A stretch of 64,000 bases of DNA from contig JAPLSQ010000076.1 in assembly GCA_026398535.1 (NCBI GenBank), positions 10,237-74,236 on the forward strand, in the 5' to 3' direction. The DNA is from Candidatus Sumerlaeota bacterium. GTDB taxonomy: Bacteria; Sumerlaeota; Sumerlaeia; Sumerlaeales; Sumerlaeaceae. Positions 1-64,000 of the stretch are shown piece after piece; position 1 is the first letter of the stretch; every line of letters begins with the position of its first letter. Below the pieces are notes generated by a model. That model had not been told where the DNA came from. It worked only from the letters and a program-made list of their open reading frames with translations, and made no database searches. The position numbers and the translations under genes are program-made.

Positions 1-1
1 C

Positions 2-3000
2 TGCGGCACCATGGCCCGCCTGAAAGATGCCGCTGCCGCGGCGGCGGAACTGACGACAGGTGTTGCCGGACTGCGGAACGCGGACCTGAGCTGGTGGTGC
101 GAGGGCCTCGAACAGCAATGCCGTGACTTCATCGATGAGCTTTCCGGGGCGGCGCCATGGGCATGCGTGATTGGCGAAATTGATGGCGACCTGCCTGATG
201 ACAATCCAGTCTATGGCGATCTGCGCCGTCTGACGCGCGACCTGAACCAGGGGGCGACGCTTCGGCAGATGACCGCATACGAAGAACCGCTGCTGCCGCT
301 GATCGACATCGCGATTGAAGAGTTGGCAAAGGGAAACGGCAACAACGACCCCGCCGTGATCAAAAGGTTACATCGCCTGCGGCAGACTGTAACTCAAGCA
401 GCCGACCGCGCCCGCAACAGGATCCGCGGAATCGAACGCCTTGCAGCACTCTGCGGGGAATTGTCGGAGTTCGAGTGCGATTTCCTTTACGACATATCGC
501 GCAATCTTTTCACGGTCGGCTACCACACGGCCGAGCGCCGCCGTGATTCCAGCCTTTACGATCTGCTCGCGTCAGAAGCGAGGCTGGCCAGTTTCGTGGC
601 GATCGCGCACGGACAGGTTCCCCAGAAACACTGGTTCTCCCTGGGCAGGCAACTCACGATGGCCGGAGGAGAAACGGCGCTCCTCTCGTGGAGCGGCTCG
701 ATGTTCGAATACCTGATGCCCAACCTCGTGATGCCGTCGTTTGCGGACACACTGCTTGACCACACCTGCCGGGCCATCGTTGACCGGCAGATTGAGTATG
801 GCCGCCAACGGGGAGTGCCATGGGGCATTTCGGAGTCGGGCTACAATGTTATTAACGCACGGCTGGACTACCAGTACCGCACTTTTGGCGTGCCGGGGCT
901 TGGCCTGAAGCGGGGACTTTCCAAGGATGTCGTCATCGCCCCATACGCAACGATGCTGGCCCTTATGATTGACGCCGAAGAAGCTTGCGCCAATCTGCAA
1001 ACGATGGTGGCGCTGGGGGACGAAGGACCCTACGGGATGTATGAGGCAATCGATTACACGCCCTCACGACTCCCCCGCGGCCAATCCAGCGCTCTCGTGC
1101 GTTCGTTCATGGCGCACCACCAGGGCATGAGCTTTCTTTCCCTGGCCTGCCTGCTGCTTGACCGTCCGATGCAACGGCGGTTTGCGCTCGATCCGCAACT
1201 GCGAGCGACGGAACTCCTCCTGCAGGAGCGAATCCCCAAAGCCGCCCCGTTCTATCCGCACACAGTGGAAGTGGCGGCCACGCACGCCTCAACACAGCGC
1301 GAGGAAGACCTTGTGTCGGTTTTCAACTCCCCGCATTCGGCGCATCCCAAGGTGCAACTCCTCTCCAATGGCCGCTACAGCGTGGCGATTTCGACCGCGG
1401 GGGGAGGGCTCAGCCGTTGGCACGAGCTTTCGGTGACCCGCTGGAGGGAGGATGCCACCCTCGACAATTGGGGACAGTTCTGTTACATCCGCGATGCCGA
1501 TTCGGGCGAGTTCTGGTCCGCCACCCACCAGCCTGTGCGCAGGGAATCGCGCCATTACGAAGCGATCTTTTCCCACGGGCGCGCGGAGTTTCGGCGGACC
1601 GACGCCGGCATCGATACACATTCGGAAATCGTCGTTTCCTCGGAGGATGACGTTGAGATGCGGCGCACGACGCTGACGAACCGTTCGCGCGCGCGCCGCC
1701 GGATCGAGGTCACTACCTATGCTGAAGTCGTGCTGGCGAACCAATCCTCCGATGAGGCCCACCCGGCGTTCAGCAACCTCTTTGTGATGACCGAAATCGT
1801 GCGGTCGCGTGAGGCGATCCTCTGCACCCGCCGGCCCAGAGCGCCCGGCGAACACCACCCGTACTTGCTGCACGTGCTTGCGATGCATGCAAATGAGGCG
1901 GGCGAGGCCTCGTATGAAACCGATCGCCTGAAGTTCATAGGCCGGGGAAACAGCGTGACCGACCCGCTGGCCATGCATGGCAACACGTTGTTGTCGGGCA
2001 GCGAGGGTCCCGTCCTGGACCCGATTCTCGCCATCAGGCGAATCGTCGTGCTCCAGCCCGACGAAAAGGCCATCGTGGACGTCATTACCGGCATCGCCGA
2101 AACGCGCGACGCGGCACTCGCACTGGTGGAAAAGTATCGCGACCGCCGACTCGCGGAGCGGACGATCGAACTCGCTTGGACGCACGATCAAGTCATGTTC
2201 CGGCAGATTCAGGCGACCCAACGCGACCTGACTGTGTATCAGCAGCTGGCCGCCGCGATTCTCTACACCAACCCGGCGCATCGCGCCAATCCGAAGACTC
2301 TGATGCAAAACCGGCGCGGGCAACCCGGTCTTTGGGGATATGGCATTTCGGGCGATCTGCCGATCGTGCTGCTGCGAATCGATGATCAAAGTCACATCGC
2401 CCTCGTGCGGGAAACGGTGCAGGCGCACACATACTGGCGCGGGATGGGCCTTGCTGCCGATCTCCTGATCGTCAACGAGAGCAGATCCGGCTACCACCAG
2501 GTTCTTCAGGATGACATCGTCGCGCTGGTGACGGCAAGCGGCGAGCCGGCCGACCGGCCCGGTGGCGTCTTTGTCCGGCGGGCTGACCAGATGCCCGAGG
2601 AGGATCGCGTTCTGCTTCTGGCGTCGGCACGTGTCATTCTCACGGGCGGCAGCGGGACGCTCGCCGAACAGGCGCGCCGCCGCGGCCGGCCCGAAGCAAC
2701 AATCCCACCGCTGGCGCCGGCGCGGCCGATTCGTCCCGCTGCCGCAAAGACGGAGGAACCTCCGTACCGCGAACTGCTGTTCCATAACGGAATCGGCGGA
2801 TTCACGACCGATGGCCGCGAGTACGTCATCACGACACGCCCCGGCAACAGGACTCCGGCTCCCTGGGTGAATGTGATGGCCAACCCGTTTTTCGGCACGG
2901 TGGTCACAGAGAGCGGCGGCGGATACACATGGAGTGAAAACGCCCACGAGTTTCGCCTGACACCCTGGTCGAACGATGCGGTAAGCGACACGAGCGGAGA

Positions 3001-5170
3001 AGCACTGTATATTCGCGACGAGGAAACCGGCGCGTTCTGGTCGCCCACGCCTCTTCCGGCGGGCGGCGTCGCGCCCTACGTGACCCGCCACGGCTTTGGC
3101 TACTCTGTGTTTGAGCACTGGGAGCATGAGATCGCATCGGAGCTCTGGGTCTATGTCGCCATCGACGCCCCCGTGAAGTTCTTTGCGCTCAAGCTGCGCA
3201 ACCCAACCGGCCGCGCACGGCGACTGTCGGTCACCGGTTACGTCGAGTGGATCCTCGGCGAACTGCGCCGCAACAGCCTCCTGCACGTCAGAACCGAGAC
3301 AGACCCGAAAACGGCAGCCATGTTCGCATGCAATCCGTATCACGCCGGCATGGCTGACCGCGTTGGATTCCTCGATGTGAGCGATTCGAGACGAACTGTG
3401 ACGGGCGACCGCACGGAGTTCCTTGGCCGCAACGGATCTCGCGCCGCACCGGCTGCCATGACGCGCGCGCGGCTGTCGGACAGAATCGGCGCCGGCATGG
3501 ATCCGTGCGGCGCGATGCAGGCGCATCTGGACATGCCGCCCGGCGATGAGCAGGAAATCGTGTTCGTCCTCGGCGCCGGACGCGACAAGAACCACGCCCG
3601 CTCACTGGCGGAGCAATTCAAGGGGGCCGGCGCGGCGCGCAAAGCGCTTGAAAAAGTGTGGGAATACTGGAACCGCGCGCTTGGCGCCGTGTACGTTGAA
3701 ACACCCGACAAGTCATTCGATGTTCTTGCCAATGGCTGGCTTGTTTATCAGACACTGGCATGCCGAATGTGGGGACGCTCCGGGTTTTACCAGTCGGGCG
3801 GGGCATTTGGATTCCGGGACCAGTTGCAGGACGCAATGGCGCTGGTTCACACCGAGCCTGCGCGGCTCCGCGAACATCTGCTGCTCTGCGCCGCCAATCA
3901 GTTCGCGGAAGGCGACGTGCAGCATTGGTGGCACCCGCCATCGGGGCGCGGTGTTCGCACCCGCTGCTCCGACGATCGCCTGTGGCTGCCGCTTGCGGTG
4001 TGCCGCTATATTCGGGCGATCGGAGACACCGGCGTGCTTGACGAGCAAACAGCTTTCCTTCAGGCCCCTCCCCTCAGGCAGGACGAGGAATCGCGCTACG
4101 ATCTCCCTGCCCGGTCCCATGCACCGGCAACTCTCTACGAGCACTGCGTCCGGGCGATCAATAGGAGCCTGGACCGCGGCGCGCACGGTCTCCCCCTGAT
4201 CATGGGGGGCGACTGGAACGACGGGATGAACCTTGTCGGCCACGAAGGAAAGGGCGAGAGCGTGTGGCTCGCATTTTTCCTCCATGACGTGCTGCGGCAG
4301 TTTGCGGGAATTGCGCGACAGCGCGGCGACAAAGATTTCGCCGAGTGCTGCAACACCGAAGCCGGGCTTCTGCATCAAAGTATTGAGCGGCACGCATGGG
4401 ACGGCGAGTGGTACCGGCGCGCCTACTATGACAATGGAGAACCTTTAGGGTCCGCGATCCAGGCTGAATGTCAGATCGATTCTCTCTCACAAAGCTGGGC
4501 GGCGCTCACGGGAGCGGGCTCTCCCCTGCGCTGCCAGACAGCCATGGAATCGTTCAACCGCCGGCTGGTGCGCCGCGACGCCCGGCTCATTCTGCTTCTC
4601 GACCCGCCATTCGACACGTCACCACAGGAACCGGGCTACATCAAAGGGTATGTTCCCGGAGTAAGGGAAAACGGCGGGCAGTATACCCACGCCGCGATCT
4701 GGGCCGCGATGGCATACGCCGCGGCAGGCGACAGCGAAGGCGCTTGGGATCTCATGAAGCTGATCAATCCGCTGAATCATTCCTCCGCGCCCGATCAAAT
4801 TGCGACCTACCGCGTGGAACCATATGTGGCGGCCGCGGACGTGTACGGTGTGCCACCCCACACCGGGCGCGGCGGGTGGACCTGGTACACCGGATCCGCG
4901 TCATGGATGTACCGGCTGATGATCGAATCGCTGCTGGGGCTGAACCTGGAAGTGGACAGACTGCGCCTGAAACCATGCCTGCCGCAAAATTGGCCAGAGG
5001 TGCGGATCAACTACCGCTATCATGACACCTGTTATCAGATCCTGATACAACGGAAAGACAGTGGCGGCGGCGTCCTGAGGGTGATTCTTGACGGAATGGA
5101 GCAGCCGGGCGGGACGATTCCGCTTAAAAACGACCGTCAGAATCATTCCGCTGTTGTCGAAGTAGGATAA
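2..5170 (+). CDS. Cyclic beta-1,2-glucan synthase-like protein (GT84 region followed by GH94 glycoside phosphorylase domain). It is 5'-partial: the frame is open to the window edge.
   Basis: 1719-aa ORF with GH94 N-terminal beta-sandwich motifs (NGRYSVAISTAGGGLSRW, WGQFCYIRD) and a GDWNDGMN catalytic-region motif. Upstream GSMFEYLMP and RTFGVPGLGLKRG motifs are typical of Cgs/NdvB-type proteins. No stop or start within the first 10 nt, so the gene begins upstream of the window. Confidence 0.7.
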   Translation, partial: CGTMARLKDAAAAAAELTTGVAGLRNADLSWWCEGLEQQCRDFIDELSGAAPWACVIGEIDGDLPDDNPVYGDLRRLTRDLNQGATLRQMTAYEEPLLPLIDIAIEELAKGNGNNDPAVIKRLHRLRQTVTQAADRARNRIRGIERLAALCGELSEFECDFLYDISRNLFTVGYHTAERRRDSSLYDLLASEARLASFVAIAHGQVPQKHWFSLGRQLTMAGGETALLSWSGSMFEYLMPNLVMPSFADTLLDHTCRAIVDRQIEYGRQRGVPWGISESGYNVINARLDYQYRTFGVPGLGLKRGLSKDVVIAPYATMLALMIDAEEACANLQTMVALGDEGPYGMYEAIDYTPSRLPRGQSSALVRSFMAHHQGMSFLSLACLLLDRPMQRRFALDPQLRATELLLQERIPKAAPFYPHTVEVAATHASTQREEDLVSVFNSPHSAHPKVQLLSNGRYSVAISTAGGGLSRWHELSVTRWREDATLDNWGQFCYIRDADSGEFWSATHQPVRRESRHYEAIFSHGRAEFRRTDAGIDTHSEIVVSSEDDVEMRRTTLTNRSRARRRIEVTTYAEVVLANQSSDEAHPAFSNLFVMTEIVRSREAILCTRRPRAPGEHHPYLLHVLAMHANEAGEASYETDRLKFIGRGNSVTDPLAMHGNTLLSGSEGPVLDPILAIRRIVVLQPDEKAIVDVITGIAETRDAALALVEKYRDRRLAERTIELAWTHDQVMFRQIQATQRDLTVYQQLAAAILYTNPAHRANPKTLMQNRRGQPGLWGYGISGDLPIVLLRIDDQSHIALVRETVQAHTYWRGMGLAADLLIVNESRSGYHQVLQDDIVALVTASGEPADRPGGVFVRRADQMPEEDRVLLLASARVILTGGSGTLAEQARRRGRPEATIPPLAPARPIRPAAAKTEEPPYRELLFHNGIGGFTTDGREYVITTRPGNRTPAPWVNVMANPFFGTVVTESGGGYTWSENAHEFRLTPWSNDAVSDTSGEALYIRDEETGAFWSPTPLPAGGVAPYVTRHGFGYSVFEHWEHEIASELWVYVAIDAPVKFFALKLRNPTGRARRLSVTGYVEWILGELRRNSLLHVRTETDPKTAAMFACNPYHAGMADRVGFLDVSDSRRTVTGDRTEFLGRNGSRAAPAAMTRARLSDRIGAGMDPCGAMQAHLDMPPGDEQEIVFVLGAGRDKNHARSLAEQFKGAGAARKALEKVWEYWNRALGAVYVETPDKSFDVLANGWLVYQTLACRMWGRSGFYQSGGAFGFRDQLQDAMALVHTEPARLREHLLLCAANQFAEGDVQHWWHPPSGRGVRTRCSDDRLWLPLAVCRYIRAIGDTGVLDEQTAFLQAPPLRQDEESRYDLPARSHAPATLYEHCVRAINRSLDRGAHGLPLIMGGDWNDGMNLVGHEGKGESVWLAFFLHDVLRQFAGIARQRGDKDFAECCNTEAGLLHQSIERHAWDGEWYRRAYYDNGEPLGSAIQAECQIDSLSQSWAALTGAGSPLRCQTAMESFNRRLVRRDARLILLLDPPFDTSPQEPGYIKGYVPGVRENGGQYTHAAIWAAMAYAAAGDSEGAWDLMKLINPLNHSSAPDQIATYRVEPYVAAADVYGVPPHTGRGGWTWYTGSASWMYRLMIESLLGLNLEVDRLRLKPCLPQNWPEVRINYRYHDTCYQILIQRKDSGGGVLRVILDGMEQPGGTIPLKNDRQNHSAVVEVG

Positions 5171-5351
5171 CGAGACTTGGCATCTACTTGCACAAACCGC
5201 TAATATGATTGTTTGTCCGGGCAAGGAGAATGCCGGCTTGATCGCGTCATGGTTTTCCATTGACAGGCGGGGCTGGTGTCATGCGATTTTCGGACAAGAA
5301 ATCATATTCGTTTGGGAAGGATGTCGACGACGATGACGATCAACTGTGAAT

Positions 5352-6571
5352 CGGATCTTCCCCCCCATGGCATAGTTTTCTTCACACTCCTAAACCACTG
5401 GTATTTAGTTGTTTAGGCGGGCTTTTGCGAGGCTCTTTTTGGTGACTACATCGGCTGTTCTCTTTGGAAGGAAATCGGGCATGGTGACGCCTGCGGCTTC
5501 GAGCAGGCGGACCGAGAGGTCGCGGGGTTTGGGCACCTTGTGCAGTTCGATGCCGGCTTTTTCGACGGTGACGGTCATGGCCGAGAGGGTGGCCAGTTGG
5601 GCGATGCCCTCCTCAACGGTGACGTCGATGCCGCGCCAGAGGCGGGCCAGTTCGCGCACGAGCAGGTAGGCGAGCATGACGACGACGACGTGGCCGCGGG
5701 TGCTCTGCCCGGAGCGGACGAAGATGGGCCGGACTTTGAGATGGCCGGTCTTGCAGGTGCGGAAGGCGTCCTCGACCTCGATGAGATCCTTGTAGCGCTC
5801 GTGGATGGTGCGCGCGTCGGCGGCCGTGACAGGCAGGTCGGTGGTGATCGCGTAGCAGCCGTCGAGGCGGGCGGCGACAGTCTTGAGGGCGGTTTCAACG
5901 CGCGCGCGCGGATGGCTGGCAAAGCGCGCGCGAAACAGCGAGTCCTCGATCGCCGCCTGGTTGTTGTCGAGCCAGGCGAGGTTGGCGTACAGATCGTCCT
6001 CGTCAAAGGCCGAGTGCAGGCCCAGCACCTCCAGCGCCACATGCGAGCGCGCCAGGCGCACGGCCGACAGGCGCGAGCCCTGGCCCACGGCGCGCGCGAT
6101 CACCTGCCACAGAGCCAGGCGGCCCTGCCGGCCCGGGCCCAACGCCCGGTCGATGCCCAGCCGGCGCGCCACCTCGTTGAGCGTCCACACAGCCCCCACA
6201 CTCGGGCCCTCGCGCAAACCCACATCCTCGGCCACAGAACCGAGCGCCGCGAGATTGTCCTTGTGGCGCAGCGCCAGTTCGATGGCCGCGATCTCGGCGG
6301 GCTTGCAGTGCGATAGGTTGGCGATAGTTCGGTTCTTGACCTTCCCCCCCTCGCGGTAACTCTCGCGCATCAGCACGCACTCGGTGACACCCTTTTTGCC
6401 GTGGTAGACATTCCTTACGATTTTCACGACCCCGACAATGCAACGGACTACATTGCCTTGACAAGTAATAATGCGCGCATCGTACATAATTAGTGACTAC
6501 ATTCTTCCACCGAAAACCAACCTAACATCAGCCGCGCCAGCGTTCTTGCAAAAAACAGGGGGGGGAGATCC
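5352..6571. mobile_element. Compact IS-like element bounded by imperfect 15-16 bp terminal inverted repeats.
   Basis: Left end tcGGATCTTCCCCCCC (5351-5366) and right end GGGGGGGGAGATCCg (6558-6572) are reverse complements (14/16 matches). Together they flank the transposase ORF. Confidence 0.45.
5405..6487 (-). CDS. IS4-family (IS1634-like) DDE transposase, short form of 360 aa.
   Basis: N-terminal motif VLMRESYREGGKVKNRTIANL and C-terminal HERYKDLIEVEDAFRTCKT...RPIFVRS match IS1634-group transposases. ATG at 6485-6487. The protein is shorter than typical IS1634 transposases of about 500 aa or more. Confidence 0.6.
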   Translation of the reverse strand: MYDARIITCQGNVVRCIVGVVKIVRNVYHGKKGVTECVLMRESYREGGKVKNRTIANLSHCKPAEIAAIELALRHKDNLAALGSVAEDVGLREGPSVGAVWTLNEVARRLGIDRALGPGRQGRLALWQVIARAVGQGSRLSAVRLARSHVALEVLGLHSAFDEDDLYANLAWLDNNQAAIEDSLFRARFASHPRARVETALKTVAARLDGCYAITTDLPVTAADARTIHERYKDLIEVEDAFRTCKTGHLKVRPIFVRSGQSTRGHVVVVMLAYLLVRELARLWRGIDVTVEEGIAQLATLSAMTVTVEKAGIELHKVPKPRDLSVRLLEAAGVTMPDFLPKRTADVVTKKSLAKARLNN

Positions 6572-6644
6572 GCTGAAGGCATCACGCACCGGGAGACCTC
6601 ATGAGCAGTTACTACGAAAAAAGAATCGGGGATTCTTGCGTTGA

Positions 6645-7625
6645 TTATTTTACAATGCGGCCGATGTAGATGGCGCCTGCGCAACTGAACGCGACGCGGT
6701 CGCCGTCGGGGGCCACGGAGGGATAGGCTTCGGGGACGCCGGGTGATTTTGTGAGGTTTGCGCGCTCATCGGTTTCCGCTGAGGCGTACCACAGGTCGCT
6801 GTCCACGGCCTGTGCGCCGTCGTAAACGCCCGCATCATAGATGATGCCGCTGCCGTCGGGCATCCATGCTGGGTGGCGTCCGTTTTCGGCGCACACGGTG
6901 CGCGAGCCGTCGAGATGCGTGATGTAAATGCCAGTTTCGCGCCCTTCGTATGCGACTTTGGTTCCATCGGGTGAAAGGTGGGGGGACGAGAAAACGTCCT
7001 CCGGGCCTGAGATGCGCCGCGGGTCGCCGTCCTCGGGCTGGAAATAAATGGCGTTTTCGGCCTCATACACGCGCGCCTGCTGTTCGATGGCGGGATATTT
7101 TTCACCCGTGATCATCAGGTTGGCATGACGCCCATCAGGTTGCCTGACGCGCAACGACATGCCGTCGAGGTTCCACGAGAATTTTTCGGAATCAGCCTGA
7201 TCGTCGGAGAGCATGCGGGTGCTTCCGCCGTTGGGTCCCGCGATAAATATGCCCGGCGCGTTGAGCCGGGTGAACGCGACATCGAGGCCGATGGGCGACC
7301 ACACGGGGGCGATGTAACCACCCTGGGCTGTGATGGGATGCGTGGTTTCGAGACGCCAAGGGCAAGCGCGCCAGACTGGGTAAATCGCGGTGCGGCTCGT
7401 TAACTCGGATCCGTGCTCCCCGGCGCCTGATGAGGTCCCGGATGCCGTGTGCGCGGATTTTTTCAGCAGTTCATGCGGCGAGACTATGCGTGATGGTTCG
7501 GGCGCTTCCACACTGATCCCGGCTTTTGCGCCGCGGCGCAACGGGTGATTGATCAGGTACAGGCCCGCGCTGACACTCACAGCCGCCACGGCCGCAGCTG
7601 CCAATATCATGTCAAGTTTTCGCAA
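6645..7625 (-). CDS. Secreted WD40-like beta-propeller protein (TolB C-terminal-like, PD40 repeats).
   Basis: Signal peptide (MRKLDMILAAAAVAAVSVSAG) and repeated SPDG..VAY / PDGSGIIYD PD40-type motifs. The track start is TTG at 7625; an in-frame ATG lies at 7610. Confidence 0.6.
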   Translation of the reverse strand: MRKLDMILAAAAVAAVSVSAGLYLINHPLRRGAKAGISVEAPEPSRIVSPHELLKKSAHTASGTSSGAGEHGSELTSRTAIYPVWRACPWRLETTHPITAQGGYIAPVWSPIGLDVAFTRLNAPGIFIAGPNGGSTRMLSDDQADSEKFSWNLDGMSLRVRQPDGRHANLMITGEKYPAIEQQARVYEAENAIYFQPEDGDPRRISGPEDVFSSPHLSPDGTKVAYEGRETGIYITHLDGSRTVCAENGRHPAWMPDGSGIIYDAGVYDGAQAVDSDLWYASAETDERANLTKSPGVPEAYPSVAPDGDRVAFSCAGAIYIGRIVK

Positions 7626-7812
7626 TCAGCCTGTCTCCATCCGCCTTGATCACCGCAAACCATTTCGCGCGCGCGGGCCGGATTGCAAACAAAGAACACA
7701 TCCTTAAACCTTCAGCGGGCGCATGCCGATCACCGGAAGAAAGCCTGCACATGATGCGGCATGAGATCAGAATGCGGAGGATGCATTGCTGATTCTGATC
7801 TGCCGGGATGTT

Positions 7813-9612
<1,800 letters not shown>

Positions 9613-10074
9613 AAGCGTCGCCTTGTGTTTTCCCGAAAACGGGGGCATTGCGGGCATCATCGCGCAGACGCATTTTTTCGCACACTCTGTCCTTGGTGCA
9701 GGCTGCCCAATAGGGGTGAGTGATCTCACCATGGATCCGGGCGGAAAGCGCTTCGTTGCGCGCGGTTTGCGCTCAATTTTACGCGTTTGCGCTCGTCGGA
9801 TCAGTCAGGGCGCGGCCCCAAGTGCTTGTTGTGCGGTTCGTCCGGCTCTTCCCGAAATGCTGCCTTTCGAGGAATTGCGGTGTCACTTGCCCTGCGGCTT
9901 GTGCCAATAATTCCCGTGACGCCTTGTTGACGGAAATCACACTTGCGATTCCGTCAGGTCCATACGCGTCAAGAAACAAATGGGGGTTCTTATATATTCA
10001 CACCCGGCAACTTTTCAAACGGGAACAGGCGCGAAAAAGTATCGCGTCCGCCATCGCTCATTGGCATCAGACAG

Positions 10075-10845
10075 TTAAATCGTCTTGGTTTCGCTGTCTT
10101 CGGGCGTCTTCGTGAAAGAGGTGATGGCATGCCAGATGACGCCCCATGCAACATAACCAATAAATCCGATAAACAACAGTGTGGGCAGGTGATTTTTCAA
10201 TCCGATGGCGATGGTGATCAGGATGACGATCACAGGCAGAACGTCGAACGGTTTGCGCCTCTCAAGCCCCAATTGTTTGAAACTGGGGTAGTTGATTTTG
10301 CTCACCATCAGGTAGGAAAGACCCACCATCATGACCGGCAGAATATTGAGCACATATTTTTTGTCCCAGCCGGGGTCGATGTATTGAAAAAACAAAAATC
10401 CGGAGACGACGACACCGGCGGCCGCGGGGATGGGCAGGCCCGTGAAACTTTCTTTTTCCACAGTTGATTTCTGCACGTTGAAGCGCGCCAGGCGCAGCGC
10501 CCCGCAGATGCAATAGAGCGTGGTGATGACCTCGGCGGCGTGGCGATTTTGCATGCCCGAAAGCCGCGTATAGATGAGTACGGCGGGGGCGACACCGAAT
10601 GCGACAACGTCGGACAACGAGTCGTACTGCGCGCCAAAAAAACTCTCCGTGCGAGTGGCGCGCGCAACCCACCCGTCAAGCATGTCCAGCATCGCCGACA
10701 GGATGATCAGCCAGCACGTCATTTCGTACAGACGCGTGTTTGGCTCGGCGGCATCGGCCACATTGAACACGTTGAGTATGGACAGCAGACCGCAGAAAAG
10801 GCTGGCCGTGGTGAAAAGATTGGGGAGAAGATAAACTTTTCTCAT
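10075..10845 (-). CDS. pssA: CDP-diacylglycerol--serine O-phosphatidyltransferase (CDP-alcohol phosphatidyltransferase family).
   Basis: Motif DMLDGWVARATRTESFFGAQYDSLSD (the D-G-x-AR...G...D-x3-D signature) and a multi-TM profile. It overlaps psd by 4 bp (ATGA). Confidence 0.8.
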   Translation of the reverse strand: MRKVYLLPNLFTTASLFCGLLSILNVFNVADAAEPNTRLYEMTCWLIILSAMLDMLDGWVARATRTESFFGAQYDSLSDVVAFGVAPAVLIYTRLSGMQNRHAAEVITTLYCICGALRLARFNVQKSTVEKESFTGLPIPAAAGVVVSGFLFFQYIDPGWDKKYVLNILPVMMVGLSYLMVSKINYPSFKQLGLERRKPFDVLPVIVILITIAIGLKNHLPTLLFIGFIGYVAWGVIWHAITSFTKTPEDSETKTI

Positions 10846-11522
10846 GCGCCGTCTCCCGCATGATCGTTGATGCCGGCCATATGCGCGATCACGGTTTCGC
10901 CGCCGCGGGTTTTCATGCCGGGCGCCACACGCAGGCGGCTGCTTGCGGGAAGCCAGACCTCGACGCGCGAGCCGAAGCGAATGAGACCGGTCTTTTCGCC
11001 GCGCGCCACCTTGTCGCCCGGTTCAAGCGGACAGACGATACGCCGCGCCACGAGTCCCGCGACAAGTTTCACGCCGATGAGCGCTCCATACGGGGTGCGC
11101 AGCGTGAGCAGCACACGCTCATTCTCCTCGGCCGCCTTGTCGTGCATGGCGTTGATAAATTTGCCGGGAATGTGCCGCGTGTCCGTCAACTCGCCGTCGA
11201 ACGGGGCCCAGTTCATGTGGACGTTGAACAGCGACATGAAGATGGCGACGCGCAACGCCTGACCTCCCTCAAATTCCGGATGCGGCGCGATGCCCGCCGC
11301 GACCACGGTGCCGTCGGCAGGCGCGATGACAAGGTTTGGCGCGAGCGGCGTGGCGCGGCGCGGATTGCGGAAAAAGAAAAGGATGGAACCGAAACACGCC
11401 GTGATCGCAAGCGCCAGCCAGGGCAGCCGCAGGATGGTGGCCAGCAGCGCGGCGGCCGCGGCAGGCAAAGCAAAAGGCCATGCTTCAGGCGCGACGGCTG
11501 AGTTGGCGCCGCGGTATTTCAC
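10842..11522 (-). CDS. psd: Phosphatidylserine decarboxylase-related protein (short PSD type).
   Basis: C-terminal GDKVARGEKTGLIRFGSRVEVWLP, a PSD-family pyruvoyl-site signature. GTG start. 4-bp overlaps with mltG upstream and pssA downstream. Confidence 0.75.
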   Translation of the reverse strand: MKYRGANSAVAPEAWPFALPAAAAALLATILRLPWLALAITACFGSILFFFRNPRRATPLAPNLVIAPADGTVVAAGIAPHPEFEGGQALRVAIFMSLFNVHMNWAPFDGELTDTRHIPGKFINAMHDKAAEENERVLLTLRTPYGALIGVKLVAGLVARRIVCPLEPGDKVARGEKTGLIRFGSRVEVWLPASSRLRVAPGMKTRGGETVIAHMAGINDHAGDGA

Positions 11523-13213
11523 CGGCTGGGCCTGCGTGTGGTTGTGGCGCGCTTGGTTGACCCGGAAGAGGAGTGTTTTTTCGCGGAACGTAGTTTGTCG
11601 CGTCCGGCGTCATCCTTGCCGGAACCGGATTTTGCCGGCTCGGCGGAATGGGTTGTCTTCGCGGCTGTCGTGGCCTCGTCGCCGGTCTCCTCGTCATCCG
11701 GCTCATCGGCGGCGGAGGCCGTCAGGGCGGATTCGGGCGTGTTGGGCGGCGGCGTGATGTCGAGGAGGCGGTTGCGGCGATAAAGGCGGACATTCGCCTT
11801 GTGCTCATCAAAGTTGCTGGCGAAGGCGTGTGTGCCATCGCCCTTGTGGACATAAAACAGGTAACCGGTTTCGGCCGGCTGGAATGTGGCGGCGATTGAT
11901 GATGCGCGCGGACTGCATATCGGCCCGGGCGGCAGACCCTTGTTTCGGTATGTGTTGTAGGGGGAGTCGACCTTGAGGTCAGCATAATTCAGGGAACGGC
12001 TCCAATCGTTCAGCGCGTAATGCACAGTTGCGTCGACTTCGAGCGGCATGCTCTTTTCCAGGCGGTTGAAGATGACCGAGGCGATGAGGGGTCTGTCGGC
12101 GTCAGCCCGTGCTTCGCGCTCGATGAGCGAAGCCATGATGATGTGTTCATGGAAGGACAGGTTGTCCTGCTTGGTCACCCCGCGCAGAGCGTTCTCAACA
12201 TTCTCACGAAACGCGCCCGTCATGATCTTGATCAGTTCATCTTCTTTGTTGCCCGGCCCGAAATAAAACGTGCAGGGATAAAGGTAGCCCTCCAAGGATT
12301 GAACATTGAAGCTGAGAGAGGCGATGAAATGCGGATCGCGGGTCATCTCGATGAATTTGTCCTCGTCAAAGTTCTCGTTGACCTTTTTGACGATGGCGGC
12401 GATTTCGCGGACAGTTTTGCCTTCGGGTATGGTGACCTTGAAATCCGTGGAGCCCTTGATAAGGCGCTCATAAACCTCGCTGAGATTCATGCTTGCATTA
12501 AGACGGTAGGCGCCGGCCTTGATCTTTTCAGAGTTGCCATTGGTTTTAGCCAGATACCACACGAGAACCTTGTCGTCGATGCCCATTTGGGACCCGAGAA
12601 ATCCGGCTTCGCGCAGACGTTTGACGATGGCGCCAAACCGGTCGCCCGGATTGATGATGATCACCGCGACGCGCGGCGAACGAAATTCCGCGCCGTATAG
12701 ACGGTCGTACGCGTAACGGAAATAAAGGAGAGCCACGCCGATGACTATGAAGATGACGATGAGGACGGCCCATGCGGCCAGATTGAACATGGCGAACAGG
12801 GCGTGCCAGCGTCCGCCATGGGGGGCATCCTGCGTGTCTTCGTCCATGATCACAGGGACTTCGGCAGGGATGTTGAAGAAAGGCTCGCTGGCGGGCTGCC
12901 CGACTCCGTCCCGCGTGGGCGGGCGGGGATGCCCGCGCTCCCATGGTTGATCGGTTTGTGCGTCAGACGGCGTCGTGGCGGCGTCACCGACGGCTGACGG
13001 GACAGGTTGGGGCGGTTGCGGGGGGGAGGAAGCTTGAGCCCCCTGACCGGCAAGATCAGGATGATCGAGAATCGCCTTCATACCCTCAAATGGAGTGGCA
13101 TGCACAGGCTCGGCCAATTCATCCGGCGTTTCGGATTCCCGCGCGGAATCCGCGGCTGGCGCCACAGGCGCCCGTGCCGACTCGTTGTCTGTCTTTTTTT
13201 CTACCGGCTCCAT
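11519..13213 (-). CDS. mltG: Endolytic murein transglycosylase MltG (YceG-like) with long disordered Pro/acidic N-terminal and basic C-terminal extensions.
   Basis: YceG domain motifs (IIMASLIEREARADADRPLIASVIFNRL, VDATVHYAL, SPYNTYRNKGLPPGPICSP) and one TM segment after a low-complexity N-terminus of about 150 aa. Confidence 0.8.
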   Translation of the reverse strand: MEPVEKKTDNESARAPVAPAADSARESETPDELAEPVHATPFEGMKAILDHPDLAGQGAQASSPPQPPQPVPSAVGDAATTPSDAQTDQPWERGHPRPPTRDGVGQPASEPFFNIPAEVPVIMDEDTQDAPHGGRWHALFAMFNLAAWAVLIVIFIVIGVALLYFRYAYDRLYGAEFRSPRVAVIIINPGDRFGAIVKRLREAGFLGSQMGIDDKVLVWYLAKTNGNSEKIKAGAYRLNASMNLSEVYERLIKGSTDFKVTIPEGKTVREIAAIVKKVNENFDEDKFIEMTRDPHFIASLSFNVQSLEGYLYPCTFYFGPGNKEDELIKIMTGAFRENVENALRGVTKQDNLSFHEHIIMASLIEREARADADRPLIASVIFNRLEKSMPLEVDATVHYALNDWSRSLNYADLKVDSPYNTYRNKGLPPGPICSPRASSIAATFQPAETGYLFYVHKGDGTHAFASNFDEHKANVRLYRRNRLLDITPPPNTPESALTASAADEPDDEETGDEATTAAKTTHSAEPAKSGSGKDDAGRDKLRSAKKHSSSGSTKRATTTRRPSR

Positions 13214-13438
13214 ATCAAAGCATCGTGTTAAGCAACGGCATTGGATAACATCAACACAAAATCTTTGACACCTGTTGAGCGGAAAAGTGTTGAATTATAT
13301 TGTAATAGCAGGAAACATAATGATTTTGCCTCACAGGACGGCTAATATGCAAACAGCCCGCGACTGCACATTTTTATCATGATTTTCGCGTTTTCATGGG
13401 CGTTGAGGGTGATGGAGCGAGTCTTCTGTACTTAGGCA

Positions 13439-16114
13439 TCAGCCGGTCGGCAGTTCCTCGACGGTGAATCTGGCCTCAAGCGAGGTTTTTGAGCTTCCGC
13501 CAACCATGACAAGGAAGCCGCCGGGCTCGACGACGCGCCGCAATTTCGCGTTATACAGCGATAGCGCCGCCGGGGTTAGTTCAAACTTCACGGTGCGTGT
13601 TTCACCGGACTGTAGCTCAATCCGCTCAAACGCTTTCAACTGCTTGCGCGGCCTCTTTACTGTGGCAAGCAGGTCGCGGATATAAACCTGCACGACTTCG
13701 GCGCCGGCTCGGTTGCCCGTATTGGTGACATCCACGCTGACGGGCACATTCGCGCCCATTTTCACCTTCTCCGGCGTCGTGAGATTCGCATAGCTGAATG
13801 TGGTGTAGCTCAACCCGTGGCCAAACACGAACCTTGGCTCGCCGGATGTGAAGATGTAACCGCCATACAAACCCCGGCCGCCGACCGGCTCATCGTATGT
13901 CTGCGGCAACTGCCCGACGTATGACGGCCAGGTAACGGGCAGCTTTCCGCACGGATTGTGATCGCCGAACAGCACATCGGCGATGGCGTTGCCGCCCTCC
14001 TGGCCCGGATACCATGCCGTGAGCGCCGCGCCCACATGATCGAATTCCCACTCCATGGTCAAAGGGCGCCCGCCAATATGCGCCAACACGGTTGGTGTGC
14101 CGGTTTCGACGACTGCTCGGACAAGCTGATCCTGGCTGCCGGAAAGGTCAATGAACGCGCGGTCGCGCACCTCGCCGCTCGTGGCGATGCAGTCGCCGAC
14201 GAACACCACAGCGGCGTCGGCTTGGCGCGCGATGTCCGCCGCGCGGGCGATGCCCCCGGCGCCAGGATCAATTCCCTGCCATACGAATGAAATGGAATCA
14301 ATGAAGGCCCGGTTGAAATGCTCAAGCACGATATCGTAGCGCTCATTGGCGGTTAATTGAATTTCCGCCGTATGCGTCTCGATCGCCCCCTCGCGCCATT
14401 CGTCCACGAGCAATTGCCCGTTCACCCACAAGCGCGCCCCGTCGGAATGGCTTGCCCCGATGCGGTATCTTCCCGACGCTTCAGGGGTGAGCGTGCCGCG
14501 CCAGCGCGCCGAATAATCTTTTGGAATGCCCTCAATCGAGGCGGGCGACTTGCATTCGCCCGTGAAGACAACCATCTCGTCAACGCGTTCGAGCTTCGGC
14601 CCGCCTTCCAGTCCGCGGTTGTCGAAGTATTGTCCCAGCAGTCCCGCCACACCAGCCTGCGGAGCAAGGCCGCGGATCGTGCCCTTTGGAGTCAGATGCT
14701 TTCCCGCAACGGATTCCGCCCGCCCTGTTCCGCCCACGATCTTGCACCCTTCGGCATACAACACCTTTGTCCGCGGCGAAACAGCGGCGCGGATGCCCTC
14801 GAGCGGTGAAACAAGCGGCGTCATCCATCCGCTGTAGTCGCCGGTCTCCATCACGGCGGCGTTCGGACCAATCACGGCAATTGTCCCGATGTTCCTGTCG
14901 AGCGGCAGCAGATTCTTTTCATTCTTCAAAAGGACGATGCACTGGCGCGCCGTGTCGCGCGACGCCTCGCGGTGTTCCACGCATCCGCACAACGCTTCAG
15001 CACGATCCGGATCGGCGAACGGATCCTCGAACAGACCCAGGCGGAACTTCGCGCGAAGGATGCGCCGGCACGCTTCATCCACAGCGCTCGCCGGTAGTTT
15101 GCCCCCGCGCACAAGGTTGAGCGCCTGTTGCGACACCGAGCCTCCAAAACTCTGATCCACGCCCGCGCTGACAGCCAGCCGAACGGCGTCCTCATAGTTC
15201 TCCGCCACGCCGTGGCTTTGTTCCAGCAGGCCGATTGCGCCCATATCTTCAATCACATAACCGTCAAACCCCCATTCTTCCCGCAGTATCTCTGTCAGCA
15301 GTTCGCGCGAGGCGTTGCATGGCACGTAGCACCAGTCGCTGTAGGCGGCCATGATGGAACCGGCCTTGGCTTCGCGCACGGCCGCCTCGAACGGCGGCAG
15401 GGCAAATTCGCGCAGGAACTCGCGCCCATAGCCGACGGGGTGGCTGTCGCGCCCGCCCAGTGGCGCCCCATGGCCGGCAAAATGCTTTGGTGTGGCGATG
15501 ATGTGCTCCTTGCCGATGTTTGGGCTTTCGCCCTGCATGCCTTTGACCATGGCCACACCCATCCGCGAGCAAAGAAAGGGGTCCTCGCCGTACCCCTCCT
15601 CCATGCGCCCCCAGCGCGGATCGCGCCCCACGTCAAGCACGGGCGACAGTCCGCTCGTCGAGCCGCACGCGCGCGCCTCCTTCGCTATGAGCGCGCCGAT
15701 ACGGCGCGCCATATCGGGATTCCACGAACTCGAAAGCGCGATGGCTTGGGGAAAAATAGCGCAATTGGGCGCCGCGTTGCCGTGTAGTGTTTCACAGATG
15801 ATGAGCGCCGGAATCCCAAGACGCGTTGTTTCCATTAGAAACTTCTGGGCCGCGTTCGTGGCTTCCGCCAGCGACCGCGGACTGCTCTTGTCCTCGCGCT
15901 GATGAAGCGAACCCACGCCGTGCGGCCCGATGTTTTCACGCGCGGCCGGCTCGTAAAACCTGCCGTCCTTCATGAAACTGGGCCCATCGCCCCATGAATT
16001 GGGCAGCATGGTCAACTGACAGACCTTTTCCTCAAGCGTCATGCGCGACAGCAGATCCTCAACCCGATCCTCGACTGGCAGCACGGGATTCCTGTACGCG
16101 GCTTCAACCTTCAT
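13439..16114 (-). CDS. GH3 beta-glucosidase with an inserted PA14 domain.
   Basis: GH3 N- and C-terminal domain motifs (GFDGYVIEDMGAI, KHFAGHG) and a PA14-like insert (WRGTLTPEASGRYRIGASHSDGARLWVNGQLLVDEW). The start is set at the ATG at 16114, which is preceded by AAGGAG; the track ORF extends to 16171. Confidence 0.85.
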   Translation of the reverse strand: MKVEAAYRNPVLPVEDRVEDLLSRMTLEEKVCQLTMLPNSWGDGPSFMKDGRFYEPAARENIGPHGVGSLHQREDKSSPRSLAEATNAAQKFLMETTRLGIPALIICETLHGNAAPNCAIFPQAIALSSSWNPDMARRIGALIAKEARACGSTSGLSPVLDVGRDPRWGRMEEGYGEDPFLCSRMGVAMVKGMQGESPNIGKEHIIATPKHFAGHGAPLGGRDSHPVGYGREFLREFALPPFEAAVREAKAGSIMAAYSDWCYVPCNASRELLTEILREEWGFDGYVIEDMGAIGLLEQSHGVAENYEDAVRLAVSAGVDQSFGGSVSQQALNLVRGGKLPASAVDEACRRILRAKFRLGLFEDPFADPDRAEALCGCVEHREASRDTARQCIVLLKNEKNLLPLDRNIGTIAVIGPNAAVMETGDYSGWMTPLVSPLEGIRAAVSPRTKVLYAEGCKIVGGTGRAESVAGKHLTPKGTIRGLAPQAGVAGLLGQYFDNRGLEGGPKLERVDEMVVFTGECKSPASIEGIPKDYSARWRGTLTPEASGRYRIGASHSDGARLWVNGQLLVDEWREGAIETHTAEIQLTANERYDIVLEHFNRAFIDSISFVWQGIDPGAGGIARAADIARQADAAVVFVGDCIATSGEVRDRAFIDLSGSQDQLVRAVVETGTPTVLAHIGGRPLTMEWEFDHVGAALTAWYPGQEGGNAIADVLFGDHNPCGKLPVTWPSYVGQLPQTYDEPVGGRGLYGGYIFTSGEPRFVFGHGLSYTTFSYANLTTPEKVKMGANVPVSVDVTNTGNRAGAEVVQVYIRDLLATVKRPRKQLKAFERIELQSGETRTVKFELTPAALSLYNAKLRRVVEPGGFLVMVGGSSKTSLEARFTVEELPTG

Positions 16115-16283
16115 CAGTGTCTCCTTGAGCAGATTATTGTGAATGTCCCATGCTCCAAATTTACATATCATCCATCACCGAAAAAAAGCATCAGGGTGCG
16201 AGATTTATACAATTATTTACTTGAAAATCCGTCTATCGGGAATTTTATCAAGAAATATCATATGTGGAACACGTGAACCGTAT

Positions 16284-16967
16284 ATGGCTCTGATCAAATC
16301 CTCCGTTCCCGGTCTTTCGCGGGGTCTTAAGATTCTGCGTTTGCTTGCCGAACCCATGACTGTTGAGGACATCGTGCGCCGCGCGGGCGTGCCAAAAAGC
16401 TCGGGTTTGCGCATCTTGGACACACTTCGCGGCGAGGGTTTGGTGATGCGCGATCCCGTCACCCGGTTATACCAAGCCGCTTCGGAACTGACGACAAACC
16501 ATGCCCTCGCCCACGCGGATCTGATGCCCGGCGATGCGGAATGGATGCGCAGCCCTGGCGATTGGTTCCGGCAGTTCACACGCCAATCCATGCCCTATGT
16601 GACAACATACGGTTCGCGGGGCGATGCCGACGTTGGGGTGATGTGGCGGTTGCTGCCCGGCGGTACGGGTTTTGACCGGCTGTCGTTTACCGTGCATGGG
16701 GACCATGCCGAGATCATGCTGATCCAAGGCGGCAGTCATATTCCCACAGATGGCGATATTTGCCTGATCCGCCGCAATCTGCATGACGGGTTGTATGGGA
16801 GGATGCTGTCGGTCGTCAAAGGCCGCGACAGCAACGACACAGCGATCAATGTCATATGGAACGTTGATGGAAACGATGGCGAAGACCTGAAAGTTGTCAT
16901 CATGGACGCGCTCGACGAAGCGTGGGGATTCATCAGTGTGTCACGCATGACGATGAGGCATTCATGA
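16284..16967 (+). CDS. IclR-type HTH transcriptional regulator, divergent from the GH3 gene.
   Basis: N-terminal IclR HTH signature (LSRGLKILRLLAEPMTVEDIVRRAGVPKSSGLRILDTLRGEGLV). ATG at 16284. The C-terminal roughly 160 aa domain is not confidently assigned. Confidence 0.55.
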   Translation: MALIKSSVPGLSRGLKILRLLAEPMTVEDIVRRAGVPKSSGLRILDTLRGEGLVMRDPVTRLYQAASELTTNHALAHADLMPGDAEWMRSPGDWFRQFTRQSMPYVTTYGSRGDADVGVMWRLLPGGTGFDRLSFTVHGDHAEIMLIQGGSHIPTDGDICLIRRNLHDGLYGRMLSVVKGRDSNDTAINVIWNVDGNDGEDLKVVIMDALDEAWGFISVSRMTMRHS

Positions 16968-17012
16968 TAATTGTCCGAAAATTAATAACGATCTTTTATA
17001 AGGAGCAGCAGC

Positions 17013-17585
17013 ATGAGACATCGCACGGGTTTCACCCTGATTGAACTTTTAATTGTGGTGGCCATCATCGCCATCCTTGCCGCGATCGCCGTCCCCAACT
17101 TCCTTGAGGCGCAGACGCGCTCGAAGGTCTCGCGCGGGCGGGCGGATATGCGCACCATCGCCACGGCTGTCGAGTCGTACTGGGCGGACCACAGCAAATA
17201 TCCGCCGACCCAGGCATCGCAGGAAAGCAGGTATGCGTATGTGACCAGCCCCGTGGCCTACATTTCCAGCATACCCGCTGATGTGTTTGGAAGCGGCAGG
17301 CTGGGAACGTGGACGTTCGCAGGCTATCTGAGCTACTACACATACGATTTCATTGTCTCCTATGCCCCGGACAAGTTATGGGGCTTTGGCCCGGCCTACT
17401 GGCCGGCGATCATGAAAGGGGCGCAGGTCACCGCTCCCGAAAGCAAGGGATGGTATCTTGCCTCGGCGGGGCCGGACAGGAGGGCGGGTCTTGACTCCGC
17501 GGCAAACCGCGAATTTATGGCCACGCCCTACGATCCGACCAATGGCAGCATCAGCCCGGGCGACATCCAACGCATCGGCCCGTGA
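17013..17585 (+). CDS. Prepilin-type N-terminal cleavage/methylation domain protein (type II secretion pseudopilin-like).
   Basis: N-terminus MRHRTGFTLIELLIVVAIIAILAAIAVPNF is the canonical class III signal with a methylation site. AAGGAG lies 8 nt upstream of the ATG. Confidence 0.75.
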   Translation: MRHRTGFTLIELLIVVAIIAILAAIAVPNFLEAQTRSKVSRGRADMRTIATAVESYWADHSKYPPTQASQESRYAYVTSPVAYISSIPADVFGSGRLGTWTFAGYLSYYTYDFIVSYAPDKLWGFGPAYWPAIMKGAQVTAPESKGWYLASAGPDRRAGLDSAANREFMATPYDPTNGSISPGDIQRIGP

Positions 17586-17642
17586 GCAATGACGCGCCGC
17601 GCCGATCACGGTTGCTGTTTGAACCACAATATGCGGCGGCGC

Positions 17643-20225
17643 CTAAGGGCTTTCCGTTGTCCATCCCAGCGCGCCCAGCCGTTGTTTCAGTCTGCTGAAT
17701 TCCGTCTCCATTGCCGACAGATAGGCGCGTGCTGAATCGAGTTTGCCGCCGCGCAGGAGATTTTCCATCTCCCGGGCTGTTTGCGACATCGCGTTGGCGG
17801 CTATGGCTGTCGCGGAGCCCTTGATTGTATGCGATTCAATGCTGGCGGCCTCCGTTTCGCCCTTGGCCAGATTCACGCTCAACGCCGCGAGCCTGCCGGG
17901 AACGATTTCAAGAAACGATGCGATTGTTGACTTGGCGAGATCACGGTCGCCCATCATCAGTTCGAGCATTTCCGCCTCATTTAACAAGTTTGCCTCGGTG
18001 TCCTGTTTTGTGTCCGCGGTTGTGGCGGCTTTCTCAGTCAAGTGTTGAGGCGGCGCGATTCCTTTGCGCGGGGTTTCCCCGCTGAACGTTCGTTTCGGCA
18101 ACCAGTGCTCCAGTTTGGTGGCGAATTCGGAGATGCGGATCGGCTTGGCGATATAATCGTTCATTCCCGCCTGAAGGCATCGTTCCTTGTCGCCCCGCAT
18201 TGCCAGCGCCGTCAGCGCGATGATGGGCAGGCGCGGATTGAGCGCCCCCGCTCCGTCGGATTTGCGGATGAGGGCGGCCGCCTCAAAACCGTCCATTTCC
18301 GGCATATGGCAATCCATAAGCACAAGATCATACGGGATGGATTGAAGCGCATGGATGACCTCGCGGCCGTTTGCCACGGCGTCAGCCCGGTAGCCAAGCT
18401 TTGCAAGCATGGACATGGCCACAAGCTGGTTCGTGGGATTGTCTTCCGCCAGCAGAATGCGGATGTGCTTCGGGGGGGCTGATTGCGCAAGGGCGCCGGA
18501 TGCCGCGGCGGGGGCGGTTGGCGGCTGGCTGGCATTGTCTGAGGATGCCAGCGCCAACAAAAGCGACTTCAGAAGCTGGGATTGACGCACCGGTTTTGAA
18601 AGACTGGCAGAAAACGCCGCGCTGTCAGACCGCTGCGCCTCCGAAATCTGGCTGAGAGGCGTCATCAGCACCAGCCGCGTGTTCCTGATCGCCGGGGCGG
18701 ATTTGATGACGCGGCCAAGCTCAAGGCCGTTCGTCCCCGGCATATCCTTGTCAATCAGAGCCATTTGGAATGGATCGCGGCACAGGACAGCATCCTTCAG
18801 CGCGGCCACTGCATGGCTGGCGCTGTCTGCCGTGGCGATCCGGCATCCCCAGGCCCGGAGCGAGGCGCTTAGATATTGCGCGCAGGCAGAATTATCATCC
18901 ACCACAAGCGTGCGAATGCCCTCAAGCGCGTTCGATGATGGTTCAGTCGCGCCTGACGCGGCGGGCGCCTGTTCCTGTTTGTCCATCACGAAGGTGAACC
19001 AGAAAACCGATCCCTTGCCCTCATGGCTTTCGACTCCGATCTGTCCCCCCATCAGTTCCGCCAGTTGCTTTGAGATGGCCAGCCCCAGGCCCGTGCCGCC
19101 ATACTTTCGCGTCGTTGAATTGTCCATTTGTGTGAAAGGGTTGAACAGAAGTCCCAGCCGGTCGCGCGGGATGCCAATTCCTGTGTCCCTGACAGAAATC
19201 CGCAGTGTGGCGCGCTGCGCGTCCTGCGTTTCCGCGCGCGCATGGATGACAACTTCGCCATGTTTGGCGAACTTGATGGCGTTGCCTGTGAGGTTGACGA
19301 GTATCTGGCGGAGGCGTCCCGGATCGCCGCGCAGATTCAGGGGCGTATCGGGATCAATCATGCACACAAGCTCCAGCCCCTTCTCATGGGCGCGAACGGC
19401 GAACATCTCGGCGGTGTCCTCGATTATTTCGCGCATATCAAAGTCCAGTATCTCCAGCTCCAGTTTGTGCGCCTCGATTTTTGAAAAATCGAGGATGTCA
19501 TTGATCAGCGACAACAGCGACTCGCCGCTTGCGCGCACCACCTCGGTATAACGGCGTTGTTCGGGTGTGAGAAGCGTATCGAGCAGCAGGCCGGCCATGC
19601 CGATCACGCCGTTCATGGGCGTGCGTATCTCGTGGCTCATGTGGGCGAGAAACTCGCTTTTTGACCGGTTTGCCTCATCAGCCTTCCTTGCCATTTCCTC
19701 AGCCCTCTCAATGGCCTCCTTGAGCCGTCGGTTAGCCTCCACGACCGAGTCGCGCGCTGCCTGCGCGTCGAGCATTAGATTGAGCGCGGCGGCCCGCTGA
19801 GCCACAAGCGCCTTGTGCGACTCGCGGAGACGCTCGACCATGGCATTAAACGCGTGTGAAAACTCGCCCATGAAATCCACGTGTTGCGCCAGATCACCTT
19901 CGGCAATTTGCTGTGCCTGCCATGTGAGATGACGCAGAGCCGCCTGCAGGGATTTCAACGCGCCAGCCATGGAGCCGCGCATCGGCAATCGCCACGACAA
20001 ATCGCCGTTGGCCATGGCCAATGTGAAATCCCGCAAAGCCGCAAGCTCGCTTGAAAGTTCTGTGAACTCGGGCAGGGAAGCGATGGCAGGGACAAGCTCT
20101 TCGGGTATTTGACCTGTGACAAGCACATTGCTTATGGCCGACAGAGCGGCCCGGACGTCCGCGACGCCAAATTGCGGAGCCGGCTCGAAAGACGCCGCGA
20201 TTTGTCCTGGCGTGTCCGATTTCAT
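17643..20225 (-). CDS. Soluble hybrid sensor histidine kinase: HAMP-like, HisKA, HATPase_c, two REC domains, and a C-terminal Hpt.
   Basis: HAMP ([27 protein letters not shown]), H-box ([18 protein letters not shown]), G-box ([12 protein letters not shown]), two receiver domains (VVDDNS..., [11 protein letters not shown]...[14 protein letters not shown]), and Hpt ([17 protein letters not shown]). No TM segments. Confidence 0.9.
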
Positions 20226-20755
20226 GCGCCGCCCTGCTCCGCCGCCACAACTTCAAACCGGCATGTGCGTTCGCCCGTGCACCAGCAATCAATCTCCTTC
20301 ACATTGAAGGCTTTTCCCGTGAAGGACTCCAGAAGCCCCGAGATGAATCCCTCGTCATATTTGCAGATTTCTAAGTCAGATTCGGGCAGACCGGAACAAT
20401 CAAGGTCTTCGGACACTGTCAGAACGAAGTGCCCTTTTTCAGGGTCGGATTTTTCCACACGCAGGATGCCGATGCCCATTTCCTCAAAGATTTGCTGGAG
20501 GCGGCTGATGAAGGCATTCAAATTCGGCTGCGGGCCGACCACATGCGCGAAAAATTCCGCGCCTGCCAATTTGCCCGCATCCCTGAAGATGCGGTCGGCC
20601 TCGCTCCCGCCATAACCGCGCTCGATGACGTCGCGCAATGTGAACTGCATGAGCCGGTAAACTTCGAGCCGGGTTTGCGGGCCAAGGTTCGGCCGGCCAA
20701 TGCTGAGATCGCCCAGCAACGACCAGGTAAACGGATATTTACGTGTTGTTTCCAT
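20222..20755 (-). CDS. V4R (4-vinyl reductase) domain protein.
   Basis: C-terminal [39 protein letters not shown] matches the V4R C-x-G-x-TGK...C-x-G fold signature. Start is set at the ATG at 20755; the track ORF runs to 20878 and overlaps the PAS-sensor gene. The stop overlaps the HK start (ATGA). Confidence 0.55.
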
Positions 20756-22406
20756 CAGAGTCTTTTTCCTTTTCCTTTGATGATTGGACGAACTGGACGG
20801 GTTGGACATTTGCTTGTGGTTGGGGATTGTCCGATGGCTCGGGGTCATGGGGAATGCGATAACGCGGCGGACGGCCAAGTTCCAACATGAGGGCGTTGAT
20901 TTCCTGTTTGAGTTCGATCATGCGCTGTTCGCGCCCGACCATCGCGCTGTTGAAGGCTTCAAGCTCTTTCATTGTCCTGAGCAGCTTGACCTCGGCTTTT
21001 TTGCGCTTGCCGATGTCATGCACAGACGCCAGAATCTGCTCTTTTCCAAGCACGGACGTCAGGCGCATGGTGACCTCGGTCCAGAAGAGTTTGCCCTCCT
21101 TGCCGCGGGCAAGCCATTCGAACGTCTGCCGTTGTCCCTCCATTGCGCGCCGCAGATGTTCGCGCGCATCTTCCTCTGAATAGGGCGTTTCCCCCGCGCT
21201 GAGTTCGCCGATTGTCAAATGCAGAATCTCATCGCGGCTGTAATCATACATTTCAATTGCGCGCTCGTTGACGTCCACGATTGCTCCGTCCGGGATGTCG
21301 TGCACAAAAATGGCGTCGTCGAGCGAATCAAAGAGGATGCGTATGCGCCGCTCATTTTCCCGGACAGCCTCGTCGGTGCGCCTGCGCTCGGTTATGTCGT
21401 GCAGGCGGATGAGACGTCCCACCACCAAACGCTCGCGGAAACGCACATCCTGGACGGAGACATCGAAGGCGCGCGTCTGGCCGCCCGCGCTCAAACTGAT
21501 CTCGCCGCTTGTCACCGCTGTTTGTGAGCCATCGCCAAGGTATTCCGCAAGCTGAGGGAGCACATCAGCCGCGCGTTGTTCCAGCATCATCAGGGTGAGC
21601 CCGAACGTCTCCCTTGCGGACCTGTTCATGTCGAGCAGATACCCCTTCTCATCGACAACAAGTATCACGTCTGAAATGCTGTTCATGACCATTTCACGGG
21701 TGATTGGCGCAATGTCCAGGGCGCGGTAATAAAACACCGCAAAGAAGATCATTGAACTCGACACAACCTGCGCCGGAACCGCCATATTATAATGGGGCAC
21801 GGGTGTGATGTCCAATTGGAAAAGTATGTTCACAAGGTCCACAAACACGACCCCAAGGCCGATGAAAGCGGTCTGGCGTCGCTTGATGGGATTGCCTTTG
21901 ATGAAGGCGGTGAAGAGCAACACGAATGAAGCAACACAAGCGATTTGCGCGTAGCAAAACTGAACCCAATACCACGGGCCGTTGGTAAATAGAATGAGGC
22001 TCAGCGCGCCATGGTTGAAGAGCCGGTAGTCGTAGCGGAAAAGTTTGTGTGAGCCGCTGGTCAGTGACAACACGATGATCACAGCGGGCACGATGGCCAA
22101 AAGCAGCCAGCGCCCGCGGCGCAGCCAGCGCCCATAACCCCCATTCTGGATGGCCATCACGAGCAACGCCGATGCCAGAGGAGCGAGGGGGATGAAACGG
22201 GCCTTGGCCCAGAACACCTTCAGGCTGAAGTCGATCGTGACGATCTCCAGCGTGTAAATAATGCACCAAAGCGAACCGCACAACACCAACAGCCCCATTG
22301 AAACAGCCATGGGAACCGTGCGGTGGCGAAAACTGTAGATGGCGATAATGAGCGTCACCACCGCGGCAAAAACATTAGGAGCAATGTATGGAATCAGGGC
22401 AAGCAT
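20739..22406 (-). CDS. Membrane sensor: N-terminal multi-TM (7TM-like) domain, two PAS domains, C-terminal coiled coil, and no output domain.
   Basis: Roughly 7 hydrophobic helices in the first 230 aa, PAS motifs (ISDVILVVDEKGYLLDMNRSARETFG; LFDSLDDAIFVHDIPDGAIVDVNERAIEMYDY), and a coiled-coil ending (MIELKQEINALMLEL). There is no HisKA, HATPase or GGDEF domain. Confidence 0.75.
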   Translation of the reverse strand: MLALIPYIAPNVFAAVVTLIIAIYSFRHRTVPMAVSMGLLVLCGSLWCIIYTLEIVTIDFSLKVFWAKARFIPLAPLASALLVMAIQNGGYGRWLRRGRWLLLAIVPAVIIVLSLTSGSHKLFRYDYRLFNHGALSLILFTNGPWYWVQFCYAQIACVASFVLLFTAFIKGNPIKRRQTAFIGLGVVFVDLVNILFQLDITPVPHYNMAVPAQVVSSSMIFFAVFYYRALDIAPITREMVMNSISDVILVVDEKGYLLDMNRSARETFGLTLMMLEQRAADVLPQLAEYLGDGSQTAVTSGEISLSAGGQTRAFDVSVQDVRFRERLVVGRLIRLHDITERRRTDEAVRENERRIRILFDSLDDAIFVHDIPDGAIVDVNERAIEMYDYSRDEILHLTIGELSAGETPYSEEDAREHLRRAMEGQRQTFEWLARGKEGKLFWTEVTMRLTSVLGKEQILASVHDIGKRKKAEVKLLRTMKELEAFNSAMVGREQRMIELKQEINALMLELGRPPRYRIPHDPEPSDNPQPQANVQPVQFVQSSKEKEKDSDGNNT

Positions 22407-22670
22407 TCTGTGTCACCAAAGTTCTTCAGCCGCGAAAAAGCAACTAACATGCAGGCTGTAAAAGGCAAGAGCCATGTGAATCGCACGCGCACACCATGTG
22501 CCAGCTAATATTCGAGGCCCGTTGTGTTGATCACATTGTAAGGTCATTCACGCTCGCGAAAGTCTTTTGATCAATCCGGCGGTTTTCGGCACAATAAATG
22601 TTATTGACTTAGGCGGCCTGTCGAGGTTGACATGCCATATTTGGTGCTACGGATGGTGTCGAGATAGAAT

Positions 22671-23126
22671 ATGTTGTGTCCTTTTTGCGCCCATATTGAA
22701 AGCAAAGTTGTCAACTCGCGTCAGAGCTCCAAAGGCGAGACGATTCGCCGTCGGCGCGAATGCCTGAAGTGCAGCCACCGGTTCACAACTTTTGAGGTCG
22801 TCGAAAAACTGCCGATTGTTGTGATCAAGCGCGACGGACGGAGGGAAGCCTTTGACCGGCAGAAAATTGCCAATGGCATTCTGCGCGCCTGCGAAAAACG
22901 CCCCGTCACGTTCGAACAGGTCGAGCGCATTGTTCAATTCGTGGAACAAAATCTCTACAACAGCATGGAGAAGGAAGTCAGCTCGCTCAAGATCGGCGAG
23001 ATGGTGCTGAGGAAATTGCGCGAGGTTGACGAAGTGGCCTATGTGCGGTTTGCCAGTGTGTACCGGCAGTTCCGCGATGTGAGCGAGTTCAGCCACGAAG
23101 TGCGCGTGCTGACGCAAACGGAATAG
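22671..23126 (+). CDS. nrdR: Transcriptional repressor NrdR (zinc ribbon plus ATP-cone).
   Basis: MLCPFCAH...CLKC zinc ribbon and an ATP-cone (VIKRDGRREAFDRQKIANGILRACEKRP). Confidence 0.9.
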   Translation: MLCPFCAHIESKVVNSRQSSKGETIRRRRECLKCSHRFTTFEVVEKLPIVVIKRDGRREAFDRQKIANGILRACEKRPVTFEQVERIVQFVEQNLYNSMEKEVSSLKIGEMVLRKLREVDEVAYVRFASVYRQFRDVSEFSHEVRVLTQTE

Positions 23127-23205
23127 AAGCAAGAGACCGGGAGAAAACCACAAAAACGTGTTCCATAGTGGGCGGGCGGGGACGCCCGCGCTTCCAGCAT
23201 CATTC

Positions 23206-24438
23206 TCAGCCGAAGATCAGATTGCGTTTTCTCTGGTTGTATTCGATTTTTTCCAGCGGTGAGAGCGCCGTGATTTCGGCGTCGGTGAGCTCGCGGAATT
23301 CTCTGTTTCCGTCTGACGCGCCGCCGGACATGCTGACTGCTGTTGCGGGCTTTTGCGCGCTCCCGCCGCCATAACTGGCGGCCGTGCTGGTGCTTTCCAT
23401 GTCGTTGTCGAGCGGGCGCATCGGCTTGATGCCGAGCTTCTGTAGCACGCCGTGATAGGCTTTCACCGCTTCCGCGGGGCCGATCTCATCGTCGGCGATG
23501 CGTCTGAGGAATTCGACGAACGCAAGCTGATGCTCGGCATTGTTGATTTTTCGCCCGAAAAGCGCGGCGCGCGCGCCATATTTTTTCGCTTCGTAGAGCA
23601 GGTTGAAGGCGTCGAATGTCGTGCCGGCGGCGCCGCCCAGCACGCCCGGCACAAGATCCGGCGCGTAGCGGGCCAGGGCCTCCATGGCCTTTGGTCCGTG
23701 ATAGGCGATTTTCAGGAAGACGGGGCGCCCGGCGGAGGGCACGCCCGCAAGCGTGCGCGCGATGTGATCGTTGATAAAATCCCCCAGCAACTTCGGGTCC
23801 ACAACGCCGGGCATGTTCGGATCGAAAACCTCAAGAAAATGCCTGAATCCCTTGCGCTCAGCCTCAATGCGGAAGTCGCGGTACCACTGGAGAGCCTCGC
23901 GGTCGCGCTCAAGGTTGTTGTTGAATGTCAGCGAGTAAAGACCAAGGTCGGCGCCAAGGGAGCGGTCGGCGGGCGCGCAATCCGCCTTGCCGCACTGGAT
24001 CTGGTCAATTGTCGCTGTGCGAAACGGGCGGCTGGGCTCTTTTGTATAAACCCCGCCGCGCGTCACGAAAATGTCGGTCGTGTCGTTGGCGCGCGCCGCC
24101 GGGGTGATATGCGAGTTGTCGAAGAGCCTCTCCTGGATCGTGAGAACCTCGTTTGAGCTGGCGCTCATGAGCATGATGTCGACCAAGCCCTGTTGAACGA
24201 CATCGCGCATGCACTGCCGGTATTCGGCAAGCGTGCGGAAGCGCCCCTCCGCGCCGTGATACTCAGGCGATTTGCCCGGCGCCGCCAGCCCATACGCCAT
24301 GTCCGCGTCCTTCGCGTCGGCGATGATGAATGCTTTTGATGTGTGAGGATTGGCCCGGATACCGGCCAATTTCCTGTCGAGACTCTTTTCCATTGGCATA
24401 ATGGAAATGAAATAGAACAAGGTTTGATGAAGGCTCAA
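23206..24438 (-). CDS. DhnA/FbaB-like class I aldolase family protein (DeoC/LacD superfamily) with a Gly/Ser-rich C-terminal extension.
   Basis: C-terminal region LGGAAGTTFDAFNLLYEAKKYGARAALFGRKINN aligns by eye with the FbaB/DhnA NSGGAAGG...GLILGRKAFKK segment. A candidate Schiff-base lysine is FLKIAYHG. The track start is TTG at 24438; in-frame ATGs lie at 24399 and 24393. Confidence 0.45.
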   Translation of the reverse strand: MSLHQTLFYFISIMPMEKSLDRKLAGIRANPHTSKAFIIADAKDADMAYGLAAPGKSPEYHGAEGRFRTLAEYRQCMRDVVQQGLVDIMLMSASSNEVLTIQERLFDNSHITPAARANDTTDIFVTRGGVYTKEPSRPFRTATIDQIQCGKADCAPADRSLGADLGLYSLTFNNNLERDREALQWYRDFRIEAERKGFRHFLEVFDPNMPGVVDPKLLGDFINDHIARTLAGVPSAGRPVFLKIAYHGPKAMEALARYAPDLVPGVLGGAAGTTFDAFNLLYEAKKYGARAALFGRKINNAEHQLAFVEFLRRIADDEIGPAEAVKAYHGVLQKLGIKPMRPLDNDMESTSTAASYGGGSAQKPATAVSMSGGASDGNREFRELTDAEITALSPLEKIEYNQRKRNLIFG

Positions 24439-24850
24439 TCAGAAATTTCATTCATAGGTGGTACAGATGGCAGGTTCAGCGGCCTGTTTTTTATTAATGC
24501 CGTGTGGAGTTGGCGAAGCGATGACTGACAGCCAATCCATGCGCGCCAATTCTCTCACCGCAGAACATGGGCAGGCTGAAAGCTCGCACCACATAGATGA
24601 GCAGGATGCATTTTGAAACAGGACTCACATTCTATGGTCATGCGAATCGGGTGTTTCGTAATGACACACCCATGAGGAGGACGGGTAAAAGTTTATCTTG
24701 TCATTGATTGTTTTATATGGTCTTATATGCATCAAAGAAACACACGGTCTCTGGCATCAGACTTGCTCACTCATTCTGATTGAATGAAAATCGATCAATT
24801 GACAGCACCTTCGCCTGTTTTTATCGGGCGGCGGTGCGGAAGGCGTTAAA

Positions 24851-26785
24851 ATGGGAAAAGTTATCGGAATTGATCTTGGAACAACAAATAGTTGCGTTGC
24901 CGTGATGGAGGGCGGAGAACCCGCCGTGATCCAGAACGCCGAGGGCAGCCGCACAACCCCGTCGGTTGTGGCATTCACTAAGAACGGGGAAGTGCTCGTG
25001 GGCGCCGTGGCCAAACGCCAGGCAATCACGAATCCGCAGAATACCATATTCAGCATCAAGCGGTTCATGGGGCGCAAGTACGACGAAGTCCCCAATGAAA
25101 TCAAGCGCGTGCCTTACAAAGTCATACGGCGCGACAATGGCGATGCCGCCGTTGACATCGAGGGCAAGGTGTATTCGCCGCCGGAGATATCCGCGCGCAT
25201 TCTACAGAAAATGAAACAGACAGCCGAGGATTATCTCGGCGAGAAGGTGACTCAGGCGGTTATCACGGTGCCGGCATACTTCAATGACGCGCAACGCCAG
25301 GCGACGAAGGACGCCGGGCGAATCGCGGGTCTTGAGGTGTTGCGCATCATCAACGAGCCGACGGCGGCATCGCTGGCCTACGGCCTTGGCAAGGACAAGG
25401 ACGAAACCATCGCGGTGTACGATCTTGGCGGCGGCACATTCGATATTTCAACTCTCGAGCTTGGCGATGGCGTGTTCGAGGTCAAGTCAACCAACGGCGA
25501 TACGCATCTCGGCGGCGACGATTTCGACCAGCTTCTGATCGATTACATCGCCGACGAGTTCAAAAAGGAGCAGGGGATTGACCTGCGCAAGGATCCCATG
25601 GCGCTCCAGCGCCTGAAGGAAGGCGCCGAGAAGGCCAAGTGCGAGCTGTCGACCGCCATGACGTCAAACGTCAATCTGCCCTTCATCACGGCGGACGCGA
25701 ACGGCCCCAAGCATCTCAACATGGACATCACGCGCGCGCGGTTCGAGCAACTCATCATGGACCTCGTCGAGCACTCCCTTGAGCCGTGCCGCAAGGCCGT
25801 GACCGATGCCGGCGTGAAAGTCGAAAATATCGACGAGGTCATCCTCGTCGGCGGTTCAACGCGCATTCCGCTCGTTCAACAGAAAGTGAAGGATTTCTTC
25901 AAAAAAGAGCCCCACAAGGGCGTGAATCCGGATGAGGTTGTGGCTGTGGGCGCGTCAATCCAGGCGGGCGTGCTGACGGGCGAGCGAAAGGATGTGCTCC
26001 TGCTCGATGTGACGCCCCTGTCGCTGGGCATTGAAACCCTCGGCGGTGTGTTCACGAAACTTATCGAGCGCAACACCACGATTCCAACAAAGAAAAGCGA
26101 AATTTTTTCGACAGCGTCGGACAACCAGACGGCCGTGTCGATCCATGTGCTTCAGGGCGAGCGTGAATTGGCGGCCTATAACCGCACACTCGCGAAGTTC
26201 GACCTGCTGGGCATCCCGCTGGCGCCGCGAGGCGTGCCGCAGATCGAAGTCACATTCGATATCGACGCCAATGGGATCGTGCATGTGAGCGCCAAGGACC
26301 TTGGAACGGGCAAGGAGCAGAAAGTCCAGATCACGGCGTCAAGCGGGCTCGACGAGAGTGAGATCAAAAAAATGGTCAACGACGCCAAGGAGCACGCGGT
26401 GGAGGATGCCGCCAAACGCGAAGAGGTTGCCGTGCGCAACCAGGCTGACACGCTTGTTTACGCGACCGAACGCACGCTGAATGAGGTCGGTGACAAAATC
26501 GGCGCGGAGGACAAACTCGCCGTCGAGAACGCCATTGCCGGTCTCAAAAAGGCCATCGATAGCGGCACGAAGGACGAGATGAAGACCGGCATTGAGAAAC
26601 TGAACCAGGCCGGCCACAAGCTCAGCGAGCATCTGTACAAACAGGCATCGTCGACGGGCGCGGGCGCGGCTGGACCCGGCGCACAGGGATTTGCGGGCGC
26701 CGGTCCCGGAGCGGCGGGCGCGGCTCAAAGCGGCCCGCAGGACGGCCCCGAGGTTGTCGAAGGAGAAATCGTCAACGAGAAGTAA
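24851..26785 (+). CDS. dnaK: Molecular chaperone DnaK (Hsp70).
   Basis: [28 protein letters not shown], and a full substrate-binding and lid region; 644 aa. Confidence 0.97.
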
Positions 26786-26798
26786 CAATCCGCGGACT

Positions 26799-26825
26799 GT
26801 GGGCGGGATCGCCGGTCCCGCCCAC
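26799..26825. terminator. GC-rich hairpin between the convergent dnaK and mgtC genes.
   Basis: GTGGGCGGGAtcgccggTCCCGCCCAC is a perfect 10-bp stem. There is no clear U-tract on either side, so it may act as a bidirectional intrinsic terminator typical of high-GC genomes. Confidence 0.45.
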
Positions 26826-26837
26826 AATTAAACCGGG

Positions 26838-27572
26838 CTAATACTCGCCGTTCGGCGCGGGCGCGGACGCGGGCGGGGATTGGTTGGGAAGGGAGAGATC
26901 GATTTTTTTCACTTCCGGCATGTTGGCAAGCCGAGCCATGAGCTGCCTGTGGTCGCGGCGCGCCTGCAGGAGATCAAGATCAAGCTGCATCAAGCCGCCG
27001 TCGATCTCCCTGCACAAGTGCCGATGCATTATGATCCGGTATTCGTCCAGCACTTCCATAATGAGAACATAGCCTTTTCCATTGTTCGGATCAAATGTCA
27101 ACGTGACATGCCCTATGGGCGAACGCCGAATATGGGAGTATTCCCAAATGGAAATGATGGACAGGATGAAAAATATCAGGCAGCTCAGTCCCAATCCCGC
27201 CGCGGCATATCCTGTTCCCACCACGATTCCCATTGCGGCGACAGCCCAGACCGTGGCGGCGGTGGTCATGCCTGACACGCCCATGGCGCCCCGCATGATG
27301 GCGCCCGCGCCAAGAAAACCTATGCCCGTGACGATCTGCGCCGCAACGCGCCCTGAATCACCGGTGGATGTCGTGAACACGAAAGACACCATCGTGAACA
27401 CGGCCGAACCAAGACAGACGAGGATCATGGTTCTCAGCCCCGCCGGTTTTTCCTTGCGAGCTCTTTCCTGTCCCACAATCCACCCGCATGCCACGGCGAC
27501 AAACACGAGCGCGATGAGATTCCATGGATAGGCAATTTCCTGCCGCCAGTTGCCGATGAGCCAGTGTGTCAT
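26838..27572 (-). CDS. mgtC: MgtC/SapB family membrane protein.
   Basis: MgtC-family membrane domain (IVGQERARKEKPAGLRTMILVCLGSA...GIGFLGAGAIMR) plus an ACT-like C-terminal part. A strong GGGAGG RBS lies 7 nt upstream. Confidence 0.8.
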   Translation of the reverse strand: MTHWLIGNWRQEIAYPWNLIALVFVAVACGWIVGQERARKEKPAGLRTMILVCLGSAVFTMVSFVFTTSTGDSGRVAAQIVTGIGFLGAGAIMRGAMGVSGMTTAATVWAVAAMGIVVGTGYAAAGLGLSCLIFFILSIISIWEYSHIRRSPIGHVTLTFDPNNGKGYVLIMEVLDEYRIIMHRHLCREIDGGLMQLDLDLLQARRDHRQLMARLANMPEVKKIDLSLPNQSPPASAPAPNGEY

Positions 27573-28160
27573 TCAAGCCTCCCGCATGATGTTAGCCAAC
27601 ATATCGCGCGATGTCATATGATTTTTCATGCGCCGCCAACCATCACCGCTTGCAGGCATGGAGTCAATGTCATCTTTGATGGCAGGGTGAGTGTCAGGCG
27701 CGCACGAACACGGACGGACATGGGCGGGCAGGGAGAAGGCGCCTGTGGTTATTTGAAGAGCAGGCCCATTGCCTGGTTTGCGGCTTTGCGCTGACGATCA
27801 GCCTGTGGTGTGGCCAGTTCGGGCCAGCGTTCGCCGTTGCGCTTGCGGCGCGGGGTCGCCGGGTTTCGCGCCATCCCGGCGCCCCAACGGCACATTAGCA
27901 TCGATCGTTGCGCCCTCCTTTGTGCGCACCCGCTAATAGTGGTTGTAATAACGATATTCGCCCGTTGAGGAGTGGCGCCGCAAACCAAACCACCAGCGCC
28001 GCGTCCTGTAAACATCCGTGATGGTTCCCTCCCATGACACAACCGATGCCGCGCGGTCAAGCACAGGATGCAATTGCCTGCCATGAGTTCTTGCTTCAGA
28101 CATTCCGCCTGTGCATTTCATCTTTCCTGCATGTAATTTAACTGGAATGGAACGTCCGCC

Positions 28161-28547
28161 ATGGAAGAAGTGACCCGGAAACTCAAAAAGATGCTCGATC
28201 TCTCCCCGGATGAAATTTACCATGTTTTCTGTCTTGCGCTGTGCGTGAGTTGCATCGACGGGAAGATGACAGAGAAGGAGGGGGAGCTGCTGACGCGGCT
28301 GGGATTCGGGCTGGGGCTGACGCCGCAGGATATCGAGGCGCTGACGGACAACGCCAGGCAGGCAATCAAAGAAACGAGCATCAGTGATGTCATCGCTTTC
28401 TCGCTGGCGCGGCTGAAGACACAACTGACGCATGAACAGCTTGGCGCCGTGAAACAGATTCTGCGGCATGTGGCGGCGGTTGACCGGGAGATTCTGGAAT
28501 CGGAAAAGGCGCTGCTTGAGCTCGTTCAGGAGATTTGGGAAGACTAA
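28161..28547 (+). CDS. TerB-like domain protein (tellurite-resistance TerB / DjlA-N-like fold).
   Basis: 128-aa all-helical protein with a TerB-like pattern (CLALCVSCIDGKMTEKEGELL...GLTPQDIEAL...AVDREILESEKALLELV). Confidence 0.5.
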   Translation: MEEVTRKLKKMLDLSPDEIYHVFCLALCVSCIDGKMTEKEGELLTRLGFGLGLTPQDIEALTDNARQAIKETSISDVIAFSLARLKTQLTHEQLGAVKQILRHVAAVDREILESEKALLELVQEIWED

Positions 28548-28587
28548 ACATCCCGCGGCGTTGGACGACGCATTGGCGGCTGATGAA

Positions 28588-30342
28588 TCAGCCAGCCGCT
28601 TCGAGTTCTGTGATCATGCGCAGGAGATCGTCGATCTTGTCCTCGAGCGCGGCATTGTCGCCGGAATCGATGAGATGGCGCAGTTCGGCGGTTTGCTGTT
28701 GTATCTGCCGCGCCAATGGGTGCGCGCTTCGGGATTTGGCGAGGGTTTCTGCACGCGCCACAAGATCGCGCGCCTCGTCCACGACCGTTTCCTGAATGCG
28801 TTCGCGCAGCATGCGCGACACGCGCTCGCGCGCCTCTTTCATCATTTTGGTCTTTTCCGTGTCGCTGAGGCGCGTTCCCGTGGCCTCGATCATGATGCGT
28901 TTTTCAACGCCTGTCGCGAGGTCTTCGGCTTTTGCCTCAAGGATGCGGTCGGGTGATAAACGGAAAGTGACCTCGATGCGCGGCACACCGCGCGGGGCCG
29001 GTGTGATGCCCTCGATGCGCAGCAGGTCGAGAAATGTGTTTTCCGAAGCCGCAAGCTCCTCGCCCTCGTAGATCGGGAAGCTGATGGCCTCCTGGAAATC
29101 TCTTGTGGTGGTGAAGATGTCCTTTGCCTCGGTGGGATAGGTCGAGTTGCGCTCGATGATGACGCTGAACTGGTCGTTCTGCAGACCCACGCCGAGCGAG
29201 AACGGCGTCATGTGGATGATGACGGGCTTTTCCTTGCCGTAGCGCGCAGCCAGCGTGTCCTCGATGTCGCCGCTGAGCGGCGCGATGACGAGTGACTGGA
29301 CAGCGGCGCCCATCGCCACAACCTCTTCGGGCGAAATGTCGCGGTGCGGATTCTTGTTCAGGTGCTCCTTGACGAGCCTTTGCACGGCGGGGATGCGCGT
29401 TGTGCCGCCGACGAGAAGGATGGTGTTGATCTTGTCTGCCGTCAGTTTGGCATCCTCGATGGCTTTATGTATCGGATCGACAGTCTTCTGGATGATGTCG
29501 TTTATGAGCTCCTCGAATTTCGCCCGCGACAGCACGGTGTCAAGCGTCAACGGTCCTTTTTCGGTCATCTTTATGGCTTCGACCAGGATGTGCGATTCTT
29601 TGATTTCGCTCAACTCGATCTTGGCGTCCTCGGCGGCTTCCTTGAGGCGTTGCATGGCGACGGGATCGTCCTTCAGGTCGATGCCCTCCGCCTTTTTGAA
29701 TTCCTCGATGAGCCACTTGACAAGGCGGTTGTCAATGTCGTCGCCGCCCAGTTGCGTGTTGCCGTGGATGGCAAGCACTTGGAAAACGCCCGAGATGACT
29801 TCGATGATGGCCACGTCGAAGGTGCCGCCGCCGAAGTCGTAGACGAGCAGGATTTGGTCCTGGTTTTTATCCATGCCATAGGCGAGGGCCGCCGCCGTGG
29901 GCTCGTCAATGATGCGGCGCACCTTGAGACCAGCGATTTCCCCGGAATCCTTTGTCGCCTGGCGTTGCGCGTCGGTGAAATAAGCCGGCACTGTGATGAT
30001 GGCTTGGCTGATCGCCTCGCCGAAGTAGTCCTCCGCATCGCTCTTGAGCTTCTGGAGAATTATCGCCGAGATTTCCTGCGGCGTGTAGTGCTTGCCGTCG
30101 ATATTGACGCGGTAGCTGGTGCCCATATGGCGCTTGATGGAAAACACGGTCCGGCCAACATTCATCACGGCGCCGCGCTTGGCTTTTTTGCCGACGAGAA
30201 TTTCACCGCTTTTGGTGAATCCCACCACAGACGGCGTCAGCCGTTCGCCAAGACTGTTGGGCACGATCTTCGGCCCGCTCTTTTCGTATACGGCGACAAC
30301 CGAATTGGTTGTTCCAAGATCAATTCCAAGAATGCGGCTCAT
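28588..30342 (-). CDS. Hsp70-family chaperone paralog (shorter than DnaK, HscC-like).
   Basis: [18 protein letters not shown] and YDFGGGTFDVAII; 584 aa with a truncated lid. 4-bp overlap with grpE upstream. Confidence 0.85.
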   Translation of the reverse strand: MSRILGIDLGTTNSVVAVYEKSGPKIVPNSLGERLTPSVVGFTKSGEILVGKKAKRGAVMNVGRTVFSIKRHMGTSYRVNIDGKHYTPQEISAIILQKLKSDAEDYFGEAISQAIITVPAYFTDAQRQATKDSGEIAGLKVRRIIDEPTAAALAYGMDKNQDQILLVYDFGGGTFDVAIIEVISGVFQVLAIHGNTQLGGDDIDNRLVKWLIEEFKKAEGIDLKDDPVAMQRLKEAAEDAKIELSEIKESHILVEAIKMTEKGPLTLDTVLSRAKFEELINDIIQKTVDPIHKAIEDAKLTADKINTILLVGGTTRIPAVQRLVKEHLNKNPHRDISPEEVVAMGAAVQSLVIAPLSGDIEDTLAARYGKEKPVIIHMTPFSLGVGLQNDQFSVIIERNSTYPTEAKDIFTTTRDFQEAISFPIYEGEELAASENTFLDLLRIEGITPAPRGVPRIEVTFRLSPDRILEAKAEDLATGVEKRIMIEATGTRLSDTEKTKMMKEARERVSRMLRERIQETVVDEARDLVARAETLAKSRSAHPLARQIQQQTAELRHLIDSGDNAALEDKIDDLLRMITELEAAG

Positions 30343-30887
30343 GGCCTGCGTTGTCCTTCCTCATTATATGCCACCACGACTTTTGCATCACGCAAAAGCC
30401 TGCCTCTGAAGACATATCCTTTCTGCCGTTCTCCGATGACAAAATCGTTTGGGTGCTCGGACGATGGGCGGTATTCGACGACCTCGTGAAGGTTCAGATC
30501 GACCTTCTTGCCGATCGTTTTGAGCTGGAAAAGCCCATAGTTTTCAAGCACCTTGAGCAGTCTGTAATAGATGCTCTCAATGCTCTTGAGCCAGTTGTCG
30601 ATTTCTTCGCTTGCCTGGAATCCGCGGGCAAGCCCCAAAACCCAGTCGAAGCTGTCGAGGGTGGGCAGAATACTGCGAACGAACTTTTCAATCTCCACGG
30701 GTTGTTGCGAGCGCCGTTGCAGTTCCTCGTTGAGATCCTGCAGACGCTCGTTTTCAAGCATGACGCTTCCGATAAGATCCGTCAGAGCCTGCGGCTCCTC
30801 GTCGCGCGACAGAAAGACCTTCTCGGGTTTTTCGTCCACCACGAACTCGCCCTTCCCGGCGACAAGGCTTTGAAGTAAGCTTTTCAT
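30339..30887 (-). CDS. grpE: Nucleotide exchange factor GrpE.
   Basis: GrpE C-terminal beta-domain motifs (GLFQLKTIGKKVDLNLHEVVEYRPSSEHPNDFVIGERQKGYVFRGRLLRDAKVVV) after an N-terminal coiled coil. Confidence 0.85.
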   Translation of the reverse strand: MKSLLQSLVAGKGEFVVDEKPEKVFLSRDEEPQALTDLIGSVMLENERLQDLNEELQRRSQQPVEIEKFVRSILPTLDSFDWVLGLARGFQASEEIDNWLKSIESIYYRLLKVLENYGLFQLKTIGKKVDLNLHEVVEYRPSSEHPNDFVIGERQKGYVFRGRLLRDAKVVVAYNEEGQRRP

Positions 30888-32233
30888 GCTGAACGCAGCT
30901 TGATCTCCGAGATGGCGCGCTTGGCGTCCTTGTTTTTGGGGTCGAGCTCGAGTACGCGCTGGAATTCGATGAGCGCGTTGCGGCGGTCGCCCTTTTTCAA
31001 AAGTGTTTCAGCGATCTGCAGGTGAAGCTCCCACTCGTTGGGCATCATTTTCTGCAGTTCTTTAAAATGAACCAGCGCCTGCGTGCACAGCCCCTGCTCC
31101 TTGAGTTTTTTGCCGACAGCGAGCCGGGCGCGCATGATGGAATCCTTGATGACGTGATTTTTCGGGTCAACACTCATGCCCCGCCGCCATGTGCTGAACG
31201 CGACGTCGAACTTGCCGCTGTTGAGATAGGCCCATCCAAGAAGGTTGACGATGTCAAGGTTTCGAATGTGTTTTTCCTGCAGATGACGCAGTTCCCTGAT
31301 GGCCTCGTCGTAATGTTTCTCCTCCATGAGTGCGGCGGCGATGTTGTAGCGCGCCTCGAAGTCATCCGGGTTGAATTTGAGTATTTCGCGGTATTGGGCG
31401 ATGGCTTCCTGTTTTGTTTCCGGCGTGGGAAGGCTTTCAAGCGCCCGGCCGCCGTGGTGTTTGTGCACCTCGATGATGCACTGGCGGATGTACTCGTCGT
31501 CAGGCGTCTTGTCCAGACGTGCTTTCCAGCGCTTCACGGTTTCTGTCCAGTAGCGCTGGGACTTTTCGCGGTTGCCGGTCTTGTCGGCGGCAAGGGCGAG
31601 ATTGTGGATGATGTCGACCTTTTCCGGCATCATCTGCAACGATTTTTCCCAAAGCTCGATGGCTTCATCGGTCAAATCGTGCAGGGCGTAATAGTAGCCC
31701 AGGTAATCGTAGCTGTAGATCAGATTGCTCTTGGCGCGCTGGTTTGTGGCATCGAGTTTGAGAATTTCCTCCCAGTCCTTCGCCGCTTCTGACCACATGC
31801 GTTTGCGCGTCTGAAGGAAGCTGTCCTTCATGTGCAACGTGATCAGCGCGGATTTGCCGGCGGCATCGGAGGGATCGCGCTCGAGGCTTTCGCGGGTCTG
31901 ATGGAGGCGCGCGCTTATGGCGTCCTGTGTTTCCTCATCCTCTTCCTCAGCGGTGAAGATAAAATCGCCCTGAGGAGGATTGAACGTGAACACATCTTCC
32001 CTCGCGCGTTTTTTCGGATCGCGCAGTTTTTCGTAAGCGCTTTGAATGCTCATGAAGCGTTCAGTGTGAATTTCGGGATCGAAACGCTTCACCATTTCAA
32101 TGTAGGCGCCTTTGATCTCCTGCTCGGAGGAGCCTTTGCGCACGTTAAGCACTATGTAGGCGTTTTGTTCGGGCATGCCGATTTTCAATCCAATCAACTT
32201 CGTCAAGGGCGCTTTTTCACCATTGACCAGCAC
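30884..32233 (-). CDS. J-like domain plus TPR-repeat protein. The J-like domain lacks the HPD motif.
   Basis: Residues about 20-80 align with the J domain (AYIVLNV..EIKGAYIEMVKRFDPEIH..FMSIQSAYEKLRDPKKRA), but YHPD is replaced by RFDPE. The rest is made of TPR-like helical repeats. The track start is GTG at 32233; an in-frame ATG lies at 32176. Confidence 0.65.
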   Translation of the reverse strand: MLVNGEKAPLTKLIGLKIGMPEQNAYIVLNVRKGSSEQEIKGAYIEMVKRFDPEIHTERFMSIQSAYEKLRDPKKRAREDVFTFNPPQGDFIFTAEEEDEETQDAISARLHQTRESLERDPSDAAGKSALITLHMKDSFLQTRKRMWSEAAKDWEEILKLDATNQRAKSNLIYSYDYLGYYYALHDLTDEAIELWEKSLQMMPEKVDIIHNLALAADKTGNREKSQRYWTETVKRWKARLDKTPDDEYIRQCIIEVHKHHGGRALESLPTPETKQEAIAQYREILKFNPDDFEARYNIAAALMEEKHYDEAIRELRHLQEKHIRNLDIVNLLGWAYLNSGKFDVAFSTWRRGMSVDPKNHVIKDSIMRARLAVGKKLKEQGLCTQALVHFKELQKMMPNEWELHLQIAETLLKKGDRRNALIEFQRVLELDPKNKDAKRAISEIKLRSA

Positions 32234-32258
32234 AACATTTACTCATGGTTTGGCAAAT

Positions 32259-32984
32259 TCAATCTTTTCCGGCAGTGGCATGTTCAACCAATGCCTGAAA
32301 CAAACGCAGGTGTTCGGTTTCGCCGGCAAGCCGTTCGGGATGCCACTGGATGGCGATTCCAAAAGGGTGGTCTGTCAGCTCAATAGCCTCGATGATGCCG
32401 TCGTCGGGGCAGCGGGCCGATACGAGCGCCCCCCGGGGCGGCGGCTGCCCGATGGCTTGATGGTGCGAGCTGTTGGCGGAAATTTCATCAGCGCCCAGCA
32501 CGGCGCGCAGTTGCGTTCCGGCCTCGATGACGACCTTGTGGCGGTTGACGCATGGCGACTGCTGCCTGGAGTGCGGCACGCTGGAGTTTGTCTGGCTCGG
32601 GATGTCTTGGATGATTTTGCCGCCAAGCGCGGCGTTGATCTCCTGGCATCCAAGGCAGACAGCGAGAAATGGCTTGCGAGCGGCTATGACCTGCCCGATG
32701 AGAGCAAAATCAAAATCCTCGCGTCTTGGATCCATGATGGTTGTCATGGGATGACATGGCTGACCCAGACGCGCCGGGTTGATGTCGTGGCCGCCGATAA
32801 ACAGGAAACCGTCGCACATGGCCGTTTGCCGGGCGATATCCGCCGCGTCGTCAATGGGCGGAAGGATAACGGGAATTCCGCCGGCTTTTACCACAGAGTC
32901 GGCATATCCGCAGCCAACGGCAAAGGAGACTTCGCCGGTTTCGCTGACGTGGATTGTCGAGTTGATGCCGATGACCGGCTTCAT
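32259..32984 (-). CDS. Gamma-glutamyl-gamma-aminobutyrate hydrolase family protein (peptidase C26 / class I glutamine amidotransferase-like).
   Basis: Catalytic-triad context (LAVCLGCQ, HHQAI, IQWHPE) typical of the PuuD family. Confidence 0.75.
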   Translation of the reverse strand: MKPVIGINSTIHVSETGEVSFAVGCGYADSVVKAGGIPVILPPIDDAADIARQTAMCDGFLFIGGHDINPARLGQPCHPMTTIMDPRREDFDFALIGQVIAARKPFLAVCLGCQEINAALGGKIIQDIPSQTNSSVPHSRQQSPCVNRHKVVIEAGTQLRAVLGADEISANSSHHQAIGQPPPRGALVSARCPDDGIIEAIELTDHPFGIAIQWHPERLAGETEHLRLFQALVEHATAGKD

Positions 32985-34567
32985 ATATGAATCAACCGGG
33001 CGGAAATGATGTCGGGCAGGGCTGTGAGCTCATCCAGCAGTTCCTTGCGAATCTCCTGGTCGACATTGATGACCGTGATGGCCTCGTTGCCGTCTTCCGT
33101 GCGCCCCCATGTCATCTGTCCGATATTGATGCGGCGGTTGCCCAGCAGCGTGCCGACGCTTCCGATAATGCCGGGGACATCGCGGTTTTCGATAACCACG
33201 AGGAAACCCTCGGGCGTGACATCAAAAAATTTGTCGTTCACGACCACGATGCGCGGGAATTTGTTGTGCGCGAGGGTGCCGCCGACCCACACGGCCTCGC
33301 CGGCCTCGGTGACGACTTCGACGCTGATGAGGTTGGTGAAATCGAAAACTTTTGTGGATTTGACTTCCACGACCTCAATGCCGCGTTCCTTGGCAATCAG
33401 GCCGGCATTGACAAAGTTGACCGTGCTCTCAGTGATCGGATCGAGAAAACCCACAAGGGCCGATATGCTGATCGGCGCGATGGGATAATCGGCGATGGCG
33501 CCGCTGCATGAGACGCGCAACTGGCTGACGGGCTTGCCGGCGAATTGCGACACGAATTTGCCGAGCCGGCGGGCAAGATCAATATAAGGACGCAACTGCT
33601 CAAGGACCGACGGATCGGCCGACGGGGCGTTGACCGCGTTGCGGATGACGCGCCCGCTTAGACAGTCCACGATCTGCTCGGCGACTTCCTTGGCCACCCC
33701 CTCCTGCGCCTCGCTGGTGGCGGCGCCAAGGTGGGGCGTCAGCGCCACATTGTCGAACGCGCGCAGGGGATGATCCGCCGGAAGGGGCTCCTGCTCGAAA
33801 ACATCCAGCGCGGCGCCCGCAACTTTGCCGCTCTTGAGCGCCTCGACGAGAGCAGCCTCCTGGATGATGCCGCCCCGCGCGCAGTTGATGATGCGAACAC
33901 TCTTTTTCATCATGTCGAATTGGGCCGGGCCGATCAATCCGCGCGTGGCGTCATTGAGCGGTGTGTGAACTGTGATGAAATCCGACTCCTTGCATATTTC
34001 ATCTATGCCAGCCTGCGTGATGCCCAGCCGTTTGACGACCTCGGCCGACATGTAGGGATCGTAAGCCATGACCCGCATGCCAAAGGCCAGCGCACGCTTG
34101 GCCACTTCGGTGCCAATGCGGCCCAGGCCGACAATGCCCAGCGTCTTGCGGTAGAGCTCCACACCCACATACTTTTTTTTGTCCCACCGTCCCTCGTGCA
34201 TCGAGCGGTCAGCCTGGGGCGTCGAACGCGCCAGCGACATGATCATGGCCATGGTGTGTTCGGCGGTCGATATCGTGTTGCCGCCCGGCGTGTTCATCAC
34301 GATGATGCCCAGCTTCGATGCGGTTTTTACGTCGACATTGTCCACGCCAACCCCCGCCCGCCCGATAACCTTGAGTTTCCCGGGATTGCTGAGAGTTTCG
34401 GCGCTGACGGTGGTGCGGCTCCGTATCACAAGCGCGTCATATTCGCCAATCTCTTTTGCCAATTCTTCAGCGGTGATTTCGGGCTTCTCCACAACCTCGT
34501 AACCGCCCGATTGAAGGATGACCAGACCCTCTTTGGATATTTTATCACTGACCAGGATACGTGCCAT
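32981..34567 (-). CDS. serA: D-3-phosphoglycerate dehydrogenase (long form with ASB and ACT domains).
   Basis: MARILVSDKIS..., NAD-binding motif GIVGLGRIGTEVA, catalytic region, and a C-terminal ACT domain. ATG at 34567; 4-bp overlap with the downstream hydrolase gene. Confidence 0.9.
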   Translation of the reverse strand: MARILVSDKISKEGLVILQSGGYEVVEKPEITAEELAKEIGEYDALVIRSRTTVSAETLSNPGKLKVIGRAGVGVDNVDVKTASKLGIIVMNTPGGNTISTAEHTMAMIMSLARSTPQADRSMHEGRWDKKKYVGVELYRKTLGIVGLGRIGTEVAKRALAFGMRVMAYDPYMSAEVVKRLGITQAGIDEICKESDFITVHTPLNDATRGLIGPAQFDMMKKSVRIINCARGGIIQEAALVEALKSGKVAGAALDVFEQEPLPADHPLRAFDNVALTPHLGAATSEAQEGVAKEVAEQIVDCLSGRVIRNAVNAPSADPSVLEQLRPYIDLARRLGKFVSQFAGKPVSQLRVSCSGAIADYPIAPISISALVGFLDPITESTVNFVNAGLIAKERGIEVVEVKSTKVFDFTNLISVEVVTEAGEAVWVGGTLAHNKFPRIVVVNDKFFDVTPEGFLVVIENRDVPGIIGSVGTLLGNRRINIGQMTWGRTEDGNEAITVINVDQEIRKELLDELTALPDIISARLIHI

Positions 34568-34761
34568 CGGCCTGCCTCGCATTAGAATGATATTGAACTG
34601 CGCATGATGAAAGGATTGCTCCCTTGGTCATTACGTCAGAGTCAGACACTATGCGCCGTTAAGTATTGCTGGTGTAAAGCATATTTTTCATCTTGCGCGT
34701 TGCCATTGCGGGGGGGAATAAATGAAATGCTTGATATGAAACCCATCGGAGACAGGATGCC

Positions 34762-35451
34762 ATGAAGATGTTGTCGAACTTTCTGCACGCTTACGGGCGC
34801 ACGATTGCGCTTCGGGAAAAAGGGCGCCCGGAGGCCAAACAGAAATTTCAACCGGCCATCGCGGTTTCGCGCGAGGTGGGCAGCGGCGGGCGCCTTGTGG
34901 CGCAGGCGCTGGCCGACAAACTCGGATTCCAGTTGTGCGATAAATCCATTCTCGAGCAGATCGCCACGCGCAACAATGTCCCGAAAGATCTGATCGAGCT
35001 GCTGGACGAGTGTCCGGGACGCAGTCTTGAAATTTTCGGCGCAAGCCTCATGCGCGGCGTGAGCTTTTCGCACTCCGATTTTGACCGGTTTCTGCGGGCG
35101 ACGATCAACGCGCTGCTGGAGCTGGGGAGCGTCGTCATCGTGGGCCGCGGCGCCGTCTGCCTGGCCCGTCCCGGACAGGCTCTGCGGTTGCGGATTGTGG
35201 CGCCCCTCGAGATGCGAATCAGAAATTATGCGGGATACGAGAAAATCACCGAAACCGAGTCGCGCAAACGGTTGAAAGCCATTGAGGATGAGAGAGCAAA
35301 ATTCATGCGCCGCTTCTTCGGCCGCAGCAGCGCGGTTTCGCATGCCTTCGACCTCGCCATCAACACCGAAGGCATCTCCATCGATACGGCTGTCGAGATG
35401 TCGCTTGAAGCTTATCATCGCATCTGCAAATGCAAACAACACGCCGGCTGA
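34762..35451 (+). CDS. Cytidylate kinase-like family protein (Cytidylate_kin2-type P-loop).
   Basis: IAVSREVGSGGRLVAQALADKLGFQLCDKSILEQIA matches the cytidylate-kinase-like family signature. The antisense 344-aa ORF is rejected. Confidence 0.6.
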   Translation: MKMLSNFLHAYGRTIALREKGRPEAKQKFQPAIAVSREVGSGGRLVAQALADKLGFQLCDKSILEQIATRNNVPKDLIELLDECPGRSLEIFGASLMRGVSFSHSDFDRFLRATINALLELGSVVIVGRGAVCLARPGQALRLRIVAPLEMRIRNYAGYEKITETESRKRLKAIEDERAKFMRRFFGRSSAVSHAFDLAINTEGISIDTAVEMSLEAYHRICKCKQHAG

Positions 35452-35624
35452 AACAGACCGCGCGCCAAACCTGCCGGGCGGCAGGATAATAAACACTTCA
35501 CGGGCATTGTCATGCCGGCGGTTGTCCGGGTCCTCGCGGGAGCTCTCATCGGCGCGTATGCGTGGAGCGGCCCCGGGCGCGACCGCATCAGGTGGTTTGT
35601 TGATACACTGCCGGTTTCGCGCAG

Positions 35625-36440
35625 TTATTCGATGCTGAACAGAATGGGATCGGAGCGAACGCTGATGATTTTCCATCCGCCGGGCGTTTTTTTCAGCGCG
35701 TAGCGCTCGTCCTTGGCGCGCGCAACGCCCGAAGTGGCGTCCTCGCGCAGACAGTCGACCTTGGCCACATTGTGCGAGATGTTGACATAAACGTCGAGCG
35801 CCTTGCGCGTTGTGTTCTCTCCCTGCTCGTCGGCATAAAGCTGCGCGCGGCGTCTGACATATTCCTCCCGACCAACGCCGCCAAGCATTTCTTCGCCAAG
35901 CGTGTCATACTCGCGCGCGAAAGCCCGCGTGTTCCAGCTTTCAATAAAGACGCGCACCACTTCGCCCGGGTCGTCGAACGCGGCGGGATGAGGCCCGGAA
36001 GATTTTACGGCGGCCGCGCCCGTGTCGGTGGCAGCCCGTGCATGGGCGGATGAAATATATTGTCCGCGTCGAAGCTGGTATTCAACGCGGCCGAGAATGT
36101 TGAGCGCGTCGAATGGCTTCGTGATGAAATCATCGCACCCGAGCCCCGATGCCCAGTATGATTCGGGCTTGCCGCTGTTGGCGGTCATGGACGTGACAAT
36201 GATAAGCGGCGTTTCGGCCAGCCCGGCTGAGGAGCGCACACGTTTGCATATTTCCATTCCGCTCATGCCCGGCAGCCGCAACTCCATGATGACCAGATCG
36301 GGTCTTTCATTCACGATGATGGTCCAGCCCTCGGCGCCGTCGCATGCGGCAAGCACTTCGTAACCTTTCGGTTCGAGAATTGAACGCAACGCCAGCGATG
36401 ACTCCGGCGATTCTTCGATGATGAGAATTCGTTTGGACAT
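35625..36440 (-). CDS. Orphan response regulator: REC domain fused to an NTF2/SnoaL-like (DUF4440-like) C-terminal domain.
   Basis: REC motifs (ILIIEESPESS, DLVIMELRLPGMSG, KPF), then about 130 aa with an NTF2-like pattern (VVRVFIESWNTRAFAREYD...GGWKIISVRSDPI). ATG at 36440. Confidence 0.65.
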   Translation of the reverse strand: MSKRILIIEESPESSLALRSILEPKGYEVLAACDGAEGWTIIVNERPDLVIMELRLPGMSGMEICKRVRSSAGLAETPLIIVTSMTANSGKPESYWASGLGCDDFITKPFDALNILGRVEYQLRRGQYISSAHARAATDTGAAAVKSSGPHPAAFDDPGEVVRVFIESWNTRAFAREYDTLGEEMLGGVGREEYVRRRAQLYADEQGENTTRKALDVYVNISHNVAKVDCLREDATSGVARAKDERYALKKTPGGWKIISVRSDPILFSIE

Positions 36441-36709
36441 GACCGATGAATTTCTTAACAACCGCGCGGCGGATACAATTCAATTCTTGCGACGGGCGAA
36501 TTGTTGTCATACTAAGCAATCATCATTATAATATGCTATGATCATACGATCACATTATATTGATAATACCATGCAATAAAATGATATGACCGCTGCGGCG
36601 CGCAAAATGACGCTGTTTGTGACATCCGCGAACGCATTGCGGGGGCGGGCCGAAAAAGAGGGTCTCGATCGCTGATCTGGTTGAATTTATGATATTTGTC
36701 AAATCGCTA

Positions 36710-36798
36710 TTGACAGCAAAATACAATATATAGCATATACGCAAATGTTCTGTGTACAAAATATGCGCGTGGCATCAATATGTTGTACACATGTTGGT
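36710..36798 (+). promoter_or_regulatory. Putative nrdJ promoter/operator region with AT-rich palindromic NrdR-box-like motifs.
   Basis: TTGACA at 36710-36715 followed by AT-rich stretches (acaatatatagcatat, tgtacaaaatatgc, caatatgttgtacacatgttg) inside a roughly 400-bp AT-rich leader in a GC-rich genome. NrdR is encoded in the window. Confidence 0.35.
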
Positions 36799-36862
36799 CA
36801 CAGGCTATCCACAAACCTGCCCACTGCCGCTGTGGATTACTCGCTCTCGTAGGAGAAGTATC

Positions 36863-39250
36863 ATGAAGATGACGCCGACAGATGGTATGGAGATGCCTTC
36901 TCGCCCAAGGCGCCGTGAGACAGATTTTAGCGATAACGCGCTCACGGTTCTGAGAAAACGTTATTTCATGAAAAATGAGGCGGGCGAACCGGTTGAGTCG
37001 CCCGAGGAAATGATCTGGCGGGTCGCCTCGAATATTGCCGAGGCGGAGCGTGCCTTTCCCGCCGGTGAGAACCGTTTTGAAGAGTTCTGTGAAAAGTTTT
37101 ATAGTTTGATGGCGTCCTGCGAGTTCATGCCGAATTCCCCGACCCTGATGAATGCTGGTAAAGGTAGACCGCAGCAGTTAAGCGCCTGTTTCGTTATTCC
37201 CGTTGAGGACGCCATCGATTCAATTTTTGACGCAGTAAAGCATGCCGCCATCATCCACAAGACTGGTGGCGGCACCGGATTTGCCTTCTCGCGCCTGAGA
37301 CCCAAAAACGACCGCGTGCGTTCGACCAAAGGCGTCTCAAGCGGCCCTGTTTCCTTCATGAAAGTGTTCAATTCCGCCACTGAGGCCATCAAACAGGGCG
37401 GAACGCGAAGGGGCGCAAACATGGGCATTCTATCTGTCCATCACCCTGATATACTTGAATTTATAGAATGCAAGGCCGACATGACTTCGGTCACCAATTT
37501 CAACATCTCAGTGGCCATCAGCGAAAAGTTCATGGAGGCCGTTCTCAAAAACGAGGAGTACGAACTCGTCAACCCCAAGAACGACCGGGTTGTCGGACGC
37601 CTTAATGCCCGTGAAGTTTTCGACAAGATCGTCGACAACGCTTGGAAAAACGGCGATCCGGGGATCGTGTTCATTGACCGCATCAACCACGACAATCCCA
37701 CACCAGCCTTGGGATTAATGGAAAGCACCAATCCCTGCGGAGAACAGCCCCTGTTGCCTTATGAGGCCTGCAATCTCGGGTCGGTGAACCTCGCGAAAAT
37801 GGTCAGGCTCGTGCCAGGCGCCCCGACAAGCCAAAAAGGCGTTTATGAGGTTGCGTGCGATAGCTATGTCTCGCGAAATCCGCTCCATGACGGCACATGC
37901 TGGGTTATCGATTGGGACAAACTGGCCGAAACCGCGCGCACAGCCATCCGGTTTCTCGATGATGTGATCGAAATGTCGGATTTCCCGTTGCCAGCGATCG
38001 AAAACATCGTCAAGAACGGCAACCGAAAGGTGGGACTGGGAGTGATGGGATTCGCCGATTTGCTTTACATGCTTGGCATCCCTTATAATTGCCAGGAAGC
38101 CGCCGATCTTGGCGAACGCCTGATGGCTTTCATACAAAAAAACGCCTCAAGCGCTTCCGAGGTGTTCGCGAAGGAGCGCGGCGCCTTCGGCAATTTTTCG
38201 GCCTCAGTGTTCGCAGATACCTCGCACCACTGGTATAATGGGGGAAAACCGCGGCGCAACGCGACCGTGACGACCATTGCGCCGACCGGCACCATCTCCA
38301 TCATTTCGGGCTGCTCAAGCGGAATCGAACCGATGTTCGCCATCTGTTTCTACCGCAAGGTGCTTGACGGCGCGGAACTTGTGGATACCCATCCGTTCTT
38401 CGAGCAGGTGGCGCGATCGCGCGGATTCTACAGCGAGGTCATCATGAAGGAAGTTGCCATGCGTGGCTCTGTGCAAGAAGTCAGCGACATCCCCGAGGAC
38501 GTGCGGCGAGTCTTCATCACGGCGCACGATGTCTCGCCCCGATGGCACCTCGAACACCAGGCCGCGTTCCAGCGCTACTGCGAAAACGCTGTCAGCAAAA
38601 CAGTGAATTTCCCAAACCATGCCACACGCGAAGACGTCGCCGAAGTCTACAAACTGGCCTATCAAAAGGGATGTAAAGGCGTAACAATTTACCGCGATGG
38701 GTCTCGTGATGTGCAGGTGCTCAATATTGGTGTCGGAACCAGGAAAAAAGAAGAAGACCCAGGAATGCCCTCAACCATGAATGGCATCATATCACATAAG
38801 AACAATGGAACAGTGCAGGATTATAGCGTGCCGCGTCCAAGCCGAACGGAAACCCATGCGCCACAACCGGGTGTCATGCTATCTGGGTTGACGCTCTCGG
38901 CAGGCGGATGCAAGGTGCCCATACGTGCGGGAAACACAACATTTGGCGCCGGAAACAAACCAGGCGCGCTCATGCGCCGCTACTCAATTGATGTTGACCA
39001 TTCAGAACTTGAACAGATCTCGAGCGTCAGGGATTTCTACTTGTCGGACGGCAATGGGTTGCGCGTGCCGCTTCACCTGATTTCCCAGGAGGGTTCGGCC
39101 GCGCAGGGCGTCAAGTTTGTCATCGAGACAGGAGGTTGGCCTTACTCCGTGGGACAGACCAATCCCAAGTGTCCTGAATGTGGCGCACCCATGGCAATGG
39201 GCGAGGGATGCAGCACATGCTACAGATGTGGTTTTTCAAAATGCGGATAA
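36863..39250 (+). CDS. nrdJ: Adenosylcobalamin-dependent (class II) ribonucleoside-diphosphate reductase.
   Basis: N-terminal ATP-cone-like region, catalytic motifs (SNPCGEQPLLPYEACNLGS, TIAPTGTIS), and a C-terminal Cys-rich zinc-ribbon tail (CPECGAPM...CSTCYRCGFSKCG). ATG at 36863 with AGGAGAAG 5 nt upstream. Confidence 0.9.
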   Translation: MKMTPTDGMEMPSRPRRRETDFSDNALTVLRKRYFMKNEAGEPVESPEEMIWRVASNIAEAERAFPAGENRFEEFCEKFYSLMASCEFMPNSPTLMNAGKGRPQQLSACFVIPVEDAIDSIFDAVKHAAIIHKTGGGTGFAFSRLRPKNDRVRSTKGVSSGPVSFMKVFNSATEAIKQGGTRRGANMGILSVHHPDILEFIECKADMTSVTNFNISVAISEKFMEAVLKNEEYELVNPKNDRVVGRLNAREVFDKIVDNAWKNGDPGIVFIDRINHDNPTPALGLMESTNPCGEQPLLPYEACNLGSVNLAKMVRLVPGAPTSQKGVYEVACDSYVSRNPLHDGTCWVIDWDKLAETARTAIRFLDDVIEMSDFPLPAIENIVKNGNRKVGLGVMGFADLLYMLGIPYNCQEAADLGERLMAFIQKNASSASEVFAKERGAFGNFSASVFADTSHHWYNGGKPRRNATVTTIAPTGTISIISGCSSGIEPMFAICFYRKVLDGAELVDTHPFFEQVARSRGFYSEVIMKEVAMRGSVQEVSDIPEDVRRVFITAHDVSPRWHLEHQAAFQRYCENAVSKTVNFPNHATREDVAEVYKLAYQKGCKGVTIYRDGSRDVQVLNIGVGTRKKEEDPGMPSTMNGIISHKNNGTVQDYSVPRPSRTETHAPQPGVMLSGLTLSAGGCKVPIRAGNTTFGAGNKPGALMRRYSIDVDHSELEQISSVRDFYLSDGNGLRVPLHLISQEGSAAQGVKFVIETGGWPYSVGQTNPKCPECGAPMAMGEGCSTCYRCGFSKCG

Positions 39251-39418
39251 TGGCTGGTTGGTCTTGTCGTCGGAGTCAGCCCGGATGATGACAGTGCAGT
39301 GGTCGTCGGTGACGAGGCCGAGCGATCTTGCTGCGTCGGGTGAGTGGTCGCAGATGCGGTTTATCCACGCCGCCGGGCCGTAGTCAACGGCTGCGTGCAA
39401 CCTCCATACAGGGCGGCC

Positions 39419-41467
39419 TCACTCCATAATCGCCTTCAGCAGGGCTTCTCTGGCGTCGGTGTAGAACTGGATGTCGATCTTCGTGGCCAGTTCGTCGGGC
39501 AACTCGATCAACTGCTTGCGGGCGGTGACGGGGCTTAGCAGCGCCGTGGCGCCCGCCTCGATCGCGTGTTCGGCAATCGTGACGGCATTGTATACGGGAT
39601 CAACCGATCCGCCCACATTGACCGAGCCGATAACCACCAAGCCGCCTTTTATGCTGCGCTTGAGCAGGGCACTGCACAGGGCCAGCAAAACGGCCATGCC
39701 AAGCCCGGCGCCGGATCTTGATGTGTCAAAACCCCGCAACTGCACCGAAAACTCGTGCTGGCGGGGATCGCGGTCCCCGACAAGAACCCTTGCCCGGGAA
39801 TATAGATTCTGCTCGGCGTACCGCACGCATTCGGCAAATGGTTGCGGCGCCGGCCGGTTAAGGATCTTCACCCCTGATCCTGGCCCCTCGTTGATCTCCA
39901 CACGATAAAGGCCCGGATACTCTTCCCCGCCGCCCGGACTTATGGTCCATACCTGGCCGGGTTCCAGCGGATCTCCGCCAATGCTGCTTTCCGTCTGCAA
40001 TTCTGGCGTCGATACGAATTTCTCGACCCCTTCGTCACCAAGCTGGTAGCTGAAATGCGTATTACGGAACTCAGCCGTGCCGATGCGTTTTTGCTGTTCT
40101 TTCACGCGCCGGCGGCATTCCAGTGCCACACGCACGGCCCATTCGAGATCCTCGTCCGATGGCCTCATTTCGGGATTTGGATATAGAAGTTTCAGCAAGC
40201 CGCTCACCGTCTTCTGCGCCGCCGTCGTATCGCGGCCGCTCAAAGCGCCGCCAAACAGGACACGTCCCTGCAATACATTAATACGACTCTGACTTCTAAG
40301 TTGTGACATGCATTCCGACAGGAAGTCGCTGACCATGCCGAAATGGTCCGTCAGCAGATTCTTGGCCATCTTCGGCGCGTCCCACCCGGGACCATATGCG
40401 TGAATTCGATCCATAAAAGCCGTGTCGTTGCGCATCTCCGGAGGCAATGGCCCAAGCAGATGGCCAATCCGCTGCTGATGTTCAACGTCAACTTCAAAGT
40501 TGCCAACCAAAACAATACTGCCATCAGCGCGAATGCTTTCCTTGCCGCGGCTGAATTCGCCGGACTCCATATAGCCTTTCATGATGTTGACGCCATCCTT
40601 CTGATCAAAGGACACGCCGGACACCTCGTCAAATGCCACGACGTCATACTGGCAAACCAAGCCGCGCTGACCACTGGCATTATTGACAAACATCCTGGCC
40701 ACAGTCGTCTTGCCGCCGGAAACCAAATGGGAATAAGGGGACAGTTGCTGGTATGCGTGACTCTTCCCCGTGCCGCGTGGCCCCAGCTCGACCATGTTGT
40801 AGTTGCGCTCAACAAATGGCGTCATGCGCAGCAGGACAAGGTTCCGGGCGCGTTCCGATAGCTGCTCCGGCTCAAGACCCACGCTGCGAATCAGCATGTG
40901 ACGCCATTCGTCGCTGGTAAACATCTCCCGGCCGCGGGCCAGGTCGGCCAGAACGTCACGCTTGGACAATTGAATCTCGCGCAGACTGGCTATGCCGAAC
41001 GCGCGGCCGCCAGACTCCTGGGCAATCGACGCGTCATACGTCAGTTCGACCTCAGCGTAAAAGCCGCCGGTCAGCATCCGCTCGTTGTCGCGAACCAGCT
41101 TGTCTTCTATGCGCACGTCACGAAGGCGCAGACTTGGCAATTCGACGATATAGGTGTCGGTCTTGGCGTCAAGTCGGGCCGAGATGCAGTCGATGATCTT
41201 GACTGATCCCTGTTCCCGCGCCCGGGCCTTGAAAAGCTCTTCTTCGCCGCCTCGCACAGATCGATTCGAAAGCTGTCGCTGGACGATCTCCAGCCCCTCT
41301 TCGATTTCTTTCGGGTCGGTCGTCGCACAGTACCGTCCCAACATGAACTCAACCACATACGTTGGCACCGGGAACTGCTTGGCAAACATGCGCACCAGGT
41401 CCTTGCGCACAATATAGCCCTCAAATGCCTTCGCCGCCAGTTTGTCCAGTTTGTCCAGTTCCATCAT
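39419..41467 (-). CDS. brxL: BREX system Lon protease-like protein BrxL.
   Basis: N-terminus MELDKLDKLAAKAFEGYIVRKDLVRMF..., a P-loop (GPRGTGKSH), and a C-terminal Lon-like protease domain. The ATG at 41467 lies 1 nt after the pglZ stop. Confidence 0.8.
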   Translation of the reverse strand: MMELDKLDKLAAKAFEGYIVRKDLVRMFAKQFPVPTYVVEFMLGRYCATTDPKEIEEGLEIVQRQLSNRSVRGGEEELFKARAREQGSVKIIDCISARLDAKTDTYIVELPSLRLRDVRIEDKLVRDNERMLTGGFYAEVELTYDASIAQESGGRAFGIASLREIQLSKRDVLADLARGREMFTSDEWRHMLIRSVGLEPEQLSERARNLVLLRMTPFVERNYNMVELGPRGTGKSHAYQQLSPYSHLVSGGKTTVARMFVNNASGQRGLVCQYDVVAFDEVSGVSFDQKDGVNIMKGYMESGEFSRGKESIRADGSIVLVGNFEVDVEHQQRIGHLLGPLPPEMRNDTAFMDRIHAYGPGWDAPKMAKNLLTDHFGMVSDFLSECMSQLRSQSRINVLQGRVLFGGALSGRDTTAAQKTVSGLLKLLYPNPEMRPSDEDLEWAVRVALECRRRVKEQQKRIGTAEFRNTHFSYQLGDEGVEKFVSTPELQTESSIGGDPLEPGQVWTISPGGGEEYPGLYRVEINEGPGSGVKILNRPAPQPFAECVRYAEQNLYSRARVLVGDRDPRQHEFSVQLRGFDTSRSGAGLGMAVLLALCSALLKRSIKGGLVVIGSVNVGGSVDPVYNAVTIAEHAIEAGATALLSPVTARKQLIELPDELATKIDIQFYTDAREALLKAIME

Positions 41468-41468
41468 G

Positions 41469-43808
41469 TCACTCCTCGCCGCCAACAGTTGTGGCCAGTT
41501 TGGCCAGCACGTCTCCTTTTGCATTCACGACGACAACAGCCGCCGGATCGCCATGCCGGCCGTCATCGGCAACCACCAATGCCGCCTCGCCTTTGTCATT
41601 AAGCATCTTGCAACCACCCGAAAACGACGAATTCGGATCTGCCGGTTTGGCGCGCAGGTCAGCAAACAAGCCTGTGACAGCCATGATATCCACCTTGATC
41701 CGGCAACGCATTCCTGCCCATTTCAACTCACGAATCCTGGCGGTAACGACGGGCGCGGCGCTGGCTGTCACCTTCAGCATCGGCGTCACACATTCCTGCA
41801 GACTGATTCCGCCATGGGCGTACTCCAAACCCGCTCTGAAAGTGCTGATGCCGGGCGCCACGGCAATCGGGATCATTGGTGACCAATGCCAGGGCAACTC
41901 CAGCAAATCGCTCTTGGCCGTCTGTTTCAGCATCGCGCACCGTCCCCACCGTGTCTCCGCCAGGTAATGCGGCATTTCGGTTTTCGGCAGTCCGCCCGGC
42001 ACAAGAAGCCAGCCGTGATCGGTCACAACCCGCACCCGTTTCCATCCCGCATCTAACAGCGTTTTTACACGCTCGACAATGCCGCGCAGGTTTTCGTCTT
42101 TGCGCCAGGCCAGCTTCCACCCTTCGTGATGTCCATGCTTGTCAAACTCCCCAGCCTCCGTCCATGCCCGCCCTGCCGGGTCGCCCGTTGCGCCCAATGA
42201 CAGCGCCTGAATGCCAATATCTTCAAGCAGTTTGACGAAATCATGATGCTGAAGCGTCTTGCCTGACAAGGCCACTGACGGACGGAATTCTTCACCGGCA
42301 TTTGTGCCAATCAGCAGTTCCGACACCGGCGATACTGCAGGCTTGGATGTCGATGTCACCGTCGGAAATGCGGCCCAATTCCAGTGTGACTCAACCTCGA
42401 AACCATGCGCATTCAGGTGCTGGACCATGCTCTGCCCAAGGTCATATCGAAGTCCATCCGCAAACACCATGCATTCGCCCGATTCAATTGCGGGTTGCGC
42501 CTGCGGACGGGGCAGGGGCGGCGTCTTCATCAGCTCCTGCAACCTTGTCGCTCCGGCTTCCGCCCACGGAACGTACATTGCGCGTATGGCGCCGATCACT
42601 GCCTTGATGTCATGCGAACGCTTCACACAGACCAATGCTTCGAGCACTGCAAGGTCGGCCTGCCAGCCCGTTTGCGCATATTGCCGGGCCATATCCTCGG
42701 CAGTGGCGCCACCCGGATCGCTGGCCGTAATATCGGCCACAACGGCAAGGTGCTTCAGTGCGCATGCCAGCGGTGATTCACCCGCGCGCGCCCACACCGA
42801 TGACCGTCTTCCACCGTGCCGTTCGTCATGTTGCTTGATCTCGGCGCCGGCGGTCCTGCGGTCCCTGACGGCAACCTTTGTCAGTGCGCGGCAAAGGTCA
42901 GCCTCCTCCTTGTCATTTGTCTGCGGCCACACCGAACCATTCTCCATGATAAACAAATCGTCGGGCATCACCTTCCGCATGGCCTTGGGAATGTTTGGGT
43001 ACAAGGCTGGCGACTCGGTAAACCGGCGCCACACGCCAGCCCAGTTGCATTCCTGCTTGCCCAGCGATTCGGCCGCAACGATTTCGCCATCCGTCTGGGG
43101 GTCAAACGAATACTTGTCTTTGCAGATAGCCCGGAATGTCTGCCATTCGGCGCCCTCCCAACGCTTGCGGCTTCCTGCAGGATCATCCAGCCAGACCAGC
43201 ACGTCACGCTCCGGATCCGGCTTCACGATGTCATGAAAATCGGCAGCCTCCAGCCTGCGACCCCGCAGACGGTCGATCGGCGTCGATCCCAGGGCCTCCA
43301 CCGCGCCGCTCATCGCCTCCAGCGTCGCGTTGTCCGTAGCGACATCCAGCCCAAGCCCCCCGTCATTGCTCTGCAGAAATGCCCGGATCGTCCAGTCCTT
43401 TGCATTCAACTGGCTGAAGAATACCCCCCGATACTGGAGTTCGGCCAATGGCTTCAGCTCCTTGGGACATGATTCAACTGCACGAAGGTCAGCCCGGCTG
43501 ACCCCCGGCAGGTACAGAATCGGCACTGCGCTATCCGGCCACTGGGCCTCGTGAAGGGTCCTTGCGATCATGCACCGAAGCCAGATGGCCGGGCCCGACC
43601 TTGCTGACGGGTCATAGGGGCCTAACGTCAGCAACTCCGGCAATTGGTCGCGCAGCCGCGGCAGCAACGCCAGCCACTGCCCCTCCCCGTCTGGCCACAA
43701 AACCGCGGCCGGGGCAACCAGCCCGCTCGAATTGTACTCCGCCGAGTGTTTCAAGGCCAATATCAGCGCCCCAAGGACAGTGGATGCCTGTCGTGCCTGC
43801 AAACTCAC
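41469..43808 (-). CDS. pglZ: BREX-1 alkaline-phosphatase-superfamily protein PglZ.
   Basis: PglZ-domain motifs (RVVTDHGWLLVPGGLPKTEMP, HGGISLQECVTPML) and about 780 aa. The exact start is uncertain by 1-2 codons: my reading of the first two codons does not match the track translation. Confidence 0.85.
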   Translation of the reverse strand: MSLQARQASTVLGALILALKHSAEYNSSGLVAPAAVLWPDGEGQWLALLPRLRDQLPELLTLGPYDPSARSGPAIWLRCMIARTLHEAQWPDSAVPILYLPGVSRADLRAVESCPKELKPLAELQYRGVFFSQLNAKDWTIRAFLQSNDGGLGLDVATDNATLEAMSGAVEALGSTPIDRLRGRRLEAADFHDIVKPDPERDVLVWLDDPAGSRKRWEGAEWQTFRAICKDKYSFDPQTDGEIVAAESLGKQECNWAGVWRRFTESPALYPNIPKAMRKVMPDDLFIMENGSVWPQTNDKEEADLCRALTKVAVRDRRTAGAEIKQHDERHGGRRSSVWARAGESPLACALKHLAVVADITASDPGGATAEDMARQYAQTGWQADLAVLEALVCVKRSHDIKAVIGAIRAMYVPWAEAGATRLQELMKTPPLPRPQAQPAIESGECMVFADGLRYDLGQSMVQHLNAHGFEVESHWNWAAFPTVTSTSKPAVSPVSELLIGTNAGEEFRPSVALSGKTLQHHDFVKLLEDIGIQALSLGATGDPAGRAWTEAGEFDKHGHHEGWKLAWRKDENLRGIVERVKTLLDAGWKRVRVVTDHGWLLVPGGLPKTEMPHYLAETRWGRCAMLKQTAKSDLLELPWHWSPMIPIAVAPGISTFRAGLEYAHGGISLQECVTPMLKVTASAAPVVTARIRELKWAGMRCRIKVDIMAVTGLFADLRAKPADPNSSFSGGCKMLNDKGEAALVVADDGRHGDPAAVVVVNAKGDVLAKLATTVGGEE

Positions 43809-43841
43809 AGCACAACCCCCATATTCCGCCGGCTGCCAGAT

Positions 43842-43919
43842 TGACCCGGTAATTTACCGGGTCGAACGGCTCGCGTCGACAAGCCCGTCATCCTCTGGTG
43901 ACCCGGTAAATTACCGCGT
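43842..43919. promoter_or_regulatory. Two mirrored 21-bp palindromic sites upstream of pglZ (candidate operator or hairpins).
   Basis: GACCCGGTAATTTACCGGGTC (43842-43862) and GACCCGGTAAATTACCGCGTC (43899-43919), 57 bp apart. The second is the reverse complement of the first with one mismatch. They lie 34 and 91 bp upstream of the pglZ start. Confidence 0.5.
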
Positions 43920-44201
43920 CGCGGTTGTGCCTTATGTGTCATTGTCCAAATTCCTGTTCTGTTCCAGAGTAATTCATGGTGCTTGTTTTGGCACACGACA
44001 TCATTTGACAAAGGCGTCCGCCGCGTTGATCAGTACAAGCACAAGTTATCGCCCTGGTCTCTTCGAAGTCCAACGCTCCGCGTCGGATACTCATGTAGGA
44101 GAGCCGGAGCGATCTTTTTTCTCAAAGAACCGTTCGTCTTTGTTTCGTTATTATCGGCAATAACATGCTGCAAATAGGCAACTCGGCATGAACGGGGTCA
44201 T

Positions 44202-44819
44202 TCATGGGATTGCCGGCTTCCCGCAAATCGTATGGATGATCGTGTTCACAAAGGCTTTAAGGTGTGGGCACGCTGCCACAGCCACGCCAAGGTCCTCGCC
44301 TGCCAATATCTTGCCAGCATCCACGGTCTTTTTATAGTCTTTGCGCGTATCGCCTTGCCGGTAGGCCTGCTTGAGTCTATATGCAGGAGGATTGCCATGG
44401 TTTACGTCTTCGGGGTTCCCAAATGGTTTTGCCATGTTGGATTTGGAAAGCACTTTGACTTTGTCCCAGTATGGCAGCAGCCATGCCTCGAAGTCATGCT
44501 GGGCTGCATGAGGGTGAAACCGCGGCTCGCCTCCTGCCCAAAAGTTCATCTTTTGTATGGCATCGTTGCCATCGTCAAAGTCTTGATTGCCTGTGTAAAC
44601 ATCAGTCAGGGCAATAACGTGATCGAAAGCGTCTGCACCGGAAAGGAGAGTTTCCACCTTCCGCTTTAACTTGTCACCTTTCGGCACGCGCCCATCTTCT
44701 ACCACCGGTTTCAGCTTTGGCATATCATCTTTCAAGTGGTTTTCCAGGAAACGGCGCAAAATGGGCATGAATGCCTTTTCTGTTTTTCCCTCAACAATGA
44801 TGGCTATTCGACAGCTCAT
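44202..44819 (-). CDS. DUF4276-like small protein with a TOPRIM-like N-terminal motif; the second gene of the cassette embedded in BREX.
   Basis: N-terminus MSCRIAIIVEGKTEKAFMPILRRF (VEGxTE as in OLD-family TOPRIM). ATG at 44819 overlaps the ATPase stop (ATGA). About 205 aa. DUF4276 is assigned from memory of the family's hallmark N-terminus and is not verified. Confidence 0.5.
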   Translation of the reverse strand: MSCRIAIIVEGKTEKAFMPILRRFLENHLKDDMPKLKPVVEDGRVPKGDKLKRKVETLLSGADAFDHVIALTDVYTGNQDFDDGNDAIQKMNFWAGGEPRFHPHAAQHDFEAWLLPYWDKVKVLSKSNMAKPFGNPEDVNHGNPPAYRLKQAYRQGDTRKDYKKTVDAGKILAGEDLGVAVAACPHLKAFVNTIIHTICGKPAIP

Positions 44820-46054
44820 TCTGTGCGCCCACCCAGTTGGCCCATGCGCCACACATCGCCCAGGGTGTATTCATCCAACCACTTTTCCGCGTCGAATGAA
44901 TCACCCCAGCGGGCTGATGCATTGCCGTCTTTCCCAGAATCCAGCACCAACAATTCCTCGGGTTTCAGAAAACCAACCAAACGATCCGAGTGTGTTGCCA
45001 CGATCAGCTGCGTGCGCAGGGATGCCTCGCGCAACAACTCCGCAAGAATGCGTAGAAGCTCCGGATGCAAGCTGACCTCGGGTTCATCGATCAGCGTCAC
45101 CTCGCCCAATCCAGGACTATACAGCAGGGTCACAAGCCACAAGAACCGCAACATCCCGTCGGACAATTGGTTCATGAACAATGCTGCAGGGTAGCGGCGA
45201 TCTTTCCATCCAAGCCCGATAATTCCTTGGGCGAGTGGTGGAAACTCGAATTTCTCGAATTCCGGGAAACCCGCCCGGATGGCATCTTCCACCGCTTGGA
45301 AGAGGTCTGACATTTGCTCCTTCATCGTGTACAAGCAAGATAGCAAATCCTCGCCATTGGGTCCCGGCAGGTGGGCGGGGCGTAGGCTCTGTGGCATCCG
45401 GATCGGTGCGTTCAGACGCAGATCAAGTAGGCTGTAATGGGTTAGCGATGCGATCCTCCCGCGCATCACACCCAATAGTGGAATGTTCATCGGTGCTTGA
45501 GATAGAGCAGTCTCTGCGGGGTTGTATTTCAGAGACGATTCACCAGGCGCGGCATACCCCGAAACCCCCGTTAACGCCAATGCTTCAACGGTGGTAGGTA
45601 GCACACTCTTTTGGGTATCGGGATCAAAATAGCGGACATCGCCCAACGTTGACTGGATCAACGCACCCCGTTGCTGTCCATCTTGATTCAGCTGCAGGAC
45701 TTCCCCGGAAATCAAATATCCTCCGTATCCCATATGAGCAAGCCTTATGGAATAATTCGTGCTCCACCCTGGATCCCCTGGAATGAGCACTTCAAACATT
45801 ACATCGCCCATCGAACCAATGGTTCTGCATGCCCAGATGCCGCCATTGGCTTTCATGGTTGTTTCAAGGGCCCCTGCAGCGGACGCAGCCGTGATTTTTA
45901 AAGCGTCAAGCACGGTTGTTTTCCCAACGCCATTACTACCGACCATCACCGTTAGCGGACGCAATTCCACGTCAAAACTGTGCAGTCGCCGAAAATTGCG
46001 AACACGCAAGGTGCTGATGATTAGGTGTTGGCCATCTGGCTGATTTATGGTCAT
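44816..46054 (-). CDS. ABC/SMC-like ATPase (AAA_21-type); first gene of the cassette embedded in BREX.
   Basis: Walker A (GSNGVGKTT), ABC signature (LSDGMLRFLWL), Walker B (LIDEPEVSLHPE), and H-loop (ATHSDRL). AAGGAG RBS 9 nt upstream of the ATG at 46054. It starts 16 bp after the pglX stop. Confidence 0.7.
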   Translation of the reverse strand: MTINQPDGQHLIISTLRVRNFRRLHSFDVELRPLTVMVGSNGVGKTTVLDALKITAASAAGALETTMKANGGIWACRTIGSMGDVMFEVLIPGDPGWSTNYSIRLAHMGYGGYLISGEVLQLNQDGQQRGALIQSTLGDVRYFDPDTQKSVLPTTVEALALTGVSGYAAPGESSLKYNPAETALSQAPMNIPLLGVMRGRIASLTHYSLLDLRLNAPIRMPQSLRPAHLPGPNGEDLLSCLYTMKEQMSDLFQAVEDAIRAGFPEFEKFEFPPLAQGIIGLGWKDRRYPAALFMNQLSDGMLRFLWLVTLLYSPGLGEVTLIDEPEVSLHPELLRILAELLREASLRTQLIVATHSDRLVGFLKPEELLVLDSGKDGNASARWGDSFDAEKWLDEYTLGDVWRMGQLGGRTE

Positions 46055-46070
46055 TGCCGGTTCTCCTTTA

Positions 46071-49000
46071 TTACCGCTTCCGGGCCGCGCGTTTTTCGTC
46101 CAGCGTCAGATGCTCGTCATTATGACGTTCGCCGTGGAATGTGCCGCGGGCGTCGTGGAACCAGGGAAACTGCTCTCGCGCACGGCCGCCCTGGGGTTCC
46201 TTGCCGCGATCCTTGTCCCACTTGATGTTTGGCCGCTTGCGCAACACGTCCTCCACCATGAAAGGACGGATGTTCATCCTCACGCCGTCGTTCAGGTCGG
46301 GATGCCAGCCGATGGCCTGCTCATGGATAGGTTTCCACCGCACAAATACGTCGTAGGGCGGTTCACCTTCCAAAATCAGGGACAATTTGTGTTGAAGCGC
46401 GCGTGCGGCCTCACGCCGGGCATCCGCGCCGCTTTCATTGTGCTTGACCGCGTCATCCTGGCGTTTGATCCAGTCGCCCAGATAAGTGTACGTCAGGCGC
46501 TCGAGCAGTTTGTGGTCGAGCTTGTGGTAGTTGACCAGCGCGCTGAATCCGTCGCGCCGGCGTCCGTCCCAGATGTGCCAGATGAATGGCCTGTTATGGA
46601 ACAACTTGCAGTGCTGGCCGAAGAAGCCGTCGCGCAGCCAATCATCAAGGGTGTTCGCGCCAGCGGCGGCAAGCAGTTCGGCCTTCTTCGCTGGCGTCCA
46701 TTCCTTGCCCAAGGCCGCCTTCAGCATTGCCTCAACACGCTCCGCCGCCGGCTCCTCGCCGCGCACCGACGGGACGCACACGATGCCGTCCGCATCCGCC
46801 AGCTTCTCCAGCCCGTCCGGGCCGAGTGTTGGGCAATCCGGGAAACTCGAGCCCGTCTGACGCGGCCACTGATAGCCGAGTAACCGCGCCACCGCCACAT
46901 GCAACGGCCGGTCTGAACCTTTCGGATGCCCGTTGAACAACCATTGCGTCGGATCGCTGGAAAACGGCTTCGGCAATCCATGCGGATATTTCTCCGCCGC
47001 AACCTTCTGCCAGTACGCCAAGTCGAAGGGAACTTTGACCAATGTGGCGTTTGTCACTTTCAGTGATTGATCGATAGCGCGAACATCTTTGTTGTATTCC
47101 GGCGAAGTGCAGTAACACCAGATCGCGAGAAGGTCGCATTGATTTCGTGGCACGATCACGGCGCAGTTCGTGTCGAATTTCTCGCCTGTGAAAAGGGACA
47201 CCGGGAGACTGCACATTTGCCTGACCACAACACCCCATTTCCCCCAAGCTTCTTCACCTCGGAGGTATGCTTGCCCCGAGGCTATTGCTTTCTGAAGGTC
47301 CTCATTCCACCAGAGCACAAGTTCCCTTCCGCCAAACGGGATTGTGTCATCAATGGTGCTTTGCCAGAACTCCCATTGGTTCGAACCGCAAACCTCCCAA
47401 AAGAAACGGCCGTAGTGGGGAAAATCAGCAGGTGAAATCCCCTGGAGTCCGGAAGCGTATTTGCTCAACAAAGGAAGGTTGCTTGGCTCTTCAAAGGCAA
47501 TCCTCGCATCCGGGTTTTTCATCTGACCTGACTGGCCGAGACGATTCACGGAGTCACTGCATAGAGAAGTTGCCTTCGCGGCGATGCTGCACTGACTACT
47601 GACGTCTAACCCAGCAAACTTATGTTCTGGTTTAGCCTTCGATCTCGAAAGTGCCACAATGCTGACGTTCACAACTTCGCCCCCGATGGTTTCAAAAGCG
47701 CGAGCACCAAGCCTCGCAACAAGATCCCATTCATACTGGCGAAGAAGCCGTTTTCGCAAATTCATGTAAGTACCGAGGAAAAGCCAATTTTGAGGCGTGA
47801 CCAGCGCAGCATTTCCGCTCGGAGCACAAAAATCTAAACAACGCTCAACAAAACAAGTGGCGAGGTCAGCCTTCGCCTCGTGGTGTTCTCGGTCGCAGTA
47901 GTCTTTCAGGACAGCTTCTTGTTTGCTCCGTGTTAGATACGGCACATTCGTCGCCACCAGCGTGAACTGCCCCGCAAGAATCTCCGCCGCCTTGGCCAGA
48001 CCACTCGCGGTCACGGCCATTTCATGCGCGGCATTGTCCCTGGTCTCCCGCGCCAGCGCCTTTTCCAGCAACGGCTGGAGTTCATGGAACGCGGCCACCA
48101 GCAAATCGCCCTCGCCGGCGCGCGGGTTGATCAGGCTGCCCAGCGCCGCCGCCTTCTGGAACAACCCGTAAAGCTGCTCCATGCCTCGTATAAGCTTTTC
48201 GTTGCCGCCGGCAATCTTCAGCCAGTCCGCTTCCTTCGCATTCGGCGCGAGACCGGAGCAGGCCAGGTTCATCGCCGGCAGCGCACAGTGGCCCACGCGA
48301 CGCCAGGCGGCAAGCGCCAGATTAAACGCGGCAATCTGCGTGCAACGCGGGTCTATCTCCAAACCAAACAGGTTGTCGCGGATGACCGCCGACACCGCCG
48401 CCGATTCCCCCAGCTTTTCCTCCGCCATGCGCAACGCCAACAACCGCTCGAACATAGCCACCACAAAATGCCCGCTGCCCATGCACGGGTCGAGACACTT
48501 TAGTTCCTTCGCAGTTTTCGGCCAGCCGTCAAACGACCCTGCCGCAGGCGTCCATTTTCCGTCTTCGCCCTTCATGAACCGCAAATAGTTCCACGACACA
48601 CCCGGCAATGACACAGCATGGCGCACATCTTCCTCCGAATTGGCCTTCTCGGCCAGCTTCGGACTTGCCGCCAACACCTTGCCGGCCCGCCAGGCGCCAA
48701 GCGTGTTATCAAGCAAAAAGTCCACCATGTAATTCTCTGTAAAAAGCTGCGTGACAGAACATATCTCGTCAGCGCCGATCTTCTTTCCGGACTTGTTGAC
48801 GTCATCCTTCTTTTTTGCCTGCCAGAACTGGTAGACCCAGCCCAGACTGTCGCCAGCAATGAAGACATCGCGGGCCAGACCGGCCAGAAGGTCTTTGAAA
48901 GTTTTCACATGGTTGGGAGCGAAGGTGACCTGAAGGACCGGGTCATCGGGCCGAAACACCTGCGGCAACATGTTGGCGGCATAACGGCCGGCAAGTATCC

Positions 49001-49382
49001 AGCGGTCGGCGGCGCCCTCCATTTCGGCAAGATCGTCACATTCATCAAGCGTGATGGCAACTTTGTGAACGGGATGCATGAGCAGATGGTTCTCGGCAAG
49101 AAACCGGGCAAAAAGCATGCGGTGCCAATGCTCGTAGGCGCATTCTTCGACAAGATGGCCTATGTCCTGGCGTCCATTGTGCAACTGATCGCCGAGCTGG
49201 CGGGCGTGGGCGCGAAGGCGGGTGCGCAATTCCCGGGCATCGGGCGTCATGTGGCGATAGGGTTCCGCTTCATGAACGGCAAGCCCCTCGATGGCAGCCT
49301 TGGCGCCTTCCTCGGCAACCGCGCGGGCCGACAGAACAACCTTCTCAAGTGCCTTGCGCAGCTCTGGATTTAGAATGACCAT
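46071..49382 (-). CDS. pglX: BREX-1 N6-adenine DNA methyltransferase PglX.
   Basis: 1103 aa, motif IV (LVATNVPYL), and a SAM-binding region (LFGLEIDPRCTQIAAFNLALAAW). It lies between brxC and pglZ. Confidence 0.85.
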   Translation of the reverse strand: MVILNPELRKALEKVVLSARAVAEEGAKAAIEGLAVHEAEPYRHMTPDARELRTRLRAHARQLGDQLHNGRQDIGHLVEECAYEHWHRMLFARFLAENHLLMHPVHKVAITLDECDDLAEMEGAADRWILAGRYAANMLPQVFRPDDPVLQVTFAPNHVKTFKDLLAGLARDVFIAGDSLGWVYQFWQAKKKDDVNKSGKKIGADEICSVTQLFTENYMVDFLLDNTLGAWRAGKVLAASPKLAEKANSEEDVRHAVSLPGVSWNYLRFMKGEDGKWTPAAGSFDGWPKTAKELKCLDPCMGSGHFVVAMFERLLALRMAEEKLGESAAVSAVIRDNLFGLEIDPRCTQIAAFNLALAAWRRVGHCALPAMNLACSGLAPNAKEADWLKIAGGNEKLIRGMEQLYGLFQKAAALGSLINPRAGEGDLLVAAFHELQPLLEKALARETRDNAAHEMAVTASGLAKAAEILAGQFTLVATNVPYLTRSKQEAVLKDYCDREHHEAKADLATCFVERCLDFCAPSGNAALVTPQNWLFLGTYMNLRKRLLRQYEWDLVARLGARAFETIGGEVVNVSIVALSRSKAKPEHKFAGLDVSSQCSIAAKATSLCSDSVNRLGQSGQMKNPDARIAFEEPSNLPLLSKYASGLQGISPADFPHYGRFFWEVCGSNQWEFWQSTIDDTIPFGGRELVLWWNEDLQKAIASGQAYLRGEEAWGKWGVVVRQMCSLPVSLFTGEKFDTNCAVIVPRNQCDLLAIWCYCTSPEYNKDVRAIDQSLKVTNATLVKVPFDLAYWQKVAAEKYPHGLPKPFSSDPTQWLFNGHPKGSDRPLHVAVARLLGYQWPRQTGSSFPDCPTLGPDGLEKLADADGIVCVPSVRGEEPAAERVEAMLKAALGKEWTPAKKAELLAAAGANTLDDWLRDGFFGQHCKLFHNRPFIWHIWDGRRRDGFSALVNYHKLDHKLLERLTYTYLGDWIKRQDDAVKHNESGADARREAARALQHKLSLILEGEPPYDVFVRWKPIHEQAIGWHPDLNDGVRMNIRPFMVEDVLRKRPNIKWDKDRGKEPQGGRAREQFPWFHDARGTFHGERHNDEHLTLDEKRAARKR

Positions 49383-49392
49383 GCCATTGACC

Positions 49393-52300
49393 TCATTGAA
49401 TGATCACCGGTCCGTCTTTCAGGGCTTCTTCAATACGGCCACGAACTTCTACAATCCACTGGTCAAGTTCCGTGGTATTGTGCAGGGTCGCGGATGGCGC
49501 CTTCATCGACCTGGCCTTGGGCTCGAACAGTTTGGCTGCTTCAACCTTGGCAGCGTGAAATCGCTGTGACAGCGAATCGCGGCGATCGCGCCATTGAGCA
49601 AGGTTCATTTTGTCAAGCGATGCAAGAAGTTCCGCCTTGCTGGAAACGTTGATGTCAGGAACCCCGGTCAGGCCAGGCGGCGTCAGGATGGCGTGCCGCT
49701 GCTCCGGTGTCAGGCGTTGCCAGCTCTGGTCGTTGCCAAGTTCACCAAGCAACTTGTTGAACTGGGTATCGAAGGTGTCGTGAAGATTAACCAATGCGGC
49801 CCGCAGTTCCTTGGCGACGGTCGCGGCAACTGGCGTCACCGGGTCGGGATCCTCCAGCAATTGGCGTCGGTCCATGATGGCATCGGCCTGCTGCCGGATG
49901 TCATCGATGCCAGGCAGACCGATAGCATGGCGCATTAGGCCCTGCAGGGCGTTCCATGCCGGCAGCGCCTTCTTTATGGCATCTGCCGTCTTCGCCCAGG
50001 CAGTCGCCTCTTTGCCAAGCTGGTCCGACTTGTCAAACACCGCCACAAGCTGTTCGTTGCCGGAAAAATGCATGAGTTCCTGAATGTGCATTGAACTTGG
50101 CGGCGGCGGCTGTGGTGGGTCGCCGCCGGCTGCCTTGGCCAGCTCAAGAAGCTTGTTGAGATAGGCGTCAAGTGACGACAATTCCTCCCCTGGCTTGCAC
50201 GGGATGCCGCCATCGGTAATCAGCTTGCGGACTGCCAGCTTCTGGATCGTGGTGACTGTGACTTTCTCGCAACGGAAATCGGCCTGGCGCAGCTTCCCGC
50301 GATCCTGTTGCTTGGGATCGAACGCCTGACCGCCAAGCCTGGCACTGACATGCCCGACCGCGAGAAGCACATACAGGGCGCCCTCGATCGCGTCAGCGGG
50401 CCAGCCATACGGCGGCGCATCGAGCTGGCGGCGGACATCAGAGCCTTTGTTGCCGCTGCCGATGGCCTTGATGACTTCGGCACAGACCGGGTGATTATCC
50501 GGTTCCCCCTTGTGACCAACTGCCTCAAGGGCGTCGCCAGAGCCTTTCCTGGCACGTTCAACGACCTTCTCCCATCCAGGATGGTCGGCATGGTCAAACT
50601 CCGGGTAAAGACGAATCAGAGCATTACCAGCAGCCGCTTCTACGTTCTCGGTCAGAGTCATACCGCCGGCTATCTCCTGGCCGCCGCTCTGGACAACCCT
50701 GGCGTTGCCGACGATTTCGCTGAGCAGCATGGTGAGGCGTCCGTCCGCTTCATCCTTGCGTGTTACCATCGCGTTGCGTGCTTCCAAGCCTTCGGGCGTG
50801 GCCGGCACGCCGCGCGTTTGCAGCGTTTCCTCCGCGGCTTTGAAACTGCAAATCGCATTTTTCAATGCGTCGGCCGAGCGGCGTGGCATGAAAACATGAA
50901 CGGTCGCATTGTCGTTGCCCGAAGCACGAGCATCGTTGTCAAAAGCCTTCTCGCTTTCCGACCAGCCATCGCGAACCCAGACGGGGACGCCGGTAGATGA
51001 TTTCAAAGGCGGCTCACCGCCAAAAGACAGGCTGATCTGACGGGGAGCCCTGCATTTGCCTTGGGTGGGGCGGACAGCGCCAAGATATTCCCGTGCCTGA
51101 CGCTGGATATGGTCGCTGCGTAAATCCGCCACTCGCCGATCGTCATTGTTCAGCTTGGTCAGATGATTTCGGTAATCGGTATCCCAGGCGCTGCTTTCAC
51201 GCGTCTGCAACCGATACTCGTTGTCGACCTGCATGAGCTTGCCCGCATTGACCAGTTCCTGTAGCAGGACCGGGATCTTCTTGCGAAGACTCGCGCTGCC
51301 AGCGGTCAGATCGTCAACGAGCAGATCTGCAAGTGTGTCGCAATTGGCGCGAACGCCCAGGTCAACACCGGCATCCCGGGGTAATTGACCGATAAGAAAA
51401 ATCAGCGCGCAAAGCCTGGCCTTGAGAACATCGCTTGCCTTATCAGCCTTGCCGAGTTCCTTTATGGTGTCATGAATCTCGCGCGGTAATTTGCCCGTCT
51501 GCAACATGTCGTTCACTTTTTGATCAAAAACGAAGTCAGCCGGGACCACCGTGCCAAGCGGCTCGTTGGCTGTGGAGCGCGCTGCCTCGTGGACTATCCG
51601 GATCTGCGACCGGAGCTGGCCCGTTGTGCCGGCAACGTCCACCGCACGCAATACTCTTTCCCAAAAACGGCGGCGCACGGGAAGCAACGGATAATCGGGT
51701 ACAAGGGTCCGCTTGTCTTCCGTGCGCGGTTCGATTTTCGTGCCGGCGAGATGACGGTCGATCTCACCCGAGTGCCGCGATAGAATGTCGTCGATATCGG
51801 AAATCTTGTCAGGCTTTTTCTGCAGGATCACTTTGCGGATGACGGTTTCTACGTCTTCATCGCTTAACTGCACAGTGATAGGAAAACGGTCGCGCAACTT
51901 TTGTAATTGAGGCGTATGCGTCAGGGCTGTCTGGCCAGTGGCCACGAACAGCAATTGCCCCTCGAAATGCTTGCAACATGCCTCCGTGATCTCCTGGACC
52001 TGGTTGGTCCGCTGAGAACTGTCAGCGATGTACTGCTGTACTTCGTCCAGGGCAATCAGCGTGCACGGAAACTTGCCATCCTTGCTGATGGCCAGGCGGA
52101 TGGCCTTCAGCATGTCGTCAGTCGTCACGTCCTGAATGTTTGGGAACTGGGTTTTCAATAAGGACCGTGCATCGGCCGGGCTTTTGGCAAAGTCCATTTG
52201 GTCGCACAAGGCCTGGCCCAGGACCGATGAAACATACATGTTCTGAAGCTCGGTTTCCCAGCGTTTGTCCTTCTCCTCCACGGCTTTCTTGACAGCCTGC

Positions 52301-52836
52301 AGCTTCCCTTCGTCACGCAACCACATGACGAACCGGGCCAACGGGTACTGCTCCGGCAACCCGGCCGACCGAAAAACAATGCCAAGCAACGCCATGCGCA
52401 CGTTGTCAGCCGCGCCGGCGCCAAGCGTGCCAGCCGCGGCATGCAGGCCGCCGTGACGCTTGCCGGCTGTCGATAATTCTTTCAAGTCATCCTTGACATC
52501 TCGTGGCAAATGAGCCAGACCGCGCGCCGTGACGCCATCACTGAATGACGTGTCAACCCAGAGATACCGAAGAGCTTTGACAAAGTGTGACTTGCCAGAA
52601 CCAAAAAAGCCGCTGACCCAGACACCAGGCTGTTCCGGCTTGTCCAGGTTGCGCAAAAATGCGCCCAAAACCTGGTCCATGCCTCGCTGATATTGACCGT
52701 CGCATACGAATATCTCGAGTTCGTAGCGCAACGTTTTCATCTCCTCCGCCGTCCCCGCATCATTGACGACTGCAACACCATTGTTCAGCAATTCCTGCTC
52801 GGCAGGATCCTTGGCAAAAACATCACGGTTTTTCAT
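49393..52836 (-). CDS. brxC: BREX ATPase BrxC/PglY.
   Basis: 1147 aa with P-loop VSGFFGSGKSHF and a DEVQQY Walker B. 4-bp overlap with brxB. Confidence 0.85.
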   Translation of the reverse strand: MKNRDVFAKDPAEQELLNNGVAVVNDAGTAEEMKTLRYELEIFVCDGQYQRGMDQVLGAFLRNLDKPEQPGVWVSGFFGSGKSHFVKALRYLWVDTSFSDGVTARGLAHLPRDVKDDLKELSTAGKRHGGLHAAAGTLGAGAADNVRMALLGIVFRSAGLPEQYPLARFVMWLRDEGKLQAVKKAVEEKDKRWETELQNMYVSSVLGQALCDQMDFAKSPADARSLLKTQFPNIQDVTTDDMLKAIRLAISKDGKFPCTLIALDEVQQYIADSSQRTNQVQEITEACCKHFEGQLLFVATGQTALTHTPQLQKLRDRFPITVQLSDEDVETVIRKVILQKKPDKISDIDDILSRHSGEIDRHLAGTKIEPRTEDKRTLVPDYPLLPVRRRFWERVLRAVDVAGTTGQLRSQIRIVHEAARSTANEPLGTVVPADFVFDQKVNDMLQTGKLPREIHDTIKELGKADKASDVLKARLCALIFLIGQLPRDAGVDLGVRANCDTLADLLVDDLTAGSASLRKKIPVLLQELVNAGKLMQVDNEYRLQTRESSAWDTDYRNHLTKLNNDDRRVADLRSDHIQRQAREYLGAVRPTQGKCRAPRQISLSFGGEPPLKSSTGVPVWVRDGWSESEKAFDNDARASGNDNATVHVFMPRRSADALKNAICSFKAAEETLQTRGVPATPEGLEARNAMVTRKDEADGRLTMLLSEIVGNARVVQSGGQEIAGGMTLTENVEAAAGNALIRLYPEFDHADHPGWEKVVERARKGSGDALEAVGHKGEPDNHPVCAEVIKAIGSGNKGSDVRRQLDAPPYGWPADAIEGALYVLLAVGHVSARLGGQAFDPKQQDRGKLRQADFRCEKVTVTTIQKLAVRKLITDGGIPCKPGEELSSLDAYLNKLLELAKAAGGDPPQPPPPSSMHIQELMHFSGNEQLVAVFDKSDQLGKEATAWAKTADAIKKALPAWNALQGLMRHAIGLPGIDDIRQQADAIMDRRQLLEDPDPVTPVAATVAKELRAALVNLHDTFDTQFNKLLGELGNDQSWQRLTPEQRHAILTPPGLTGVPDINVSSKAELLASLDKMNLAQWRDRRDSLSQRFHAAKVEAAKLFEPKARSMKAPSATLHNTTELDQWIVEVRGRIEEALKDGPVIIQ

Positions 52837-53393
52837 TTCTCGTGAGCCTCTTCGTGCTCGGTTATCGGGATGACATGATAATTCCAGCCGTCACGAGCAT
52901 CCAGCAACCGGTAATTGTTGTTCTCGTATTCGCCCGGGAAGAAAACGACAAGGCGGCCCCGGATCTTGGAGGCGGCGGCGGAGATAAGATCTGACACACG
53001 CACAAACGGAAACAGAGCTCCGGTGCCGGTCAATCCCGCGATGGTATCGTCATTGGCCGCATCGCTGGTCAGCACATCGGCAAGAAGCTCGACGCAATGA
53101 AACGCAAACTCGGGATATGCCAATTCAAGGTCTTCCGGTGACTCGAAATATGCCTCCTTGTATTCTTGGCCAGCCAGCCACTGGGCAAATACATCTGTCA
53201 TGTCACATGTGATCCAACTGTGTCCGGAATTGCGCGCGGCAATTTCAAATTCCGTTATCTCCGCGCGAAGACGGCGTTCTTCGGTCTTGTCATAGACCAC
53301 CATCCAAATCTTCTGCGGACCCGCCAGCGTGCGGTCCCAGGGCAATGACACCAGACGCTCAAAATTGCGCGCAAGCCGTTCAACCCTGCTCAT
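52833..53393 (-). CDS. brxB: BREX protein BrxB (DUF1788).
   Basis: About 186 aa in the conserved position between brxA and brxC. ATG at 53393; the track start at 53396 is TTG. Confidence 0.65.
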   Translation of the reverse strand: MSRVERLARNFERLVSLPWDRTLAGPQKIWMVVYDKTEERRLRAEITEFEIAARNSGHSWITCDMTDVFAQWLAGQEYKEAYFESPEDLELAYPEFAFHCVELLADVLTSDAANDDTIAGLTGTGALFPFVRVSDLISAAASKIRGRLVVFFPGEYENNNYRLLDARDGWNYHVIPITEHEEAHEK

Positions 53394-54090
53394 CAAGCAG
53401 ATTCCTTTCTTTTGGCGTCAGGATGTCGGTAAACTTGATGTCAACGATATCACCAGCACGCAACATTTGCAGCCATCCGCGCTGTGACGCCGCTATCGCC
53501 AGATTGATGATTTCGTCCTTGGGCCGATCCAGAATGCGGGCCCAAACCGTTTCAAACAGCATGGCGCCTCGAGCGCCTTCGACATATCCCAAAAGCAGGG
53601 CATAAGCGGTGCTGGCTGGTGTTGACATGGCCTGAACGCGTGTCTTTTTCTGTCGTCCCGTCAAATGGCCAGACTGCGTCCATGACGAACCAGCGTTGCT
53701 GGCGGCCTTGTTTTGGATGGAGGAATTAAGGCGGCCCGGTGCGCCGGCGGCAATGGCGTGCTCGAGGTCAATCGTTCGAACGATAGCGCCAGCCGGAGTC
53801 GGCAAGACCGCTGACGCTGTAATTCGCAAGAGAGGATCACGAGCAAACGCGCAAAGAAACGCCGATAAAAGACGGCCAACCGGATCAATGTCCCAAAAAT
53901 ACCGGAGCAGACGGTATACAGGAATACTGGCATCTAATCCGTAAAGCTCGGACAGACGTTGAGCCGTTAGCCTGCGGTTGGAACCCGTTTTCTTGCCAAG
54001 AACATTGTCATCGATAATGGCACGGGCATAATCCGCCCGCACCGCATTGGCCGGTACGCTTGACAATAGAGCCGCAAGCTCGGTTGTCAT
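53380..54090 (-). CDS. brxA: BREX protein BrxA (DUF1819).
   Basis: About 236 aa, the first gene of the cluster. ATG at 54090 (MTTELAALL...); the track ORF extends to a TTG at 54168. 14-bp overlap with brxB. Confidence 0.6.
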   Translation of the reverse strand: MTTELAALLSSVPANAVRADYARAIIDDNVLGKKTGSNRRLTAQRLSELYGLDASIPVYRLLRYFWDIDPVGRLLSAFLCAFARDPLLRITASAVLPTPAGAIVRTIDLEHAIAAGAPGRLNSSIQNKAASNAGSSWTQSGHLTGRQKKTRVQAMSTPASTAYALLLGYVEGARGAMLFETVWARILDRPKDEIINLAIAASQRGWLQMLRAGDIVDIKFTDILTPKERNLLDEQG

Positions 54091-54523
54091 AACCGTACGA
54101 CTCGTATGTGTGCCCCTGTCTCCATGACGGAAACCAAACCGTGATGGCGCAGAATCTGAATTTTTCAAATTGATGCCCGATGCCTGTTTCTCAATAATTT
54201 ACATTGTAACCGCTCAGTAGTGCCACCTTTGACCGAAATATTGATTGTTCCCCCACCCGAACGCAACAGAAAAATAACGTTGTTTGTCCATTCTCGGGGG
54301 CTGTGCATGGCTTAAAACAATGGCGTCCTGGCTTGACAATAAGACCACCTCAGTCAGCGCGAAACCAATCAGCTATATCCCGTACATATATGACACACAT
54401 ACCTGCCTGCCAAACCCCTCGAAAAACGACCAAATGCCACAGCGTGTGTCGAGATCCATAAGGTATCGTTCCAGGATACACGAAAATACACCCAGTACAC
54501 CCCCCTGAATACCCCACTTAACA

Positions 54524-54730
54524 CCCCCAAAAACACCCCCAAAAACGTCGATTCATTTCAGCTGCATTCAATCATTTTTCCTTGGCGGTCTTGGCGCCTT
54601 TGCGTGAGAAAAAAAGCCATATTAAAGACAACCTCGCCCAAAGACGCGAAGAACAACACCCAACCGTGCGGTTATTCCACCCGTTCAGAAAAGATCCGCT
54701 TTAATAATGTTGCCAATTATTGCCAATTAT
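54524..54730. repeat. Short direct repeats and a palindrome in the AT-rich spacer between brxA and tRNA-Lys.
   Basis: ACACCCCCAAAAAC x2 (about 54524-54551), TTGCCAATTA x2 (about 54711-54730), and the palindrome GTGCCAtttGGCAC (about 54742-54755). Confidence 0.5.
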
Positions 54731-54802
54731 ACGGCATTTTTGTGCCATTTGGCACGGTGTTTTTGGTGAAGTTTTGTCTCGTAAGTCATTTGAAATCAAT
54801 AG

Positions 54803-54875
54803 TGACCCGTCAAGGACTCGAACCTTGAACCAACAGATTAAGAGTCTGCTGCTCTACCAATTGAGCTAACGGGCC
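54803..54875 (-). tRNA. tRNA-Lys (anticodon CUU).
   Basis: Cloverleaf derived by hand: acceptor GGCCCGU/ACGGGUC, anticodon stem GCAGA/UCUGU, loop CUCUUAA, T-loop GGUUCGAGUCC. No encoded CCA. Confidence 0.9.
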
Positions 54876-55002
54876 ATGTGGCATGCTCGCGCATGCGGCC
54901 AATTTGCGAAAATCCTATACATGAATGCCAAGGGTTCATTCGATGAATATTCGGCGTTAATCATCATGCGCGACGCCCCGGCAATCCGGCGATATGACAT
55001 GA

Positions 55003-55365
55003 TTATTGACCGGATGGATTCCTGGCAGCCGGCACTGGCGCAGGAGAAGGCGCGGCGGGCTGGGCGGCAAGCACATCGATGATGCGCTGCTGACGACGGC
55101 GAAGACGCTCGTCGGAGCGCAGGTAACGCTCGCTGCCCAGCGCGCTCGATGCCGATATCCCGGTCTGCTGTGCCGGCGCGTTCTTGCGCAGAAAATCCTT
55201 CGCCGCTTTGGCGGGATCGGTTTGACGCCCGCAGGCCGATATCAGCGCAATCAGCACCGCAAGGACAAGCCATACCCGCAAGCCCCGGCGTCCTTGGGAA
55301 TTCTCAATATTGTATTCCAATCCGCCAGACACCGCGTCCTGTGTTTTTAACTCACATCCCATCAT
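55003..55365 (-). CDS. Putative small lipoprotein.
   Basis: Lipobox-like LISAC after a hydrophobic stretch. The start overlaps the cysS stop. The N-region is long, so the true start may be internal. Confidence 0.3.
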   Translation of the reverse strand: MMGCELKTQDAVSGGLEYNIENSQGRRGLRVWLVLAVLIALISACGRQTDPAKAAKDFLRKNAPAQQTGISASSALGSERYLRSDERLRRRQQRIIDVLAAQPAAPSPAPVPAARNPSGQ

Positions 55366-56819
55366 TCTTTTGACTCATTCCTTAACCAGATTGTTCCGGA
55401 TGGGTGATCCTGCAGGCGTATGCCAATGGCGTCCAGTTCGTCGCGGATGAAGTCGGATATTTTGAACTGCTTGTTCTCACGCGCAAGTGTTCGGGCGCGG
55501 ATAAGCAGACCGATAAGCTGATCGGCAAGTTTGGCGCTTTCTGAAGCATCCGCCTGTGTGAAGATGAGCGCGTCGAGCCCCAGGATGCCCAACATCCGCC
55601 GGATAAGGCCAATCAGGCCGGCCGCCGCCATCGCCGCCGCCGCGCCGCCGCCGCCGTCCGTCGCGCACGCAAGCTGCTGGCGTTTCTCGTTGAGAATGCT
55701 CACGGCCTCGAAGATCACGCCAATGGCCTTTTGCGTGTTGAAATCGTCATCCATTGCCTTGGTGAAAGCCGTATCGATCCCCGCGATTTCATCCGACGCC
55801 GCGGGCGTCGCATCTGCCTGCCGTGAGCCAAACAGTTTTTCGGCGGTCACAACGGCATCGCGCAGGCGCCCAACGGCGCTTTGAGCCTCCTCCAGAGCTT
55901 CCAAACTGTAATCGAGCGGATGACGGTAGTGAGCCGAGAGCAGGTAAAAACGCACCGCCGCCGCCGGAAACTTCTCGAGCGCCTCGTTGATCGTGGAAAA
56001 ATTGCCCAGCGATTTCGACATCTTCTCCGTGTTGATCGTAAGAAAACCGTTGTGCAGCCAGTAACTAACAAATGGTTTTCCGGTGGCGCCCATGGATTGC
56101 GCGCGCTCGTTCTCGTGGTGCGGGAACACGAGATCGCTGCCGCCGGAATGGATGTCGATGGTCTCGCCCAGATGACTCATGCACATGGCCGAACACTCGA
56201 TGTGCCACCCCGGACGCCCCGGTCCCCATGGGCTGGGCCATGACGGTTCACCGGGCTTTGATGCTTTCCACAACGCAAAGTCCAGAGGATCGTCCTTCTG
56301 CTCGCCCACCTCAACCCGCGCGCCCTCCAGAAGATCGTTGATGTCTCGGCCCGACAGCTCGCCATATCCGTTGAAGGAGCGCACGCGGTAGTAAACATCG
56401 CCGCCGCGCTCGTAGGCCGACCCGCGCGCGATAAGACGTTCGGCCAGCGTGATCATCTGGGGGATGTGATCCGTGGCGCGCGGATGAATATCGGCCCGCT
56501 CGATGCCCAGCGCGTCCGCCGCCTTGAAATACTCGCCGATGAAACGCTGGGCCAGCGCATCCCACGCCTCGCCCGTCTCCGACGCGCGGCGGATGATCTT
56601 GTCATCAATGTCGGTGAAATTCTGCGCAAAACGCACCTGGAAACCGCGATGACGCAGGTAGCGCCGCACCGTGTCCACAACCACGAAATTGCGCGCGTTG
56701 CCAATGTGAAAGAAGTCGTAAACCGTCGGACCGCAGTTGTACATCGTCACAACCGGCGGATTCTGAGGCGCAAAATCCTCTTTCTGACGGCTTGCTGTGT
56801 TGTAAATTTTCAATGCCAT
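55362..56819 (-). CDS. cysS: Cysteine--tRNA ligase.
   Basis: HIGH motif ([17 protein letters not shown]), KMSKS (KMSKSLGN), and Zn-binding Cys residues. Confidence 0.95.
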
Positions 56820-56986
56820 ATGGCAGACATCAATTAATCACAAAACTGTGTCATGACAAGAAAAAAGGGCGCGGTTGCCCCGGCGCAAACCGGTTTTTCT
56901 CATCACGCCCTTTGGATTGCACAAGTCATGCTCGCGGTGGAGTTGACAGTTATGGTTCCGCCAAACAAACCCTTCAGAATAAGATT

Positions 56987-57062
56987 TGGAGCGGGAAACG
57001 AGGCTCGAACTCGCGACCCTCAGCTTGGGAAGCTGATGCTCTACCAACTGAGCTATTCCCGC
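56987..57062 (-). tRNA. tRNA-Gly (anticodon CCC) with encoded CCA.
   Basis: Cloverleaf derived by hand: acceptor GCGGGAA/UUCCCGC, anticodon stem UCAGC/GCUGA, loop UUCCCAA, T-arm GCGAG-UUCGAGC-CUCGU, 3' UCCA. Confidence 0.9.
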
Positions 57063-57290
57063 TTGTTGCCGCCGCAACGGTCAGGCGCGCCCGCGCTGTG
57101 TTTTCATAGATACATGGTCGTGCCGGTTTGCATTCGGACGCAATGTGCGCGGAATTATTGTTTTACGGCCGGCCTTGAGGGAGGGGGAGTGGGAACGGCG
57201 GCCATCATGTTTTCGTGAGAGTCGTATACTGGAAATCTGTATGTGCGGTTCGATGAGGGCTCCGAATTGACCCCCCGGAGCTACTCTACT

Positions 57291-57356
57291 GTTCGTCCGT
57301 GTTCGTCCATGTTTGTCCGTGTTTGTCCGTGTTCTCCGGTGTTCTCCGGGTTTGTC
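57291..57356. repeat. Tandem array of a degenerate 10-bp unit (about 6.6 copies).
   Basis: GTTCGTCCGT GTTCGTCCAT GTTTGTCCGT GTTTGTCCGT GTTCTCCGGT GTTCTCCGGG TTTGTC, lying between tRNA-Gly and the rny terminator. Confidence 0.8.
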
Positions 57357-57468
57357 TATCCAACTGAAAGGTGTTGGAAATGGTAATTGCTCATTCACCA
57401 TTTAGCTGCGCGGCGGATTTTGTGGAGCGCTGATGACGTGCGTGCGCGGGACGGCATACCGGGGGCTC

Positions 57469-57509
57469 AAATAAAAACCGCCGCCCCGGCTTTCAAACCG
57501 GAACGGCGG
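57469..57509 (-). terminator. Rho-independent terminator of rny.
   Basis: Nested GC hairpin CCGCCGccCCGGctttcaaaCCGGaaCGGCGG. On the minus strand it is followed by TTTTTATTT. It lies 30 bp downstream of the rny stop. Confidence 0.7.
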
Positions 57510-57538
57510 TATTTGCGAGGGGGGTGATGGCGGTGAGG

Positions 57539-59116
57539 TTACTTTGCGTATTCGACGATGCGTTTTTCGCGCAGAACCGTCACCTTGATTTGTCCAGGGT
57601 ATTCGACTTCTTTTTCGATGCGTTTTGTCACATCTCTTGCCAGCACCACCGCGTCGCTGTCGCTGACCGCATCGGGTTCGACCATGATGCGTATTTCGCG
57701 GCCGGCCTGCAATGCGTATGATTTTTCAACGCCTTTAAAGCTCGTGGCGATTTCCTCGAGTTTTTCGAGGCGCTTGACGTAGCTTTCGATGCTTTCGCGT
57801 CTGGCTCCGGGTCTGACGGAGCTGACGGTGTCGGCCGTCTGTACCAGAACGGCGGCAATGGTGCGTGCATCTTCTTCATTGTGATGGGCGGCGACAGCGT
57901 GCACAACGGGCGCGCTTTCACCGTATTTTCGGCACAGATCCGCCCCTATCAGGGCGTGGGTTCCGTCAACTTCATGGCTCAACGCTTTGCCAATGTCGTG
58001 CAGGAGTCCTGCGCGCTTGGCTAAGGGTGTGTCAGCGCCAAGCTCTGCAGCCATGATTCCGCTTAAAATGGCCACCTCCTGCGCATGCATGAGAATATTC
58101 TGACCGTATGATGTCCGGAATTTGAGCCTGCCCAGCAATTTCACAAGCTCGGGATGGAGATCATGCACGCCAAGGCTGAATGCCACGCGTTCGCCTTCCT
58201 GCCGCAGGTGTTCAAGCAACTCGCGTTCGGTTTTTTTCACCACCTCTTCGATGCGTGCGGGGTGAATGCGTCCGTCGGCGAGCAGCTTTTCCAGCGACAG
58301 CCGCGCGATTTCGCGCCGCATAGGGTCGAAGCACGAGAGCACAATGGCCTCCGGTGTGTCGTCGACGATAAGGTTGACGCCTGTGGCCGCCTCGAGGGCG
58401 CGGATGTTGCGCCCCTCGCGGCCGATGATGCGCCCCTTCATTTCGTCCGACGGCAGGCTGAGCACCGACATGGATGATTCTGTCGTCTGCTCCGTGGCGC
58501 ATTTCTGGATGGCGAGGGTGATGATCTGGCGGGCTTTGCGGGCGGCGCTTTCACGCGTTTCTTTTTCCACGCGCCTGATGATGACCGCGGCTTCCTGCCT
58601 TACCTCGTTCTCCATGCTTTCGATCAGGAAGCGCTTTGCCTCTTCCTCTGTGCATCCGCTGATTTGTTCGGCCTTGCGGCGAATCTGCTCCTCGATGCGC
58701 GCCGTTTCGGCCTCGCGTTTTTCGATGGATGCAAGCTTCGCGTCAATGTGGCGTTCCTTTTCAGCGATCTGCTTGTCGCGGCGTTCGCCCTGGTCTAACT
58801 TCTGGTCGAGCGTCCTTTCTTTGTTTCTCAGACGGTTCTCGGCGCGCTCGCTTTCGGCGCGGCGTCGCTGGCTTTCCTTCTCGAACTGCTTCGTGCGCTG
58901 GAAGATTTCTTCCTTGGCTGCCAACTCCGCGGCCTTGCGGATGTTTTCGGCCTCTTTGTTGGCTTCTTCAATGATGCGCTGGGCATGTTGTTCGGCGGAA
59001 CTGAACTGCGCCCCCATTTTACTCTGAAGGAACCAGTAAATCAGCGCCGTGATGCCGGCAAGCAGGACAAAGAGCGAGCCGGACACAACCGTAATAGTTC
59101 CCCATGTGTCATTCAT
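57539..59116 (-). CDS. rny: Ribonuclease Y.
   Basis: N-terminal TM helix, a long coiled coil, a KH domain (GREGRNIRALEAATGVNLIVDD), and an HD domain (HDIGKA...). Confidence 0.9.
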   Translation of the reverse strand: MNDTWGTITVVSGSLFVLLAGITALIYWFLQSKMGAQFSSAEQHAQRIIEEANKEAENIRKAAELAAKEEIFQRTKQFEKESQRRRAESERAENRLRNKERTLDQKLDQGERRDKQIAEKERHIDAKLASIEKREAETARIEEQIRRKAEQISGCTEEEAKRFLIESMENEVRQEAAVIIRRVEKETRESAARKARQIITLAIQKCATEQTTESSMSVLSLPSDEMKGRIIGREGRNIRALEAATGVNLIVDDTPEAIVLSCFDPMRREIARLSLEKLLADGRIHPARIEEVVKKTERELLEHLRQEGERVAFSLGVHDLHPELVKLLGRLKFRTSYGQNILMHAQEVAILSGIMAAELGADTPLAKRAGLLHDIGKALSHEVDGTHALIGADLCRKYGESAPVVHAVAAHHNEEDARTIAAVLVQTADTVSSVRPGARRESIESYVKRLEKLEEIATSFKGVEKSYALQAGREIRIMVEPDAVSDSDAVVLARDVTKRIEKEVEYPGQIKVTVLREKRIVEYAK

Positions 59117-59265
59117 GGGAGCTGCACCTCCGATTCAGATGTCAAAGAACACGGTATCGTAAATAATGCCCGGCGGCGCAAAATGCCCGGCGGACACAGT
59201 GAGAGAAAATTCATCTCAAAACCGCATTAAAGAATAACAATTGAGTAGTCTGAGATAGTCCGTCA

Positions 59266-60321
59266 ATGAAATTTTTTGACAGAGTCATGTATTCACTCGG
59301 CGCAAGGAAGCACGGGGCGGGGCGCTTCACGCGGCTCGCGCTGATCACGCTTCACACAAGTTTCATGGCCGCGCTGTGCTGCGGCACGCCGCAGACGCTC
59401 CTGAACAAGCCTGTTGTGTCGCCGGATGGCCGGTTTTCAGCCAATGTTGAGTGGGAAAATGCGGGATTCATCGGGCTGATGCGGATGAAGATATGCAGTC
59501 CTGCCGGCGGGCGGGTTTCGCGCATCGCGGAATTGCCGGGCATGAATCCCGAGCCGGCAAACCTCGTCTGGATCGACAGCGAGTGGCTTGCCTGCGAATC
59601 GTTCATGGGCGACAATGCCAGCGGATTCTTTTACGTTCATGCGCCAAGCGGCCGCGCCCTGATGCTTGAAATCGTGGAACCGCGTCCGGGCGGCGCATGG
59701 CTTTTCACCGTGGCGGCAAGCGACGGCCCCACCAGCCGGCCCATCCAGAATGTCGCCGCGGCGCGCACATGCCTTTTCCCCTTGCTCATCCGCAGCATGC
59801 CCTCCGACGAGGCGGCATTTTTCACGTCCGCCTTTGTGGCGTCACTTGTGGCGGCGAACGACGCATTCAAAACGTGGCGCATGCGCGAAAAAATCGTGTC
59901 TTTTGATCTCCATGCCGAATCGGATATTCGCGCCGGCATCGGCGCGCTGGCCGTCGCCGACGTCAACGGCCACCACGAGGTCATCTACTTTCCGGCGGGC
60001 GCGGCCGCGCCAGCAGAAATGTATTCGCGCGTCCGGCGGCAGAAAATCGCGCCTGACCCGCCATCCGCCATCGATCCGGCGGCGGAATTAAGACCGAGAT
60101 GGACCGGAGGAAATAATTTCGTCATCGAGGACAAGCTTCAGCACGCAGATGCCCCCGCAACCGCAACAGCCGCGCAAACGCGGCGGATCGTCATGAGCGG
60201 GCGTGTTGAAGGGGCCATCGACAAACCCTATGTCCCGCCGACACCCGCGCCGACACCCGCGCCAACGCCCGCGCCCGCTGCCGAAAATAAAAGCGCGAAA
60301 GATCACAGAAAAAAAAGGTGA
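59266..60321 (+). CDS. Hypothetical secreted protein with a C-terminal Pro-Thr-Ala repeat linker.
   Basis: N-terminal hydrophobic, lipobox-like segment (TLHTSFMAALCCG). C-terminal PTPAPTPAPTPAPAA is encoded by a 12-bp tandem repeat at about 60238-60285. No recognisable catalytic motif. Confidence 0.35.
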   Translation: MKFFDRVMYSLGARKHGAGRFTRLALITLHTSFMAALCCGTPQTLLNKPVVSPDGRFSANVEWENAGFIGLMRMKICSPAGGRVSRIAELPGMNPEPANLVWIDSEWLACESFMGDNASGFFYVHAPSGRALMLEIVEPRPGGAWLFTVAASDGPTSRPIQNVAAARTCLFPLLIRSMPSDEAAFFTSAFVASLVAANDAFKTWRMREKIVSFDLHAESDIRAGIGALAVADVNGHHEVIYFPAGAAAPAEMYSRVRRQKIAPDPPSAIDPAAELRPRWTGGNNFVIEDKLQHADAPATATAAQTRRIVMSGRVEGAIDKPYVPPTPAPTPAPTPAPAAENKSAKDHRKKR

Positions 60322-60633
60322 CGCCGCAATCCGCGGCAGCCTCGTATTCTATATATGTATATACGTAGCTCTAATAGCAGATGACGCGCCGGTGCCAGAA
60401 ACCTTTGCCACTACGCTGCCCGCTGACGAGGCCGGGCCGATCGCTGACAATGACACGAACGAGCCAATTGGTCTGCCTCGAGTGGGTTGCTCAACTTCTT
60501 TGATCCCGGTTTCTGCCTTCAGCGGTATATTCAGGATATCTGAATTTATGGGTTGACTCGTTGAGTTTATCCCCTTTGATATTCAATGAGTGAATCATAC
60601 TGAAGGTCATTTCTTTTGGTGAAGGAGTAAAAC

Positions 60634-61758
60634 ATGAAAACTCTTATTCTTATCAAAAGCGCGGTGTGCGTGGTCGCGCTCATGTCGGTTTCGCTTTGCT
60701 TGGCGGCGCCGGACATTTATGTCAATCCCGTGACGGGTGACGACACAAACTCAGGCGATGATCCGCTGCTTCCGGTGAAGACCATCACGAACGCGCTGAC
60801 CAAGGTGGACGCCGGCGGGACAGTGACCGCGGCGGCGGGCGCTTACAATGAAAGCTTCACCATCGACAAGGCGGTCCTGCTGAAGGGCGTCAACATGGGC
60901 ATCAGCCCCGTTCATGGCGCGCGCGGCCCCGAGTCTGTCATCACCGCTCCCGCCCCGGTCATCACCCTGGCCTCGACGGCCGAGGGCGCTGCCATTGAAG
61001 GCTTCGAGTTTTCCGGTTCGGCAAACGACGTCGACGACGGCATCGTCAAAGCCTCATCGGGCGGAGGCCCCAACAATGTGATCGTTCGCGGAAACATTTT
61101 CAACAACAACGCCAGCAGGGCAATTAATGCCGTCTCCACAATCGGCTGGCTCATCGCAGACAACAACATAAAGAACATCACGGGCACACAGGAATCCGGC
61201 CTGTTCCTGATCAGCCTCCAGAATGCGGTAGTCAGCGGCAATCAGATCACGACAACCAGCTACGCGGGCATCATCGTCGATTCGGCGCAGAACAGCGCTT
61301 TCACGGGCAATATGATCTCCGGAGTGCCCCAGCCGGGCATCCAGTTCGCAAACTTGGTGATGCCCAACACATGTTCGGACAACAGATTCACGCAGTGCAA
61401 TAATTCGCTTACCGCTGACAAGGGCGCGGTGACGATCTATGTGAACGTGGAGAATCTGACTGTGACGAACAACAACTTCACGGACAACTATCAGGCGGTT
61501 GCGATTCGCAACCAGGCGGGCAGCGTTTCGCCGACCGTGCTGGTGAACAACAATGACATCGCCGGCAACCGCGGCACTGCCGTGAACAACAGCGCGCAAG
61601 GCGGCGGCACGCTCGACGCCGCCAATAACTGGTGGGGCAGCAACACGGGACCAACGCACGCCAGCAATCCCGGCGGCACGGGCGACAAGGTCAGCGATAA
61701 CGTCAATTTCACGCCATGGATGACGCAGAGCGGCGTTCAGGAGTGGACATTGTATTGA
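60634..61758 (+). CDS. Secreted right-handed parallel beta-helix repeat protein (pectate-lyase/NosD-like fold).
   Basis: Signal peptide and repeated beta-helix rungs (NNVIVRGNIFNNN, NAVVSGNQITTTSYAGIIVDS, NLTVTNNNFTDN, LVNNNDIAGNRG). GAAGGAG RBS. A putative TTGACT-N17-TTGATAT promoter lies at about 60555. Confidence 0.6.
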   Translation: MKTLILIKSAVCVVALMSVSLCLAAPDIYVNPVTGDDTNSGDDPLLPVKTITNALTKVDAGGTVTAAAGAYNESFTIDKAVLLKGVNMGISPVHGARGPESVITAPAPVITLASTAEGAAIEGFEFSGSANDVDDGIVKASSGGGPNNVIVRGNIFNNNASRAINAVSTIGWLIADNNIKNITGTQESGLFLISLQNAVVSGNQITTTSYAGIIVDSAQNSAFTGNMISGVPQPGIQFANLVMPNTCSDNRFTQCNNSLTADKGAVTIYVNVENLTVTNNNFTDNYQAVAIRNQAGSVSPTVLVNNNDIAGNRGTAVNNSAQGGGTLDAANNWWGSNTGPTHASNPGGTGDKVSDNVNFTPWMTQSGVQEWTLY

Positions 61759-61766
61759 GCGGTCGG

Positions 61767-62351
61767 TTACTTTGTCTGGTAAATCCGGTTGCCGACCCGC
61801 AACCTGACAAGCGCTGAGCGGCCCGAGGGATCAACCTTGACCTCGGCGAGCGCGAGGATGGGGGTTGTGCTCAGATCCTGCTCGATTGAGTCGCGTTGTT
61901 CCTCGGAGAAATAGAATCTCTCCAGGCCATAGCTGACGCGCCGGCCGTTGTATGTGCCGCACAGAAAGACTTGGTTTGGAGGCAGGTTCACCGGAGGCGG
62001 ATTGCCAAGCGACACGGGCTTCCATGGCGCGTCCTGTGTCGCGCCTTCTTCAATGACGGCATAAATCCGCGTGCCCCGCTTGATATCCAGGGTCGTGGTG
62101 CTGAAGGCATTCTTGCGGCTGATGTCATAACCGAGTTGCGCGTAGTAGCCGCCCATTATGTCGTAAGGATCATACGGCTCGACCTTCAGGATAACGGTGC
62201 GCCCGTGCCATAGCGCTTGGATTGTTGGCAGGGGCACCGAAGCGATGATGATCGCCTGGAGCGCGACGGCGGCGATGTAAAACGCGAGGCGGCGGTTATT
62301 CACGGGGCGTCTCCCTGCGCTTGAGATGCCGCTCGTATTCGATGCCGGCAT
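61767..62351 (-). CDS. GDYXXLXY-domain protein.
   Basis: Motif VEPYDPYDIMGGYYAQLGY (a GDYxxLxY variant) after an N-terminal TM segment. It partners with the upstream membrane protein. Confidence 0.55.
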   Translation of the reverse strand: MPASNTSGISSAGRRPVNNRRLAFYIAAVALQAIIIASVPLPTIQALWHGRTVILKVEPYDPYDIMGGYYAQLGYDISRKNAFSTTTLDIKRGTRIYAVIEEGATQDAPWKPVSLGNPPPVNLPPNQVFLCGTYNGRRVSYGLERFYFSEEQRDSIEQDLSTTPILALAEVKVDPSGRSALVRLRVGNRIYQTK

Positions 62352-63666
62352 AAAGCGTGATCACGCCGCATGCTATGAAAGCCATGGATTTGGCGATAAG
62401 ACCCGTTTCATATTCGAAGAAGCGCGAGAGGATGAGCAGCACGAGGAATAGTGTTCCGAACCAGAAGCTGCCGCGCCGCGCTTCGGAGAGTCCGCTGGTC
62501 AAAACCGCGGCGATGAGTATCAGTGCGGCGATGTTGGAGACCAGCGGTCCGATCACCCGCATGCCGCGCATGTTGGCGGCCGCGCCCAGTCCCGCGGCCG
62601 CGAGCAGGCAGAAGACGGCCAGCACCGCAAGGCGGTAGCGCAGCTCGCGCGAATCCGGCGGATTGCGCCGCCAAGCCGTCACAAGCGCGGCCGCACCGCT
62701 TGCCGCTATGATGATGACGGGAACAAGCCAGTGTGTGATGTCGCGAACACGATCATCAAATTCACCATGTTGCCAAACACGATGGAAAGACCACACGTAG
62801 GCCGCGGCGGCCAGACCCGCGAGGCCGGCAACGGAAGCCGGCTGGGAGAAATCGCGCGCCGCCGGCGTCGAAACAAAAAACTGCCCGCCCGCCCATGCAA
62901 GCAAAACCGCCGCGAGCAACCCGAGCAGGCCGAACGCGGACGACATGGGACCCGCCATTCCGCTTCCATTCAGTGCCAACGCGCCCATGGCGGTGGCCAG
63001 TGCCGTGACAAAGAGTCCGCGAGCCTGCCGCACAACGGCCAACGGCAACACGGCGCCCATGACGATCAGTGGATAGTAATTCAACAAAAGGGATGAATCG
63101 TTGAATGGCCGCCTGTCGATAAGGAACCAAAAAATTGAGGCGCCCAGCGCAAGATAACCAATAAAGGCGCTCGGTAACGCCCATGCCGCCGCGAGACAGC
63201 CCGCGGCCCACCAGGCGTAAACGATGCTGGACTCGCTGGTGATGTGGAAAATCTGCGCCATGAGGATGATGCCGGCGCCGAACACAAAACAACCGCAGAG
63301 CGCAAGACCATGCCCCATGCGTTCGCGCCCCGGCGTTCGCAGGAACTGCCACGCCTTGAAATGGCATGAGAAAAGAATGGCATAGAGCGCGGTGATTTTC
63401 ATCCATGCGGGGATGATTTCCCAGTTGGCGGCAACAAGCGCGCAAACGCCGCAGCCAAGCAATAACCCCGCCGCGCCCAGAATGACTGACGACAGGAGTT
63501 TCCCGGCATCGCGCCCCGGAGCGTCAAGACCGCAACGGTCTGTCAGCCGCCGCGCGCCATCCTCCGTGATGATTCCATCGGCAACCCAGGCGGTCATCTC
63601 TTTTTTCAGAAATGCCCTGTTTTTGCCTGAAATTAACGGGGGACCATTCATATCATGCTCATTCAT
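62296..63666 (-). CDS. Polytopic membrane protein, DUF2157/DUF4401-like partner of the GDYXXLXY protein.
   Basis: More than 10 predicted TM helices after a soluble N-terminal segment (AFLKKEMTAWVADGIITEDGARRL). The track start at 63753 is probably too long; ATGs lie at 63666 and 63651. Confidence 0.5.
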   Translation of the reverse strand: MNEHDMNGPPLISGKNRAFLKKEMTAWVADGIITEDGARRLTDRCGLDAPGRDAGKLLSSVILGAAGLLLGCGVCALVAANWEIIPAWMKITALYAILFSCHFKAWQFLRTPGRERMGHGLALCGCFVFGAGIILMAQIFHITSESSIVYAWWAAGCLAAAWALPSAFIGYLALGASIFWFLIDRRPFNDSSLLLNYYPLIVMGAVLPLAVVRQARGLFVTALATAMGALALNGSGMAGPMSSAFGLLGLLAAVLLAWAGGQFFVSTPAARDFSQPASVAGLAGLAAAAYVWSFHRVWQHGEFDDRVRDITHWLVPVIIIAASGAAALVTAWRRNPPDSRELRYRLAVLAVFCLLAAAGLGAAANMRGMRVIGPLVSNIAALILIAAVLTSGLSEARRGSFWFGTLFLVLLILSRFFEYETGLIAKSMAFIACGVITLYAGIEYERHLKRRETPRE

Positions 63667-63766
63667 TTCCCTGCGAACGCCGGTGTCAAGCGGAAAATCG
63701 GCGTGCGCGTGAGGCCGGCCGCAAACAAGGTTGCGGAGGGCGCGGCGATCCAATCTGAATTCGTTA

Positions 63767-64000
63767 TTATCTCAGCGCCATCGGTTTGAGTCCGGCGCTG
63801 GTTTCGGCTTCGACGGCTTTGCGCTCGGCGGCTTCGCAGACCTCGTCGGGGGTGCGGAACAGCAGGCCGATGAACATGACCAGCAGTCCGCCCACCATGG
63901 CGTACCATGTCCAGGCGATCTGCGGCTGCCATGAGGGAAGTTGGTAGCGCGTCGGGCTGCCAACGGCCTGCATCACCATGTTCGTGAAATCGATGTGCTG
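63767..64000 (-). CDS. 3' end of an unidentified membrane protein gene. It is partial: the gene runs past the window end.
   Basis: The ORF is open to position 64000 on the minus strand. The C-terminal TM helix (WYAMVGGLLVMFIGLLF) is followed by a charged tail. Confidence 0.25.
   Translation of the reverse strand, partial: QHIDFTNMVMQAVGSPTRYQLPSWQPQIAWTWYAMVGGLLVMFIGLLFRTPDEVCEAAERKAVEAETSAGLKPMALR

What the first reader, a model, noticed from the sequence alone, without database searches (positions are those of the whole stretch)
17643..22406. Three-gene split signalling module: membrane PAS sensor, V4R protein, soluble hybrid histidine kinase with Hpt
The output-less PAS sensor is followed by a small V4R-domain protein (a ligand-binding fold otherwise known from XylR/DmpR N-termini and archaeal proteins). 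The V4R gene is translationally coupled (ATGA) to an 860-aa cytoplasmic hybrid kinase (HAMP-like, HisKA, HATPase, REC, REC, Hpt) that has no sensory or TM domain of its own. The layout suggests a sensor complex assembled from three polypeptides, with the V4R protein as an adaptor or ligand-binding subunit. I know of no characterised precedent for V4R in a two-component pathway.
Basis: inference. Interest (0 to 1): 0.6.

Follow-up and report, generated by a model that had tools for sequence, protein, structure and literature searches.

The report
V4R sensor paired with HAMP kinase
A small cysteine-rich V4R protein and the sensor-less hybrid kinase beside it are one copy of a widespread, apparently undescribed two-gene signalling cassette, while the membrane PAS protein upstream is a local add-on.

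Summary
Three overlapping minus-strand genes in a Candidatus Sumerlaeota genome encode a 7TM-PAS-PAS protein with no output domain, a 177-aa V4R protein, and an 860-aa cytoplasmic hybrid kinase joined to V4R by ATGA.

The three-protein reading is only partly supported. The conserved unit has two genes. In 150 of 152 assessable relatives from at least 12 phylum-level groups, mostly anaerobes, this V4R family sits directly upstream of a signalling enzyme. One exception is an IS110 insertion. Each partner starts with the same roughly 110-aa cytoplasmic tandem-HAMP module. The output varies: 49 of 76 partners carry GGDEF, 21 are kinases, and HD-GYP and PP2C occur once each. The upstream gene is unrelated in almost every locus.

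All five V4R cysteines are invariant. Three have the spacing of the DmpR zinc ligands and of the redox-sensitive cysteines of MsvR, the closest characterised relative.

Most likely, V4R is a trans-acting sensor, possibly thiol/metal redox, that docks on the kinase's tandem-HAMP module, much as H-NOX or NosP partner with kinases and cyclases. The PAS protein would be a lineage-specific second input. I found no paper describing this cassette. I rate it a new variant of a known kind, of moderate to high interest.

The parts
20739..22406 (-). Gene 1: membrane sensor, 555 aa, with no catalytic output domain
   Evidence: ORF. Pfam HisKA_7TM plus PAS families only. A close relative (L087, 96% aa identity over the part present) keeps it directly upstream of V4R.
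21705..22373 (-). HisKA_7TM membrane domain (residues 12-234)
   Evidence: Pfam E 3.3e-45, covering the full profile 3-224 of 224. Hydropathy peaks.
20997..21698 (-). Two PAS domains (about residues 237-353 and 353-470)
   Evidence: Pfam PAS_9, PAS, PAS_4 and PAS_8, with two stretches for PAS_8 and PAS_4. NCBIfam sensory_box gives 2 stretches.
20859..20966 (-). Conserved C-terminal helical tail ELEAFNSAMVGREQRMIELKQEINALMLELGRPPRY (residues 481-516)
   Evidence: The motif ends 13 PAS proteins that lack an output domain, always 24-67 aa from the C-terminus. No Pfam family matches it. It has no profile similarity to the HisKA DHp.
20739..20755 (-). 17-nt overlap between the sensor's 3' end and the V4R start codon region
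   Evidence: Sequence read. An AAGGAAAAGGA purine run lies upstream of ATG 20755.
20222..20755 (-). Gene 2: stand-alone V4R protein, 177 aa. All five of its cysteines are family-invariant: C120, C131, C157, C159 and C165.
   Evidence: Pfam V4R 51.1 bits. 5,964 homologous clusters at 60-80% identity across phyla. The Cys and Glu154 are conserved in 182-184 of 184 sequences. AF2 pLDDT is 77.9, and the fold matches the MopR, PoxR and DmpR sensor domains and MJ1460.
20222..20225 (-). ATGA overlap of the V4R stop and the kinase start
   Evidence: Identical in L087.
17643..20225 (-). Gene 3: cytoplasmic hybrid histidine kinase, 860 aa
   Evidence: Pfam domains. No TM segment. Best NCBIfam matches are BarA and TorS, both below their cut-offs.
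19794..20165 (-). N-terminal V4R-associated module (residues ~21-144): one helix plus a tandem HAMP-like unit, with motifs [39 protein letters not shown]
   Evidence: Shared by all downstream partners. The HMM hit in the window has E 3e-43. Its two halves align with each other (hhalign prob 86%, E 5e-6). AF2 pLDDT is 92.6, with helices 21-37, 52-72, 85-108 and 121-144. There are 894 clusters at 50% identity, and the module is N-terminal in almost all of those listed.
18990..19664 (-). HisKA (188-252, H-box HMSHEIRTP at 195-203) and HATPase_c (300-412)
18111..18932 (-). Two receiver domains (432-558 and 590-705), each with DD/D/T/K residues
   Evidence: Pfam Response_reg gives 2 stretches. Sequences inspected.
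17682..17921 (-). Hpt domain (769-848, His in ESHTIKGSA)

Best explanation
The operon is built around a two-gene sensory cassette that is widespread in anaerobic bacteria and methanogens.

The 177-aa V4R protein is a stand-alone cytoplasmic sensor. It is made just before, and translationally coupled to, a signalling enzyme that has no sensor of its own. That enzyme begins with a dedicated cytoplasmic tandem-HAMP module. In this window the enzyme is a HisKA-HATPase-REC-REC-Hpt hybrid kinase.

Inferred steps:
- V4R, probably as a dimer, docks on the tandem-HAMP module.
- A change at its invariant cysteine/metal centre alters the HAMP packing. The likeliest change is oxidation or reduction of a Zn-thiolate site, as in the MsvR V4R domain.
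- The signal passes through the following helix to the kinase's autophosphorylation, and then to the His-Asp-His relay towards a response regulator encoded elsewhere.

The 7TM-PAS-PAS protein with its conserved C-terminal helical tail is a lineage-specific second input fed into the same kinase. It is not part of the conserved unit.

Shown here: gene structure, domain content, conservation of the pair, the shared module, variable outputs and invariant cysteines.

Inferred only: physical binding, direction of regulation and identity of the signal.
For: 1. Pairing. The module starts less than 600 nt downstream on the same strand in 82 of 84 genome loci and in 68 of 68 assessable metagenome loci. 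The L009 exception is an IS110 insertion. In 40 of 75 loci the partner start lies within -4 to +13 nt of the V4R stop.

2. Constant module, variable output. Of 76 partners, 49 carry GGDEF, 21 HATPase_c, 1 HD_5 and 1 SpoIIE, and 55 hit HAMP. The same N-terminal consensus is present in all of them except one mis-called ORF (L049).

3. The module sits at the extreme N-terminus, with no TM segment before it. It is a tandem HAMP-like repeat.

4. The V4R fold matches the ligand-sensing domains of MopR, PoxR and DmpR (Foldseek prob 1.0, TM 0.55-0.60).

5. Best characterised sequence relative. The MsvR V4R region matches at E 3e-17 over residues 28-169. MaMsvR C206/C232/C240 have the same 26 and 8 spacing as C131/C157/C165 here, and they control redox-dependent DNA binding (PMC3729527; PMC7278568). 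The DmpR Zn ligands Cys151/Cys177/Cys185 have the same spacing (PMC7264223).

6. All five cysteines and Glu154 are invariant in 182-184 of 184 sequences.

7. Hosts are overwhelmingly anaerobes or microaerophiles, judged from record titles.

8. V4R and module distances co-vary (r 0.52, 0 of 2000 permutations).

9. In L015 one V4R gene is flanked by a module-kinase and a module-cyclase.

10. The same dual partner pattern, kinase or c-di-GMP enzyme, is documented for the stand-alone sensors H-NOX and NosP (PMC8846402).
Against: - No interaction, metal content or ligand was measured, and a complex could not be modelled with the tools available.
- The loci analysed are the 160 closest relatives (60-70% identity), so the adjacency figure describes this subfamily and not all V4R proteins.
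- The Mantel correlation can arise from shared descent alone.
- The V4R model is of moderate confidence. The loop next to C120 (residues 121-127) is below pLDDT 50, so the geometry of the five cysteines is unknown.
- The match to MsvR is far below that family's cut-off (63 against 220 bits), and it lacks the DNA-binding half.
- No natural V4R-module fusion was found among the top 150 module representatives, so there is no Rosetta-stone support.
- No response regulator is adjacent, so the output of this kinase is unknown.
Confidence: 0.6

Rival explanations
1. The 7TM-PAS protein, V4R and the kinase form one obligate three-subunit sensor, in which V4R bridges the sensor's C-terminal helix to the kinase N-terminus.
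For: All three genes overlap (17 nt and 4 nt) and stay together in the 96%-identical relative L087. A PAS protein with the same tail also precedes V4R in L041 and L112. In other genomes tail-bearing PAS proteins sit directly upstream of sensor kinases.
Against: The upstream gene is unrelated in about 150 other loci, so V4R function cannot depend on it. Tail-bearing PAS proteins accompany kinases that have neither V4R nor the module. In L041 the partner is a GGDEF enzyme rather than a kinase.
Confidence: 0.12
2. The architecture is the same, but V4R senses a hydrophobic or aromatic small molecule in a closed pocket, as in XylR, DmpR, MopR and PoxR. The cysteines would only hold a structural zinc.
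For: The top structural matches are phenol-bound MopR, PoxR and DmpR sensor domains. The three-Cys spacing equals that of the DmpR zinc ligands. V4R has long been predicted to bind hydrocarbons (PMC2253512). JGI names some members 'predicted hydrocarbon binding protein'.
Against: Identity of 60-70% across 12 or more phylum-level groups and many habitats is unusual for a xenobiotic sensor. Two further cysteines (C120, C159) are invariant beyond the zinc triad. By sequence, the nearest characterised relative is the redox regulator MsvR and not the phenol sensors.
Confidence: 0.2
3. V4R carries an Fe-S cluster or a Cys-ligated haem and senses O2, NO or CO. That would make it a functional analogue of H-NOX or NosP in anaerobes.
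For: There are five invariant cysteines in a 46-residue span. Hosts are anaerobes. The partner spectrum is the same as for H-NOX and NosP. V4R and HNOB are reported to be related (PMC5847659).
Against: No histidine is invariant in the family, which argues against H-NOX-type haem ligation. Three of the cysteines match a known zinc site. There is no cofactor evidence of any kind.
Confidence: 0.15
4. V4R is a constitutive structural or assembly subunit for the tandem-HAMP module. Like its fold relative Bet3 in TRAPP, it would have no sensing role, and the real signals would enter elsewhere, for example through PAS or GAF domains or the upstream PAS protein.
For: The fold also matches Bet3/TRAPP and BcsD scaffold proteins. 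Of 76 partners, 26 carry PAS and 7 carry GAF domains of their own.
Against: Many partners are minimal module-GGDEF proteins of about 290-310 aa with no other input domain. Those proteins would then have no sensor at all. The invariant cysteine set is more typical of a reactive or metal site.
Confidence: 0.1

Closest known systems
H-NOX partner-sensor systems (HnoX-HnoK; H-NOX with DGC or DGC-PDE enzymes)
   Same: A small stand-alone cytoplasmic sensor is encoded next to, and regulates in trans, either a histidine kinase or a c-di-GMP enzyme that lacks its own sensor (PMC8846402). The V4R partners show the same split: 21 kinases and 49 GGDEF proteins of 76. HNOB and V4R are reported to be related folds (PMC5847659).
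   Different: There is no HNOB domain hit and no invariant histidine for haem. The partner carries a dedicated tandem-HAMP receiver module. I do not know of such a module for HnoK; that is from memory and was not tested.
NosP-NahK
   Same: A stand-alone sensor gene sits beside a cytoplasmic hybrid kinase. The kinase core here resembles the NahK/ErcS family model at 203.8 bits.
   Different: The sensor is V4R, not FIST. The score is below the family cut-off of 400, so this kinase is not a NahK-family member.
MsvR (methanogen-specific V4R-domain redox regulator)
   Same: It is the closest characterised sequence relative of the V4R protein (E 3e-17 over residues 28-169). Its three conserved V4R cysteines have the same 26 and 8 spacing and mediate redox control.
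   Different: MsvR is a one-component DNA-binding repressor with an N-terminal HTH. The window protein has no HTH, has two extra invariant cysteines, and is paired with a signalling enzyme.
XylR/DmpR/MopR/PoxR aromatic-sensing domains
   Same: They are the best structural matches. The zinc-ligand Cys spacing is identical. Both signal through a helical linker to an output.
   Different: In those proteins the sensor is fused in cis to an AAA+ sigma-54 activator. Here the sensor is a separate polypeptide acting on a HAMP module. Sequence similarity is undetectable by profile search against solved structures.
MetOD1 output domain of archaeal response regulators
   Same: It is a V4R/HNOB-like, three-Cys domain already placed inside two-component pathways (PMC5847659).
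   Different: MetOD1 is an output fused after a receiver domain. Here V4R lies upstream of the kinase as a likely input.
Soluble poly-HAMP receptors such as Aer2 (from memory, not tested)
   Same: Cytoplasmic tandem HAMP units with no preceding TM helix, in which AS2 of one unit runs into AS1 of the next. This is consistent with the long helix 85-108.
   Different: In Aer2 the poly-HAMP flanks a haem-PAS domain in the same chain. Here the module is N-terminal and comes with a separate V4R gene.

Membership tests
Pfam V4R (PF02830) | Domain hit above the gathering score | tested here: met
   51.1 bits against a cut-off of 31, residues 152-211.
Pfam V4R (PF02830) | Three conserved cysteines at the zinc site, with spacing 26 and 8 as in DmpR Cys151/177/185 | tested here: met
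   C131, C157 and C165, invariant in 184 of 184 sequences. DmpR ligands are taken from PMC7264223.
Pfam V4R (PF02830) | Bet3/V4R-type alpha-beta fold over the whole ~170 aa | tested here: met
   Foldseek prob 1.0 to MopR, PoxR, DmpR, MJ1460 and Bet3, TM 0.52-0.61. The model is of moderate confidence (pLDDT 77.9).
MsvR (NCBIfam NF053755) | Whole-protein score above the cut-off, with an N-terminal HTH DNA-binding domain | tested here: not met
   63.1 bits against a cut-off of 220. Only profile positions 103-236 are matched, so the HTH half is missing.
H-NOX/HnoK-type partner-sensor system | A stand-alone sensor gene adjacent to a sensor-less kinase or c-di-GMP enzyme | tested here: met
   150 of 152 assessable loci. 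Partner types are given.
H-NOX/HnoK-type partner-sensor system | HNOB domain with a haem-ligating histidine | tested here: not met
   No HNOB hit. No invariant His in the family.
H-NOX/HnoK-type partner-sensor system | The sensor binds the partner and changes its activity | not testable with these tools
   This needs binding and phosphorylation assays. Multimer modelling was not available.
Hybrid (unorthodox) histidine kinase | HisKA with H-box His, HATPase_c, a receiver with the phospho-acceptor Asp, and Hpt with His | tested here: met
   Pfam hits. Motifs [31 protein letters not shown] and ESHTIKGSA were located.
BarA/TorS/ArcB equivalogs (NCBIfam) | Score above the equivalog cut-off | tested here: not met
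   BarA 462.9 against 890. TorS 442.9 against 676.5. ArcB 346.8 against 838.
HAMP domain | Pfam HAMP hit with a helix-connector-helix pattern | tested here: inconclusive
   The window kinase scores 24.5 bits against a cut-off of 25. 55 of 76 partners hit at E<=1e-3. The helix pattern and internal repeat support a tandem HAMP. The Foldseek search of the monomer model found nothing.
HisKA_7TM sensor kinases | 7TM domain followed by a kinase core in the same protein | tested here: not met
   The 7TM domain is present (E 3.3e-45) but there is no HisKA or HATPase. Most homologues with the 7TM domain do carry a kinase or a GGDEF-EAL output.

The most novel reading that the evidence does not exclude
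The five-cysteine V4R protein and its tandem-HAMP receiver module form a horizontally mobile, thiol/metal-based redox or oxidant input cassette. Anaerobic bacteria and methanogens would plug it onto diguanylate cyclases, histidine kinases, HD-GYP and PP2C enzymes. It would be a functional counterpart of H-NOX and NosP that has gone unnoticed. In this Sumerlaeota operon it would be combined with a second, membrane-bound PAS input acting through a conserved but unnamed C-terminal tail.
Probability: 0.3. Interest if true: 0.75.

Novelty: new variant of a known kind. Interest (0 to 1): 0.62.

Why it matters
- Stand-alone V4R proteins are common in genomes, but the searchable literature gives them no function beyond 'predicted hydrocarbon binding'.
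- This family has a fixed partner, a dedicated cytoplasmic tandem-HAMP module. That makes its role directly testable.
- It would add a third family, after H-NOX and NosP, to the small set of trans-acting sensors that control kinases and c-di-GMP enzymes.
- It would show a HAMP module receiving its signal from a soluble protein instead of a transmembrane helix.
- More than 590 species genomes carry the family, and cultured species (Sporomusa ovata, Acetobacterium, Desulfuromusa kysingii, Clostridium vincentii; also Geobacter sp. AOG2 and Desulfovibrio inopinatus) are among the hosts. The prediction can therefore be tested in organisms where redox and c-di-GMP control of lifestyle matters.

Tried and rejected
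- **Msr regulators as a precedent.** I recalled that the Methanosarcina Msr regulators, next to MsmS and RdmS, carry V4R. The literature says HTH plus DUF1724 (PMC11784639), so I dropped this.
- **Tail as a degenerate DHp helix.** hhalign of the tail against the HisKA DHp gave prob 0.2%. Rejected.
- **Natural V4R-module fusions.** P0294 is a frameshift pseudo-fusion. P0295 is PAS-module-HD-GYP. No true fusion was seen.
- **Word-indexed profile search with the module.** It returned only 16 short proteins and was uninformative. The exhaustive representative search replaced it.
- **Foldseek of the module model against the PDB.** No meaningful hits, as expected for one chain of a dimeric helical bundle.
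- **A conserved third gene after the partner.** None found. Receiver domains occur in 4 of 35 loci and CGGC in 3 of 35.
- **Promoter and terminator scan of the operon.** Counts do not exceed the shuffled controls.
- **Plasmid search with V4R.** No match.
- **Profile search of solved structures.** Only a marginal MJ1460 hit.

Full report
**What is in the window**

Three co-directional minus-strand ORFs fill 17643-22406.

Gene 1 (20739-22406, 555 aa) has a full HisKA_7TM domain (E 3.3e-45), two PAS regions and no output domain.

Gene 2 is listed mechanically from TTG 20878. The family alignment and a family HMM start it at ATG 20755 (177 aa). That sequence is 100% identical to a protein annotated in a Candidatus Sumerlaeota MAG. 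It overlaps gene 1 by 17 nt.

Gene 3 (17643-20225, 860 aa) starts in the ATGA that ends gene 2. It has a marginal HAMP hit, then HisKA, HATPase_c, two receivers and Hpt. The catalytic motifs are intact and there is no TM segment.

The operon is bounded by a convergent pseudopilin-like gene and a divergent nrdR. It lies among housekeeping genes: rpoD, yceG, dnaK and a ribonucleotide reductase gene.

A relative at about 96% identity (L087) keeps the three genes and the ATGA junction. Codon differences, synonymous versus non-synonymous, are 6/8 for the sensor, 8/5 for V4R and 26/15 for the kinase. These counts are few, but they are consistent with purifying selection, at least for V4R and the kinase.

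**The V4R protein belongs to a large, unusually conserved family**

The search returned 5,964 clusters. The best 120 are 63-80% identical to the window protein and about 172-181 aa long. They come from Desulfobacterota, Geobacter, Methanoregula, Pedobacter and others.

By record title, the best 80 come from at least 12 phylum-level groups, almost all anaerobes or microaerophiles. A metagenome scan also hit its limit.

No plasmid carries the family. No solved structure is a close relative. NCBIfam has no model for the family.

**The conserved unit is two genes, not three**

I built HMMs of the V4R family and of the partner's N-terminus. With these, 82 of 84 V4R genes in the genome loci have the partner module starting less than 600 nt downstream on the same strand. 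So do 68 of 68 assessable metagenome loci.

In L009 an IS110 transposase has been inserted between the two genes. L060 is the only true orphan. In 40 of 75 loci the partner start is within -4 to +13 nt of the V4R stop.

The upstream gene is unrelated from locus to locus. No gene after the partner is conserved.

**The partner is defined by a module, not by its output**

Of 76 downstream proteins, 49 carry GGDEF, and 48 of the 76 keep a GG[DE]EF-type motif by pattern search. Another 21 carry HATPase_c, one carries an HD-GYP-type HD domain and one carries SpoIIE. HAMP is detected in 55.

All of them, apart from one mis-called ORF (L049), begin with the same roughly 110-aa sequence...[44 protein letters not shown]. 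This corresponds to kinase residues ~30-140.

An exhaustive search found 894 clusters at 50% identity with E<=1e-10. The module lies at the extreme N-terminus in nearly all of the 150 listed.

The two halves of the module align with each other (hhalign prob 86%, E 5e-6). AF2 gives pLDDT 92.6 with helices 21-37, 52-72, 85-108 and 121-144. This is the pattern of two concatenated HAMP units preceded by one helix.

The window's architecture, kinase-REC-REC-Hpt, is a rare output. Hpt occurs in 2 of 76 partners. The nearest partner is a Verrucomicrobiales kinase at 45% identity.

V4R and module distances co-vary (Mantel r 0.52, 0 of 2000 permutations). That fits co-inheritance as a unit, although shared descent alone could produce it.

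In L015 a single V4R gene lies between a module-PAS-kinase and a module-GGDEF.

**What V4R may sense**

The AF2 model (pLDDT 77.9) matches the whole aromatic-sensing domains of MopR, PoxR and DmpR. It also matches MJ1460, Bet3 and BcsD.

The protein has exactly five cysteines. All five, together with Glu154, are invariant or nearly so in 184 non-redundant sequences.

C131, C157 and C165 have the 26 and 8 spacing of the DmpR zinc ligands Cys151, Cys177 and Cys185 (PMC7264223). The same spacing is found in MaMsvR C206, C232 and C240. Mutating those residues alters redox-dependent DNA binding (PMC3729527). H2O2 oxidises MsvR and thioredoxin reduces it (PMC7278568).

MsvR is also the only curated family hit (E 3e-17, residues 28-169, far below its cut-off).

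No histidine is invariant. That argues against H-NOX-type haem ligation.

I therefore favour a thiol/metal redox signal, at roughly one chance in three. A hydrophobic ligand and an Fe-S or Cys-haem gas sensor are the live alternatives.

**The first gene**

Homologues that share the 7TM domain mostly carry a kinase or a GGDEF-EAL output. The window protein is therefore an unusual form without an output domain.

It ends in a helical tail, ELEAFNSAMVGREQRMIELKQEINALMLELGRPPRY. I found this tail at the C-terminus of 13 PAS proteins, none with a catalytic output domain. No Pfam family covers it. It has no profile similarity to the DHp.

Three such proteins that I looked up lie directly upstream of large sensor kinases with no V4R. 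Outside the window's lineage, a tail-bearing PAS protein precedes V4R only in L041 and L112. L041 is an Anaerolineaceae MAG, L112 has a near-identical tail, and the L041 partner is a GGDEF enzyme.

My reading is that tail-bearing PAS proteins are a general accessory-input class for signalling enzymes. Here one has been joined to a V4R cassette. V4R does not need it.

**Comparison with known systems and novelty**

The cassette works like the H-NOX and NosP partner-sensor systems, which also pair with either kinases or c-di-GMP enzymes (PMC8846402). It fails their membership tests: no HNOB or FIST domain, no haem histidine, and the NahK-family score is below cut-off.

V4R-like domains have been placed in signalling before. 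Examples are the sigma-54 activators, MsvR, the MetOD1 output of archaeal response regulators (PMC5847659) and PYP-V4R fusions (PMC12826048). There is also a generic prediction that V4R signals 'in cis or trans' (PMC2253512).

Five full-text searches found no description of a stand-alone V4R paired with a HAMP-led kinase or cyclase. The library does not include most subscription-journal papers, so prior description cannot be excluded.

I classify the finding as a new variant of a known kind.

**Limits**

- Binding, direction of regulation and the signal are all inferences.
- The loci sampled are the closest relatives only.
- The geometry of the cysteine cluster could not be read from the model.
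- The cognate response regulator is unknown. The only other receiver domain in the window is an orphan at 35625-36461.

Noticed in passing
window 39419-52836, minus strand: A BREX-like phage-defence island. It has a BrxL-type Lon-like protease (39419-41524) and an Eco57I/N6_Mtase methyltransferase resembling PglX (46071-49382). Two large ORFs, 41469-43808 and 49393-52836, have no Pfam hit at 1e-6.
   Followed up: partly
window 35625-36461, minus strand: An orphan response regulator: a receiver domain followed by about 150 aa with no Pfam match. It is the only other receiver domain in the window and so a candidate, but unproven, phosphorelay target.
   Followed up: partly
window 20859-20966; also P0126, P0138, P0154, P0160, P0167, P0180, P0181, P0187, P0191, P0195, and L041 ~4790-4930: An unnamed, strongly conserved C-terminal tail (EL..FN..MVGRE[LQ][RK]MIELK[KR]E[IV]N.LL..LG.P.[RK]Y) ends PAS proteins that lack an output domain. 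In the three cases looked up (L089-L091), these proteins sit directly upstream of large sensor kinases. The tail has no Pfam family and no profile similarity to the DHp.
   Followed up: partly
L015 3964-7457: A single V4R gene is flanked by two proteins carrying the module: a module-PAS-kinase upstream and a module-GGDEF downstream. One sensor may therefore serve two outputs.
   Followed up: partly
L009 6954-8264: An IS110-family transposase is inserted between a V4R gene and its module-kinase partner. This accounts for one of the two adjacency exceptions.
   Followed up: yes
L060 6004-7554: The only true orphan V4R in the sample. It is followed by a dihydrouridine synthase gene, and no module protein is present in the locus.
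   Followed up: partly
window 21786-21814, minus strand: An 11-of-12 match to the sigma-70 consensus (TGGACA-17-TATAAT) lies inside the sensor ORF, after the membrane region. The number of such matches in the region does not exceed the shuffled controls.
   Followed up: no
L006 7268-7675: In a Methanoregula genome a hemerythrin gene lies 325 nt upstream of the V4R cassette. CGGC-domain proteins follow the partner in 3 of 35 loci. These are anecdotal links to redox or metal chemistry.
   Followed up: no
window 11-5170 and 13439-16171: Carbohydrate-active genes flank the region: a 1719-aa GH94-family protein and a GH3 beta-glucosidase with a PA14 domain next to an IclR-type regulator.
   Followed up: no

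Follow-up and report, generated by a model that had tools for sequence, protein, structure and literature searches.

The closest described relative of the gene pair studied here is HEC-01, a candidate defence system in PADLOC. [quoted passage not shown] 2024, bioRxiv 10.1101/2024.01.29.577857). HEC-01 was defined on cases embedded in Hma operons; that such pairs are embedded in BREX, DISARM, RM and Hma operons has been proposed before in print (10.1101/2024.01.29.577857), and the pair is also common outside defence loci. Payne et al. predicted HEC-01 to be a defence system, reported a conserved metal-binding site in HEC-01B and observed no protection against the phages that they assayed (10.1101/2024.01.29.577857). 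In another report, which gives little detail, E. coli B with a HEC-01 representative was protected from one or more of the phages T4, T5 and T7. The published support for a defence role is thus thin and conflicting, one negative and one positive assay, and both assayed representatives differ from the protein described here.

Other known systems resemble this architecture. Defence by MADS requires the related MAD3/MAD4 pair, an ATPase with a DUF4276 protein within a methylation-based defence operon, and a deletion of mad5 is possible only when mad2 or mad3 is deleted as well. In PARIS, the partner of the AriA ATPase is AriB, a DUF4435 protein, and PARIS-type ATPases sense Ocr, an anti-BREX protein. 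In the OLD family and in GajA of Gabija, a single polypeptide contains both the ATPase and the TOPRIM. AbiL (AbiLi/AbiLii) and RloA/RloB are pairs of an ATPase and an RloB-type TOPRIM-like protein.

The window, a 64,000-nucleotide stretch of a Candidatus Sumerlaeota contig, contains a type 1 BREX operon on the minus strand at 39419-54168, with the order brxA-brxB-brxC-pglX-cassette-pglZ-brxL. All six BREX genes were found with PADLOC models (E-values from 1e-70 to 0) and are co-oriented: brxA (53380-54168), brxB (52833-53396), brxC (49393-52836), pglX (46071-49382), pglZ (41469-43808) and brxL (39419-41524). The operon is flanked by CysRS and ribonucleotide reductase genes, and a tRNA lies beside it at 54803-54875.

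Two further minus-strand genes occupy the slot between pglX and pglZ, and the ORFs and the sequence place them and their overlap where the initial annotation had put them and confirm the ribosome-binding site that it described. The first (44816-46054) encodes a 412-residue ABC ATPase from an ATG start. It begins 16 nt past pglX, in the orientation of the BREX genes, and is preceded by an AAGGAG ribosome-binding site at 46063-46068 (minus strand), 8 nt 5' of the ATG and just past the pglX stop codon. The second (44202-44819) encodes a 205-residue DUF4276 protein with a predicted TOPRIM core and a helical domain. The stop of the first gene and the start of the second overlap in an ATGA at 44816-44819 on the minus strand, which in the sequence reads as translational coupling. 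The longest form of the small ORF starts from a GTG at 44852 and ends at 44202; the start of the homologues, MKIAIIVEG, favours the ATG at 44819 and the 205-residue product. In the region of the cassette the GC content is 0.51-0.55 (44000-46100), lower than the 0.59-0.63 of pglZ and of pglX at its 3' end.

Judged by its sequences, the pair belongs to HEC-01 and is a new example of that system, not a new kind of system. The assignment is based on matches to profiles of the PADLOC HMM library together with the co-oriented adjacency of the genes. For the ATPase, HEC-01A models take ranks 1 to 7, with PDLC04175 at 5.5e-59 and PDLC04177 (4.4e-48) covering residues 13-410 of 412. For the small protein, the HEC-01B model PDLC04188 matches residues 4-196 of 205 at 2.9e-17; six of its seven PADLOC matches are to HEC-01B, and none other is convincing. 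The initial annotation could assign the pair to no named system, a view that these profile searches overturn. In Pfam, the ATPase matches AAA_21 (3.7e-28) and AAA_15 (4e-23), and the small protein matches DUF4276 over its full length (1.2e-30). The window pair differs from the Hma-embedded cases on which HEC-01 was defined in that it lies in the BREX operon of an uncultivated bacterium. It is also divergent: the closest homologues found are 52% identical for the ATPase, which carries a lineage-specific 20-residue loop at 154-173, and 63% identical for the small protein.

None of the other systems fits the pair as well. The small protein has no match to DUF4435 or AriB, which excludes PARIS. 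The PADLOC mad3 model aligns with the ATPase over its full length (9.2e-22). However, with the NCBIfam MAD3 equivalog the ATPase reaches 75.6 bits, far below the cutoff of 420. No mad4 match was obtained for the small protein, mad6-8 are missing and the surrounding genes are those of BREX. Gabija and class 1-2 OLD were rejected because the two proteins are encoded by separate ORFs, without a UvrD-like GajB partner and with pglX and pglZ as neighbours. Matches of the small protein to RloB (5.2e-5; 24.0 bits, below the Pfam gathering score of 31.5) and AbiLii (0.0024) are weak, and the protein is clearly DUF4276 instead. Menshen was also considered and rejected.

The ATPase contains a Walker A motif (GSNGVGKT, 39-46), a Q-loop glutamine (Q186), a signature (LSDGM, 297-301), a Walker B motif (LIDEPE, 321-326), a D-loop (SLHP, 328-331) and an H-loop (ATHS, 353-356). 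The motif residues are invariant in an alignment of 120 homologues, which together with the Pfam matches confirms the first protein as an ABC-type ATPase. In its predicted structure (pLDDT 89.9) residues 85-151 form a beta-rich insert, unlike the insertions of AriA of PARIS (IS1, IS2), which are helical. According to Foldseek, the closest folds are PtuA, OLD (Ts OLD) and Rad50. The predicted structure of the small protein (pLDDT 90) combines a TOPRIM fold with the OLD helical domain. It resembles the TOPRIM nuclease regions of OLD, GajA and AriB, and in the fold comparison its nearest structural relatives are all defence nucleases. A profile search against PDB sequences found no solved relative; only the fold comparison succeeded. 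The fold and the separate ORFs agree with the split OLD-like ATPase/nuclease architecture with a TOPRIM-like small protein that had been proposed at the outset.

The two genes are strictly paired. In 80 out of 80 genomes, which are species-level and come from many phyla according to their record titles, the ATPase gene lies directly upstream of the DUF4276 gene, and the genes abut or overlap. The small protein of the window is uniformly 54-61% identical to its counterparts in these genomes. This uniformity across phyla, and a cassette GC below that of the flanking BREX genes, fit horizontal transfer. The subfamily is patchy, with 499 matches, at about 55-60% identity across phyla, among 185,579 species genomes (GTDB representatives, which do not include the window's own genome; the best match is 60% identical). 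Plasmids, phages and IMG/VR contigs gave no matches, a difference from PARIS and OLD. We estimate a probability of roughly 60% that the pair is a self-contained defence module of the HEC-01 type, which was acquired horizontally into the pglX-pglZ slot and is co-transcribed with BREX.

In about 70 genomes the immediate and second neighbours of the pair are mostly housekeeping genes, so that there is no enrichment in defence islands. Across the 80 genomes the pair almost always stands as a solitary insertion between such genes. The initial annotation had stated that a wide occurrence outside defence islands, combined with a known non-defence role, would speak against its proposal. Since the pair stands mostly alone amid housekeeping genes, the first half of this is what we found, but no non-defence role is known. 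It is unlikely, in our opinion, that the pair acts as an addiction cassette, in the way of a toxin-antitoxin system, to stabilise itself or its island, or is a housekeeping pair that processes DNA in the manner of SMC, RecF or Rad50. The solitary setting and the lack of matches on phages and plasmids favour such a role, as do the negative assay of Payne et al. (10.1101/2024.01.29.577857), the resemblance of the ATPase to the heads of Rad50, RecF and SMC and the Pfam name of AAA_21, "putative AbiEii toxin". However, the patchy spread fits an accessory, horizontally moving gene and not a housekeeping one, the embedding in Hma and BREX operons recurs, one defence assay was positive, and the structural neighbours of the nuclease all act in defence.

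The position of the cassette raises a second alternative, that the pair is an integrated BREX accessory and no independent system. It would then either contribute a nuclease/ATPase arm or serve as a guard dependent on the methylation or the proteins of BREX. The cassette follows pglX by 16 nt in the same orientation, and a pattern scan found no terminator. An unrelated BREX locus (L068; its PglZ is 23% identical) carries the ATPase/DUF4276 pair in the same slot. The requirement for an ATPase/DUF4276 pair in the methylase operon of MADS, where the loss of mad5 calls for the loss of mad2 or mad3, and the sensing of anti-BREX Ocr by PARIS-type ATPases point in the same direction. To our knowledge, no nuclease has been identified in BREX, which we also count in favour of an integrated accessory. 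Still, we find this reading quite improbable. BREX genes are undetectable within 10 kb of the pair in 78 of the 80 genome loci, most of them amid housekeeping genes, the nearest BREX relative found is without the pair, and the pair moves independently of BREX. The low score against the MAD3 equivalog and the missing mad4 match weaken the parallel with MADS. As far as we know, the type 1 BREX systems studied experimentally function without such a pair.

A scan of metagenomes with PglZ gave a single short related BREX locus (L090), the nearest relative found, which lacks the pair. Its slot holds a different ORF of 220 residues, too little for a presence/absence series but in agreement with the earlier description of the slot as variable. 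For the pair itself, the proposal that embedding in this slot is typical does not hold, as L068 is the only one of the 80 genomes with the pair in BREX, and elsewhere it is nearly always alone.

The cassette is separated from pglZ by a 393-bp gap (43809-44201), which has a lower GC content than the flanking BREX DNA. All other junctions of the operon are overlaps or gaps of at most 16 nt, so that this is indeed the only large gap, as first described, but it is not empty. On the plus strand, antisense to the operon, 44048-44113 is an orphan match to the Rfam family RF03075 (DUF3800-VIII RNA). The match is full length, and its 60.2 bits exceed the gathering score of 40.2. It is unlikely that the RNA belongs to the cassette. 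It is missing in 20 loci scanned with Rfam, its core pattern is missing in all 86 loci other than copies of the window's locus, and neither an ATPase gene nor a DUF4276 gene occurs on the viral contigs that bear the RNA; it was therefore rejected as a partner of the pair. As a weak test for a DUF3800 gene, intact or decayed to a pseudogene, a tblastn search of the window with one DUF3800 protein gave no match. The gap also contains two palindromes of 21-23 nt, GACCCGGTAA(T)TTACCGGGTC, at 43842-43921. They are 57 nt apart, 34-113 nt 5' of the pglZ start, and unique to this place in the 64 kb, where 0.48 chance matches are expected. They may be an operator or an internal regulatory site; the pattern scan of the gap found no terminator or sigma-70 promoter above the shuffled expectation. 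It is conceivable, though we give it little credence, that the RNA and the palindromes form a local unit that regulates pglZ-brxL and the cassette, and that the pair is either a guard that fires on a BREX inhibitor such as an Ocr-like DNA mimic or the missing nuclease arm of BREX.

The candidate catalytic residues of the small protein are E10, E14, D73, D109/E111 and K164. E10, the TOPRIM glutamate after beta1, is invariant in all three alignments, and G43, the TOPRIM glycine after beta2, is invariant in 120 close homologues. D73 lies at the end of beta3, where the protein has LTDVY in place of the expected TOPRIM DxD, and no member examined retains the second aspartate (the motif reads TDVY, IDVV, VDFH or similar). 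This reduction to a single aspartate throughout the clade, which sets the protein apart from OLD and GajA, means that catalysis by the small protein is not assured. The spacing of E10 and E14 (+4) is the same as that of E400 and E404 in Bp OLD, D109-x-E111 stands at the start of the helix that follows beta4, like T506-x-E508 in OLD, and the invariant K164 was likened to the catalytic lysine of OLD; for E14, D109-x-E111 and K164 the correspondence is by sequence position and secondary structure. That the missing aspartate leaves a catalytically dead adaptor or regulator, with the effector elsewhere (e.g. ATP depletion or recruitment of a host nuclease), is very unlikely, as homologues down to 28% identity keep E10, E14, D73, E111 and K164 without exception or in at least 90% of cases, the single mutants D455A and D457A of Bp OLD each retain activity, D457 touches metal A through water molecules only, and HEC-01B has a conserved metal-binding site (10.1101/2024.01.29.577857).

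PARIS, OLD and Gabija suggest by analogy how a self-contained defence module might act. The two proteins may form a complex in which an ATPase oligomer would act as the sensor and keep the nuclease inactive. The ATP-dependent state would change on a cue from the phage, which may be an anti-restriction or anti-BREX protein, and the nuclease would then be freed or activated and would cut nucleic acid, either DNA or tRNA. Phage replication would then be stopped, probably with a cost to the cell, i.e. an abortive outcome.

As a natural case of the published "guilt-by-embedding" pattern the locus is clean: between pglX and pglZ, a complete type 1 BREX operon from an uncultivated phylum carries a catalogued candidate pair. 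L068 is an independent BREX locus with the pair in the same position. Because the experimental support for HEC-01 is thin, conflicting and without a mechanism, this survey is a useful basis for experiments. The strict pairing, the solo distribution, the absence from mobile-element collections, the single-aspartate TOPRIM site and the beta-rich insert of the ATPase are starting points for such work.

By PADLOC profiles, the minus strand carries a complete type 1 BREX operon with all genes in one orientation: brxA (53380-54168), brxB (52833-53396), brxC (49393-52836), pglX (46071-49382), pglZ (41469-43808) and brxL (39419-41524). The cassette occupies 44202-46054 on the same strand, in the slot between pglX and pglZ. 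Its first gene encodes a 412-aa ATPase (44816-46054) and starts with an ATG, 8 nt after an AAGGAG motif (46063-46068) located directly past the pglX stop codon (46071-46073). The second ORF, for the small DUF4276 protein, has its stop end at 44202, and its longest form runs from a GTG at 44852. Translation probably begins with the ATG at 44819, giving 205 aa, because homologues open with "MKIAIIVEG", two to three residues ahead of the conserved isoleucines. Given this start, the two genes are translationally coupled, the start overlapping the ATPase stop in an ATGA. All junctions in the operon are overlaps or at most 16 nt, with the sole exception of the 393 nt from the DUF4276 stop to the pglZ start. 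In all details checked, the initial annotation had described the ORFs, the ATGA, the AAGGAG, the BREX setting and the large gap correctly.

The publicly annotated identical small protein is a "DUF4276 family protein [Candidatus Sumerlaeota bacterium]", and the identical arrangement is seen again on short contigs of several sequencing runs. The GC content of the cassette and the gap is 0.51-0.55, compared with 0.59-0.63 in the adjoining pglZ and pglX 3' end. Inside pglX, a stretch at 47000-47900 has a GC of about 0.52 against about 0.60 on both sides, and may reflect a swap of the methyltransferase's target-recognition region. The BREX island is flanked by a cysteinyl-tRNA synthetase gene (55362-56819, minus) with adjacent tRNA (54803-54875, minus) on one side and by the gene for the ribonucleotide reductase large subunit (36752-39250, plus) on the other, a layout that would fit a putative tRNA-adjacent genomic island. 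The stretch 56990-57062 (minus) also belongs to this layout. The tRNA gene at 54803-54875 lies about 630 bp upstream of brxA, and the stretch between them has a GC of 0.46-0.49.

The interpretation in the initial annotation, an OLD-like ATPase/nuclease defence pair, was largely right, but it assigned the pair to no named system, and here both proteins match HEC-01, a PADLOC candidate system. The best model for the ATPase is HEC-01A (5.5e-59), a second HEC-01A model matches residues 13-410 (4.4e-48), and the top seven ranks are all HEC-01A. The small protein matches HEC-01B over residues 4-196 (2.9e-17); six of its seven PADLOC matches are HEC-01B, the remaining one being a weak AbiLii. Payne et al. 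(bioRxiv 10.1101/2024.01.29.577857) count HEC-01 among their "Hma-embedded candidates" and characterise it as an ABC ATPase paired with a TOPRIM-like protein whose metal-binding site is in common with the Burkholderia OLD nuclease (Bp OLD); it gave no protection against their coliphage panel. In a later study, one HEC-01 representative, picked at random from cold-seep metagenomes, is reported to have protected E. coli B against one or more of T4, T5 and T7. Experimental support for defence by HEC-01 is thin. The locus adds a divergent new member to this catalogued candidate family, and embedding in BREX is already described as a class of context.

A word-indexed search returned 2,617 relatives of the small protein, the best 120 of them all at 56% to 63% identity, and an exhaustive search of 1.84 billion cluster representatives gave 426 clusters at E <= 0.001 and 38 at E <= 1e-30. 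The narrow subfamily is encoded in 499 genomes of a species-representative collection. Throughout the best 80 loci the small protein is 54-61% identical to that of the window, with hosts in Cyanobacteria, Desulfobacterota, Acidobacteriota, Chloroflexi, Armatimonadota, Planctomycetota, Omnitrophota, Nitrospinota, Synergistota, Fibrobacterota, Methylococcaceae and others. The pairing is strict: the ATPase gene is directly upstream of the DUF4276 gene, abutting or overlapping, in 80/80 loci, and therefore the pair behaves as one horizontally moving unit. It was undetected among 72,556 plasmids, 50,697 phage genomes and 2.9 million IMG/VR contigs.

The first and second neighbours of the pair (140 and 130 proteins, about 70 loci) were compared with Pfam and PADLOC. 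Their Pfam families are heterogeneous and for the most part housekeeping, e.g. ABC transporters, histidine kinases, gamma-glutamyltranspeptidase, glycogen debranching enzymes, carbamoyl-phosphate synthase and hydrogenase. Any one PADLOC model matched at most 7/140 first and 5/130 second neighbours, generic ABC-ATPase models being the commonest. This solo setting among housekeeping genes, together with one negative assay, would suit a selfish or non-defence module, a reading that we consider unlikely.

That the pair is a true BREX accessory has a precedent in MADS, where resistance requires mad3 and mad4, and mad5 can be deleted only together with mad2 or mad3; it is nevertheless rather improbable, as the pair is independent of BREX in nearly all genomes. 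Only one of the best 80 loci has BREX genes within 10 kb. In this Omnitrophota MAG (L068) the pair (8862-10621) lies between a 1686-aa PglX-type methylase (3566-8623) and an 845-aa PglZ (10692-13226). The latter is 23% identical to the PglZ of the window and the BREX operons are only distantly related, so the same slot was occupied independently. The slot had been proposed to be variable, and this was confirmed by the closest BREX relative retrieved, L090 (PglX 57%, PglZ 59% identical), which holds a different 220-aa ORF there (L090:916-1578, plus). This ORF has no Pfam match and is a further uncharacterised embedded gene.

The gap between the cassette and pglZ (43809-44201) is not empty. A full-length match to the DUF3800-VIII RNA (RF03075; 60.2 bits, gathering score 40.2) occupies 44048-44113 of the plus strand and so runs antisense to the operon; its hairpin folds as well on one strand as on the other. 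According to Weinberg et al., DUF3800 RNA motifs associate with DUF3800 genes and their function is unknown. A tblastn search with one DUF3800 protein brought up no such gene in the window. In IMG/VR, one contig (L100) has the RNA just 5' of a DUF3800 gene, and several more carry an IS30-type transposase (HTH_38 plus rve) downstream of it. The RNA does not accompany the pair: Rfam gave no match in the 20 loci scanned, the core pattern is missing from the 86 loci other than copies of the window locus, and eleven IMG/VR contigs with the pattern (ten Rfam-confirmed) lack both the ATPase and the DUF4276 gene. The copy in the window is regarded as an orphan, which may have been left behind by a previous occupant of the slot.

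The gap also contains two near-identical palindromes of 21-23 nt (43842-43864 and 43899-43921), 57 nt apart and 34-113 nt upstream of the pglZ start. Their sequence is GACCCGGTAATTTACCGGGTC and a near copy, written also as the perfect palindrome GACCCGGTAA-T-TTACCGGGTC. They are unique in the 64-kb window, where 0.48 matches are expected by chance. A search of the gap for terminators and sigma-70-type promoters gave nothing convincing; the palindromes may be a candidate operator for an internal pglZ-brxL promoter.

The ATPase matches AAA_21 (3.7e-28) and AAA_15 (4e-23) in Pfam. Its motifs are all invariant among 120 homologues: Walker A GSNGVGKT (39-46), Q-loop Q186, signature LSDGM (297-301), Walker B LIDEPE (321-326), D-loop SLHP (328-331) and H-loop ATHS (353-356). 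AlphaFold models the protein with confidence (pLDDT 89.9). Among solved structures the model comes closest to PtuA (Septu, retron Ec78/Eco7), Thermus OLD and Rad50, at TM-scores around 0.45, which on the model places the ATPase in the ABC/SMC-like class in use by many defence systems. Between Walker A and the signature, the model has an insert rich in beta strands, which fall between residues 85 and 151, and no long coiled coil. A 20-residue loop (154-173) is lineage-specific and of low model confidence.

DUF4276 matches the small protein over its whole length (1.2e-30), RloB matches under the Pfam gathering score (5.2e-5), and the OLD-like TOPRIM match is marginal (E 0.1). DUF4276 has been assigned independently to the TOPRIM superfamily; it occurs as Mad4 of MADS and as an effector domain of some Menshen NsnC proteins. 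A search of solved structures by sequence detected no relative; fold comparison found the C-terminal region of Bp OLD (6nk8, 10.5, 159 residues aligned), the uncharacterised Pyrococcus protein 2p62 (10.4), Thermus OLD (8.3), GajA (8.2), AriB (7.3) and the retron Ec67 TOPRIM (6.3), supporting the TOPRIM/OLD-like nature first proposed from the sequence.

The catalytic-type residues are conserved. Across all three alignments, two of close homologues (24 and 120) and one of 35 representatives with identities as low as 28%, E10, G11 and E14 are invariant; D73, E111, E137, Y162 and K164 are at least 90% conserved, also in the divergent set, and G43 is invariant among close homologues. In Bp OLD, metal A is bound by the TOPRIM glutamate E400 and a DxD (D455, D457), metal B by E404, T506 and E508, where the first helix of the helical domain begins, and K562 is the catalytic lysine. 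Judged by position, the conserved residues would correspond to this site: E10/E14 have the spacing of E400/E404, D73 closes beta3, D109-x-E111 opens the helix past beta4 like T506-x-E508, and K164 is in the helical half. The sole departure is the DxD, replaced by a single aspartate clade-wide (TDVY, IDVV, VDFH and similar). This loss would fit a non-catalytic nuclease, which we regard as highly improbable given the conservation of the other residues. The site is instead a putative variant, not a dead one, since D457 of Bp OLD reaches metal A through water only and single mutants kept activity.

We therefore favour, with a probability of roughly 0.6, a module that acts autonomously, with the ATPase as sensor and the TOPRIM protein as effector, on the design of OLD, PARIS and Gabija. 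By analogy with PARIS and OLD, the two proteins would form a stable A:B complex, a phage cue would activate it, and cleavage of nucleic acid would lead to arrest. Co-transcription of the pair with BREX would mean layered defence, and a role of the pair as a guard against anti-BREX proteins is an attractive, if speculative, possibility. The weight of the locus as a discovery is modest; it is chiefly useful as a clean case in which to ask if HEC-01 has any defensive effect and if its embedding matters functionally.
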